Below are positions 1 through 64,000 of a stretch of DNA of 64,000 nucleotides, one piece after another. The stretch is from Setoptus koraiensis (Eukaryota > Animalia > Arthropoda). The translations under genes were made by a program, and so were the position numbers. Every line of letters starts with the position of its first letter. The first letter of the stretch is position 1. The stretch lies in NCBI GenBank assembly GCA_048013815.1, contig CM106586.1, forward strand, positions 4,464,001 through 4,528,000, in the 5' to 3' direction. The notes below the pieces were generated by a model. It did not search any database, was not told the origin of the DNA, and saw only the letters and a list, made by a program, of their open reading frames with translations.

Positions 1-291
1 ATTAAAAGAATTGCCGACGATGCCGAGAGGCGCCTGAGCGAGGCAATATGGAAACGTGCCGACAATGCCGCTGAAAATGGCGCCGAAAATTTTTCGGCGG
101 AAGAAGAGGCCCGCATAGTGGAATTCATTGAGAAATATTGGAAAACATTTGGTCAGAACAGCGGGCAATCGTCGCAACAACAGCGCCGCTCTTGGGCACA
201 AGTGTTGGACTACACGACTTTACACGAATGTTACGGCGATTTGATTGGGCGCAACGCAAGCCCAGCTTCGTGTGCCCTCGTCACCAATTAG
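1..291 (+). CDS. 3' end of an orphan protein-coding gene (5'-truncated by the window edge), 96 aa visible
   Basis: Frame 1 is open from base 1 to TAG at 289-291: IKRIADDAERRLSEAIWKR...LHECYGDLIGRNASPASCALVTN*. Helical, non-repetitive, protein-like composition; absent from the ORF track because there is no start codon. Confidence 0.55.
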   Translation: MKRIADDAERRLSEAIWKRADNAAENGAENFSAEEEARIVEFIEKYWKTFGQNSGQSSQQQRRSWAQVLDYTTLHECYGDLIGRNASPASCALVTN

Positions 292-727
292 CCAATTAGC
301 CAATCGGCCAATCAGCACAATTTGTGCCGGCGGGTAACTTGTCAACTTCGGGCAATCAGAGTAATTAGCAAATAAAACAATCATCGTGTCACCTGTCCGA
401 TTTTGCCAAGACCGCCCACATAGTAGGCTGCACAAAGAGCACACAAATGAAAGTGTCACCAAAAGTTGTGTCGCGTTGATGGTTTATTTTTAGTTTGTTC
501 ACTTTAGTTTTACTTTGTTGTGTCGCTGCTGACTGAAAATAGTCTCCGATAGGTGAGAATGACGCTGAAAATATCCGGCACGATACACGGTGCGTTCTAG
601 CCATTCCAATGAGGCTCGATCATTAATATAAGTCGAAATAAGAGAAAATTCACGAATCAAACGACCTCTAATTTGCGTGTTAATTCACCTGTTACTGCGG
701 ACAATTAGCTAACATTGCGAGAATAAA

Positions 728-1333
728 ATGATGGCGAGAATTGTGATAATTGTAACATTGGCGCTTGTTGGCGCAGCCAGCCAGTTAGTGTTGGCCGACC
801 TCAACACGGCAAACAAATTCATTGAGGCGAGCGTGAAAGACGATAGACAATTGCTAGTGGACAAATTGACCATTATGAAGCGCTATTTAATTAACATATC
901 ACTGGATCTGGTGTTTACATTGGCCAACGTAGAGGAGCGACATTTCAAGAAGGAATTGCCCGAGGATTTGGTGGAGAAGTTGCCCACGCTCCAGTACGCG
1001 GTCAGAGAAGATCTGAAGGACACCATATACAACGGATCGACCTTTTTGGCCGAATTGATAGAGCGTTGTGACACCAAAGAGGCCAAGAATTGCCTAGTGT
1101 CCGATCTGGAGCAGAAGCGCATCGATTCCACGGCTGAATTCATAAATCAATTTCGAGCCTTCTTCGGACTGCCGCCGATGAACACGGACAACACCGAGCT
1201 GGCCAGCCTGAAACTGAAGCGCGCCGGAATCAATGTCATCGGCGACCCCGGTCTGCGCAAGCTTCTCGCCCAGCTCGCGCCCCCGGCGGACGACCTTGAG
1301 CCAGAGGCCCCGCAAGAGGCCGCCCAACAATAG
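728..1333 (+). CDS. Secreted, mostly alpha-helical orphan protein, 201 aa, single exon
   Basis: ATG start; signal peptide MMARIVIIVTLALVGAASQLVLA|DL; long non-repetitive ORF in otherwise low-complexity DNA; one C-x7-C pair; TATAAG about 100 nt upstream. Confidence 0.8.
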   Translation: MMARIVIIVTLALVGAASQLVLADLNTANKFIEASVKDDRQLLVDKLTIMKRYLINISLDLVFTLANVEERHFKKELPEDLVEKLPTLQYAVREDLKDTIYNGSTFLAELIERCDTKEAKNCLVSDLEQKRIDSTAEFINQFRAFFGLPPMNTDNTELASLKLKRAGINVIGDPGLRKLLAQLAPPADDLEPEAPQEAAQQ

Positions 1334-1689
1334 GATAAATCTCGACCGGCCCGCATTGTGGCCCTATAATGGGTCGCTGCGATCAGCTCACAAGTTATAG
1401 TAGTTTTGGCCGTATAGTTCAACAATATGTCACCGCGCATATATGAATGGTATATAGAGAGGAAATGCTATTAGTATATTATTACAGTGATATTGTATCG
1501 CGATCGCGCACGACCAAAACACCCATTTATCACTGATAAATTATCAGTGTTTGACTGTGGTGTTGCGTTCGAGCGCTTGCTTCGGCAATCGTGGCGGAAT
1601 CATTGAAAAATCGCCGAAAGAACACACACAAAAGAACAACTTGAACATGATAGCAATAACAATAACAACTAATGAGACTATTTGTATTA

Positions 1690-1752
1690 TTCGCAATTCA
1701 CAATTCGCGGTTCGCAATTCACAATTCGCGGTTCGCAATTCACAATTGGCAG
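1690..1752. repeat. 21-nt tandem repeat x3 (TTCGCAATTCACAATTCGCGG)
   Basis: Copies at 1690, 1711 and 1732 read directly. Confidence 0.9.
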
Positions 1753-4700
1753 TTCGCAGTTCACACGAACGTGAGCGAGCGCCACAACTGAGCGATCGGG
1801 GGTCGGAGTGAGTTATTAAGTGAGTTAAGTGGTCTGATTAATGGTCACTCGGTGTTCGCTTGTGTGGGTGGCCCGAGGTGGTCAGTTTGCTCGGTGGGTG
1901 AGTTTGTGTGGCCGGCCGGTTCGCTCGGTTGGCCGGTGGGTCCGGTCGGCCGGTGGGTCCGGTCGGCGGTCGGTGCGCGGGCCCGACGAGCCAACGAACT
2001 GGCCAATTGAGCGCGCTAATGATGATTTAAATTTGAGTGCGACAATTTGAGAGTTGTCGCGCTCAGCAAAAATGTTGCCCATATGATACAAAAGATGACT
2101 TTTGTATCATATGCCCACCACGACACAAAAGCGTGCATCTGCCCCCTCTAGCAGTGCGGTCGCTTGCATGTAGCGGTGCGGTCGCTTGCATCTAGCAGTG
2201 CGGTCGCCGGCGCCCCCCGACGGGCCCATTCTGGTGAGTAGCCACTGGCGGCGTATTGGCGGTCCGTGTGACCGCTGGCCGGCGCGACGCTCGCCCAACC
2301 GATAGACTACCTGAACAAATTGATCGACTTTGGCGCACTCTGGCGCACTGTGCCCATTGTGTTGGCCGGTGGCACAAGGCAGCGTGGCTGTGCCCCGTGC
2401 AAGCGGCTTGTGCAAGCGGTCGTGTAGTTCATTATTATTATTGTTATATTGATATACCACAAAACGCCCGTCATGTGGAGAGGGGCCATTGTCGGTGACT
2501 AATAACTGCTCCACTTTGCTCGTGGCTGTCGTTGCTTTGTTGCGCCGAGCAACGGTGACACGCTGCCCGCCGCGGAGTCATTGTGTCACGTCCAGTGTCC
2601 TATGTCCGAAGTGCGCAGTGGACAGTGGTCAGCGTGCCGGTCGGGACAGTTGCCCGGCCGAAATGCGACTGAAATCCGATCCGCTGCGACCCGACGCGAT
2701 CCGACGCGATCCGACGCGAGGCGCAAAGCGATGCAAAGAGATGCCAGTTTGTTGCATGCTTGTCAAGGTGAGTGGCGCCATCCCACGCTCGTTGCCGCTC
2801 GCCAAAACTGACCATTGACTCTCGACTCGAGAGTGACCAGTGTGAACAAGCACTAAACGCTGGCATCATGCGCATTGTAGTAATGCGCATAGAGCCATTT
2901 AAATTTGAAAATTAGCGGCCACCGCAACCAGTGAATCACTGGCAGTGATTGACTTTTGGCTTGAAATTGGCACGCTGCTGCCAGTTGGCACAGTCAGTGA
3001 TTGTTTGGCTGTTGACCAATTGAGGTGCCAGTGACAGTAAATTAATACAATGAACATTAACTCGACAACTGTGCCACTCGTGACAATGCTGCTGGCCCCC
3101 CCAATTGTCATTCAACTGCCAGCAACAACGGCAGCCACGCTGGTAGCATCGGTTCAATGAATACAACAAACACAATACAATTTGTTGCTGCTGACCACTG
3201 GTCACTCACTACTGCTATATGATGGTATATCAGTGTCGCTGGCACTGGCCACTTGAACGCACAGTGTGACCAACACTGATCGTCAGACTATGATCGTCGG
3301 AGTGACCACCAACAAAGTGACCACAACACAAACATTCCCCCCTCGTGCTCGGCGATTCGGCGTCAATTGTTGGTTTACACACACACTCTCGGAGGTGACA
3401 GTTTGCGTCGCCAAAGTTTGCACTGCGAGCGGGCCCGAGCAGCCCCCCGAACGCACACACAAAGGCCCCCCTAAAACACGGATAAATACACAGCGGATAA
3501 CGCATAATGCGCCACAATATCAATATAACGACAGCCCTTAATGAAGCGGCCAGTTATTTGCCCGACGATGATGATTTGTGGTCACCGTGTCTCTCGCCGG
3601 TGCCCTCTCACCGGTGCCAGCGCCGCCAAGTGGACGGTCCGGCAACTAGCGGGCGTCTCGGGCGCATTGAGCGGCCGACTTAAGCGGCCGACGAGCGCTT
3701 TTCGTGGCGGGGGCAACAAGTGCGCAACGGCGACATAACGGCTCACAGCGACATAACGGCTCACAATCCGCAAACAATGTGATTTATCCAGCGCCGGCAG
3801 ATGGGAGATAATGCATTTTTGCTGTTGCGTCGCGCCGCGCCGCGTTGTGTCACGGCTCGAGCGGCGGCCGGCCGACCGACCGGCGAACGGCATTGCGCAC
3901 AAACGACTCTCGCCACTGCGGAGCGGGCCGCGGGCCGGACAGCAAGTGGTCGCAAGTTGCCAGTTGCCGGTGGCTGCTGGTGGCAAGTGGCCGCTAGAGG
4001 CAAGTGGCCGCTGGTGGCAAGTGGCACCGATTGGGCGCCGTCGCCAGCGGTCGGCCCGGCCAGCGGGCCAATCGCGACCGAGCCGATTAGCGGGCGCGTA
4101 TTAGCGCCGCAAATCTTAATCGCGGCGCGGATTAGTCTGTTCGATTGGGCGTCGCACGACGAGCTTTTGTTGTGCCGTTAGCGTCGGCGGTACTACGAGT
4201 TGAGTTGACGAGCCCCAGTTGAGAGCTGGATAAGGCACTCGCGGATAAAGCAATTGTGTCAGAGAATTCTCTCGTGCGCTGTCATTGTCCAGCGGGCTAT
4301 CTCGTCTCATAGGTTGTGGCCACTTGTGGCTCAACTGGCCAGTGGCCGAAATTGTCGAGTGGCGCGCTGATTTGATTTCATCTCATCATTCGCGCGACGC
4401 GAATTAAACCAGTGGACGCCAGTGGCGCCCATGAGCGCACATTATGCACGCGCTTCTCACCGCGCCACCACGTACCACATGGGGCGCTGAGCGCGTTGTT
4501 GGCCGTCGACCCTGCTCGGCGTTGTTGCCCGCTGAACGAACGGCGGCGGCAGGTTCGGTGAGCCGGCCCGCCGACTGTCGCTGGCTTCGCTTGACACTTG
4601 ACCGTGCTGTGCATTGTCCGCTGTCGACGGGCCGATGAGGGCCGAAATGAGCGGCCACCGATTGACGGGCCGGCCGGGCTGTGTCATTGGCGCAAATTCC

Positions 4701-4823
4701 TCCGCGTCTGTCACACAGTCGGCGTGCAACGGCCGCGAGCACCGCGCCGAACGGTAATCGGTTAACAAGCAGCAACAAGTTGCCTGTGCCGTTTCTGGCT
4801 ACCTCACCTCAACAGGTATCCTC

Positions 4824-4863
4824 GGCTCACCTGAGTAGGCTCACCTGAGCCGGCTCACCTGAG
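4824..4863. promoter_or_regulatory. Three GGCTCACCTGAG (CAGGTG E-box / 5'-splice-like) copies at 14-nt period
   Basis: Copies at 4824, 4838 and 4852; function inferred only. Confidence 0.35.
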
Positions 4864-6962
4864 CAGTATCGGCCGCTGCAATATCAATAATAATGATAAT
4901 AATAATAATAAATGGCCAATGCAAATGCGTCGCGTCGTGCCACCACCCGCATCTTTTGTCTTCTTCGGCCATCATCATCATCGCTCTTCTCTACGTGATA
5001 TCCCGTCGCTATGTCTCACTGGCAGTGATATCCAGCGTCCGAGCGCCAATCACGTCACCAATCATCGGCGCGCGATTATCGGTTTGCGCTACCTGGTCGA
5101 CGGTCGCCCGCGCCAGATTGTTATTGCGGGCCGCCGGCCAATACCGTTATTGGCCACTTGCCACTGGCGGTCATTGCGGAGTTGTCGACTCGACAGTTAT
5201 CGAGAGTTATTTGGAGTTATTTAGAGAGAGCTCCCAGCAACTCTCCACAACTCGGCAATGACCGCCAGTGGCGGCCTAAATATGAAATATGATCCGCGCC
5301 GTCAAATCGCCATACCGTCCCGTATGCGTACGGTCAGTTTGCAATTACCGGCCGCGGCCGCCAGATTAACGTTGTGCCGCTCCAAACCCGCAAACCCGAG
5401 AGCCTCGCGAACGTTCAATCGCACGCGCGACAAAACAGCGCCGCGATCTACTGACCTGCATCATCGGCGCTCGCCGTTGTTGATCGGCGCTCGCCGTTGT
5501 TAATCGACGCTCGCCCTCGTTAATTGACGCCCGCCGGTGCCCAGTTGGCCTCGAGCGGCTCGAGCCGAGCCGCGGCTGTCGCGCCGACCCGCGCGCACTT
5601 GTCGTGCCCGACACCGGTGTACCTGTGGGCACAACATGCCGGGCCATTGACCCGGTCGGCGCTCTGTTTACCGCTCACCTGTTCACACTTTGTCCGCTCC
5701 TGTCCGCGCTTGCCCGTGTCTGCCCGCGCTTGTCCGTGTCTGTCCACTTCTGTCCGCTCTCGCCCGCGTCTGCCCGCTTTGCCCACTCGGAGCTCTCTGC
5801 TACAGACTCCCTAGCGGCGAGTGGCCGCAAACGCCGAGCGCAATGTTGCGCAACAGCTCGATCACATCGCGAGTCGCGACCAATTGAGTCGGCGAGAGAC
5901 GCGATAGTGCGCGTTACGCAACAGCCCATGCGGCAAACAATTGTTGTTTGCGGGGCGAATTAATTCATTTTTTGTGCGTTTGATTGTTTGCTTTTGGCAG
6001 CGACACCAGCAACAAATGAACTGTGAGCCAACAAACTGGTCGCTCGATCTGTCAAATTCACGCTCTCGTTGGCTCGTTCAAATTGTCAACTCACTCGACC
6101 GACTCGAATTCTGCCAACTCTCGTCGCTTGTGTGTCGCATTACAAAGTGATTAAAATGATGACAACACGACGTATGACCATACAAGCGAAATTAAATTGA
6201 ATTTTGCTTTTGAATGCTGCGCTGTCATGTCATTCCGCTCAATCATATTATGGCGTGCGCCTCGCCATTTATCCGGCCACGGTCACGATCATGCAAACAA
6301 GTGACATTGGGCACAACAGCAACAAATGTTGTGATGCAATATTATCAGATCAGATTAGATGGCCAGTCTGTCGCGCACCGTGTTGTTTGTCCGCAACATT
6401 TGGCGCAACATTTGGCGCAACATTTGGCGCAACATTTGGCGCAACATTGTGTGCCAAATTTTGGCGATGCCGAAACGAAGCGTGATTGAGCGTTATTTCG
6501 TCATAATCACTTGGTTGCTGTTTCGTCGGCCCCTAACCGACACACCACACAGAGATAATAACTGACAGCAGTAATTGACTGACTCGAATAGACTCGCAAA
6601 TGATACGAGCCACTGCCCGTCGAAGTGCAGACGTGCTCGCATTGTGTGCACGCCAACTTTGCGCAACTTGCGCAACTTGCGCAACTTACGCAACAAGTGT
6701 CAAGACCTGTTGTTTGCTCAATGATTGCGTCATTTATGTCAGCACTACTATAGTCAGCATGTTTATGTTACGCTAGCTTGCCAACACCAGCGCTCGCTTA
6801 TGCGCTCTCGCCCGCTGACCAAGTGAACGGTGTGCGAATAGGCAATTGTCGGTGCAAAGTGCCATTTGCGAGTGCCACTTTAGAGGGCGACAACAATGGC
6901 GAGACGTCAACGGTTCGCTTGTTGTCAACACTGGCCAGAGCCGGCACCAATTATGCGTGCCC

Positions 6963-6995
6963 CTGTTGTTGTTGTTGTTGTTGCTGTTGTTGCCG

Positions 6996-7036
<41 letters not shown>

Positions 7037-7050
7037 GCCGTTGTTGTTGG
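6963..7050. repeat. Imperfect (TTG/CTG)n microsatellite
   Basis: Direct reading; source of the poly-C/L/V artefact ORFs. Confidence 0.9.
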
Positions 7051-8583
7051 TGGTGGTGGCAGCGTCAATTTAAATACTATCATTGCGGGCTGACATTGTG
7101 AGCATTATGTGAGCGTCGTTAATGTTGCGTCATCGTTGGCCAGTGTCAGATTGTGTGTGTGTTAAGGGCCGAGACAAATCGCTGGCGATCGGTGACGATA
7201 ACGCCGGCGTGCATTGTCTGGCGATTGTGCGAGCGCGATCAGATTGCAACAACAGGCTGGCGAGACAGCTAAGTGGCACAAGCAATTAATCACCAGCGAG
7301 CTCGGCCTTTTGGTGGCCGCTGTTGTTGTCGTTGTTGTTGCTGTTGTGCTGTTGTTGTCGTTGTTGTTGTGCTGCTGTTGTTGCGCTGCTGTTGTTGCCG
7401 GCGACGCTGCTGTTGTGTCCGAAGTGGCTTCGGTGCAGCGGTGATCCATCTTGTCAGCTGAATTGTTTTGCTGCAACGCACACACCAAAAGTTGATAAAG
7501 AGATGAAGTGACCGAACAGAACCAGAGTGGCTAGACCGGCCACGAAGAAGACACTCGCTCGCTGGCCGGCTAATCGTGGGAACATTGGCCGAAAATCAGC
7601 GATTATTATCACTGATTATTTGCCCGTTTTGCTGGCTGGCTGGCTGGCTGGCTGGCTCACTGGCTCACTGACTCAATGGCTGGCCGGCCAACCCGGTCGG
7701 TTCTCACAGCGAGTATCAATGAGCGATATGTGTACACAAATACACAAATGTGTTATGCAACAAATGCGCCATTTGCATAACACTCATGGCACTGTATACT
7801 GTATTATAGTAGTAGGTAGTATACGGTGTGCAGTGTGATGGGATGATCACAAACTAATCGCGTTATGAGCGTCTTGTGTGTATTACGCAATAAAACAAAA
7901 CAAGACAAGACAAGACAAAAAAAAAGTTTTCTGCCGTTGCTGTGCAGCCGAACAGTTGAGCGGCCCGAACAGTTGAGGTAATTCTCGGGTAATTGAGATC
8001 ATCTTTAGTGATAATTTTCGCGCACTCATGCGCAGTTCAATCGCGCGCGTAATCGGCAGCACTTACGTAATACTTTGTGTCTGACTTGTGAGCTGATTTT
8101 GTGTGTGCTACTCGAGCGGCAGCCAGACGAGCAAACGAAAGAATTTGTTGCGCAATCGGGCTTGAGGTTGAGACAGCCAGAGAGCGAGCGAGATAGAGAG
8201 AATGAAATGAAATAAAATGAAAAAGAAAACAAGAAATAACTTGAGAAAAAATGATTATTATTACTATTGCATCATTTGCATATTGTTCGCGAGTATCGCG
8301 CCACTAGCGAGCAAGGTTAGCTGTTTTGGGGTAATTTCAGTGTAGTTTTTGTGTAAATTTAGCGCAGTTTTAGTGCAGTTTTAGCGCAGTTTCAGCGCAG
8401 TTTTAAGGTAGTTTTAAAGTAGTTGGCTGTTTGGGCCAATGGCACTGCCACCGCCGATTACAATTGGCCGCAGCGGCACAATTGCCACAGCCGATTACAC
8501 GCACTCGACCTGTTGCTGTTGTGGTTAACGGCTACCTGTTGTTGGCGTAGCCGTTTGCGCCTCGCGTTGACACGCCCGCCGAT

Positions 8584-8600
8584 CGCCATCTAGCGGCCAG
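8584..8600 (-). promoter_or_regulatory. CTCF-like site (CTGGCCGCTAGATGGCG)
   Basis: Matches the CC[AG][CG][CT]AG[AG][GT]GGCG core. A second match, CCGCCAGATGGCG, is at 17769-17781 (-). Motif match only. Confidence 0.3.
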
Positions 8601-8791
8601 GTGAGTATGTAGTGAGTGGTGCTGAAAATTAATAGTGGCCCATGAGAGTTGTGTGAGACCAATGCGAATGCCAGCCAATTGCAACCGACGCTAACGAAGG
8701 GCAATTAGAACGGCAACACAAGAGATAATGATGATCAATTTCGGGAATAACAAAAATATGATCTCACACACACATACTTTCGGTGGGCCGC

Positions 8792-8892
8792 TCTCTGGCT
8801 GTGTCAGACGGCGATTCTCTGGCTGTGTCAGACGGCGATTCTCTGGCTGTGTCAGACGGCGATTCTCTGGCTGTGTCAGACAGCGATTCTCT
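8792..8892. repeat. 24-nt minisatellite x4 (TCTCTGGCTGTGTCAGACGGCGAT)
   Basis: Copies at 8792, 8816, 8840 and 8864; no spacers. Confidence 0.92.
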
Positions 8893-11800
8893 TGCTCGGG
8901 GCTCTTCGCGCCCGGGCATAATTATCTGCCATAATGGCTGGCATTATGGCATTTCGGTCGATTCGATTGGTCGCATTTCAATTGGTATATCGGCCGGCTC
9001 GATTTGCAACTATTTGCAATAGCCACACCGAACGCGCCGTCTGTTTTAGCCAGGCCAATTTGTTTGGCCTGGCCTGCAAAGAACCGCCGCCCGCTCAAAC
9101 AACAACAGCAACAACAACAACAACTAATCGATACTAATAACGTATGCAAATCACTCACCAGACTCGTGGTGGCTACCATCCAGACTTTCGGTTCTCATCG
9201 GGCCCAATGTTAATTATTACTTTATCGGTGGCTCGCACACTTTTAACCCGATCGCCGCCAGCTCGCACACTTGCCCCCACTTGCTCTCGCTCTAAATAAA
9301 TTCTTAATTCTGGCCAGCAATTCGTGCCCACCACTTGCTACTTGTTTTGATCCGCACAATAGAGCGGCTGGGACCCGTCAACAGCAAGGCTATAATTAAA
9401 TGCTCTTCACTCTTCTTCCACTTTGGCCACTTTGGCCACTTTGGCCACTTTGGCTCGCTCTCGTGCGGCCACGACCTGCATATTTTGCCTTTTGAGGTCC
9501 ATCAATTTAGCATCGCTATGTCCACCGAATTGGAGCGAACGCCGAACGTCCAATCGATAGGATCTCTTCTCCCGTGCGCGGGCACCAGCTCACGAGAAGA
9601 GAATAGAAGAGAAGAGAAGAGTTCGCGAAAGTATCACGACCCGACCAGCTCACCGTTCGGCCGCAGCGAGCGCTGATTTTATTATTATCAATCTCAAATC
9701 ATTAGAGTCTAACGGCTGCTCAGAGTGGCCCGATTCGGCCCCTGTTTGCACCCGATTTTCAGCCAATTTGCGACCGATTTGCGACCAAACTGACCAACAA
9801 TGATGAGTGTGCGACCACTGGTCAGCGATTGTAAGTGATTGGTCAGCGATTGTAAGGGATGCTGCTCGCCAGATGCAATTGCACCGGCTCAACTGCGCCC
9901 GCGCGACCAAGTTACGCCCACGGCGACCCGTGCTACTGCTATTAATCACCTGTACTACTGTTTAAATGGGGCGCACTGACCATTCATAGGGTCAGTTGTT
10001 GTTGAGCACGCTGTCTGTGTGTGTTGTTGTTGCTGCTGTTGTCGTTGTTGTTGCTGCTATTGTTGCTGCTGCTGCTGTTGCCAGTGGCCATTAATTGTTG
10101 TTATCGGCGGTATAGATATCACACGACGATGATCACACAAATGGACACAAATTGATTGCCCGCATACAGCCACCAGGTGACCAGGCTCGCCCTGTGCGGC
10201 TCCACTCACCTGGCCCAATTGCGCCGCATTGGTGCGAGCAACTGTCTGGCCAGTTTGGCCAATTCGGCCAATTCGGCCAGTTCGGTCGCTTGCCCCGTCG
10301 GTCGGCCGCACTTGCCCGTCGGTCGGTCGGTCGCAGTTTGGCCCGTGTAGGCATGCACTAACAAAATGCACTAAATGCAGCAAATGCAACAAATGCATTG
10401 AATGCAGCAAATGCACTGAATGCAGCAAATGGAGGACGCCAAACGAAATATAATTATCATTCTGTGGCATTGTGAAGTTGGGTCAGTTAGTTCAAATGAT
10501 GCCATATGATTGATGACTCTCCGGCCAAAGTGCTCAAGTCGATGTTGTCAAGATGATTGAGCCCGGCCGCTTGCGATCGTCCGAGAGAGACGACGATTGA
10601 ATATTCACTAATATAAACTAATAAAGCTGTTTGCTTTAAACTCGCTCATCATCAATGCCCATGTGATATATTCATGTGCGTTATGAGTGAGCCATTTTAA
10701 ACAACAGCAACAACAGTAACAAGTGGAATAATGAGCAACTCTCACACTCTCAGTTCAAATGTGAATTATGGGCAAATAGCAACAGGTGCCCACTGGTTGC
10801 CGTCTTATATAACTTGACTCACCTGTGCAACAGTGTGCCGCAGTGGCTCACCTGAGCGCGGGTCAGTTGTGCGCTATTTAGTGCCGGTGCGATTACCTAA
10901 GGAGGGCAACAGTTTGACGCAAGCTTCATTGACAGCTTACGCCGGCCGTTTGCGTGTCTCTGACGGTGTCTCATCTAATGTGAACATATCGAACAGCGAT
11001 AATCTATAGCGTATCTATTGATATCGCGGGTGTATTTAGTGGCGATCGCTGATTATTAAATTTAAATTTTGAAACTTGTACGATGCTGGCGATCGGTTGG
11101 CAGCAGTAGCTGCCGATGTGAGCAGCCATGAAATGAATACGCAAACGCAAACTCAAACGAATACGCGAATATCGCCATCAAGTGAATACTGCGATGAAAT
11201 GAATACTTGCTAAATGCCTAAACGAGCAAGATAAACAAGCCAACAGGCCAATTGGCCGGCTGGCAGGAATTCGGCCGGTTGGCCGGCACCGGCGTGATTG
11301 AGTGACAGCCACCGAATTCAATAATGTAACAGCAACAGCAATAATAATTATAATATTGATAAGAAGCCGCCCGCTGATCGAGATGCGAGTTGCGTCGGTG
11401 CAACAGTATCAAATGAACAGGTAAATGCAAACTGCGCAAAGGTTGCCCATACAAAACAAGTTGTGCCTTGCGTTTGAGTCAATCAAACGGCCAACATCTT
11501 TATAGGATAATTATCCGGCGCATCTGGCCGCTTAGACGCCGGCTAACTGGCACCACGGTGCCTCTGCCCGATATCTCCCGATGTTTATATCCATGCGTTT
11601 ATCTGTATGGTGTGACTCTCGGATCAGACAAGCGATCGGATTAGACGGTTGCTGGCGCAAGCGCCCATGCAGCAAGTGCAAGTTTGTTTTGCGCCCCGCA
11701 TACAAACAAATGTATCAACATAAATGAAGAAATGATAAATATAAACGAGCCACAGTGGCACACAAACAATTAAGCCGCAAATGAACAACCGTTGAATTGA

Positions 11801-12936
11801 TCCACATTCTGGCCATTGTGGCACCGACTCCGTTGGCGTGGCGACGCGAGGCGCCAGCCAGGATCACGCGCCGAGCGGGCGCAATTGATTATCCGCGTCC
11901 GCTCTCGGTTTGGTCGGTGTCTATGCGAGATTAGCGCGGATTAGATTTATTTGCTATCATTTATCCGGCAAATGTTACATTAAGCACTGCGGCCGGAGTG
12001 GCGCCCTCGGGTGGCCGATGCTTGTGGTTTGTGCGCAACAGCAAGCAACAAGTGGCCAACAGCCAGCCACGAGCTGTGCGGTTGCGCAATCACTTGAGTG
12101 CGCTTAAATTGTTGGCCAGCGGTCAATCGAGTCTTGGCCAGCATCGGCAATTGGGCATCGTTAACGTAATTATCGCTAATGGCGTTGATTTAGCGCGCGT
12201 GCCCAACGCAAACAAAACGCGCCTCATTTGTTGTCTATTCTGTGGTGACTCGAGCTGCAAATCATCGCAAATTCGCGCCGATTCGCCACTTACGCTCGAC
12301 AGATTCGCACGCTCACATTGCAACTCTCACATTGGACTGCGCGAGTGCCAGATAATGCAGATTTGCTGATCTGCAGAATGCTGCCATTTTGGGTAGCTTG
12401 CCCAACTGGCCGCTCGCCGGCCAAAAGTGCTGACCAACCAACAAGCCGAACGGGAGTAATGTGAGCCAGGCCAGATTTCGTTGGCATGACAACAAATGGC
12501 GGCGGGCTCACTGCTGCGAGACGGGCTGTCAATCACTTTGATTTCTACATCTCATCCGTGCCTCATTTATGCATCAAACACTTATTGTTGTTGAGGTGCC
12601 ACGGCCACAAATGCCCTGTGTGTAACATATGCAAATTTTGCTTCTGATTGTCTCGCTGAGTGGCTCTCGCGCGCAAGCTCAGCTGGCAAGCAAATAAATT
12701 ACTATCGAGCACTGTTGTTGGTATTGCTTTAATTGTGCTGTCTCGCTGTTCGCCTCGGCCGCTCACCTGAGCCGCTCACCTGAGCTGCTCGCTTGTGTTG
12801 CGTCCATTGATGATGTAACAAAGCGTGTGCGCCGTCACATAATCGCCAGCGACCGGCGCAATCCAATTCGACGAGCTGACGAGTGCATTTCGTCTCAGCT
12901 TGATACCGGCCGAACGTTGTTACCGATTGTTGCTGT

Positions 12937-12972
<36 letters not shown>

Positions 12973-13030
12973 GTTGTTGTTGCTGCTGTGCTAACCAGCC
13001 GCGCATAATCGGGGATTCGCGCACAACCAA

Positions 13031-13104
<74 letters not shown>

Positions 13105-13105
13105 G
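13031..13105. repeat. (TTG)n microsatellite, about 21 pure units
   Basis: Direct reading. Confidence 0.92.
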
Positions 13106-14439
13106 CGATATTAGCGCGCACCAGTCCAATGGTCACCTTTGGCACCTACTGCCGCCAGCTGAGAGCCGAATTTGAGCTCGCAAACTCGACATTCTCGTCC
13201 GACAAAACGCAGCGCTAACTGTTTTGAATTAAAATTAAGGAGCTGCCTCGCGCGAGCTCAACCCGGGCCGGCTTGTCAGGCGGAAATTCATCACACAGCT
13301 GACAGTGTGGAATGTTCAGCAGCAGCGAGGGGACCTGTTGTTGTTGTTGCTGTTGTTGTTGCTGTTGCTGCTGCTTCGGCATGAAGGGCCAATTTGACAA
13401 CACCGACCGCTGGCCACGGACGCAGCAGCCATTCCAACGACATGCCATGGGTGCCCGTTGGGTCATTTGACAGACCAGGAATGCGGCGCTGTGCGTCTCA
13501 TTAGCATAACTGAGACTCGTTTGTTGCCTCAATGTGTTCATCAGGATCAATCAACATCGACACGATGCCAGTGCAAGCACACTGATTTGCAAGCGGATAC
13601 GAAAAAGAGAGAGAGAGAAAAAATCAAAATCAACTCTCGCTATTGATCGCTATTGACCGGTATTCACGAGACAGCTGATTGCAAATGTGTCATTTGACAT
13701 ATGTCATTTGCAATCAGCTGTCCTCTAATCAGCTGACTGTCTGTGATTGCGACGTGCAGTGCACTGGCCAAACAATTGATTGCACGAGCGTTGTCTCGCC
13801 GATGACAAATGGTCACCGCTTGACCAATGCACACAGCCAATGCCAGCAATAGAATGGAAGGTGCTGCAAGGAATGTTTGTGTGTGTTGATTATTATTTAA
13901 TACTACAGTTGGCATAATTTGCATAAATTAATCATCTCTCCATTGTCAGTGATATCTGCTCAATGTATCAAGTTGGAATGTTCGCCCGCAAGCTTGTCTT
14001 GTTTGCCACCACGGCATGGCACATTGCGCGTATAAATCACATTGCGTGTGTTCTCTGTTGTTGCTGTTGTTACCTGTGCCTACCTGCGCTTACCTGTCTG
14101 GTCAGTTGTTAACTGTTGGCCGAAGCTAATGGTTTGTTGATGATGATCAAATGAACGTTGAATCATCATCATCAAAACAACTGATGTGACTTTGTGGGTG
14201 TGTTGTTGCCAACAGTAACACTAGCTTGTGTTAGCGATGGTAACACTAACACATCATTCAGGCAACAATAAAAAGAACACAGCGAGAGAGGAATTTTGTA
14301 AAGAAAAGAAAGAATTGCGAGAATCATTTTTGCCGATGAAATTCTAATGAAAATTCTTTTTAACCGTGCCCAATGCAACAACTTGCTGGACTTGCTGGCA
14401 GTGGCAATGGTAGCAGTGCTAGCCGATGGTAGTAACAGG

Positions 14440-14739
14440 TTACCGAGTGCCACCATATGGCACTTGGGATGGTCGGCGCGCGACCAAAAGCATTGCAGCA
14501 GCGGCATTATTATTCAGCTGATTCATTTGTTGTTGCGCAAGAATTCCTTCGTTCGAATTCCATCCCTCGAACGCTTCTTCGAATGCCTCGTTGGCTGCCG
14601 ATGCCGCCGCTGCTGCTGCTGCCGCTGTAACAACAGCAGCGGCGGCGAGTGACGCCGACCAGCAGATCAGGTAGCCATAGAGCGAGAACACAATGAGAAT
14701 GGGCAAGAAGAATCGGTCGGAATTCCAGTGAGTCGTCAT
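14440..14739 (-). CDS. Candidate secreted/prepropeptide first coding exon, 99 aa
   Basis: AAG-ATG start with an in-frame stop just upstream; hydrophobic signal-like FFLPILIVFSLYGYLICWSASLA; acidic/Ala/Asn spacer; then RR-PSQVPYGGTR ending on CG|GTAACC, a possible donor overlapping the stop. Confidence 0.5.
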   Translation of the reverse strand: MTTHWNSDRFFLPILIVFSLYGYLICWSASLAAAAVVTAAAAAAAASAANEAFEEAFEGWNSNEGILAQQQMNQLNNNAAAAMLLVARRPSQVPYGGTR

Positions 14740-15925
14740 CTTTTATTGTGCTCGAATCGATTGGACGCGTTGCATTCGTCGCCGCCGTCGCCAATTCCGT
14801 TCCATTTGGCCTGAGTTGGTCGCGGCAGATCGAGCCGGCCGGACTTTCGATCGGCGCAACCGAGCAATAGATCATCATTTAATAATGGGTCGTTTATTGA
14901 ACAGCGGCAACAATTAGCGCCAGTTAGCAGTGAAGCACGTAAGCTGCCGGCCAACAGCGGTCAGCATGATCCAGCCACAATGACCACCTAAACACCCGAT
15001 TCAGTCGGGCGACTGGTGAGCTGTGTGTGTGTGTAGCACAGGTGAGCTTGGTTTTTGTTATTAAGTAGAATACACAGTAAAGTACAGGTAGTCAGTCATT
15101 GTTAAATGCGCATTCTCGGCGCGTCTAGTGTGCACAGCTTGGCACATTGTTGTCATGATGTAACAACAATGATGATCTATCATTTGTGTGCCAGTCTCAT
15201 TATCGCTATTCATTATGTCATTGGTGGGCATTCCTTGGGCACAAACGTCACTGGACATGAGCTGGACACAAGGTATGAAAATGAGCAGCACACTCTCTTT
15301 GCTACACACGGTATAGAGTTGAACGAACAGCAACAAAATCAATTCTCGGTGTGTGTGTGTCGAAACAATTGATTCGAGCCGACATTGCAGCGAATGGAAC
15401 GGCACACAAAACGGCCAAGAAAGTTGATAGTTGTGTGATTGTTGGTGCCACTTGAGGCGCACACAATGACGGCCAGACAAATGATAACTCTCTGTCGGTC
15501 GCTTCGAATCAATCGACTTACCTGGCCAAAAGGTGCTTGTGAGTGTGCTGCAAAAGGGTGTGTGTGACGCAACAACAGCAACAACAGCAACAACAGCACA
15601 CAACCAGCAACAAGAAGCATACAAGCGACAAGAAAAGAATTGCTTGCGATCATGCCATCAACATGCTCATTAAGCATATAGGATGGAACGGATATAGGAC
15701 AAAGTGTTTAGCTGACCGGTTGTCACAAGTTACCTGTTGCACAGGTGAGCACAGGTGAGCACAGGTGAGCACGGCGCCGGGCAGTGTGTTGGAGGAGGAC
15801 AAAGGCGACAGTGCGACAAAGGAGCCGGCACAAACACGAAACAAACAATCGTCGTCTTTGCACGGCAACTCACTAGCTTGGCGCCGACTGCAGCGACCAC
15901 CACAGTGGTGCCCATCGACACTCAC

Positions 15926-16021
15926 CTGCGTCTTGTTGCGCAACTAACGCTGCGTCTTGTTGCGCAACTAACGCTGCGTCTTGTTGCGCAACTAACGCTG
16001 CGTCTTGTTGCGCAACTAACG
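15926..16021. repeat. 24-nt minisatellite x4 (CTGCGTCTTGTTGCGCAACTAACG)
   Basis: Four perfect copies at 15926, 15950, 15974 and 15998. Confidence 0.92.
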
Positions 16022-16990
16022 CGCTAACAACAACAAGCAGCTGACCACTTGTTGTTGTTGTTGTTACAGACGCCGGGGGTTGTTCAGCGCCGATACTGTT
16101 GGCGATATTGGCGCGTTAGCTTGCAGCCAGAGATGCGCTGGTCGCAATGTCGTGATATATCGCCGACTTGTTTGTTTGCGAGCAGCGGTGTGTTCTGGCG
16201 GGAAACAGTCCGGTGTGCAGATTAGAGATTGGCTCAATAATCAAATCAAACAATCGATCAAACAATGGCTCGCCGCTACACTGCGAATAAGTTATATATA
16301 CAGTTGCGAAGTGCTCGCAAAAGATGGCGGCCGAGATAATGAAATCACTGGCAAATTTGTGCAATTTGGCAGCTTCGCTCGTCGGCCACAATGGTCGCAT
16401 TTGGACAACGCTTGGGCGCTGAGATCGCTATCGGTCAGTGCGCCATACATCACGACAATTACCACGAGTGAACTATCTGGATCATGCCAGTGGCGTAATG
16501 ATGGTTTGTTTTGGCCATGCCAGCCCGACAATAATACATGTATGTGAGGGCAATGAGATAGAGCGGCCAGCCAAACAAGTGAGTTGCACTTGTATGGCTT
16601 TACAGTAAATTCGAGCACCAACAACAACAATTGCAACAATTTATCACATGCACTCGGCCAATTTGCCAATGGCTGCTGGCCCGGTCAGTTGGCTAAACGG
16701 CCGGCCGGCCAGTTGGCAGCTGAACTCAATTGATACTGCACCGATACTGTTTGGCGAATCGGTAAAGTGCGTGCGTTGCGCAATGTGCACCTCGCTGGCG
16801 CTGTTCGGCGTCTCGGCGTGATTTGTTCTCGTTTGGTGCAAGCGCACACTGAATGCACCACCAGTTGACTGACAATTGAATCGGCTAATTGAGTTGAGCT
16901 GAATCGGCCCACAACTAAGGGGGCGACACCGGCCAAATCCGATACGCAGATCACAATCGATTGTCGGCAGCGCTGTCTCCGCAGCGAGAA

Positions 16991-17081
16991 GCGATTCCGC
17001 TCGAGCGATTCCGCTCGAGCGATTCCAGTCGAGCGATTCCAGTCGAGCGATTCCAGTTGTGCGATTCCAGTTGTGCGATTC
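16991..17081. repeat. 14-nt tandem array x6.5 with paired variants
   Basis: GCGATTCCGCTCGA x2, GCGATTCCAGTCGA x2, GCGATTCCAGTTGT x2, then GCGATTC. Confidence 0.92.
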
Positions 17082-18851
17082 GAAAAAGAAAGCGTTCGCC
17101 ATGGAAAGTATCGGCGACCCGGCGTTGGCATGCGGGCCGACAGCGACATCGCAACGACGACACGGCAACGACGACACGGCAACAACGACACGGCAACAAC
17201 GACATCGCACTCTACGTGATGAGCTGGCCGGGTTGCGCAACGATCGCAGTCAGTGACAAAGGGCACTCCACTCAACAATGCAACTGTGAGCACCTCGCAC
17301 TTGATGTTTGTCGAAGCCCGTTGCGGGTCACAGACGAGTCGCTGGCCACAGTTGGTGCCGACTAACTGTAAACTGCAAACTCGACTCAGCTGTTGCTCAA
17401 CTGTCAAAATAATTGACACTAGCATGACATCTATTCATATAGGTACGAGACTCTCGTAGTGAGACCTTCGCAGTAAGACTGTCGCAGTGAGACTGTCGCG
17501 GTGAGACTGTCGCGGTGAGACTGTCACTGTGAGAGGCTCCACTCAAGTGACCTGTTGCACAACACTCTGTTGTTGTGATACTGTAGCATTAGCATTTGTT
17601 TGCGTGCCGTTCGCTGCGAAAACAGGTGAATTGTTGTCATAACTCATATAACAGGTAATGTAACGTGATGTGATGTAACATGGGCCGATGGAGTGGTTGC
17701 ACTGGATGGCCCATCATCGAGTAGTGGTCATCGATGGAGACCACTCTGGAGATCGATGGAGACGCCGACGCCATCTGGCGGCGCGCAAAACAAAAGAAGC
17801 TCGGCATTATTCAACTATTATTATACGTGTATAATAATAGTTGAAAGTTTGGCAAACTCTTGAAAGTTCAACTAGCTGTTAGAACAATGTAGTGGCCGAC
17901 ATATCTTACTTGTGTATATCTTTATGTTTATATATTACGGACAACAAGTCTGACAAGTGGTTGTCGGTGATACGACTGGCCGGCCGGCTGGACAAAGCGA
18001 ATTGTCGGACACGGCGTGGTTGTGTGTGTGATCGTGCCGAGTGAAACAAATATAAATAATCGTTGTTTGTGTCAGTGTTTATTTGGATACAAACAAGTAA
18101 TAAACATTGAACACAAGATGATATACATTTAATTTGTTGCGTTTGTTGTATCAGCACTCCCTGGCAAACTGACAATGGGGCCACCCAAGCGCACGACACA
18201 CAACCAACACGGACAGGGCCAAGCAAAAAGCGAACAGATAAAATGTGCGCTTGTCATGAATGGCTGTAAATTTGTAAACTATAAACGTATAAAGTTACTA
18301 TGACAACAAGACACACACATTTGCATACCATTTGGCAGTGGACACACGACCGGTTGGCATTGTGGATCGAGCATGGTGTGATAGGCGAGCTGATCGCCCA
18401 TCAAAAACAAATTGATTTACAATTGACAACAATCGCCTTGCTGCAATCTAGTGGCCGGTCTAGTGGCCAGTGTGATGCGCTCGACACGCATGCGAGCTGT
18501 CAAAAGTGTGAGGCTGGCATTTGCATAAGTAGTCGCTGTTGTTGTTGCTGCTGCTGCTGTTGTTGTTGCTGCTGTTGTTGCTGCTGTTGTTGCTGCCGGA
18601 CAACAAGTAACACGTTGAGTAATAAGTGATCAAATGAGGCCTTTGCTGGCCGCAATTCACTCATAACCCAATGTGATGCCGTGACCAATTGTTGGCGCGC
18701 GCCGCCGGCCGGCAATCGCGACAACCACGGCCAAGCCACACCCGACACCATGGCCGGCTGGAACAATCCGACGGGAGGCCGCTCACAACTCATGTAAATG
18801 CACACACAATCGCCAATTGAAACATGAGCTTGCGGCGCCTCCTCTCGGCCA

Positions 18852-18922
18852 TATAAAACAGGGCGTTGGCCGCACTGTTTTAGATGGCTGGCTCACACTT
18901 ACGCAACAATCGACAGGTGATA
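18852..18922 (+). promoter_or_regulatory. Possible TATA promoter with a short non-coding first exon
   Basis: TATAAAA at 18852-18858 in GC-rich context and CAG|GTGATA at 18916/18917; no downstream coding exon identified. Confidence 0.25.
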
Positions 18923-20922
18923 TTGGTTGCTGTTAGTCACGCTGCTCTTCATTCGTTTGCTGTCGGCCTGACGGGCCCTACTGACAACAGCGACACACAA
19001 CGGCCAAAAAGCGGCCCACAAACGCAGCAAGTGACTGAAACAAAAACAAAACAAAATCATTCATAAAAATATACGATACACAACGGATCGGAGAACCGGC
19101 CGGCACAACCGCGCCGGCCGAAACAAAACGGCCCGAATGATCCGGTCAGTCGGTCGGAATTATACACGTGCCTCGGTCGTGATGTGATACAACTGTGCGG
19201 CTTGTATTTGCATGACTAGGCGCCAAAATGTTGCCCGAACCGCCAACTTATCGACCCACAAAGAGATAACATCTCCGTGCTTCACGTTTTGCTTGGCAAA
19301 CGTTTATTGTCGGGCGTGAACATGATGAATTGAATTAGAGATAGAGCGGATATTTATATTTATCTATCTCTCTCTTTCTCTCACTGGCAGCGTTCGTGCA
19401 AACAATCCGAGCCAGCTGCTTGCATTCTTCTTCTGGGTACATAGCATATAATTGCTACTGCCAACAAACAATTTCTAATTCATCCGCAAACACCAACGAC
19501 AACAACAGCAACAACAACGGCGGCACAAAGTCACATAGTGATCATCAATTGACACTGGCTGGCACCTAAATTTGGCTAAAATTGCCCCTTTAATTGCCGC
19601 TTCAAAACTACCTGGCAAAAGGCTATAAATGAAGCCATAAGTGTCGGTCAACAGAGCGCTGAAACAGTAGAGACGAGATGAAGCCATTAGATTAGATGAG
19701 CGCGAGATTTAGGTTCCAGCACGGGCATATTTGACCAGCGAACACATTAAATTGCAACCCAAATGCCAAATGTTGACGCGCCAGAGACCAAAACAAACCT
19801 CAGTGATACATCAGACGAGACTAATTGCTTTGCATCGGGCAACCCTCTGCTCGCCACCAACTAATTTGTTGTCATCATTTTACTCTTGGCGCTCTTATCT
19901 CAATCATCGGCCCATCCGATTCATCAAACGCCAACATCCAACAATGTCCACTTGACCTCTGGCCCTCTCTGCTGGTTGGACCATGATTGCAACTGGGAGG
20001 ATCATGCAGAATTACACTGCGCCTTTGGAGATAAATACAGCTCTCAGTTGATTATTGCTAGCCGTACTGTTCCAATATCGAACATCCGCTGCATCCGAGT
20101 GAGAAGGGAAGAGCACTGAATGAGATGGATATAATTGTTGAGAGAAGCCGTGCAAGGTTGCTTTATCTCGAGTATCGCTGCAATTAGGGTCTAGGGTGCT
20201 GGTGAGAGGTTGAAAACTTAAGCGCCTCATCACCCGTTTACCGTTGTCGATTGATATTATTGTGAATAGTAGCCCGAATAACAATACGGACAAACATTAA
20301 TGTTCGTCTCAAACGCGACCGGCCATTGGGATAGTTGCAAGTGACCCAATGAAAAGTGATTACAATATCACCAATGACTGATTGAAAATAAAAAAAACAA
20401 ATGATAATAAATTTAATCTAACATCTGCCAGCGGTTGCAAAGATATTAAACTACAGCCCCTGCTTCTTTTATTCGACGTTTGGTCACACACGAATTGTGG
20501 TCGCAGGGCGCTTCCTTCTCTCAATTTATTCTCTACCTTTTTATTTTCCGTCATTTATCGATGAATCGAGACGTCGGTTACACTTACAAGACCGTTTTAT
20601 CCGTTCTCCTCCGAAACTCTTCCGCTTTCATTTGCTTGGATAATCTCATACACTTGAGACAATTCAATGGGAATGAAATTATCCTATATAAATGCGTCTC
20701 TCGACGATCTATTGAACGATACCAAGAACGTGCCTCCATGACAAGACTAGGGCTCCAGAGGCTCCGAAAGAAAAAACGGAAAAAGCCGCCTATCGGACAA
20801 ATGAGAAACTGAAAGATAACGAAATAGGTATGGATGAGTTTAGGCGACTTTCGAGGACTGTGATAATGCAAATCAATGACTTCAAACGTTCTAGCTACTA
20901 CCCGACAGACTATAAAAGTGTA

Positions 20923-21473
20923 GTGGGTGTCTTTTTTAAAATCGAGTAACTTTTTCTTAAATAACTTCCGATCCCCACGGCAGGGGGCGCTGTAGCGAAA
21001 TTTTATTTTGTGACCCAAAGTTAATCGGTTGACAATGATTTCATCATCATAGGTTGCGAAATAGACTCGTAACATGACTAAATGGAGATTTTCTGGCGTA
21101 AAAACTTGCTTTAAAACTGATTCTCGTGCAGAAATCCAGCAAAACTTGGTATTTTCTCAGTCAAGGGATTGAGGCAAGGAGATCGTAGGTCGGGAAGGTT
21201 CTGTTGATTTGCTACTCCCCAGTTCTGCCCCACTCTCCTAAATATCCAGAAAAATAAAGAAAAATAACAACTGACGTTCGTAACCTCTCTACGATCTAAA
21301 TAGTCCACGGCTAATGGAAATGAGTCCAAACTCATCTCGGCGCGTAATGACAGTATCCTTGCCAACCGATTACCATTGACTTATATTCCTCGAAAAAAAG
21401 TTTGAACGCCCCCTACCGTGGGGATCGGAAGTTATTTAAGAAAAATGTACTCTGTTTTTAAAAAGACACCCAG
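20923..21473. mobile_element. Non-autonomous Tc1/mariner-superfamily element (MITE), 551 bp
   Basis: 67-bp terminal inverted repeats (20923-20989 and 21407-21473, 60/67 identical by eye) flanked by TA at 20921-22 and 21474-75. Ends (C/G)TGGGTGTC resemble CAGGGTGT-type Tc1/mariner termini; no intact transposase. Confidence 0.85.
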
Positions 21474-23954
21474 TATACTATCACCGAGCATTTATAAACA
21501 ACGCCTATTCAACTGAAACATCCTATTCTCTTACAGTGTCACAATCTCATTAATCTAACCACTAATTGAGTGAATATTCTCGATTTCCGTACAATGAACT
21601 CGATCAGATTGTCACAACACTTGTCAGAGTGGGTTTCGAATCATTGTTCGTTGGATGTGTGTTTATTGTAAATCTGACAAGGTGGAACTCCAGAGTGTCA
21701 GCATTATCCAAACTGACAGCTTTTGGACGTTGCCGAAATTAAAGGTGAGGAGCACTTTGATAGCGCCTAATAGCCGATAGCTAACCGATGCCTTTATACA
21801 GTGATTATCCAGTGCCAAATTATAAATCTGAATTTGCCAATCAAGACTCGGCCGATTTCGATGACACTTTTATTGCATCAATTATCATCGGCCTCTAAAT
21901 CAAATGAACACTTTCACCTTTCGTACCCTTTTCCCGTTGAAGCACTTGAAGCCCCGATTGAGTGTCGATTGGAGTGTGTCACGACGAAACATTCCAATGG
22001 AAGTGTTTATCTCAAACTGGAGCGAGCATTTCAACGCGTTATCGATCGCGATCAAATTAGCAGCTCCACTAATTCTTGTCCTCAACCGGACTTTTTCTGT
22101 GTAATAATAGCGCCCAGTGCATTTATTCTGTTGCACCAAAAGCCCGTGTTAGAAATTAAAGGTCAGAGAGACCCTAAAGCCCGCTTATCAACCTTTGCGG
22201 CCGCTAACTTGTCCGATATTTTTAGCGATAGCTGATGTAAGCTATTAAGCGAAGGGCCAAATTGGTTAGTTTTCTTTCTGGGGGATATCGTCATGATTGA
22301 TTCCAGCGCGTTTGTGTTGTATGGGCGCTGTAAATTGTATGCTCGGCTATTTTTTGTCGTACATTGGCTCTGTATAATTCAGCATGGCAAGCATGTCATT
22401 AATTCTCTGGAAACAAACAAAACGACACAACATCGTTAGTGATAGAGATTAGAGCCGTCACGCCGGCATATAGCGATTGCCCGCTTGACAATCCTGACCA
22501 ATTCACCACCGATTAAGTTGTACGGGCAGTTATGTTGCCGTTTCGTCGCCAGCTCGCCAGCTCGCCAGCTCGCCAACTCGCCAGCTCGCCAACTCGTCAA
22601 TTATAAATCGATCTAGGACAATCCCGGGTGCCAGCACAGGTGATAGGCGCTGGTCTCGAATAACGGCAAGCTAGAGGCGAGTTGAGGCGCCACGCAGCGG
22701 GAGTGTGTATGTATGCGAGCGACACGGATTGAGGCTACAATTTTTCTAGAAGGACCACAACGACGTCTGCCACTAAATGGCTCGCAGAGAACAGAGAAAG
22801 AATAGATAATTTCCTGAAATTGGAGGCACCTCGGGCATCACGTTAGCGCTACATCACACAACATTTTGTGTGCTGACTACAACTCTGAGAATGGCCTTTT
22901 GGCTACGTCTAGAGACGGCTGAATGAGCAGGCATTGACAACAATGAACGGTCTTGGTCACTGGCCAGGTGATTAGGTGAGCGAGTTGCGCCATCGCTGAT
23001 TGTTTGTTCGTGCTCGTGCTCGCGCTCGATAAGATTGTCCATATTGTCTAAATATTGAACTTTCATCAAATCTTGTCAGCATTGCGTTATTAGTGATGGC
23101 CAAAGCCCATGGCTGAGGTGGTTAATATAGACCAAGAGGGCGCCAGGGGGCCAAGGGGCCAAGGGGAATGTGTGTATTTATATGTGCATGTGTTTATTAT
23201 ATTAGGCTGGTGCGGACGTGTCGTGTGGTGTTGCTGATTGTGTCAGTTGTGATCAGATATAACACGTTGGTGACAAGTTGTTATTTGTCCGTCGATGTCA
23301 TGTCAACTGACCAATCGCATTGGGCCCACACACGACAGCCGACAGCCGATAAACAACAGCCGACAGACGACAGATTGGAGAGTTTCGTCTGAAACGCCAT
23401 GAAATATCCACCTAACCTTACATATGGTTGACTGCGTGGGTCGGCCGACGCAACAGCCAAGAGGTTTTGTGTTTTGGGGCCACAAACAACAAGCACACTG
23501 TTTGTGTTGGTTGTAGCTTCAGCTCGCTGTCAGCCTCGGCTTGCTTACAGCGCGAAATATCTGGGAAACAATACGAGCAACGTTACAACGTTACGTGTCT
23601 ATTAATACCAGCCAAAGTAGACTGTCTATATGCATATACATCTGCCACCGGCGTCTATTATGTAATTATCGCGCACCCACAAGTAACTGCAATTAACCAC
23701 AAGCAACCATTCAGCTGCCACAGTTTCGCCAGGCCACAAATTGATATTTTGTTGCCCGATTATAGTTGAATTATCAAAAGAGTTGCAACACAATACGGCA
23801 CGCTCATTATGTGGGGCCGCACAATGGCAGCGACTGTTTGCTTTCGCAAAAGCATAGATTCGGTAAGTTTGTTTCGTTGCTGCCTCGTCGCCGTTATCTC
23901 CGGCCCTCAATACAGTTTTAGAGCGTGCCAAGGTAATGATACCGCTGTTGTCAT

Positions 23955-23984
23955 AGTCGTCGTCGTCGTTGTTGTTGTTGTTGC

Positions 23985-24030
<46 letters not shown>

Positions 24031-24060
24031 GCTGTTGTTGTTGCGTTGTTGTTGTTGCGT
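23955..24060. repeat. (GTT/GTC)n microsatellite
   Basis: Direct reading. Confidence 0.9.
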
Positions 24061-25620
24061 TGCTGCTGCAAGCGCAAATCTTGCTGCGTGTAGGCGGCCT
24101 GCTTATTATGTAATAATATCCGAACGAGCCACTCATGTTGGCAAGATTGTTGCATGGCAAAGTGCGCAGCGCTCTCAGATATTAGCTACTGTTATGATGA
24201 TGATTAGTTGCCGCTAATACTGTTCGCTGTTGCTTCACCATATAATTAGCCGTCGCTTCTTTTGGCGGCTAACTGTTGGCGGCTAACTGTTGGCGGCACC
24301 GCACCTAAGCCTAAATTAGTGCTCGTCCCAGACGCTAGTGGCTCCACAATGCACTGACGGACAGGTGAATGGCGAACGGATATTGAGTAATCAGAGATTA
24401 CATTGCAGTATATTGCTACTGGGCCAGGTAAAGTGGCGCAATCAACTGCACCAGATGGCTCATGAATACACATTGGCGCTGGCAATTGCCTGATTGGCTT
24501 GCCCGATCGATATATAACTCTCGTGCTTATAACTCTCACTCTCTCTCTTCGCCTCTTTTGTTCCTCGTCCATTATCTCTCTGTGATCTGGCTAGTGGTAT
24601 ACCTGTCCGACAGATACGCAGTATACATAACGGTATATGACGCTCTCTATCATTATGATAGTATCATAGGGCTGTGTGTCATGCACAGTCTCTATGATAC
24701 AGGCCCCAATGCACATTCAACAACAATCACCATAATGAATGCGCCCATGAATAAGCCGATCAACAATTATTCTCAATGACCAATTGTTGTTGTTGCTGTT
24801 GCTGTTGCTGTTATCAATTCTGACAAACTCCCACTCATTTGATTATAACAAACACACTGTCAGACATTGGCCGCTCTCTGTGGCTGGCCATGCAAACAAA
24901 TGATGAACTAGTTACTGCCGGCTCAACTCAACCGGCACGTATCTGGCCGGTTGTATCTATTTTCTATTATGTATGCATATTATGTATTAAATATCATGTA
25001 TTAAATATCATGTATCAATGCAATTGTTACGTCACTCTGTTTGCTTGTGTGCCATTGTTATTGTCGACACGACGTTTTGTGTATGTGCGTTTGTGTTTGA
25101 TCGCATCACAATTGCAGTTGCATCAGCTCAATGCACACGAATTATTGTGTGTGTCATCATATAGCATTTATAATTAACAACAATAACTGTATCTGCCAAT
25201 GGGTCATTGTTGCGCAACAACTGGGCCAGCGAGTCGAGGTGGCGAGCTCATTTGTGACTCATTTGTAGCTCATTTTCAGCTCATTTGTTTGTTCTCAGAA
25301 AGAGTGATCGTTGGCAGCGAGTCATTGGCTTAAATTCAGAATATGCCAATAAACTTCTCTGTACACTGCACCCCTTACATCCCTGTGACTATAAACTCTG
25401 GAGCGAGTACGCGCCCAGTCTGGCCACATCGCAGCCCAATAATGGGCGCCCTAACTAACTACTAACTAGCAATTTTTTCTAATCCTGCCCGCTTGCATCG
25501 CTCACACTGCAAATTCCCAATTTGCCCCCCATCCCTAGCTCCCAGTAAGCAGATGGCGCCGCCCTGGCGGATATGCATTGAACTCCGTGAGGGGCCTTGG
25601 GAGAAGCTCACTCGCTAGGC

Positions 25621-25680
25621 AAACAACAACAGCAACAGCAACAACAGCAACAACAGCAACAACAGCAACAACAACAGCGA

Positions 25681-25711
<31 letters not shown>

Positions 25712-25745
25712 AACAACAGCGACAACAACAACAACAGCAGCAGCA
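25621..25745. repeat. (CAA/CAG)n tract
   Basis: Direct reading; no splice or codon evidence that it is a coding polyQ exon. Confidence 0.85.
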
Positions 25746-27580
25746 TTATAAGCAGCGTCATAATCAATATCCAGCCACAATTGCTCGATTGTGCAGTTTG
25801 CGTCACGACACGCATGCGATTATGCCGTGCAGTGTGGCTGCGAATCATAATTATCATTACTAATTCGAGTAGGACAACAACTGTTTACATTATAAACTGG
25901 GCGCGCTTGCATCACAATTATAGTTTTAGCATAACGGACACGTGAGAGCGACAGGAAGTTAGCGAGCGAGCGAGCCAGCGCGGGCCTCATTATCATCAGC
26001 AACTGAGGCGGCCTCTAATGGATTACTTTTTGATTGGTGAGTACAGACACAGTCGCTAGTGGCGCGCAACTATTCAATTACAGAATTCAATTGCATCGAC
26101 AATTTCACAACTCGTCAATCTGGCTGCCAACTGGCCAGTCTCGATGCCAGCCTCGTTGCCGGCCTCGATGGCCAGACATGATGACTCGATATGTGGCCCA
26201 ACGAGCCGATGCACCGATAGCCCGATGGCTCAATTGCTCAATTGGCCGGGGCCTGCTGGCCCCAATGCGCGACCAATGCATTTTCCATTAAAAATTATCA
26301 AAAGCAAATCCAACGGCGCATTACAAACCAACGCATTGAATGCCCGTGATAATGCGCGTACAGGAATTTCGAGCAAAATTGTTGTTGTTGTCCACTCGAG
26401 CCTATTATGCATGAGGTCGAGCATTCATTAATCTTGATGCGACGAGTTGCCCGATTGCATTGAAAGCAAACTTGACGTAAGCACCCTCCTAAAAGAGAGG
26501 TGAGCACCTATCGAGTTGGCGTGGCGCAACCACTGGCGACCACTGCGTATAAAATAAAGTGATACTGCCACTGGAATTGTCAAGCCGAGCCAAATCAGAT
26601 GCACAATTTGTTGTTGTTGCGCTACTTCAATTATGCAACCACTAGCGGTTACATATACCTTTGCTGATACGACTCTAACTGATACGACTCTTACCTAACC
26701 AGTGGGTCTGGCTGGCGGCCAGCGCCGGCAACAAACCGACGACAGGCAGCTCGCTAAAGAGCATTCGTTGTAATGCCAAGTCCGAAAGCAGCGACCTTGC
26801 CGATCGTGCCCATTGTGAAGCGCCGCTCAAGCCAGACCGGCGCTCGAGCCAGACCGGCGCCCGAGCCAGACCGGCGCCCGAGCCAGACCGGCGCCCGAGC
26901 CAAACCGGCGCGACCCGTGCAGCCTTTCATTAATATGCGTATATTTATTTTATTTATTTCGAGCGGGCTCGTCGAGATTTGAGAACTAGCTCGCTGCAGC
27001 CTGCTGACAGTTTGCTGGTGCCGTTACTGCCGTCACAGCACTGCCAGGCTGTGCTGTGAACCCTAAACTACCGACAACAGCGACAAATAACGAGCTCAAG
27101 TGGGTACGTGTGTGTGTGTGCCGACGAGATTTGGATTGTAAACTTTAGAAACTTGGTCCTTTCGGCTCGACGTTATAAAATAAAATGTTGTATTGCGGTG
27201 GTTGCGCGCTCGTCAGCGACGCGCTTCCATGGGGCCCCAGGAAACGGCCAGGGCCCGCGCCCTTGGTGAGCTTTGGTGAGCGGGGCTTTTGAGCGACAAG
27301 AGCATCAAATCAGCAGCGACACACGACAATCAAATGTATCAGATCATGTAAATTGGTTGGTCTCTGTTTGTCCGTGGACGCGCTTCTATTTATGACATCA
27401 ACTCACCGCCAGTGCGGCTTGTTAGGCCGAGCTTGTGAGCGCGGACAGGCCATTGATGCTTGGCTGACATGATTCAACAATGACACACGCACACGCACAC
27501 AGTACACGTACATAGCGGTGCGATACCGGTCATGACTGGCCGGCCATTTGCAAATAATTGGCCCAAGTCGGTCGAGCGCT

Positions 27581-27642
27581 GGCGACCGGTCAGTGGCGAC
27601 CGGCCAACGGCGACCGGTCAGTGGCGACCGGCCAATGGCGAC
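27581..27642. repeat. Higher-order repeat: 28-nt unit of two 14-mers, x2
   Basis: GGCGACCGGTCAGT / GGCGACCGGCCAA(C/T) alternate. Confidence 0.88.
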
Positions 27643-30600
27643 GGGGCGCATAGAGTCAAGCTTGTTACGTAACTGTTCAGTGTGACTGTTCAATGCAACT
27701 GTCCCGTGTAACTGTTCGGTGTGGCCGCTGTTGTGACGGGCACACCCGAGACAACGACAGCAGCGGATACACGCCTGTCACAGGACAACAATGAGATTTG
27801 CTTGCAGCGAGCGACAACAACGGCAAAGGTTTGATTAGTGTCTTGTCGTGCAACGTCGTCGAGCTTCTATTACCGTTATTCTTGTGTTGGCACTGGCCAG
27901 GTATTATCTGCTTAGCGAGTGGGGCCCCTCTTTAGTGGCCCACAAACAAACACAACACGGTCCGTTGGACGTGACCCTCGGCCGTGGCTGCAGCTCGCTC
28001 ACATTGATGGCCGGTTTGTAGGGCGGTTTGCACGAGCAGCGGGCTAGACAACAAAATTTGTGTTTAGGTGTTGCGCTTAGTGCTTATTAGCGGCGGCGGC
28101 GCCTCATTCCTCATCTGCTAACCTTTATCCGTCGTTGCTTACACGTTTTCCGTCACGCGCTGTCCAGCACGCGCCCTCCAGCAGGCGGCCCGTTATCCGA
28201 TCACGGGCGCCTTGCCATTAGTGATGGGGGGCTCGTGCCTTGTTTGTATGGGGCCTATTTAATGCCTATTTACAGCAACAGCACATAACCCGCTGTGCAG
28301 TGTGACCAGCATGCCCACTGCCTGATAGATACGTGATTTGTGTGCCGGCCCTCAGAGATTACGGGTCTTAATTATTGTCATCGTGTGACATTGATCAATA
28401 ATGAATGAATCTCGCTGCCACTTAATCGACGGCCAATTGGCAGCTGACCAATCGGCCGCGTTTTGTGTGCACGTTGGTGCGCCGGGTTGGCTTGGCTAGC
28501 TTGGCTGGTTTGGTTGGTAGTGTAGGCGTGTGTGTGTGTGTGTGTGTGTGTGTCTGCAACATATTGTTTCAAACTGACCATTACAGGTATTATTGCCAAA
28601 TTTAAGCTCTAATGACACCGGTAATGGTGGCCGCGTTATAAATCACTTGGCTCGTTTATCGTTTACACATTACGCAAAGATGGCCAAACACAACGACACA
28701 ATGTGTACATACAGGTATAATGCGATGATACATCTAACATTGATGCTCACCTCAACAGTGGCCGCTTGTTAACAGTTACTAACAGTTACACTGCTCACTA
28801 CTGCTTACTAACAGCTCAGTATGCACAGGTGAACGACGCCACGAGGCACGTTCCGGTGTGTCGTGGCGTTGCTAAGCTGTCTTGTCGCCGTTAGTTGTGC
28901 CACTGACCAACGACATAACGGTGCATTAAGCGCGGTCAGTGGCGTGTGGGTGGCATATTATTGGCATCTAGTGAATGCGTTTGAATGTGTTTGTTTGTGG
29001 CCAGCCACTGTTGGTGATAAATGCAAGACGATGCACATCATGAGGCCCTCCAATCATTAGACTCTAATGATTAGAGTGTAATGGCTGCACCAGTTAGCAC
29101 GGCCGACTGGCTCCGTTGGCCGTAAACCTCAACTGTAAACCTGCTGGGGCCTCAATAACTGTCGGCCCGCTGATTAGCCCGCTAATCAGCGTCACAAGTA
29201 GCGAGTCAGTGCTGCCAAACAAACAAGTAATGCCAAATAAACTTAATGCACTGTGGCAATATTATCATAATTGGCTAACTGTGCCTTGCCACGTGTAACG
29301 TGTGGCGTGATTGATGAGCGTTGCCTAAATCTATTGCCGGCCATCTCGAATTCAGACATAAGTGTCCAGCAGTGTCTGTATGGGTCCCGAGCGGGCAATA
29401 CCCATGCTTGCTTGCTTGCTCCGCTTTTGGGGCCCGCTCGGCTAACTCAACCGGCCAGCTTGTTTCTTATTCAGTGCTAAGTGACCATATCGTGCAAATC
29501 ACCATTCACTCACCATTCACTGGCGTTACTTTGAATTGAAACATTACTGAACATTATGGAAGTGGCCTCCATTGCGGCGCCGTCACCAGTGTCATCAGTT
29601 GCAGCCGTGTACCCGATTGTTGGCCGGTGCAATTGTTGGTGGGTGCAATTGTTTGTCGGAGCAAGCCGGTCAGCAGTGGTCAGAGGTAGTCAGAGGGCCG
29701 AAAGTATCGGCGAGAGTCATTTTCAAGGTAACTCAATTGCGTTGCGCTCTCAATTGTCAGTGTTGAGCGCAGAGTGCAAAGTCAAAATTAATTAATTAAC
29801 CATGCAGCAGGACCATACATGTACATGGTTTGCGTTGCGTCGATCAGACCATACCTATTATATCATTAGCGCCACTGGCTATTTGTCTAGTGGCCACTGG
29901 CCACTGGCCACTGCAAGTTGGCTAGTGTGTGTATCTATTACGCTGGTTGCTTTTGTTTGCGGTGTCTGGAATTTATCACGAAGAGCGCGCCACTTGAGTT
30001 GAGCTCACTTGATTAGTTAACTGACCAGCGATTGTTGCAGCTAACATAGGGTCAGATGATTATAACATCATTATGCGCTTATAATGGCCATAACATAGCT
30101 GTCTAGCGACAATTTAACTGGACCACTAAAGGTAGCTGGCGAGCCTCAATAACGGTTCAATGACGTCGACAACAGATGGCCGCCTTTTCATTGCAGATAA
30201 TCATTGATCCGTCCATTGATAACGCGCCCAAGCCAAGCCAAGCTACGCCAACCCCGACCAACACCAACAATTTGTATTTCGTTTTTGCGTGACCCTCGTA
30301 ACAAATGCGTAACAAATTACTATTGACGCTGCTATCAGCACATTTTGTTCCACAGGAGCCCCCCCCCCCAATCCCCCTTGCCTCGCCACTCAGTATGTAG
30401 CGCGTGCCACACAGTTACAGTTACTGTTACATAATGGTTATATGATTATGTAATACACTTGTCTAGTTGTCCAACTGTCTAGCGTACAGCTGAGATGATG
30501 ATAGCGCCACACAGATTCACCACACAATTGCCTTCTATATTTCTTTCTTTCCCCCGCCCCCCCGCTCGCCCGGTCCCTGTCTTTGCCCCTGGCGGTGCCA

Positions 30601-31186
30601 TTCGGGCCCCTCAATCACCTTTGTGAAAATCAGCACACACAAACACGGTTGGACGGTGTGCGAATGCGTAGTCGCCTCTCTCTCTCTCTCTTCACTCATC
30701 CTTTGCCTCCGCCCGCGCTCGCTCGCTGACCAATAAGATTGCGTAAGCCTGCGTTCGCTTATCTTATTCGCCAGTCAGTGCGACACACGAAAGCCATTTC
30801 GAATCAGCCAACCAAGATACATAACGGCACTAACAATAACGGCCAGCAACTAATAAAGAGCTCAACTTGCGCACGCCAATAAATAACCAAAGCGACCATA
30901 CTGATTAGGATTTAATGTAACCAGCACAGCAAACTGACCAACGCTACTCTCCCTCTGGCACACAAACACTAGCAAGCAAACAAACAAACAGACAGGTAAA
31001 GAGCAAACATTGTTGACCAGTCGGCGACAAGTCAGCCAGCGACAATACGCGTCAACGTTGGACTCGTATGTTGTTAACTAGTTACCGCACAGTTATACGA
31101 GTCATACGACAGTTTGAATGACAAATAGAAAAGCGAGCGATAGGGAGAGAGTGAAAAGAATAGATCAATTGAGCAACATTTGATAA

Positions 31187-32578
31187 TTGATGGCCACTCA
31201 CAACATGATGCAGCAACACCCATCGACATCTAGTGCGGCTGCTGGTTTCGGCGTGTGGCCCAAGCAAAATCAGCACCAACAAAAACACAAACAACGACAA
31301 CAACATTACCAGCAACTACAACACACGGGCCCCAGCAAACAAATCTGTCTAATGTTATCCGGTGTTGTTGTTGCAATTTTTAGTGTTATAATCGTCAAAT
31401 CGACAACAATTGCAGCCGCGGCAACAGCACCCGCCGCGCACACAATTCCTCAATCTTCGTCATCATCGTCGTCGTCGTCGTCGTCTGCCCCGTCGGAGCA
31501 CAACACTAATGGTAGAGACGCTAGCACAATTGTCAAGAATGCAAGTGACTCAATTCCGGTGTCGATACTGGACGCCGGACTCAACAACTATCAACAACAA
31601 GATGATACCGATAATAGATACGCGTCGATTTATTCTCCCTACAACGGTTATGGAGCGGCCGATGGAGCTGCCATCAGGCGTCAGTTGATGAACAACAACA
31701 ACGACCAACGACTTAACGAGCTATTTTATCAGCAGCAGCAACAACAACAGCAACAACAGGACGGACTTAGATTGTTGAACAGATTGACCGGCTATATGCC
31801 TGTGGTGCATTCACAAAAAAGACACAGAACGTCGATCGACGACGACAGTGATTCTAACAATTTGGAACAAGAACAAGACTCGCAACAGGACATGCAGGCT
31901 AGATATGCGACAGTTGTGGCACAACCAGTTATATATCACACAAAAGCAACAAGCGATAGCCACAACAACAATAACAACAACAACAGATTTAATGATCGCC
32001 ACACAACCAGCGATCAATTAGCTGCACTGTTGGACCAAGATCAGGGCTCCTATAGCGACGCCATCGATGCTCTAGTGTTGGCCGCGGCCAGCCAAGCAAA
32101 TCAACAATTGCAAAATGAACAAAACAACAACGATCTTGACAACTCAATCCTGTTACCACCGGAAGTGGCGCCAATTATGCAATGGAACAATAACAACAAC
32201 AACAACAATAGATATGATGGGCACCATTCTAGCATCTCAAATAAGAGGGCGCCTTCCGCTTATGGGCTGGGCATGGGCAAGGCCGCAAATCAATTGATGC
32301 GATACGGCGATGCACCAACGGCTGCCACCAGTCCGGTGGGCAAGCGACCCGCCGGTCACCGTTACGATTTTGGTCTTGGCAAGCGAGCGGGGGTGAGTGA
32401 AGCTTATACGGCTCATTGTTTCTAATAGGCACATACCATACTTATATATGTTACCTTACTTATATCTGACTCTATTTGCTGTTCGTCAACCCGACAGGCT
32501 TACCAGAGATACGACTTTGGTCTGGGCAAACGTGTACCTACGGCAAAGGTTAGGTACGATTTCGGCCTTGGAAAATGA
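31187..32578 (+). CDS. AstA: Allatostatin A (FGL-amide) precursor, 2 exons (31187-32392, 32498-32578), 428 aa
   Basis: GTGAGT donor at 32393 and CAG acceptor at 32495-97 join in phase 0, giving ...RYDFGLGKRAG|AYQRYDFGLGKRVPTAKVRYDFGLGK*. Three Y-x-F-G-L-G-K(R) peptides plus one variant; hydrophobic signal/anchor at residues ~53-77. Confidence 0.92.
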
Positions 32579-33743
32579 TCTACACCATACTAATGGACAC
32601 ACTAAAACACACACACGTACACATACACATAGGGACGGACAGGCAAATACACGTGGACACATTGATATCGAATACTGTCTAGACTTTCGAGGAAGTGAGT
32701 TTGTTGACCCATTTGTGTGTTGCACTAACGACAATTGAATCGAGGACAGGAAGCGACAGGGAGAGAGAGGGAGCGATATATAGAGAGAGAGACCGCTATC
32801 CCTTATCTGGAGGCTGAATAGGAATGTAAAACTCGCAAATTATCATTCAAACATTCTCGTTCAATGGATGCTTCAGTTGATTACTATCATTTGTGTCATT
32901 ATAAAAATGTAGATAAAAGGTTGTATAAGGTGTTTTGAAGGAATTGATGGAACGAATGGTGGGATATCGAAACTTGAGCAGGTAACACTATTATATACAT
33001 TGGATACACATGACCCCCGTTGATGATTTGAATCAATCTTATCTTAGCTTCGCGCACGACAACAATAAGTGACCATCAGACAATGCACCCCATACCAACA
33101 AATACACTTGCTACGCAGTGATGTTTAATTATTGATTATTAATTAATTTATATTCGATTCGAATGACACACGATACAAGGAACAAAACAATATGTTTTAA
33201 AACACACACACACATACATTCGCATGGACACAATATCGACATAATGATGACACAACCCTTGAACAATGGCACCCACCCGAGTGGCAGCTAGTATGGAGCT
33301 TGCACTTTTTGGTAGCACCTAAACAACAAAACGCAACATGTTGATGTAACAAAAGTTAGATATATTATAACAAAAACAATAATCCATTGATAATCATGTA
33401 TGGAAAACTGATTAAGACGGCGGTTTTGATATGAACAAACAACAATTGACTCGACAACCACAATAACAACTCACTAGCATATCCTTATGCAAGACTAACG
33501 CTAATTATTACATAACCGAGTATATAAGCAGTAAAGTACATATGTGAACGAAAAGAGGCTCATTCTCGCTTCACAGTCATTCGCTGGCACGTGTTGATTG
33601 ATCTATTGATTTTTTCTTCTTCGAGTACGTCCTCGATCGTTTTTCGGAAATCGCAACATTCCAATTCGTTTGGGTGACAGGACGCAAAACCATGAAAATA
33701 TATATTATTATTCACATTTGCATGTAATCATAAGTAAATTGGA

Positions 33744-34657
<914 letters not shown>

Positions 34658-34740
34658 TTGTCGTTTAACAATACAAAATTAATATAAAATAAATCACATG
34701 TACGTAATGTAGTGAGAAATCTTTTGAATGTTAATTGCTT

Positions 34741-34777
34741 TCCCGGAGTGTTACAAACATACTGTAACACTCCGGGA
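34741..34777. other. Perfect 15-bp inverted repeat with a 7-nt loop
   Basis: TCCCGGAGTGTTACA-aacatac-TGTAACACTCCGGGA. Confidence 0.9.
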
Positions 34778-34935
34778 CGATAAGAGAGCGCGTGTTCCAT
34801 GCGCAGAACCGAGCGCGAATTTGAAACGAACAGAACATCTGCCCCTCGGCATCACAAATGACGATTCCGCGCATAGGGGGAAAAGAAGCGCTCTTCTTAC
34901 CCCCTTGAGCGATCATTTATTGCCGCGATTGTAAG

Positions 34936-34938
<3 letters not shown>

Positions 34939-34968
<30 letters not shown>
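34939..34968. repeat. (GT)15 microsatellite
   Basis: Direct reading. Confidence 0.9.
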
Positions 34969-34971
<3 letters not shown>

Positions 34972-36322
34972 GCGGCAGGGTGTCGCGGTGCGGTGAGCGA
35001 GGCAGCGTTACGAGCGCGGCGCTACGACTCGTAAGTTACGAGTGCCTGAGCGAGCTCGGCTTTGCGTTGAGGCACACACACACAAAGGATCGAACTTTTT
35101 GCTGCAATTAATTCGATCGCGTACAGTTAGCGGCAAACGGCGCACACGGCAACATTTGCACTCACAACTCGAGTCACAAGTGAGCGAGCGAGTATCTCGC
35201 GCGCCAACGACGACATAACTACCACAGTGCACGGTGCATGGTGCAAGTCACAACAAAGAGACTCACGGCGACCACCACCAATTGCAGCGCCACCGCAACA
35301 TCGACAATACTGTAATATCGACAATACTGTAATATCGACAATACTGTAATAGTGATAATACTGCAATATTAATAATACGGCAACATTAACAACAACTATT
35401 ATTATCGCCATTATCATCACTAGCGGAATTATAATTAATCATTGCTATTATTATTAATTCAGTGATCGCACACCGACACACAGACACACAATAATTGGCA
35501 TCGCGGTAGACATAGATTCGTGTCACATAGGCACAAACAAAGGAACTAATGATAGAGGACAGCCGCGGCAACTTGTTGGCAAGCCAAAATCAGCAAGCCA
35601 CTAGCAGCATAATTGTGTGAGCCAGTATTCACAGCAAGTAGCTAGTGTGACTAATCACCATCGTCCGATTATTGCCACCACTATCAACAGAAACATAAGC
35701 TGTTGCTGTTGCTGCTGCGCATCAACAACCACCACTACCACATCAGACAAACACTCAACAAGTGAAACTAGCTCGCTAACTATTGCAGCTTATTTCAGTT
35801 CATAAGCTTGTCAGCTGGTAGTGGCGCCGCCGCCGCTGCTGCTGCAACCGCTGTCGCTGTAACCGCAACCGCCGCTAACGCTGCAGTAACAACAACATCA
35901 AGCGCGAGACGACACACACAGCGAGAGGGAGAGGAGAGGCAGAAACTTGATACGTTTATACTGCAACTACGCATACGAGCAGCATAAAGTCGCACCACCA
36001 TTATATCACATTCAATACATCAACGTATAATTCAATCATTGATGATCGGCCCAACTAGCTAACTGGCTTTTTCGTGTCCTATGCGAGCATTGCTGTTACA
36101 ACAACATCCACAACAACATCCACAGCAACAACCACGACAACATTCACCACAACAACGGCATCAGCAACATCAGACATTCGAACGAGACTGCCTGATTCAC
36201 GGCGAGCGGGTGTGTATTTATATCCGACTGCAACGCAAGATAGGGGCCCTCCTAACGTAAACACCAACAATAAGTAATATCAACATTCAGTCAGATGCGA
36301 ACGTAACAAGAATCAACAAGAA

Positions 36323-38716
36323 ATGACGAAATATGAACAAAATTGTCAAGACACAACAATCAACAACAGCAGCGAGAGCACTGTTCTGTCGCATAATGAT
36401 ACCTCGTCATCTTCAGCCTCGTCGTCGTCGCCCTCGTCGTCGTCGTCGTCGTCTTCGGGCTCGTCATGTGCAACATCCAAGTCGTCAGCTCCGTCATCTT
36501 TATCAGTGTTAATGAAACAACAACTGCAAGCCACCGATCGCAACACCAAAATCGATGAGAACAAAAAGAAACAACATCAACAACAAGAAGCCAGAGATAA
36601 CAACAACACCACCAACGCACACAGCGAACAACATGGCGAGCCCATTGATGTGGACGATTTAACTCTTTCCAATGTCAAATCAACTAATGATATATCATAC
36701 ATTCACACTAATGATATGTCATCACCATTAAATTGTGGCAACAGAGATAAACAAACTCAGCCTATGATTGAAAGTACAGAAGACACTATAATGATATTGA
36801 AGCAACTTATGGATAAGCGCATCGAGCTTAAGCGACTAGATAAGTTGGTCTTCAATCTCATAACAAAACATCTGATGAAAATAACATCAACTTCCAATGC
36901 ATTATCTATTAATTATGGGTCACCCATGGTGGACCGTCATTCTCAACCTATCATCAATAATGATTACAAATCATCATCTGGGGACATCTCAACATCATCA
37001 GCCAGCAATCTAAGCATGTCTGAAAATCCGTCATTGATTGATTTAACTTCTGCCTCAAGTCGTCACCCGTCGTGCAGAATATCACCGAAAAATAATACGA
37101 CCGCCATCTCTGATGAAAGTGCGTCACAAAACAACACCAATAATAACCATCTCAATAAATATCTCGTCTCATCACTGGATGATGATAATCTCCTATCAGC
37201 TAGACAGAGATTATTGCATAAAATTCACTTAGCTAATTACGATGGTATGTCGAACAGCGATGCTTTGAAGTTAACAGGCAGCATCTATGGTCAGAGCGAA
37301 GAATTTATTGACAAGTCATTGATCAATTCGATAAAAAGTGAATCATCGAAATCTATTGATGATTGTTCATCGATGACAGGATTGAATCTTAAAACAACCA
37401 ACAATACGTGTAACACTATGGATCATATTAACCAGTCCATATCGCTTCTTCAGGATATGCATAATTCAACTCATCTAACATCATCACATTTGGCCTCAAC
37501 CTCGTTTAGTTTGCAAGCTATGGCGAGTTTACATAATTCTCATTACCTTAATGCATTGAGCAGCAACACGAGCAGCAATAATAACAATCATAATTCATTG
37601 GATTTGCTTAACAAACAAAACCATGTTAATAATTTAGCCAGTGCTACTCCTAACAATGATTTTTGTTTAAATTATTCTAGTCATGATAGAGAACAGAGTT
37701 TTCACGAATCACCTTACCAGCAGCAGCAGCAACAACAACAGATCGACAATATCTCAATTGGAGTGAGCGATTTGGATCACAACAGCAACGGAAGAATGTC
37801 CTCCTTGATCCAGAATCATCACCACGGCGAAAGCTTACTAAGGCCGCCAATAAATAAAAAATTCCGGACCTCTTTTGGTGAGCTATCGTCAAAATCAACT
37901 TCCCCTAACAATTCAGACGGTATAATTCAAAAGAGTGCTAACTATTTGTATGAGCGCGGATCTTTAGATTATCATCAGCATCGATCTACACATTACAATC
38001 ATCAAGATTTAGATTTGACTCAAAAATATTGTCATCAAAAGTCATTTCAGCAATTACAATTGCAGAATCCTACCATGTTAGTGACAGCAGATGCAATATC
38101 GCCACCATCTCAAACAACCTCATCATCATCATTGTTGGCGTACAAACCGCAACAACATAGCCAGTTAAACTATCAAAATGATTTTACAAATTCATTATCT
38201 TCCGATCATAATAACGATAATGTTATTAGATCCAACTGTAACATTGTTGTCGAGAATGGCATTAACAATATAAATGGCTCTTGTCGTCTAGTTTGTCATG
38301 TTTGTGGTAGTGGCTTTGAGGATAGACACCGTTTACAACAGCATCTATCTATACATTTACAATTGAAACCGGAATGGTATTCGGAATCTACAATAAAAGA
38401 GACTATGGCTCAGTATGAGGCTAAAAGGGGTGATTATCTATGTGGCCAATGCGATGTTAGATTTGACACTACGGCGGAATTTGATAGACACATGCAATTG
38501 CATGGTGATAAGCCACACAGGTGTGAGTTATGCTTCCATGACAATAGTTTCCGTTATTGGCGTCAATATTTGACACACTTTCGCAACCATTGTTTTGTTT
38601 ACCATTGCAGATTTGTCAAGGGATGTAATCATCAATGTAATCGTCGCGATTATCTAAAATCGCACATATTGAAGCATCACTTAGACAATAGGCTACCTGA
38701 GCAGTATACTGGCTAG
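36323..38716 (+). CDS. C2H2 zinc-finger transcription factor, 797 aa, four C-terminal fingers after a long S/N/Q/H-rich region
   Basis: CHVC..HLSIH; CGQC..HMQLH; GDKPHR linker; CELC..HFRNH; CRFVKGC..HILKHH. An upstream exon via the CAG at 36288-90 cannot be excluded. Confidence 0.9.
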   Translation: MTKYEQNCQDTTINNSSESTVLSHNDTSSSSASSSSPSSSSSSSSGSSCATSKSSAPSSLSVLMKQQLQATDRNTKIDENKKKQHQQQEARDNNNTTNAHSEQHGEPIDVDDLTLSNVKSTNDISYIHTNDMSSPLNCGNRDKQTQPMIESTEDTIMILKQLMDKRIELKRLDKLVFNLITKHLMKITSTSNALSINYGSPMVDRHSQPIINNDYKSSSGDISTSSASNLSMSENPSLIDLTSASSRHPSCRISPKNNTTAISDESASQNNTNNNHLNKYLVSSLDDDNLLSARQRLLHKIHLANYDGMSNSDALKLTGSIYGQSEEFIDKSLINSIKSESSKSIDDCSSMTGLNLKTTNNTCNTMDHINQSISLLQDMHNSTHLTSSHLASTSFSLQAMASLHNSHYLNALSSNTSSNNNNHNSLDLLNKQNHVNNLASATPNNDFCLNYSSHDREQSFHESPYQQQQQQQQIDNISIGVSDLDHNSNGRMSSLIQNHHHGESLLRPPINKKFRTSFGELSSKSTSPNNSDGIIQKSANYLYERGSLDYHQHRSTHYNHQDLDLTQKYCHQKSFQQLQLQNPTMLVTADAISPPSQTTSSSSLLAYKPQQHSQLNYQNDFTNSLSSDHNNDNVIRSNCNIVVENGINNINGSCRLVCHVCGSGFEDRHRLQQHLSIHLQLKPEWYSESTIKETMAQYEAKRGDYLCGQCDVRFDTTAEFDRHMQLHGDKPHRCELCFHDNSFRYWRQYLTHFRNHCFVYHCRFVKGCNHQCNRRDYLKSHILKHHLDNRLPEQYTG

Positions 38717-41700
38717 TGGTGTGGCTGATAATGATTCATATCAACATAACTAGCATATACTAGCATTCAATACTCCAATCTGTAATAATAGTTGAATATG
38801 TATACAGAAAATAAAGAACAAATACATGTTAACCAATATACAATATGCAACTTTTTTTATTCTCTCACAAGATTTGTCAGTCACAAAATCGACAGATGAC
38901 TTGACTTGACGAAGGGAGATCGTAGGCCAATTCTTAGTTGCGAATTTCCTTTTTCTCTGTCTGCGTTTTTGCTTTCTGACGATATCGTGTATGAACATGT
39001 GCGTCATCAACGTTTTAAGCACAATATTCATCTCTTACCAAGATCATCAACGCCAGCTATGCATCCTTGTATGTTTTGGGTCATGTTGACCGGAAATGTT
39101 CAAGCCTGAACCGAGACTTACCACTATTTCAAATGAGTTTTCCTCTGGTCGAATGAGCTTGGATAACACTTTAAAAATTATAACGCATGTGCACAAGTGG
39201 AATGTCAGTGTTCGATAAAGATCTAATTCTGGCCAGGAAGGAGGGGGTGTCTGGTTATGTTTGCTTAAAAGAATTCTACTTTTTTTGTCGTTATTCCATC
39301 GTTACATAAACTTGAAAAAGCGGACGCTTGTGTCGGGCCATTGGGAGGTGAAGTAGCCCCCTCCCCCCCCCCGTAGCCGGGCGAAGACCTCCTGAACATT
39401 AATAGTAGCTTGTTGGTATTGTTGCACAAGTACAGAGGGATTCATGACAGGGAAATTATGACATAACAACGATAAAAATGACTCCCACTCGCTGTTGTTG
39501 CAGCCGTGAATACAGAGACCAACATAGAGTTTACTTATAAAGCAACACAAAACAACAACAAAAAAAGAGCTGCAAGTGTGCATTTGCTGACACTTGAACG
39601 GACACTCATCACTGTCGGACATTGCACAATAAAACAAAACATTGTAGCAATACTGTGAATGCGTTGGCCAACACGGCAAACACGGCAAACGCGGCGATAG
39701 CCAGTAACGCACATCCAATGGCAAATAACAGGTAACACAGAAATAATAGTATGATAACACAAGCAGGCTGCGGATGCTTTGTCAACTTCCGGTGTGGGCG
39801 AAAACGGATACGCGACGCACGGTGCATACGGTGCATAGGGTGGTGTGAATGGGGTGGGTGCAATATGCGAGCAGTATGTTTGCAACGACAAATGGCGCAT
39901 ACATCATGCATGTGTGAGCCAACTGTATGGGTGCCGCTGCTGACATTGCCAGCTCTAACGGTTGACAGTAAATAAGAATAGGTGAGATGAAGCTGCTAGA
40001 GCGTTGTCGTTAGTTTGCAAAACACGAAATACACTCTTGTTTACGTATACTCTTGTACTACTTTCTTTGTATGACGTAAGGCATGAGGATTGTCTGTCGC
40101 AAGCCGATTGCCAGTTAGCTTGTTGTGCGCAATCCAATCGTTTGTGTCGGGAGTGCAAAGGTGAGTGCTCAATTTGAATACTGTGCGTTGTACAAATGGA
40201 TTATATAATACTCAAAAACGCACAGAGTGATTGAGAGTTTGCTTTTGTTTACTTTGGGTCGTTTCATTGGCTCCAATGGCCAATGAAAGCCGCAGCAGTG
40301 ACATGTGTGTTACGTGGCAACAAGTGACAATAGCGCAGCCTTATCTAGCAACTATCTGAGCGACCAAATTGTGAGCGACCACAGTGCGCCATTTGTTTCT
40401 GGCAGAGTTAGGCCACTCGAAATATCATCATCATTAATTGTTGTTGTAATAGTGAACTATTGCCGAAACTAGTTCCGCAAGAGAGGCACCATTTGCTGAG
40501 TGTGTGTGTGTGTCGTCAATTGAGAGTTGTGAGCCTCATTTGATCACTGGCACTCGAACTCGCTCTCCCTTTGCCAGTTAGCGAGCGAGCGAGAGAGAGA
40601 GAGAGACAACTCTCAATGCTAAACAGGCCCAACCAAACAGATCGTCATTGGCAGTCGTCAGTTATCGTGAGTTTCATCGCAAGAGGAGAGGATTGCGTGT
40701 AACAACATGAGGCTAGACACTAAATTATAACTGTGTACGACTGTCTCTTATATAATATAACTGTTTGACTTGGCCAATGGTGACTGCTATATATCAACTG
40801 ATGAAGCTTGTTAGAGCCTCCGTCTAACTAACATGTCTAGCGTGGCTGGCCGCGCCATGGCAGCGTGCGATCTATATAATATAATATATAATAACAGCAG
40901 CAGCAGTCTAGTCAAATACACAAATAGAGTACTGACAGTGTACACTGTAAATGCGCCTTACATAAGCGACTGTGCAGCGGGCAGGGCCGGCAAGATTGCG
41001 CAACAACAACAGTTTCACACATACAAACCGAATATATATTATATAATCTCTCGCAAGCCACAGTGAGTGAGTGTTGCAAGCCACAGTGAGTCACTCTCAC
41101 AAGCAACACAAGCCGTTGATGACAACTATCAGGCTGATAGTATCAGGCTGATAGTATCAGGCTAATAGTATCAGGCTGATGGTATGAGGCGGCAACAAAT
41201 ATGACGCCAACAACACACAGCGCTGACAACAGTGAAACCGCAGTGCATATGCCTGCGTGTGACATATGGCCGATGGCAGTGGAATTATAAACTGGCATCC
41301 GAACAGGAGATTGAGTGAGGTGATGCTCTCTGTCTCTCTCGCTGTCTGTCTTAATCCTTTTGCGCGCACACACACACAATTATCTCAATTTTACACTCAC
41401 AACTCAAGAGATACTAAACCCCTTTAATTGTGTTGTTGTGTAACATCATAAAATGTGTGTTATATGATCACTTCACTTGACACAGCCAGCCAGACAGAGC
41501 CAGCCAGACAGAGTTAGACGCACACAGACAGGAAAAGAGTCGTCTTATTTATCTTGGTGCTGCCACTAATCGTTTGTCAGCCGCGCTGCTCTCGTTGAGC
41601 CTTTGTTTACTGTTAGTAAGCGGCACAGCGACAAGCTGTTGCGAACGCCAACACAGGCAAGCGGAAGTGGCGGCCTCACAGTGAGCTGAGTTATGAGCTT

Positions 41701-44700
41701 GTTGCTGTCGCTCAAGGGCCGCGTTGCTGTCGGTTTACATTGGGCAAATTTTACATTGGGCAAATTGGCCGCTGCACGGCGAGGCTGCTACGCGAACGAA
41801 CGGTGCGCTATGGCGACAGCGCCGACGCCGATTCGACGCCGAGCCAGCGAACGGTCGCGTTTGTCGGTCGATCCGAACACACACACACACACTGTCTAAC
41901 CATGGGCAGACTTGTGATGTTTTAGCTTGTTTGTGTGTGTGTGCAGTATGCAACTAATTGTGGTAATCGCAGTCTTGACATACCCGCCATAGACAGCAGA
42001 TAAGAGATGAGATGTGTGTGTGTGATGTATGGTCACAATGGAGGCAATTATTACACGCGTGATGATAACGGCGTCACACTGGCAGCCGCTCAAATCAAGC
42101 CAGCAGGCGGACAAATATATTCAGACTTTGTCGTCGCTTGTTATCGCCCAATATCGATTCGTCTAACATTGTTAGACTAACAACAGCTCGCAATTGCTGC
42201 CGGCTCGACACTATCGACGGCTCGACACTGTCGACGGCTCGACACTGTCGAGTCGACAGGCTGCAATGCTGGCAAGCTGGCTCGGCAGCCGCGTTGCCGG
42301 ATTGCGGCATTGCGAGCCGTCGAGTGGATGCAATCGACAGCGCACACACGGTTGCTGTTGTTGTTGTTGTTTGGGCGCCACTGCAACGACCGTTGTCGTG
42401 GTTGTTGCGTCTACTTGCTAACGCGGCAACGGCGGCAGCTAATCAAGATAGATCGAGAATTAGATGACTGTGCACACACGCACACAAATGCGCTAACAAG
42501 TAGCGAGAGTGTCTTGCCAGAGTGGGCCGCTGATTGGAGTGGTTGCCCACTGAAACGGTTGTCGTGGTTGTCGTCGTTGTTTTTGTTGTTTTTGTTGTTG
42601 TCGTCGTCGTTGTTGTTGCCGGTTGGCCAATGTAACAGTTGAGCGGTTTAGCAATCACCCAGTAACCTCATGCAACTTGCATCACAGTTGCATTTGAATA
42701 GCGCTCATGCGGCAGCCGCTCATGCGACGGCCGCAATTGCACAATTGCCACAATTGCCAGCGACACACAAACAAAACTAACTGTAGCAATAGCCGGATAG
42801 CAATAGATCACATGACGACAACAATGGCGACAGCGCTCCGCATGCAATCTAGATAACACTTTTCAAACATCGTGCTGCCTGCCGGCTGGCTCATGTTTGC
42901 TGATTACTGACACTGTTGTTTTTAGTTGTGTCACTGTTGCCTTGTGTGCAGTTATGTCACTGTTGTTATGTCACTGTCGCTTGTCGACTGGCCGCTGTCG
43001 GTTGTCGGCTGGCCGCTGTCGGCCGGCCACTGCCACCGCCAACCGCACCGACAAGCTGCCATTTCCGAAATTTCCCGGTATTTCGAGCGCCGTCGTCACC
43101 ATGACCACTGGCCACTGGGCACGTTCCCCGCCGGCTACGTGCCCGCTGTACGTGCACGCTCGCCACGTTTCTCCCATCTGTTCGCCGGCCTCTGCGTCTG
43201 GGCGCTGTGTTCGGGCGCTGTGTTCGGGCGCTGTGTCCGGGCGCTGCGTCCGCGTGCTGCGAACCGGCCGCCGCTGGCCACAGCGCCCAGTGGACAGTAT
43301 ATATAGCTACATATATTGATCGGGTGCGCCATTTAGCCAGTTGCAACCGATTATACAGTATCAAATCTGCCGCCGCCAGTGTGATCAGCATAATCGGCGC
43401 AATCAGTGTAATCGCTGGAATCAGTATAATCGCCAGAATCAGTATAATCGCCAGAATCAGTATAATCGCTAGAATGAGTGTAGTGGGTGCATTCGGTGCA
43501 GTCGGCACAGTCGGCGCCCATGAGATGCCGGATCGCGGGTAATAGATCCCGTTAGTCGGCTATAATACACGAGTATCTGATGACTGCACCACTGATCCTT
43601 TATGTTTCCAGTGATTCGAACGTTTCGCATTTATTACATCCGCTCATCGCTCATCGCCGGTCGCCACGCCAATGCGATTCCAATTTCGAATCGCACACAC
43701 ACACAGCTAATCGCAGCCGCTGTCCGGGTGAGCCAACCATCAGCTTGACCTGGTCATGTACACCTCGTCTGGCCAATGCTGCACCAGCAAACAGGTGTAA
43801 TATGTGTGCGTGTAATACGAGTGTAATATGAGTAGAGGGCACCACTCATGATATGTCACGCGCTGGCGCGAATTAAAATGCGAACAAACAAGGATTAACT
43901 TTAAAACAAGTCAGACAAAATTTTCGACAAAATTGCCCTCATCAAGTTACAGCCTCATCATCGCTTACTTCACTTACAACATGGTTATTTCTGCTGATGG
44001 CGGCTAATGCTCGACGCTCATTGGTGAGCTCGTTGTGTTTGCATACCGTTAGCAAGCCGGTTCGATGACACGCTCCAGACAGCGACACCGTACGGCTGCT
44101 ACCGTTGCACCCGTCAGCCAATTGTTCGTATATCCATGATGTAGCACACCTATGAATCATAGGCTCTGATGCAACACACATTACATAATATGCGGCACAT
44201 ATTATGTAACGTTATGTACTACGTGCCACGTGGCTTTTATATTAGTTTTAAGTATCTGTGCATTACACTTGTAACGCGCTCATACTCGGCCAAATTAATC
44301 TTGTTGCTGGTGGACAGTGGCAGTGAGCGATCATCGCATGGGCCGCTGTCGCATGTGCACCTCGGTACTTGTTGCACTGTCAATTCGCAGTGACAGTTGC
44401 AGATGAGTTATCGCTGATGCGATTAGCATGCAAAACGTTGATGACAAACAACCTATTGAGAGGCACTAGTGATTGGGCATGACGCTCGTCGGCAACAGAT
44501 AACAGGTTGCCCATTGGTCAGTTGGCGCGGTCGCCGGTGATTGGTCAGTTGCTGCAGTGGCTGGCGCAGTCAGTGTCTAGACCGGTAGTTGGTGGCCAGA
44601 TCGGTAAGTGGCAAGTGAGTGTTTACTGGTCGTCAAGTGCAGACAAAACTGTTGCGCAGCCATTGATGGCATCAATAGTGTATATACTTTTATCGGGGCT

Positions 44701-46836
44701 GTCTGTGTGCCTGTTTGTGTCTCTCACAATCTGTTACTACTGTTAGTCAATCGATCATACTGCATTAACGATCAGATAAAACTTCAAAAGAGAGAAAGGT
44801 AAGCCAAGTCGGGCAACGCAGATAAATTAAACAAAATAAATAAATAAAACAAGGCGACGGCACAACATCCACCAGGCTCAACAGCCGATAATAACGGCAC
44901 CACTATTTATAGATTGTTAACTAATGTCGCTAGTCACTGACCTAGAAGGACCGGCTAGACCGTCGTCTTAGCCAGTATATCTGGTGCGTGTGTGTGTGAC
45001 TGGCCAGCAGTAGAAGCAGCACCGACGCCAGCAATAGTAGCCGCTGTGGTGCTAATAGACCAGTCGGTGTTCATCGGCGTCGCTAGTCGCTCTAGTGCTC
45101 TATGACTCACACACTACGAGCCAGGCGACCAGGTAGAGGATGCAAGTGGCGCACCTAGACAGTTTTTGTGATATTAATCGCCGCAATAATCGCCGTAATA
45201 ATCGCTGTGGTAATCGGCGCAGTAATCGGCGCAGCAATCGCCGCAATGGTCACCAACAGACCAAACGACCAAACGAAATAACTGGAACCTGTCACTCTAC
45301 CGCAACCGCCGCAACCGCTGCCAGCGCCGCCGCTGCCGGCGCCACCAATTCTGCCACTTGCCGAGCTACTGGCGGTAGGTGAAACACATAAATGGTCTAC
45401 TTTGGCTAGTTAGCCGCTAGTTGTCCAATGGAACGAGATAAAAATGTGTAACGAGGGGCATTTTAAAGTCATCGCCAATTAAGCGGCGGCAGCAACCGCG
45501 ACATCAGCAGCAGCGGCAGCGGCATCGGTGGCGGCAACAGCAACATGTCGCAACAACAGCATCCAGCGCTTGCAACATGGCCCGTCTCGGCGGGCGATCA
45601 TCATTAATTATTTTACTCTACTGCTTTGCCGACATTTTTCATTTCATTTCGTTTTACTTCACCTTATTTTATTTTATCACCGCCAGCCGACAGCCAGCCG
45701 ACAGCCAGCCGACAGCCGGCCGGCAGCCAGCAGTGTAAGCCATGCGCATCCATTTAGTTGCGTTTGTTGTGTGCTGCAAATTTCGCCTAAAGCATGGACT
45801 ATCCGACGTATATCACACCTGAACAGGAGGACAGACAGGAAGCATTGTGTGCAAGCAAACGGCGGCGACACTCTTGGGCGCCGCCGTCGGCTTGCCAATC
45901 TAGGTCGTGTGTTGCTACACATTATGGCTGTCGCAATAAGCTGTTAGATCATCATAATCGGGTGCGTCGGGCAACGCACTAAATGGTCACTAATCACAAC
46001 ATGTTCAACATTGGGCATGAGTATGAATAATAAATATGACTAATGGTGACCGTTGATGGGGAAACTTTTTCGCTTGCGAGACGCCACTCGCTGCCCAAGC
46101 TAACATGACAATCTGGCCAGTCGGTTTAGTTGCTGGCCGAGCAGGCTGACTTAGAGAGGACAGGGCCAGCAGCGATGGCCTACGAAACAAACCAAAAAAT
46201 GGCCGCATTTCATCTGGATGTCCGTGCCAGACTTGCGGGAACCCCCAGCCATAGTCCTGTCGGCCGTGCCTTTGCACTGCAAAAGCCGCGTTCCATTGTG
46301 AGCAACGGGAATATGTGATCGGATCAAATGGGATGGAGCTAGAGAGCACAGAGAGAACGCGACTCAAAAGTGAACAAAGTTTGCAAGTTTGAAGCAATGG
46401 GTCCAATTCCAATTCAATACAAATTGCGCCAGCAAAAAGGTTCAATACAAAGCGCGCCAGAAAAATTTTCGATGAAATTCAAATTGTCCGCTCAAAATTA
46501 TGTGACTTGTGCACTTCGCACAGGATCGGGCGCCCAGCATCGACCCCGTTACAGGCACAGACGCATCATTCACAAATTCGTCTGTGCCACAGTAGCAGAG
46601 AGAAGCCTGCACAGTATTACATCGATGTGGCTACAAGACAATGCACCGCTTGACCGCTGTGCACTGTGGCTTCTGGGCAACAACAAAATATGTCTTATTA
46701 ATACCATCTAATCGATGGTCATATTTTGACATGTTTTAGTGAATTTTCTACAACAAATAACTATTTATTACCACTGAAACAATATCATCTGGATCCTTAT
46801 TAATTGTCCAAATCGATCACATTTTTAAGAGGAATC

Positions 46837-48477
46837 ATGGCAAGCCTCAAGGCAGCGAGACTATGCTCTCTGTTTAGTCAGACACGTCGGATTTCAAGTC
46901 AATGTCATTGTCGTATACACTCGATGGCCTGTAGTAATCACAGTAATATATTATCTAGACAAATATCTGCATCGTCTATACACAACCATCTCCCTAGCAG
47001 CAAACTACATTACTATGAGAATAGGTCACGCTGGAATATTATCAAACGAACACTGTCGTCGTCTAGCGGCGAAATCAAAAGTGTCACTGTACCTCAATTG
47101 GCCGAATCACTCAGCGAGGGCGACCTCAAATGGGACAAGGGTATGTAGTGCATCGGCAAGACACAACAAAAACAATACGCAACAACCCTATTCAATCATA
47201 CGCATAGGTGACCTCTATTCGTTTTTTACCCTTTCTCATGTATCTAACATTCACTGAAATCATTCAATTGCAACAATGAAGCCGTTGGTGATACTGTTAG
47301 CGCCGACGAAGTCATTGGCTGTGTGGAAACTGATAAAACATCTGTGCCAATACATTCGCCAGTAGCTGGAGTCATTACGGAAATGTTAGCAGAGGACGGA
47401 GAGACTGTGAAGCCAGGTCAGGTTATTCTTAAAGTTCAGGTAGGCGAAGGCGCTGCCGGTAGCACTAGTACTGAACCGTCTGCCGCTCAGGCGACAACGC
47501 CCTCACCAACAACACCAACGCCGACACCAGACACAACAGCAACTCAACAAACTCAAGGAAAACAGACAGTTGGTCAGCAATCTATTGATTCTACACCAAA
47601 ATCTACGATACCTGTTAGTCAGGTTAGATCTGAGCTTGCTCAAACCCTGTCCAGCAATGAGCAAACATTTGGCGCCTCAAGAACAGTTAATCAAGTCAAA
47701 ATGAATAGAATGAGACTTAAGATTGCCTCCAGACTGAAGGAAGCACAGAATACCTATGCTATGTTAACAACATTCAATGAAATTGATATGAGCAATCTAA
47801 TTGAAATGAGACTCAAGTATAAGGACGCATTCACCAAAAAGCACTCAGTCAAGCTAGGATTTATGTCAGCATTTGTCAAAGCAAGTGCCTATGCACTAAA
47901 AGATCAACCTGTTGTTAATGCTGTTATTGATGCGAACCAAATATTATATAGAGATTACATTGATATTAGCGTTGCTGTTGCAACACCAAAGGGTTTAGTT
48001 GTACCAGTTCTACGTAATGTTGGTACAATGAACTTCGCTGATATTGAGAAAAATATCAACGCCTTGGGAGAGAAAGCTCGAAATAATTCACTATCCGTGG
48101 AAGATATGGATGGAGGTACATTTACAATTAGCAATGGAGGTGTGTTCGGATCATTGTTTGGTACCCCAATTATTAATTCACCTCAGTCAGCAATTCTTGG
48201 AATGCACGCTATTAATGACAAGCCTGCTGCTGTCAATGGAGAGGTACAGTCCAAAAGAACTCTAACTTGTTAGATCGTAGTGTGATATTTGCATCGATAT
48301 AATATCAAGCTCTAATATTCTTATTTTCTCATTATTACTCAGGTCAAAATACGCCCTATCATGGTAGTAGCTTTAACGTATGATCATCGCCTGATTGATG
48401 GAAGGGAAGCGGTGACATTCTTGAAAAAAATCAAAGAGGTCATTGAGGATCCCCGAGTGATACTTTTAGATCTTTAG
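46837..48477 (+). CDS. DLST: Mitochondrial dihydrolipoyllysine-residue succinyltransferase (OGDH E2), 3 exons (46837-47140, 47282-48243, 48343-48477), 466 aa
   Basis: Arg/Ser-rich presequence; lipoyl motif VETDKT; catalytic core [44 protein letters not shown]; GT-AG introns keep frame. Confidence 0.97.
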
Positions 48478-48680
48478 ACAGTACGCAACACAATAATTAT
48501 TAACAATGACACATTTGCACACTTAGGTCTTACCTTACTTACTAGTCTATTCAGATAGGCAGGAATACATAAAACGCTAGATACTAACGAAACTTATATC
48601 TGTCACCTCTGCAATACGTCTGAGACAGAGTTTTCAACACTGTAGTTTACTAGCGGTCGAAGATTACACAATAATTCTGA

Positions 48681-49862
48681 TTATATGGGACATTGTGGTC
48701 GAATTCTACCTCGCGTAGTCATATTGTTTTGCATTCCTGTTCTGAGAACTATCTTGTTCTTGAATTTGTTGAATCTCTTTAAGTCGTTAGCGAATGTTAC
48801 AGCAGCTCTACCAGTCAAGCCTGTCCACTTGAGATTATTCTTAACATTTGCCGTAGAGCCATCTTTGTCCTGATGCAATAGGGCTCCTGGACGGAACTTG
48901 ATACTTCTTCTGACAGTTCCGCGATTATTGGTATATTCGATTGCTCTGTTCAAGTCGTAGGGTCCACTGGCCTGAGTTGGGGCCAAACGTTGCTTATAGT
49001 ATTTGAATAGACTCCGATGGCCGATCGACTTGCCTGCTCGAGGGAGGTGCATTTGCCAACTGTCATCAATCCACATTTCTCTCGAATCAATGTCCTCCCC
49101 ATCCGATGATGAGCTACCATCCTTAGATTTTATTTCTTTATCTGGATAATTGTCAGAGTAGTCATAAAAGTCAGCGTATTCCGCAACGGCTTGTTCTTGA
49201 TCGTAACGTATCTTACAATGGTCTTTGTATAACATATGCAATCTAACCCCATGTAAGGATCGGAACTGTTTATTACACCATAGACATGTATTGCCCGCAC
49301 CAACCTTGAAACCTAGATACTCTATCAAGCCATCTATATCATCGAGATATCTTTCTTCTGGTATAAAGAATCCGTGGACGTACATGTGGTTGACGTTTTC
49401 CATCACAGTGGGGCTCTGCTTGGCGCAAAACAAACAGGTATCTGGTCTTACAACATTTTTCATCATTCTTTTTGTTTCTTCTGGATCCTCTTCGTCTTCC
49501 AATGCATCGAAGTCTTCGTCGTCTGTTTCCCATTCATCACTGTCGATTTCTTCTTCTTCCTTAAGGTTCTCCGCGGTGCTTTCTAGTTCATCTAGCTTCT
49601 CTTGTTTAGAATAGAGATCGGAAAAATCTTCGGGATTGAGTTTTTTGGAGTTTGCTCGCTTCTCTTTCGGAGTTTCTTGTTTCGGATTGTTTCGCTGCAG
49701 TTCCTTAAGATCATTGAAGGAATTCAGATCTATGGGATCGAGGCTACAGACGCGACGTTTGATATTATAAAGATGCCACTCTGTTTTGAAGTGTTCTCTC
49801 TGCAGTGAGCCATTCTCAAATTTCAGCCTGCATCCCATACATGTAAATTTAGGATTCGACAT
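48681..49862 (-). CDS. ZNF622: Cytoplasmic 60S biogenesis zinc-finger protein (ZNF622/Rei1), 393 aa
   Basis: N-terminal C-x2-C...QREHFKTEWHLYNIKRRV; CLFC...HGFFIPEERYLDD; CLWCNKQFRSLHGVRLHMLYKDHC; IGHRSLFKYYKQ. Confidence 0.95.
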   Translation of the reverse strand: MSNPKFTCMGCRLKFENGSLQREHFKTEWHLYNIKRRVCSLDPIDLNSFNDLKELQRNNPKQETPKEKRANSKKLNPEDFSDLYSKQEKLDELESTAENLKEEEEIDSDEWETDDEDFDALEDEEDPEETKRMMKNVVRPDTCLFCAKQSPTVMENVNHMYVHGFFIPEERYLDDIDGLIEYLGFKVGAGNTCLWCNKQFRSLHGVRLHMLYKDHCKIRYDQEQAVAEYADFYDYSDNYPDKEIKSKDGSSSSDGEDIDSREMWIDDSWQMHLPRAGKSIGHRSLFKYYKQRLAPTQASGPYDLNRAIEYTNNRGTVRRSIKFRPGALLHQDKDGSTANVKNNLKWTGLTGRAAVTFANDLKRFNKFKNKIVLRTGMQNNMTTRGRIRPQCPI

Positions 49863-50277
49863 GTCTTCTTTGTTCGGTCGGTTTTTATGATTTTTCGATT
49901 CCTGAGTTTCCCTGCGATAATTGAAATTAAATATATATAAATCTGAAACTCATTACACGAATTTTCGCACGAATGATTACTGGTAGAGTGGCCTTCACAC
50001 CACACTGACTGAAAGCAATTTCAAGAACACTGTGCTTGCATCATCGCGCCGCCAGTCTTTCAAACGTCCAGCTGATCTGTTGTTATTATTATTTAATCTA
50101 ACATTGGATGCCGAAAGTTTAAAAATATGCATTTGCATTTATGAGTTGATCCAGCAAAATCGGCAGGATATCAAAACCCCAGCAAGCTTATCAAGAATGT
50201 ATTAAGAATGAAAACATTCCAATTGATACTGTGGTCGCCAATTCAGCAGCTAAGAGCAAAATAGATATATTTGTAAG
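49863..50277. promoter_or_regulatory. Shared divergent promoter region of ZNF622 and STEEP1
   Basis: Head-to-head ATGs 415 bp apart. Confidence 0.6.
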
Positions 50278-50922
50278 ATGCCGAAAGTAGTATCGAGAAG
50301 TATAGTTTGCGCTGACGTTAGGAGTAATGTACGTGACGAGAAACCTCTCAATGTTTATTATTGCTGGTGCGGACAGATAGGTCTAATATTAGATTGCAAG
50401 ATACACAATCTTCCATTGAGGGAACGGGACAACTCGCGTATTATTGATAAGAAAAAACATCTAGCCGTGAGTTTCCCTTGTTTGGATCAGAAGAAAACTA
50501 TCAAGGATGATGCTATTACATACGTAAAATGGAAGGATGGCGTTGAGAAACAGTATAGACTCAAATGCAAAAGGTGTAACTTATTCACATTCTACAAGCA
50601 CTCGAGAGACTCGGAAATTATATTTGTCGTTAACAAGGCCATGAACATCAAGCCTGCAAATTCAATTTTCGGTGGAGGAAGAGGAAATTCATCTAACTAC
50701 GATTCCGGCAAGAATAATGCACCATCTACCTCTAATGCTGTCAAGAAATTCGAGAAAAATTCTCAGGGTAGAAACTCAAATGTAACAATTTCGACCTTGG
50801 ACGAAGATGAGGCCGAACTAGAGGCCAAAGTGATAGAACAATCTTATGAGGAGAATGCTAGCATCGTGCAAAGAGAACTCGAACGCCAGGCAGCTAAAAA
50901 GCGCAGGATGGAGGATTACTGA
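50278..50922 (+). CDS. STEEP1: STING ER exit protein / CXorf56 (UPF0428) homolog, 214 aa
   Basis: MPKVVSRSIVC...PLNVYYCWCGQ..LILDC..LPLR..D.SR; G.EKQYRLKCKRC.L; C-terminal TLDEDE.E.EAK.IEQSY..NA..V..EL.R; AATAAA near 50950. Confidence 0.92.
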   Translation: MPKVVSRSIVCADVRSNVRDEKPLNVYYCWCGQIGLILDCKIHNLPLRERDNSRIIDKKKHLAVSFPCLDQKKTIKDDAITYVKWKDGVEKQYRLKCKRCNLFTFYKHSRDSEIIFVVNKAMNIKPANSIFGGGRGNSSNYDSGKNNAPSTSNAVKKFEKNSQGRNSNVTISTLDEDEAELEAKVIEQSYEENASIVQRELERQAAKKRRMEDY

Positions 50923-51002
50923 TCTTGCGATCAGTTGTATAGTGTATTATAATAAATTAGTATCAGCACTTCGGTTGATACTGCTCTTGCAGTAGATGAG
51001 TG

Positions 51003-51161
51003 ATTGATGGCCGCCGTGTCAGCTTATTGCCAAGATCTGAGTCATTCACCTATGATCTTGATCTCTTGTTTGTGCTCGTTAGTGCTCAGTAAACTTTCAA
51101 TGGATGCCAATAGTTCGTCTTGGCCACATCTGAATGCATTTAATCTTGTCTCTTTTTCAAA
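51003..51161 (-). pseudogene. UDP-glycosyltransferase C-terminal relic (spider-mite/bacterial type)
   Basis: EKETRLNAFRCGQDELLASIESLLSTNEHKQEIKIIGE*LRSWQ*ADTAAIN resembles the RLNP..C..EELL.AIEKLL...L...I..R.QS C-terminus of cytosolic mite UGTs; two stops. Confidence 0.65.
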
Positions 51162-51296
51162 CTAATGCTGAAGACAGCAGCATGGAGCAAAGGAATGAAT
51201 TTAAACTATGCAAATTACAAATTTGCTACAACGATAATTTTACTTGTATATCATATGAATCAGTCGCAATACAAATATTCATCAATATACACCAAT

Positions 51297-52301
51297 CTAA
51301 CTCCAAGGTAATACAACAAAAGAGTGGTTACCCTTACAATCAGGGTCATCATAGGGACATCGCCTCCTCCGCTCTTCTCTCTTTCTAGCTTCTTCCAACT
51401 CCCTCTCTCTGGCCTCTTCTTTCATCTTGGCTTCTAACCACTGCCTCCTCCTGGCCTCTTCCAGTTCGTACTTCTTTTTGATTGGTTGCAACTTATCTAA
51501 CTCTTCCACCATTTTGTTTTTATCCACTGTCAGCTTGTTAATCTCTTTTATTTGAGAATCCTTGATTATCTCGCACGTAGTCAAACTACGTTTGGTTTCC
51601 GCCAATTGATTACCGCATTCGTGCATAGTAGCCACTTGTTTCTCAAATGTAGCCAATTTTGACTCGTACGAATTTCTCATTTCATTTTGACGATCGGCAC
51701 TCTCCGTTTTGATAGAGCACAATCCTTGCTTCAAATCGCTCAACTCTTTGTCTTTTTGCTTCAATTTATCCTCTGCATCCTTCGAGATAGTAGATAGAGA
51801 GGAAATCAATTTATTCTTTAATTCCATTTCTTTGTCAATCTTATTCAAATCTTTCTGTAAAGTGGAAATTTCCTGCTCATATTGACCAGTCACAGACAGC
51901 GCTTTTTCTAATTGTCCAGCTAAGTTTTCACTTTTAGAGCGTTCCTTGTCCAACAACTCTTGCAGTTCTCTGAGTGAATTATGCTCGTTTCCAAGTCCAT
52001 CTTGCGGTGAAATTACATCCAAAGTTCCTCTTGGTTCCCTTTCATTTCCAATTTCAGCCGCAGCAACAATTTCGGGAGCCGTTGCTACACTTTTCGGACG
52101 TTCTTTGAAAGAGTTCATTTCATCGTTGCCCTTCAGTTTCTCGAAGTATCCAACCAACGAGCTCACTTTTGCCAAGTTACCTCGTTCTTGATTAGATCCA
52201 AGCACAACATGGTTTTCAGGTTTTGCAGATGTCACACGAAATATGATAGAAAGCAGAATGAACACTGTTGACAAAAATCTAACATCTTGTTGTCGAATCA
52301 T
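51297..52301 (-). CDS. Secreted coiled-coil protein, type A copy A1, 334 aa
   Basis: Signal peptide MIRQQDVRFLSTVFILLSIIFRVTSA|KP; KVSSLVGYFE motif; heptad coiled coil; E/R/K-rich tail then CPYDDPDC. Confidence 0.85.
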   Translation of the reverse strand: MIRQQDVRFLSTVFILLSIIFRVTSAKPENHVVLGSNQERGNLAKVSSLVGYFEKLKGNDEMNSFKERPKSVATAPEIVAAAEIGNEREPRGTLDVISPQDGLGNEHNSLRELQELLDKERSKSENLAGQLEKALSVTGQYEQEISTLQKDLNKIDKEMELKNKLISSLSTISKDAEDKLKQKDKELSDLKQGLCSIKTESADRQNEMRNSYESKLATFEKQVATMHECGNQLAETKRSLTTCEIIKDSQIKEINKLTVDKNKMVEELDKLQPIKKKYELEEARRRQWLEAKMKEEARERELEEARKREERRRRCPYDDPDCKGNHSFVVLPWS

Positions 52302-52887
52302 CGTCAGCCGTTCAACCAGATATCAAATACCAAATCTTGACAGTTTTTTAGGAAATCACCTAAACTTATATTTCAGCTATTAAAAATGATGATAATATCA
52401 GCATTTCAACATTCACATTTGTTATGGTGGTCTAGAAACAATGGATAATAATGATAACATAATATCCATGGAAGGTAAAAACTCTATAAATAGAATCGGA
52501 TCATGCAATATGGATGACGAACTGGGGATTATTTTTGGTCAATCGAAGTTTGAAGCTAGACCAGCGATGGAAATCACACGCAATCACAAGAGCGTTGAAG
52601 AGTTTGTCTACAGATTTTGCATCTTCATTGGAGAGACTGCAATCAAATGTCGGTCGTAGCCGGTTCGGCCGTATCTTCTACCTGCTAGACATGACGAAAT
52701 GAAGTTGCGACCTTCTTCCAGAAAGATGGAATCTGAGAATTTATCTCAAAGGTATGGTCATTCTTACCGATATAGTAGTGCTTGTAATAGAGAAACAGGG
52801 GAGACATCCCGATTCGTGGCGATTTGCTTAATTTATTCCGCATTTTACTCGAAGAAGCTCAAGACTTTCGGCGCTACCTATACAAAC

Positions 52888-53284
52888 CTAAACAAAATCT
52901 AACTCTATCTCGAGTCTAAATACAATATTGTTTTTACCAATTGTCATCTTCTTAAGCTCTTTCATCATTCGGGAGTTTTTGATGGACTTGCCTGTATTCA
53001 GACTACGTTTTGTTTCCGCCAATTGAGTCCCATATTCGTACATCATGGCCGCTTGTTTCTCAAATATAGCTACTTTAGACTCATACGAATTTGTTTTCAT
53101 TTCGACGATCGGCACTTTCTGTTTGATAAGATGCAATCCTTTCTCCAAATCGATCAATTCTTTGTCTCGTCAATTCAATTTATTCTCTGATTCTTTTTAA
53201 CATACCAGATGAAAAGGAAATTAATTCATTCTCTTCTTTCATTTCTCCGTTAATTTTCAAATCTATCTACAAAGTAGAAATTTC
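52888..53284 (-). pseudogene. 3' half of a type A gene (A3-like relic) fused under the end of B1
   Basis: EISTL*IDLK..EMKEENELISF../ESENKLN*RDKELIDLEKGLHLIKQKVPIVEMKTNSYESK...ELDFV*; nearly identical to 58078-58470. Confidence 0.85.
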
Positions 53285-54398
53285 TTAGGAAGGTCAACTC
53301 TTTTACGTCTCGTGCCATCTCGTCCTCCATTTTTTTGCTCATTTCTTGCAAATCTCTCAAATCTTTTTCCATCGAGGAAAGTTTTTTATCATACTCAGTA
53401 GATAAGGTTTTGACGAAAATTTCGTGTGTCTTCGCACAGTCTTTGGCCTCTATCCGCAAAGAATTCAACGTTTCTTGTGTTTGCCTTAAATTCTCTTTTA
53501 ATTGTTCTTTTATGGCTTCGATTTCTTGTAGCCTAGACGACGCATCTTCCAACTGTTTTAGCAAGTTTACGTTCTCTTCACGCTCGTTATCCAGAGCTTT
53601 TTGCAACTCTTTGGAAGACTCGCCAGTCTCCTTGCCGTCCCTGAGCGACATCTCTCTCAACTGTTTCAGCGCGTTTCTGTTCTCAGCTCTCTCGTCCTGT
53701 AGCAATCTCTGTACTTCTTTGAGAAACCTCTCTGTTTCTTTTGCCTTTTCGTTCGTCACTGTCAATTCTTCTAATTGCTTTTTCAAATTATTGTTTTCTG
53801 TTTGCTCATTATGCAGTACTTCTTGCAACTCTTTGAGTGTCTTTTGAGTTTCTGTATCCTTCATTGACATCGCACTTAATTTTTCAATCAAGTTTTTATT
53901 CTCTGCTCGCTCTATTTCTAGTAATTCTTCCACTTCATCTAGCGATCTCTGGGTCTCTTTCAATTTTCTATTTTTCTGTGACAGTTGGAGCGAGTTTTGG
54001 GCCTCTGTTTCTTGTTGCCCCAGGAATTCGTGTTCTCGTCGCTTGTCGATAGCTATCGATAGCCTAGTCTTCTCATCACAATCTACCGCCTTGTCTTCTT
54101 TAAGTTGGTTGTATTTTGACTTTGTCCTTGCTTCTCTATCTCGGTGGGCATCGGAAGAATATTTGACAGATTTAGCGGGACTATTCCTTGGGAGTTCTAA
54201 TGAAGATTTCCGCCTTCCGTTAGTTCCAAAATTTTCAAAATGCCTTACCAGCGAACTTACTTTAACTATGTCCTCTCGGTCCAGAGTGGGCTTCTCTGTT
54301 GCTTTAGCGACCTCTGCCAAGGCCACCAGTAGTATGAGAGGATTGACCAGAATGCATACGAGCGATAATAAAGTGGCATTTTGATGAAGCGCAGCCAT
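53250..54398 (-). CDS. Secreted repeat coiled-coil protein, type B copy B1, 382 aa
   Basis: Signal peptide MAALHQNATLLSLVCILVNPLILLVALA|EV; KVSSLVRHFE; ~35-38-aa L.E.Q..L.NER.EN.NL.KQL repeats. Confidence 0.85.
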   Translation of the reverse strand: MAALHQNATLLSLVCILVNPLILLVALAEVAKATEKPTLDREDIVKVSSLVRHFENFGTNGRRKSSLELPRNSPAKSVKYSSDAHRDREARTKSKYNQLKEDKAVDCDEKTRLSIAIDKRREHEFLGQQETEAQNSLQLSQKNRKLKETQRSLDEVEELLEIERAENKNLIEKLSAMSMKDTETQKTLKELQEVLHNEQTENNNLKKQLEELTVTNEKAKETERFLKEVQRLLQDERAENRNALKQLREMSLRDGKETGESSKELQKALDNEREENVNLLKQLEDASSRLQEIEAIKEQLKENLRQTQETLNSLRIEAKDCAKTHEIFVKTLSTEYDKKLSSMEKDLRDLQEMSKKMEDEMARDVKELTFLRNFYFVDRFEN

Positions 54399-55290
54399 AA
54401 TTTCTGCTTTTGATTGAGTGTCCGCGACCGACTATTGAGTCAGTTATCCGGCGATACTATCTCATGGTTTTTTTTTATAGGAAATGCATACAGAAGAAAA
54501 TTCATGAAAACAATCAAAAGATCAACTTCCTATTAATAATTTGTACGTCATTTTATCACTTGACAACGCAGGTCACTCGTATTCGCTATGGAATCAGCCT
54601 ACTAATAACGCTCTAACTTAATGCTGCAATTTGTCAATTAGCAATCGTTAGCTTTGAGTTGTGCTGATTTCCGGCCAAAGTGATTACCGAGCATTGATAT
54701 CATTAATCATCATTCGTTGGCCTGCCCGTAATTTCGAAATATCATTCATCCAGTTTGACAAAATCATCGACTTTACCTATACTCACTCTGAAGATGAAAA
54801 GAGAATTTCACTTTCTAGATGATTAGACCAGTAAACTAAAAGGTTGCCTAGGCTATGGAGTTCAGTTCAATTCAAGTGTTGATTGGATATGTACGAACGA
54901 TGTTCGACCTAGAAAGTTGTTGCCAAAGTAAAACTATTTGATAGTATCTTGTAGAGACCAAATTAGTCACAGTGATGATGCGACAGATTTGTGCTCACAA
55001 ACATTGTTGAAAATATCCTCTGTGAGCTGCGCTAACAAGCGAAAAGGCCTCGTACAAAAAAAAACTAGAACTTTCTGGAACCACAGACTGTATATGTCTG
55101 ATGAATGGCTAACCAGAATCTAGACTAAAATATGCAACAATAACCAGCTATTGGTGTAAAGATAGATTTTTTTATCTAGCAGATGATATGAATCATTGAC
55201 GATATAGCATGGATGATATGATTTTTGTTGCACAACTCGTGAGTACTATGTAAACTAAATCCAGACATCATAACAAACAGTTTGGTACAT

Positions 55291-55445
55291 CTAATATTAG
55301 ATACAGAATCTTGCATTGGGGGAGAAGGACAACTCGCGTATTATCGATAAGAAAAAACAGTATAGACTCAAATGCAAAAGGTGTAACTTATTCACATTCT
55401 ACTAGCACTCGAGAGACTCTGAATTATATTTTTCGTTAGCGAGGC
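55291..55445 (+). pseudogene. STEEP1: STEEP1 internal fragment
   Basis: Matches 50383-50640 with 8-nt and 93-nt deletions and AAG>TAG. Confidence 0.9.
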
Positions 55446-55571
55446 TTTGTTTCGTGTGATTCCAAAATGGGCTCTGGCGTAGTTTCAATCTTTTCTCCTA
55501 ACCCTTTGACAATGCGAGCCGCTAGAATCCCTAGTAACTAGGGCCTAGTTGCACTTGCCATTCCCCAACCA

Positions 55572-55800
55572 CTAGCCATATATATGGTTGGTCAAAAGAT
55601 CTTCGATTTCGACGGCCGCCATGTCTGCTAATTTCGAAGATCTAAGTCTTTCACCTATGATCCTGATCTTTTGTTTGAGCTCGTTAGTGTCTCCACTCTC
55701 TACTGTGCCAAGTGAAAAATATATCAGTCTGCCTGGTTTGTTCTGCAATCTATCAGGTGTATCTCAAGGTGTGTCTTCCTTTCTCACCAATTGGTCGCAT
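55572..55800 (-). pseudogene. UDP-glycosyltransferase relic (middle and C-terminal pieces joined by a deletion)
   Basis: MRPIGEK.../LEI-PDRLQNKPGRLIYFSLGTVESGD|TNELKQKIRIIGERLRSSKLADMAAVEIEDLLTNHIYG*. P..L..KPG.LIYFS.G is typical of mite UGTs. The weaker DDVELTSMDNFSSQ at ~55880-55920 may also belong. Confidence 0.72.
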
Positions 55801-56122
55801 TCAATACGCATTTATCAATACTAGCAAGACTACGAATTTATTGTCTGTTTGTTCGGTTTAATTATGTAGTAAATGATCTGAGATGAAAAGTTGTCCATCG
55901 ACGTCAATTCTACATCATCGATTGCCCATTCAATCGAAAGGCTGGTATTATGCAATGCAAAGAGAGACAAACAATGAATGTTTGTCGGAGAAAACCAAAT
56001 TGGCGAGAAAAAACATTGCACAAAGAGCTGTATCGATGTTTGGGATCATAGAAGCTTGATATGAACAACTGATCGGATTGTTAAAAGTGCTATCTGACCA
56101 AATAATCAGCAAATGTAATTTT

Positions 56123-57430
56123 TCAAAATCGAAAGAATGGATCAGATATCACAGGAAATTGTTGATATCCCCAATACTGCTGCTGATCTCGTGAGTGGTC
56201 AACCTGACAATTTGGATCACCATAAGGGCAAGGTGGCCGTCTCCTTTGCTGCTCTCTCCTGTTGGCTTCTTCATACGCCTTCCTTCTAGCATCTTCTTTC
56301 CTTTTGGCTTCTTCCAACTCCCTCTTTTGGGCCTCTTCTTTCCTCTTGGCTTCTTCCAACTCCTCCCTCTTTCTTGCCTCTTCCAATTCGTACTTCTTTT
56401 TGATTGGTTGCAACTTATCTAACTCTTCCGCCATTTCGTTTCTATCCATTGTCAGCTTGTTTATCTCTTTTGCTTGAGAATCCTTGATTACCTCGCAAGT
56501 ACTCAAACTGCGTTTGGTTTCCGCCAATTGATTACCGCACTCGTGCATCATGGCCACTTGTTTCTCAAATGTAGCCAATTTTGACTCGTACGAATTTCTC
56601 ATTTCATTTTGACGATCGGCACTCTCCGTTTTGATAGAGCACAATCCTTGCTTCAAATCGCTCAACTCTTTGTCTTTTTGCTTCAATTTATTCTCTGCAT
56701 CCTTTAAGATAGTAGATAGAGAGGAAATCAATTTATTCTTTACTTCCATTTCTTTGTCAATCTTATTCAAATCTTTCTGTAAAATGGAAATTTCCTGCTC
56801 GTATTGACTTCTTACAGATTTTAGTTGATTTTCGTGACTTTGTTTAGCATCATGCATGTCCTTGAGCGATGCACTCAATTCTTCTCTCGTTTGGTCGAAA
56901 CTTTCTTTCAGCTGTTCATGAGCGGCCTCAGATTTTTGTCTGCCAGACAACGCTTCTTCTAATTGTCCCGCTAATTTTTCACTCTTTGAGCGTTCCTTGT
57001 CTAACATTTCTTGCAATTCTGTGAGTGAATTTTGTCTTACAGCATCTCTCGCCTCCAAAGAATCTAGTTCTCGTTGTTTCCTGTCCAGAGCATCAGTAAG
57101 AACAATAATACTTTCGTCATCTCCGGCCTCGTTGGCAGACCCATCATGCGGTGAAATTACATCCGAAGTTCCTCTTGATTCCCTTTCATTTCCAATTTCA
57201 TCCGCAGCAACAATTTCGGGAGCCGTTGCTTCACTTTTCGGACGTTCTTTGAAAGAGTTCATTTCATCGTTACCCTTCAGTTTCTCGAAGTATCCAACCA
57301 ACGAGCTCACTTTTGCCAAATTACCTCGTTCTTCATTAGATCCAGCAGGCTTTGCAGATGTTACATGAAATATGATAGAAAGCAGAATAAACACTGTTGA
57401 CAAAAATCTAACATCTTGTTGTCGAATCAT
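56123..57430 (-). CDS. Secreted coiled-coil protein, type A copy A2, 435 aa (longest A form)
   Basis: Signal peptide nearly identical to A1; KVSSLVGYFE; two extra in-frame coiled-coil blocks; ELEEAKRKEE repeats; CPYGDPNC; Q/aromatic tail. Confidence 0.87.
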   Translation of the reverse strand: MIRQQDVRFLSTVFILLSIIFHVTSAKPAGSNEERGNLAKVSSLVGYFEKLKGNDEMNSFKERPKSEATAPEIVAADEIGNERESRGTSDVISPHDGSANEAGDDESIIVLTDALDRKQRELDSLEARDAVRQNSLTELQEMLDKERSKSEKLAGQLEEALSGRQKSEAAHEQLKESFDQTREELSASLKDMHDAKQSHENQLKSVRSQYEQEISILQKDLNKIDKEMEVKNKLISSLSTILKDAENKLKQKDKELSDLKQGLCSIKTESADRQNEMRNSYESKLATFEKQVAMMHECGNQLAETKRSLSTCEVIKDSQAKEINKLTMDRNEMAEELDKLQPIKKKYELEEARKREELEEAKRKEEAQKRELEEAKRKEDARRKAYEEANRREQQRRRPPCPYGDPNCQVDHSRDQQQYWGYQQFPVISDPFFRF

Positions 57431-58077
57431 CGTCAGCCGTTCAACCAGATATCAAATACCAAATCTTGACAGTTTTTTAGGAAATCACCCAAACTTATAT
57501 TTCAGCAATTAAAAACAATGATAATAATATCAGCATTTCAACATTCACATTTGTTATGGTGGTCTAGAAACAATGGATAATAATGATAACATAATATCCA
57601 TGGAAGGTAAAAACTCTATAAATAGAATCGGATCATGCAATATGGATGACGAACTGGGGATTATTTTTGGTCAATCGAAGTTTGAAGCTAGACTAGAGAT
57701 GCCAATCGAAGGTTCAGTGAATTTTCGCATGGGCAGAAATGGCTCAAAAGAGGGTAAAAGAGTTTGTCTATAGATTTTGCACCGCAAGTTTCTGTCGCTG
57801 CCGGTTCGGCCGTATCTTTTACCTGCTAGACATGACGAAATAAAGTTGCGACCCTCTTCCAGGAAGATATGACGGTGCACCGTAATACAAAGGAACCTAG
57901 TCGATTCTTATCATTGAAATCTGAGAATTTCTCCGAAAGAGGTATACTCATTCTTAGAGATATATCAATGCTTGTAATAGAGAGACAGGGGAGACATCTC
58001 GATTTGTGGCGATTTGCTTAATTTATTCCGCATTTTACTCAAAGAAGCTCAAGACTTTTGGCGCTACCTATACAAAC

Positions 58078-58891
58078 CTAAACAAAATCTAACTCTATCT
58101 CGAGTCTAAATACAATATTGTTTTTACCAATTGTCATCTTCTTAAGCTCTTTCATCATTCGGGAGTTTTTGATGGCGTTGCCCGTACTCAGACTACGTTT
58201 TGTTTCCGCCAATTGAGCCACTTATTCGCACATCATGGCCGCTTGTTTCTCAAATATAGCTACTTTAGACTCATACGAATTTGTTTTCATTTCGACGATC
58301 GGCACTTTCAGTTTGATAAGATGCAATCCTTTCTCCAAATCGCTCAATTCTTCATCTCTCCACCTCAATTCACTCTCGCATTCCTTTCACCATAGCGGAT
58401 AAAAAGGAAATTAACTCATTCTTTTCTTTCATTTCTTTTTCAATCCTATTCAAATCTCTCCGTAAAGTGGAAATTTCCTGCTCATATTGGCCAGCTAATT
58501 TCTTACTCTTTAAGCGTTCCTTCTCCAACAACTCTTGCAGTTCTCTGAATGAATTCCGTTCGCTTCCATATCCATCTTGCGGTGAAAGTACATCCGAAGT
58601 TCCTCTTGGTTCTCTTTCATTCCCATCTGCATCAGCGGAACCAATTTCAGGAGCCGTTGGTTCTCTTTGTTCACTTTTCGGAAGTTCGTTGAGAGATTTA
58701 AGCCCAGCTTTGCCGCCCAGTTTCTCGAAATATCCAACCAACGAGCTCACTTTTGCCAAATTACCTCGTTCTTCATTAGATCCAAGCACAACATGGTTAT
58801 CAGGCTTTGCAGATGTAGCTTGAAATATGATAGAATGCAAAATAAACACTGTTGACAAAAATCTAACAACTTGTTGTCGAATCATCGTCAT
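58078..58891 (-). pseudogene. Type A copy A3, frameshifted
   Basis: Intact signal and N-half (173-aa ORF); +1 A near 58386 (GTG AAA GGA vs AAG GAA); TAA at 58222-24 in the restored frame. Confidence 0.85.
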
Positions 58892-59460
58892 CCGTTCAAT
58901 CAGATATCAAATACCAAATCTTGACAGTTTTCTAGGAAATCACCTAAACTTATATTTCAGCAATCAAAAATACTAATAATAATATCAACATTTCAGCGTT
59001 CACATTTGATATGGTGGTCCAGAAATGGATAATAATGTTAACATAATATCCATAGAAGGTCAAGACTCTATAAATAGATCCAGATCATGCACTATGAAAT
59101 TGGGATTATTTTTGGTCAATCGAAGTTTGAAATGACTAGTGATGGAAATCGATATCGAAATTCCAATGAATTTTCGCATGAGCAGAAAATCAAGATTATC
59201 CCAAGAGCGTGGAAGAATTTGCCGGCAGATTTTGCATCTTCGCTTGAGATGCTGCCATTAATTGTCAGTCATCGTCTGTTCGGTCGAATCTTTCACCCGA
59301 TAGAAATGGCGAAATAAAGTTGTGACTTCTTGTCAGAGATATAAGCCGGTGAACCATAATACTAAAGCATTAAGTCTATTCGTTTCAACGAAATCTGAGA
59401 ATTTCTCTACGAGAATCAGTGCTTGTAATGGAGAGGCAGGGCAAGCATCTCGATTTGTGG

Positions 59461-59629
59461 TTCTGTATATATAGAGGGCAAATCTTTCTCCAAATCGCTC
59501 AATTCTTTGTCTCTTCGCCTCAATTTATTCTCTGATTCCTCTTAACATAGCAGATAACGAGGTAATTAATTAATTCTTTCCTTTCATTTCTTTGTTAATG
59601 TTCAAATCTATCTACAGAGTAGAAATTTC
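59461..59629 (-). pseudogene. Short type A relic under the end of B2
   Basis: EISTL*IDLNINKEMKGKN*LITSLSAML/EESENKLRRRDKELSDLEKDL, then truncated. Confidence 0.8.
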
Positions 59630-60911
59630 TTAAGAAGCTCAATTCCTCTTCTTTTCGTGCCATTGCGTTCTCCATTTTTTTGCTCATTTCACTCAAATCT
59701 TTCTCCATAGAGGACAGTTTTTGATCATATTGACTAGATAAAGTTTTGATGACAACTTCGTGCGTCCTCTTGAAGTCGCTGGACTCTATTCGCAAAGAAT
59801 TCAACGTTTCTTGTGTTTGCCTTAAATTCTCTTTTAATTGTTCTTTTGTGGCTTCGATTTCTTGTAGCCTAGACGACGCATCTTCCAACTGTTTTAGCAA
59901 GTTTACGTTCTCTTCACGCTCGTTATCCAGAGCTTTTTGCAACTCTTTGAAAGACTCGCCTGTCTCCTTGTCGTCCCTGAGCGACATCTCTCTCAACTGC
60001 TTCAGCATATTTCTGTTCTCAGCCCTCTCGTTTTGTAGCAATCGTTGTACTTCTTTGAGAAACCTCTCTGTTTCTTTTGCCTTTTCGTTCGTCACTGTCA
60101 ATTCTTCTAATTGCTTTTTCAAATTATTGTTTTCTGTTTGCTCATTATGCAGTACTTCTTGCAACTCTTTGAGTGTCTTTTGAGTTTCTGTATCCTTCAT
60201 TGACATCTCTCTTAATTTTTCAATCAAGTTTTGATTCTCTGTTCGCTCGTTATCGAGACCTTTTTGTATCGCTCTCAGAGCGCTCTCAAAGTCACTTTTT
60301 TCTTTGAGAGACATCTCTCTCAAATGTTTCAGCGTGTTTACATTCTCTGCTCGCTCTATTTCTAGTATTTCTTTCACTTCATCTAGAGATCTCTGAGTCT
60401 CTTTCAATTTTTCATTCTTCTGTGATATTTCTTCTAACTGCTCGGCCAATTTTTTATTCTGCATTCGCTCATTTTCCAGTAACTTTTGTGACAACTGGAG
60501 CGAGTTTTGCGCCTCTGTTTCTTGTTGCCTCAGAAATTCTAGTTCCCGTCGCTTCTGGTCGATAGCTATCGACAGCCTAGTCATCTCATCATATTCTGCC
60601 GCCTTGTCTTCTTGAAGTTGGTTAAATTTCGACTTTGTTCTTGGCTCTCCATCTCGGTGGGCATCAGAAGAATTATCGATAGGTTTAGCTGGTCTATTCC
60701 TTGCCAGTTCTAGTGAAGATTTGTGCCCTCCGTTAGATCCAAAATTTTCAAAATGTTCAACCAGTGAACTTACTTTAATTATGTCCTCTCGGTCCAGAGT
60801 GGGCTTCTGTATCTCTCTATCGACCTCTGCCAAGGCCACCAATAGTATGAGGGGATTGAATAGAATGCATACAAAAGATAATGAAGCGGCATATCGATGG
60901 AGCGCGGCCAT
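59595..60911 (-). CDS. Secreted repeat coiled-coil protein, type B copy B2, 438 aa from the first ATG
   Basis: The ORF-track start (60956) is GTG; the ATG at 60911 aligns with B1 MAALH. KVSSLVEHFE; about six repeat units. Confidence 0.85.
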   Translation of the reverse strand: MAALHRYAASLSFVCILFNPLILLVALAEVDREIQKPTLDREDIIKVSSLVEHFENFGSNGGHKSSLELARNRPAKPIDNSSDAHRDGEPRTKSKFNQLQEDKAAEYDEMTRLSIAIDQKRRELEFLRQQETEAQNSLQLSQKLLENERMQNKKLAEQLEEISQKNEKLKETQRSLDEVKEILEIERAENVNTLKHLREMSLKEKSDFESALRAIQKGLDNERTENQNLIEKLREMSMKDTETQKTLKELQEVLHNEQTENNNLKKQLEELTVTNEKAKETERFLKEVQRLLQNERAENRNMLKQLREMSLRDDKETGESFKELQKALDNEREENVNLLKQLEDASSRLQEIEATKEQLKENLRQTQETLNSLRIESSDFKRTHEVVIKTLSSQYDQKLSSMEKDLSEMSKKMENAMARKEEELSFLRNFYSVDRFEH

Positions 60912-63530
60912 AATGTTCTGTAATGTTTTGTTGATTGAGTGTTCGCGACCGATCACCGAGTCATTTGTCCGCTGATACTGTCTGATTGTTTTTTTCGTTT
61001 AATAACATACCGAAGAAAAATCATGAAAACGATCAAAAGATCACCTTCCTCATAATAATACACATGTCACTATGTCACTTGATAACGCAGGTCACTCGCA
61101 TTCGCCATGGAATCAGCCTACTAATAACAGCGATCGAAATCTATAACCTAATGCCTTAATCTGTCACTTTGCAATCGTTAGCTTTGAGTTATGGTGATTT
61201 TTGGCTAAAGTGACTAAAGAGCACTGATATCATTAATCATCGTTCGTTGGCCTGCCCGTAATTTCGAAGCATCATTCATCTAGTTTGACAAAATCATCGA
61301 CTTTATCTATACTCACTTAGAAGATGAAAAGAGATTTTCACTTTCTAGATGATTGAACCATTAAATTAACAGGTCGCCTAGGCTGCGGAGTTCTGCTCAA
61401 TTCCTGTGTTGATTGGGTACTTCCAAAACTTATTTGGTTCGACCTAGAAACTTGTTGCCAAAGTAAAACTATCCGATGGTATATAATAGAAACACACTCA
61501 ATTTCACAATGATGATGCGACACATTTGTACACTCGAACATTGTTGTAAATATCCTCTGTGAGTTGCCGTGGCTAGCGAAATGGCCTCATACGAAAAAAT
61601 GAAATACTGTAGGAAAAAATATTTTTTTTTTCATCGGCATGAGTTTGTAAATATAAAAGAAAGTGGCGTCAGTAACAGTCACTGTCTGATGAATGACTAA
61701 CCAGAATCCAGACTAAAATGTGCAGCAATAACCAGCTATGGGTGTAAAGATAGAATTTGTTTGTCTGTCAGATGATATGAATCATTGACGATATAACATA
61801 GATGATATTTATTAATGTTACACAACTCGTGAGTAATATATAAACTAAATACAGACATCATGACAATAATAATTTTGTGTGTTATTTTTCTCATCGGAAG
61901 TGTGTGACAAAAAATCTCAATGTTTACACCTAGTACAGCTATATGAATGAATGCTGTCATAGTATTAGATAATAATAATTATATGGATTATTATTGATTG
62001 CCACAATAACATGTGTTTCCTTGATAACACATATCTAGTTTTTAATGTACTAAGGTATTAGATAGATTTTTCTGTAGCCTGCACGGTACAGTTATGGATA
62101 ATTGTTTCTCTAGACTGGTAATTGGTTTTGGCTGAATTAATAATTAATTAGTATGTATAAGTATGTACAAGGATTACAGTAGTGGTGAGATATAGTCTTC
62201 ATTGTGTGTGCATGATGGATAAGGAGATAAATATGCTGATATCAACATTGTGTTATATATATTACATTACAGTCATATCTGATTTAATGACGATTCTATA
62301 AATACACAGCGCGCGCGCGTAACAACAATCATCATCATCAATTGATGCGATAATTATGACCACTGCAATAGTCTTGATACTTTATCATAGATAGATAGAT
62401 GTGCTCTTTAATAATAGAAAATGGAATAGACTAATGATAATTATAGTCAATAATAGTAATAGTAATACAGTAATAATAATAGAGGCCTTCATGTTTTGTG
62501 TTCCATGTTCAATCATCGATTAGATTCTTGCTCGATTAATTCGTTAATTATATACGTGTGTGTAGGTTTTGTCCATTCTTTGCGTTTAAACAATTCAATG
62601 TGTCTCATCGAGTAGTTGGCCAGAAACATACACACGTTCGTTTGGAATGTGCCAGTTGGATTTGTTTGGAATGGCGGCCACTTTTGCAAGCTTTGGACCC
62701 CCCATTCAAGGCTACTAATTGCTACTTTCTCTCTTCTCTTGATCACTTATTTTCCCAATGAATACATGTGTTAATAAATTATTGGTGACGCTCCATTATT
62801 GGCTACTATCTTTGATAGGTATTCTCGTGGCGAGCTGAATGACAAAACTGACCGAACGAATGTAAACAAACAAAATGTTGTATGATAGTGACCACACGAA
62901 TTGTGTTTACGCTATGTGTTGCTCAATTTTGTTTTAACCGTTTTGTTGATTAGATAGACTCATCTTAATAATAGTTATTGCCGTTGTTGTTGTTGTTGTT
63001 GTTGTTGTTGTTGCTGGTCCAATTGATGATAATAATTGGTAAAATTATTGTATTTGGTTGCATTCACAATGCAGTAGACAAACAAACAGAGAAACAAGCA
63101 AACATTTACATTTACATACTACATAATCACACAGACAGATCTGATTGGCGCCGTCGCTATGCAAAGCAAGTCATTGAAAACTTTGAGTTAAATCTCAACG
63201 TGTCGCCCACTGGCGCCAATTCTGTCCATTTATCTGGATGATAACGCCACGCCAATGACGCAATAATGTCAATCAATCAATATGCCCACTTGATGTTGTG
63301 TGTTACGTTGCATTTACAATACAATAATCATTATTGTTACACAATAATCATCGTCATAATATTTATGATATGCGTGGCACGATAACAACAAACCCGGTTT
63401 GTTATTGCGATCATGATAGTTATTGTTGCTGGCATTGTTCTAATCAGCTATTGTAATAATGGTCAGTGCGAGTGCACATGACATGACAAGCAAGAAGGTA
63501 AATGGAAGCAAATAATAACATCAATCGCGT

Positions 63531-63710
63531 CTACTCTAGCTGTCTGGTGAAGCTTGGAAATTTGAAAACTTCCGGCACGGGCTCATCCAATCTAGCGATG
63601 ATCTTGTAAATGGTTTTCTTCCACGATTGTTCCTGATCCCTGCGATGGTAGATGGCGTCAAAGAATTGCCTCAGCGTCTGTTCCACAACGGATATAAACA
63701 CTTCGGGTAC
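63531..63710 (-). CDS. pros: Terminal coding exon of prospero (Prospero domain C-terminus); rest of the gene lies beyond the window
   Basis: GTGCTTGTAG acceptor, then [59 protein letters not shown], matching the ..SWKK.IYK.I.R.D.PVP..FK.P.F..QLE end of Prospero/PROX1. Confidence 0.95.
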
Positions 63711-64000
63711 CTACAAGCACGCGCGAGCGGGCGAGCAAACAAACACGCGTAACGATGGATGATTAATTAGCGATCATGAGACAGAGGGAGAGAGAGCAGG
63801 ATATTATAAATAATTGATGATATTATAGTTGAGATAAGCGCCCACTGGCGGACAATGCGGCGGCCACAAAATTGATTATACGTGTGCACGCGCCCATTGT
63901 GAGATTGTTGTGCAAGATGGTGGTCAGTGGTTAGATGGACACACAACAAGATAATCAGCCCCCCTCTTGGATAATCATGCCGCTGAGTGTATTTGGGGCG

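Follow-up and report, generated by a model that had tools for sequence, protein, structure and literature searches.

What kind of gene array occupies the far end of the window (the whole stretch of 64,000 nucleotides that was analysed), and what might its products do? From the letters and ORF translations alone, the initial reading proposed an undescribed family of secreted coiled-coil proteins, acting either as host-manipulating effectors or as a secreted structural material. After follow-up, we consider it probable that the array consists of real, likely transcribed genes whose products are secreted coiled-coil rod proteins of a family restricted to one lineage, and that the host is an acariform mite, probably an eriophyoid; the choice of function is less firm.

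Organization and duplication of the array

The minus strand holds four intact single-exon ORFs (A1, B1, A2, and B2) with three broken A-type pieces interspersed among them (Table 1), in agreement with the initial count of four intact intronless ORFs and three relics on one strand. That the genes are intronless weighs little, because STEEP1 and ZNF622, housekeeping genes next to the array, each consist of a single ORF as well. The listed ORF of B2 opens at an upstream GTG (60956), and its length is given here from the ATG equivalent to that of B1. The fused relic contains stops and frame changes, and both abuts and overlaps the 3' end of B1. In A', an N-terminal ORF of 173 aa (58370-58891) still has its signal peptide and leader motif and a first short rod; downstream of it, similarity to the A type goes on in another frame, with stops. 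The B2 frame enters the 160-bp A-type fragment out of register and runs for about 14 codons before a stop.

Table 1. Features of the array and of its duplication units, in window coordinates
Feature	Position	Strand	Detail and source
A1, intact A-type gene	51297-52301	-	334 aa (ORF list)
B1, intact B-type gene	53250-54398	-	382 aa (ORF list)
A2, intact A-type gene	56123-57430	-	435 aa (ORF list)
B2, intact B-type gene	59595-60911	-	438 aa, from ATG matching B1 start
Fused A-type relic	52909-53284	-	matches A2 residues ~213-338 (tblastn, blastn, frame read-out)
A', truncated A-type copy	58099-58891	-	tblastn, frame read-out
A-type fragment, 160 bp	59471-59629	-	overlaps B2 stop (tblastn, blastn, frame read-out)
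Duplication unit I	50399-55276		part of STEEP1, A1, fused relic, B1, B upstream region (blastn self-comparison)
Duplication unit II, fuller arrangement	55299-61866		STEEP1 fragment, A2, A', A-fragment, B2, B upstream region (blastn self-comparison)
STEEP1 copy fragments	55299-55689	+	mark tandem-duplication junction (blastn self-comparison)

When the window was compared with itself, unit I aligned with unit II in three segments: 50399-51084 with 55299-55689, 51373-53284 with 56292-58477, and 53133-55276 with 59478-61866. The STEEP1 pieces at 50399-50639 and 51006-51084 match 55299-55445 and 55611-55689 at 86-93%. By these alignments, a unit of about 5-6.5 kb, composed of part of STEEP1 followed by A, A', and B, occurs twice in tandem; in the history that we propose, an A-A'-B unit would have been duplicated in tandem together with part of the adjacent STEEP1.

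Relationship of the A and B types

That A and B form one family of two types, as first suggested by a shared EQLKE...SQYxQ block, was upheld by BLASTP, in which A2 and B2 aligned with an E of 1e-16 (compositional adjustment) and were 44% identical across that block; a second alignment begins at the signal peptide. Within types, A1 and A2 share 276 identities over 418 alignment columns (66%, gaps counted) and differ mainly by two in-frame deletions in A1, which is without 93 nt (31 codons) at one site and without 135 nt at the other, where 6 nt stand in its place. B1 and B2 are 72% identical, B1 being shorter by two in-frame gaps of repeat modules, and both are truncated at the 3' end. A regular expression for the rod modules of about 36 aa counted four in tandem in B2, one in B1, five in each of two B-type proteins of a related species, and one each in A1 and A2. 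The other module copies of B1 have diverged. B2 is without the second rod, which a B-type protein of the related species (P0122, 545 aa) keeps. B-type chains may thus have arisen from an A-like ancestor by amplification of the ~36-residue module in rod 1, and rod 2 would have been lost from the B-types of this genome by rearrangement.

Homologues in a related species and in database searches

When 1.84 billion representatives were searched exhaustively with a profile, 13 matches reached E<=0.001; seven of them had E<=1e-10, and all seven came from one other assembly. Of the six weaker matches the best, a catfish protein (P0128), was the one inspected, and it was rejected as driven by a simple LKQKEKELSDL repeat; the E values of the other five run from 5e-5 to 4e-4. 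The named profile matches included no Tetranychus urticae protein, though the T. urticae proteome is in the collection and supplied the best named match to the ZNF622 beside the array; the assignment to a mite is plausible. Among Pfam-A families, none came near its gathering cutoff with any of the four intact window proteins or six proteins of the relative, with scores of 18 vs 33 for Laminin_II, 19 vs 33 for DUF745, and 21 vs 30 for SlyX. On the 173-aa relic ORF a Mga helix-turn-helix match passed narrowly (21.3 vs a cutoff of 21.1, E 4e-4) and was taken as a chance match to helical sequence. The Pfam family of the group 5/21 mite allergens, which are secreted helical bundles, gave no match at E<=1.

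Structure-based comparisons pointed the same way. With A2, the ESM Atlas yielded a best score of 0.79, to generic coiled coils only, and Foldseek found no PDB match to the A2 model at E<=0.001. The best match of a PDB profile search, a designed spike helical bundle (E 4.5e-5), was set aside as compositional since no stretch passed alone. A word-indexed search found one relative with full-length A2 and no match at E<=10 with its N-terminal 110 residues alone. We found no description of such proteins in the literature on eriophyoid or other mites. The orphan status first claimed for the array therefore stands: neither Pfam, the PDB, nor the Atlas yielded a homologue, no named protein proved to be one, and the true relatives lie in one other assembly only. 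The family looks real, undescribed, and lineage-restricted.

Both types have orthologues in that one related species, and in a tree of the family the A and B clades each received support of 100/99 and each contained both species; the A/B split is therefore older than the divergence of the two species. Apparently complete, intact ORFs number nine across the two species. Three further copies in the relative are incomplete: an A-type copy on contig L002 runs off the contig start, a copy on L001 shifts frame near its 3' end, and P0126 has an early stop. On L002 an A copy lies directly upstream of a B copy. A BTB-Kelch gene adjoins this pair. The birth-and-death dynamics first read from the array alone are borne out by copy numbers that differ between the species, by the relics, and by in-frame gains and losses of modules. 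The order ZNF622-E2 is syntenic between the window and the relative, and nothing in the window matches Rpb4 or the EMG1 fragment found on L001 of the relative; synteny is shown for ZNF622-E2 only and not for the position of the array.

Architecture of the predicted proteins

Each intact copy begins with a signal-peptide-like segment. An invariant KVSSLVxxFE helix follows, then a disordered linker and some 300 residues of helix with heptad periodicity. In A2 the order is signal peptide, leader helix, disordered linker, rod 1, and rod 2 with a cysteine pair, and the part after rod 2 comprises an E/R/K-rich helix, a basic cluster, a cysteine loop, and an aromatic tail. Periodicity of 3.5 residues, scored on L, I, V, M, F, and Y, lay 7-13 SD above shuffled sequences, and 0 of 500 shuffles reached it. 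AlphaFold2 monomer models contained long helices at residues 107-267 and 274-397 of A2 and at 104-310 and 318-437 of B2, so that both lines of evidence sustain the coiled-coil assignment. The composition (Glu 13-15%, Lys about 10%, Leu 9-14%, Ala 5.4-7.4%) is, on its face, that of a soluble, charged rod, unlike known fibrous silks.

A signal-peptide-like hydrophobic stretch opens all 11 N-termini present on the contigs, and it is the only hydrophobic segment in the eight proteins tested (six from the window and two ORFs from L001); in each intact protein the sole 19-residue window with a mean Kyte-Doolittle value above 1.6 falls at residues 6-16. Sequence features give the A-type signal peptide a basic n-region, a 13-residue core, and the site TSA|K, and the B-type an 18-residue core and ALA|E. 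The proposal of signal peptides without transmembrane segments thus appears sound, cleavage being predicted from n/h/c features alone, with an 18-residue B core that could serve as a signal anchor.

That core opens an alternative, in which the proteins would be residents of the secretory pathway or type II membrane proteins, held by an uncleaved N-terminal anchor with the rod in the ER or Golgi lumen. Lumenal coiled-coil proteins of this topology exist, and the GOLM1/GPP130 class resembles the array proteins in that a lumenal coiled coil, with an acidic or disordered region, comes after a hydrophobic segment at the N-terminus. Anchors of Golgi type II proteins are uncleaved and about 20 or more residues long; the cores here have about 13 (A) and 18 (B) residues. 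Against this alternative, the A-type core is short, and both types have small residues at -3 and -1, as in a canonical cleavage motif. Neither Pfam nor the exhaustive profile search showed homology to such families, there is no retention signal (no family protein examined ends in KDEL or HDEL), and housekeeping Golgi proteins are seldom so restricted in range or so fast to evolve. We therefore regard a membrane-anchored or resident protein as decidedly unlikely.

Cysteines are conserved across types and species. Two arrangements are kept: a C-x13-C pair (14 residues apart) in rod 2 and a C-x6-C loop near the A-type C-terminus, where a [KR]RR cluster directly precedes PPCPYGDPNCQV(D/N)H. A-type proteins are 55% identical between species overall; the best 24-residue window (0.8) lies over the rod-2 pair, and the two windows covering the basic cluster and C-terminal loop, at 0.6-0.7, are among the better conserved stretches. 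The position of the cluster and the conservation around it would suit a peptide precursor, in which a convertase cuts at the cluster and frees a disulfide-looped tail, the rod being the pro-region. We think this very unlikely: a coiled-coil pro-region of 400 residues would be unusual, B1 and B2 are without the tail yet still constrained, and the A-type tails beyond the loop are very unequal in length and sequence.

Evolutionary constraint and transcription

Both recent pairs gave dN/dS values well under 1 (A1/A2, 0.34 with dS 0.234; B1/B2, 0.35 with dS 0.242), as did orthologues between species (0.15-0.36), and the genes are, by this measure, under constraint. They nonetheless change quickly: between species, family dN is 0.23-0.31 vs 0.055 for the syntenic ZNF622 and E2, that is, 4-6 times that of neighboring housekeeping genes. 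Even copies whose dN reaches 0.3-0.44 have kept the signal peptide, the leader motif, and the cysteines.

Further evidence came from contigs of two public runs, X6 and X7 (depth 2-8), for which the kind of run is unrecorded and an RNA origin is suggested by the coverage pattern. These contigs extend little beyond the ORFs, taking in short flanks and no more: they stop 18-21 nt upstream of the A2 and A' ATGs (an X6 contig 18 nt before that of A2), and none lies over 57470-57863, over 59046-59439, or anywhere upstream of B2. An X7 contig of 902 nt spans 58011-58912, including A', and an X6 contig can be assigned to A1, because it has the same 135-nt skip and the same six replacement letters. About 65 nt before the A2 ATG there is a TATA-like sequence, ATATAAG. 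Coverage confined in this way suggests transcription of the array genes.

These results bear on whether the ORFs are decaying or non-functional and look gene-like because coiled-coil sequence tolerates change. Such a reading could draw on the three broken copies in the array, the 3' truncation of B1 and B2, and the frameshifted copy in the relative. It is scarcely credible given the low dN/dS in both recent pairs and the orthologues, the N-terminal and cysteine features retained despite high dN, and the coverage pattern, which suggests transcripts.

Possible functions

Taking the family as genuine and secreted, we propose that a cleavable signal peptide would bring the chain into the ER, and that an amphipathic, conserved helix, [KR]V[SN][ST]LVxxFE, would lie about 15-20 residues past the predicted cleavage site, ahead of a disordered linker of about 50 residues. 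The two long heptad rods (together about 290 helical residues) would pair to give dimers or higher oligomers, and the rod-2 cysteine pair and the A-type C-x6-C loop probably form disulfides in the secretory pathway. The product would most likely be exported from a gland and act outside the cell as an oligomeric rod. We tentatively favor a role as scaffold or material outside the cell, for instance in a salivary deposit, a spermatophore, or an egg or attachment secretion.

The coiled-coil silk fibroins of aculeate Hymenoptera (AmelF1-4 in the honeybee) are a close parallel, being tandem single-exon paralogues of 30-50 kDa with a signal peptide and a long coiled coil. The array resembles them in its small cluster of single-exon paralogues, several kept together, with signal peptides and fast divergence, and in chains of that size with one dominant coiled-coil region between non-helical termini. 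It differs in that the 13 profile matches (five weak ones not inspected) included no named arthropod protein, and in that bee silk cores are alanine-rich, whereas alanine is scarce here and L, I, V, M, F, and Y carry the periodicity; the array chains are also highly charged, with conserved cysteines and a leader motif that silks are not known to have. Coiled coils of the fibrinogen type are likewise secreted multi-chain rods of paralogous chains with cysteines at defined points of the helix, an assembly that is predicted for the array. Unlike fibrinogen, the array has no CxxxC disulfide rings (the spacings are C-x13-C and C-x6-C) and no C-terminal fibrinogen globular domain, none appearing in the AlphaFold2 models; the only match to Fib_alpha (PF08702) was sub-threshold and on the relic ORF (E 0.097, 13 bits vs a cutoff of 29.9). 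If the product is indeed such a material, arthropods would have invented an extracellular coiled-coil protein independently once more.

The other function first proposed was a salivary effector. Such a protein would be made in salivary glands and injected into plant epidermal cells, where it would alter host defence or development. Consistent with this are the signal peptide, the lack of a transmembrane segment, the orphan status, the tandem duplication with relics, and the raised dN. The mite is probably an obligate plant feeder, and the basic clusters in A-type tails could, speculatively, be nuclear localisation signals. There is also a precedent in the genome of Aculops lycopersici, with 612 predicted secreted proteins, over half of them in no orthogroup common to other species (PMC7738191); that first eriophyoid genome paper states that eriophyoid effectors and ways of host manipulation are unknown (PMC7738191). 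Lineage-specific salivary families of herbivorous mites and insects (such as Tetranychus SHOT/Tetranin-type proteins and Hessian fly SSGPs; compare PMC2955719 and PMC2990301) are similar in their orphan status, signal peptides, birth-and-death arrays, and rapid divergence between close species. Those families, however, were recognized through expression in salivary glands or detection in saliva, whereas the array is known from its sequence, and most of their proteins are small, without long coiled coils. Rods of about 40 nm with conserved termini and cysteines resemble assembling scaffolds more than typical small effectors. Averaged over whole genes, dN/dS stays below 1 and so shows no sign of an arms race at that level. 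Structural and reproductive secretions of arthropods likewise combine secretion, orphan status, and duplication; since secretion, tandem birth-and-death, and fast evolution fit such a secretion equally well, the effector reading is not singled out, and we hold a host-directed salivary effector to be possible but doubtful. The rest of our expectation is shared between a function outside cells but within the animal and one within the secretory pathway.

Eriophyoid mites do major damage as crop pests and also induce galls, and we know of no eriophyoid secreted protein with a known function. The array, at present a well-documented orphan family defined by its sequence and without an assigned function, offers a defined secreted family as a molecular probe, its landmarks being the leader motif, the two rods, the conserved cysteine pair, and the conserved C-terminal loop; if its members do act as effectors, eriophyoids would have their first family of this kind.

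The leader may have a life beyond this family. Conceivably, [KR]V[SN][STN]LVxxFE is a transferable leader for many secreted proteins of the mite lineage, either a gland-granule sorting signal or a host-uptake motif, by the same logic as the oomycete RxLR; we judge this unlikely. The N-terminus of a 677-aa neighbor in the relative gave no BLASTP alignment with that of the A type, so that the link is a 10-residue regular-expression match alone, and this neighbor scored at best 0.65 in the ESM Atlas. The 677-aa protein (L001:2406-4439), an otherwise unrelated secreted orphan whose gene adjoins an A-type gene, carries the motif at the same position after its signal peptide, where about 7e-4 chance matches (a rough estimate) would be expected over all translated frames searched.

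Gene content of the array

The ORF listing contains four long ORFs in 51297-60956, all on the minus strand, and no canonical splice joint was seen within them; the neighbouring STEEP1 and ZNF622 are likewise single ORFs in the window. When A2 and B2 were searched against the whole window with tblastn, family sequence was confined to 51.3-60.9 kb. Together with the frame read-out, these searches bear out the sequence-only reading's count of four intact copies (A1, B1, A2 and B2) and three relics on a single strand. The truncated A copy, A', stays open for 173 codons, which cover a signal peptide, the leader motif ([KR]V[SN][ST]LVxxFE, a helix after the signal peptide), a linker and a short first rod; beyond this point similarity continues in a different frame, with stops. 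Both B1 and B2 enter an A-type fragment out of register, for about 14 codons each, and then stop.

Three short plus-strand ORFs with a common beginning (52441-52659, 57573-57773 and 59087-59317) occur upstream of one A copy each: A1, A2 and A', in that order. As they fall within spacers that were duplicated, and lose their similarity after about 40 codons, they most likely reflect no more than sequence conservation upstream of the A copies. Elsewhere, GC content is 56-59% at positions 2001-6000; the remainder of the window has 37-50%.

Features of the array and of the adjoining STEEP1 sequence
Feature	Position	Strand	Length	Evidence
STEEP1, intact	50278-50922	plus		Pfam STEEP1, E 1.5e-29
A1		minus	334 aa	ORF listing
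A-type piece	52909-53284			tblastn
B1		minus	382 aa	ORF listing
STEEP1 fragments, unit II	55299-55689			blastn self-comparison; match parts of 50399-51084 at 86-93%
A2		minus	435 aa	ORF listing
A', truncated A copy	58099-58891			tblastn
A-type fragment	59471-59629		160 bp	tblastn
B2	ATG at 60911, matching B1 start	minus	438 aa	ORF listing

Protein architecture

In all eight proteins tested, the sole segment with a mean Kyte-Doolittle value >1.6 over 19 residues is N-terminal. Read from the sequence, the A-type N-terminus shows a basic n-region, a core of 13 residues and TSA followed by Lys, and the B-type N-terminus a core of 18 residues and ALA followed by Glu; signal-peptide cleavage is predicted in both types. 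The claim of a signal peptide and no transmembrane segment is supported by these features. None of the family C-termini carries KDEL or HDEL.

The AlphaFold2 model of A2 (mean pLDDT 69) has a helix at 38-52 that spans the leader motif, a disordered stretch at 53-106, and long helices at 107-267 and 274-397 (rods 1 and 2), followed by a disordered tail. That of B2 (mean pLDDT 75) has helices at 41-59, 104-310 and 318-437, with 60-103 disordered. Hydrophobic periodicity of 3.5 residues in the rods lies 7-13 SD above composition-matched shuffles and was reached by 0 of 500 of them; this periodicity and the long modelled helices support the proposed coiled coils. A module of about 36 residues, counted by the regular expression LKELQxxLxxERxENxNL, matches four times in B2, once in B1 (whose remaining copies are off-pattern), five times in each of two B-types of a related species, and a single time in both A1 and A2. 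In rod 2, a Cys pair spaced 14 residues apart is common to the A-types and the relative's full-length B-types. The A-type C-terminus runs from an E/R/K-rich helix through a basic cluster to PPCPYGDPNCQV(D/N)H, a stretch with 0.6-0.7 identity across species, where the protein as a whole has 55%.

A and B form one family, as had been proposed: A2 and B2 align with E 1e-16 (compositional adjustment on) over a region that includes the EQLKE block cited in that proposal, and another alignment starts at the signal peptide. KVSSLV..FE is invariant in a five-sequence alignment. Within types, A1 and A2 are identical at 276 of 418 alignment columns, and most of the difference comes from two deletions in A1, both in frame; the alignment of B1 with B2 has 72% identity and two in-frame gaps.

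Origin of the array

Self-comparison by blastn resolved two tandem units, 50399-55276 (I) and 55299-61866 (II), each with STEEP1 sequence at its start. The match between the unit II fragments and STEEP1 indicates that the duplication carried part of this neighbour, and that the copy then decayed. Unit II contains A2, A' and B2; unit I is without about 1 kb that lies between 155-bp repeats of unit II (58323-58477 and 59478-59629), a loss that joined what was left of A' to the fragment at the 3' end of B. The gene pairs A1/A2 and B1/B2 have dS of 0.234 and 0.242, equal as expected for one duplication event, with dN/dS of 0.34 and 0.35.

Relatives in a second species

A word-indexed search found one relative. 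When 1.84 billion representatives were searched exhaustively with a profile, 13 matches were obtained at E<=0.001, seven of them at E<=1e-10, every one from Logan assembly SRR33593474; the best of the six weaker matches, a catfish protein, was rejected because its similarity runs through a simple repeat. The assembly also holds ZNF622 (90% identity) and an E2 acyltransferase of the 2-oxoacid dehydrogenase family (89%), convergent both in the window (47323-49862) and on the relative's contig L006. From this identity and shared arrangement we take SRR33593474 to represent a related species. For the window's ZNF622 the best named match is Tetranychus urticae (33% identity), and about 60 closer matches are Logan proteins. 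In eriophyoids, two published assemblies consist of two chromosomes each (PMC11920263, PMC11879100). On these grounds, and with STEEP1 and ZNF622 being single ORFs, the window would come from an acariform mite, probably one of the eriophyoids.

Eight family copies were counted in the related species, four of each type, and on one contig an A copy lies immediately upstream of a B copy. The tree contains an A and a B clade (support 100/99 each) with both species in each, so the A/B split is older than the species. Copy number, judged from these sequences, changed after the species split; with the tandem units and relics, this agrees with the birth-and-death dynamics suggested earlier. Since the relative's 545-aa B-type protein P0122 retains rod 2 and its Cys pair, B1 and B2 are 3'-truncated derivatives; they are under constraint despite this truncation. 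Orthologues are 55-63% identical, with dN of 0.23-0.31 against 0.055 for the neighbouring ZNF622 and E2 acyltransferase, which served as the housekeeping baseline; their dN/dS of 0.15-0.36 is rough because dS is saturated.

In the related species, an orphan ORF of 677 aa that includes a signal peptide (L001:2406-4439, plus strand) has an A-type copy 560 bp downstream of it. The orphan carries the A/B leader motif (RVNNLVKFFE) about 20 residues past the predicted cleavage site, is otherwise unrelated to A/B, and has internal repeats of about 45 aa; no match was found in Pfam or the Atlas, and no homologue in the window.

Expression

Coverage is even across genes and spacers in public runs X2 and X3, which were read as DNA runs. 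Runs X6 and X7 carry a different organism label, their kind is not on record, and depth is 2-8. Their coverage takes in A2 and about 220 nt on its 3' side, A' and its 3' flank, and B2 in part; the spacers have none. Contigs end 18 nt (A2) and 21 nt (A') upstream of the ATG. One X6 contig has the exact A1-specific 135-nt skip and its six replacement letters, and one X7 contig (902 nt, 58011-58912) holds the 173-aa A' ORF with 21 nt upstream and about 360 nt downstream. This pattern is what would be expected of transcripts. A' thus appears to be transcribed; it may be a pseudogene that yields transcripts, or a short form with a function.

Function

No described family was matched in Pfam, the ESM Atlas, the PDB profile search, Foldseek against PDB or the exhaustive profile search, whose matches at E<=1e-10 come from one assembly only; the orphan status noted at the outset therefore stands. 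It is reasonably established that (i) the array genes are real and under constraint, (ii) they encode a secretory architecture with long coiled-coil rods, (iii) termini and cysteines are conserved and rods variable, and (iv) the range is narrow and evolution fast. These features do not distinguish a role as salivary effector from one as secreted material or reproductive secretion. The observations of the sequence-only reading were confirmed and its interpretation partly supported. In the first eriophyoid genome, more than half of 612 predicted secreted proteins lacked an orthogroup shared with other species, which makes orphan secreted genes common in such genomes, and effectors in eriophyoids were stated to be unknown (PMC7738191).

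We have a slight and weak preference for an extracellular rod that assembles over an effector acting in host cells, because (i) the rod varies between conserved ends, (ii) the cysteines are conserved, (iii) A and B are kept adjoining in both species, and (iv) rod length varies by entire modules. Aculeate coiled-coil silk comes nearest in how the genes are organised and the proteins designed, but its defining alanine-rich core is not found in the A/B proteins, and the two are not homologous. What the A/B proteins have in common with fibrinogen-type and Golgi type II coiled coils is limited to general features. Tandem arrays that encode lineage-specific secreted proteins are known as a general kind; this family is undescribed.
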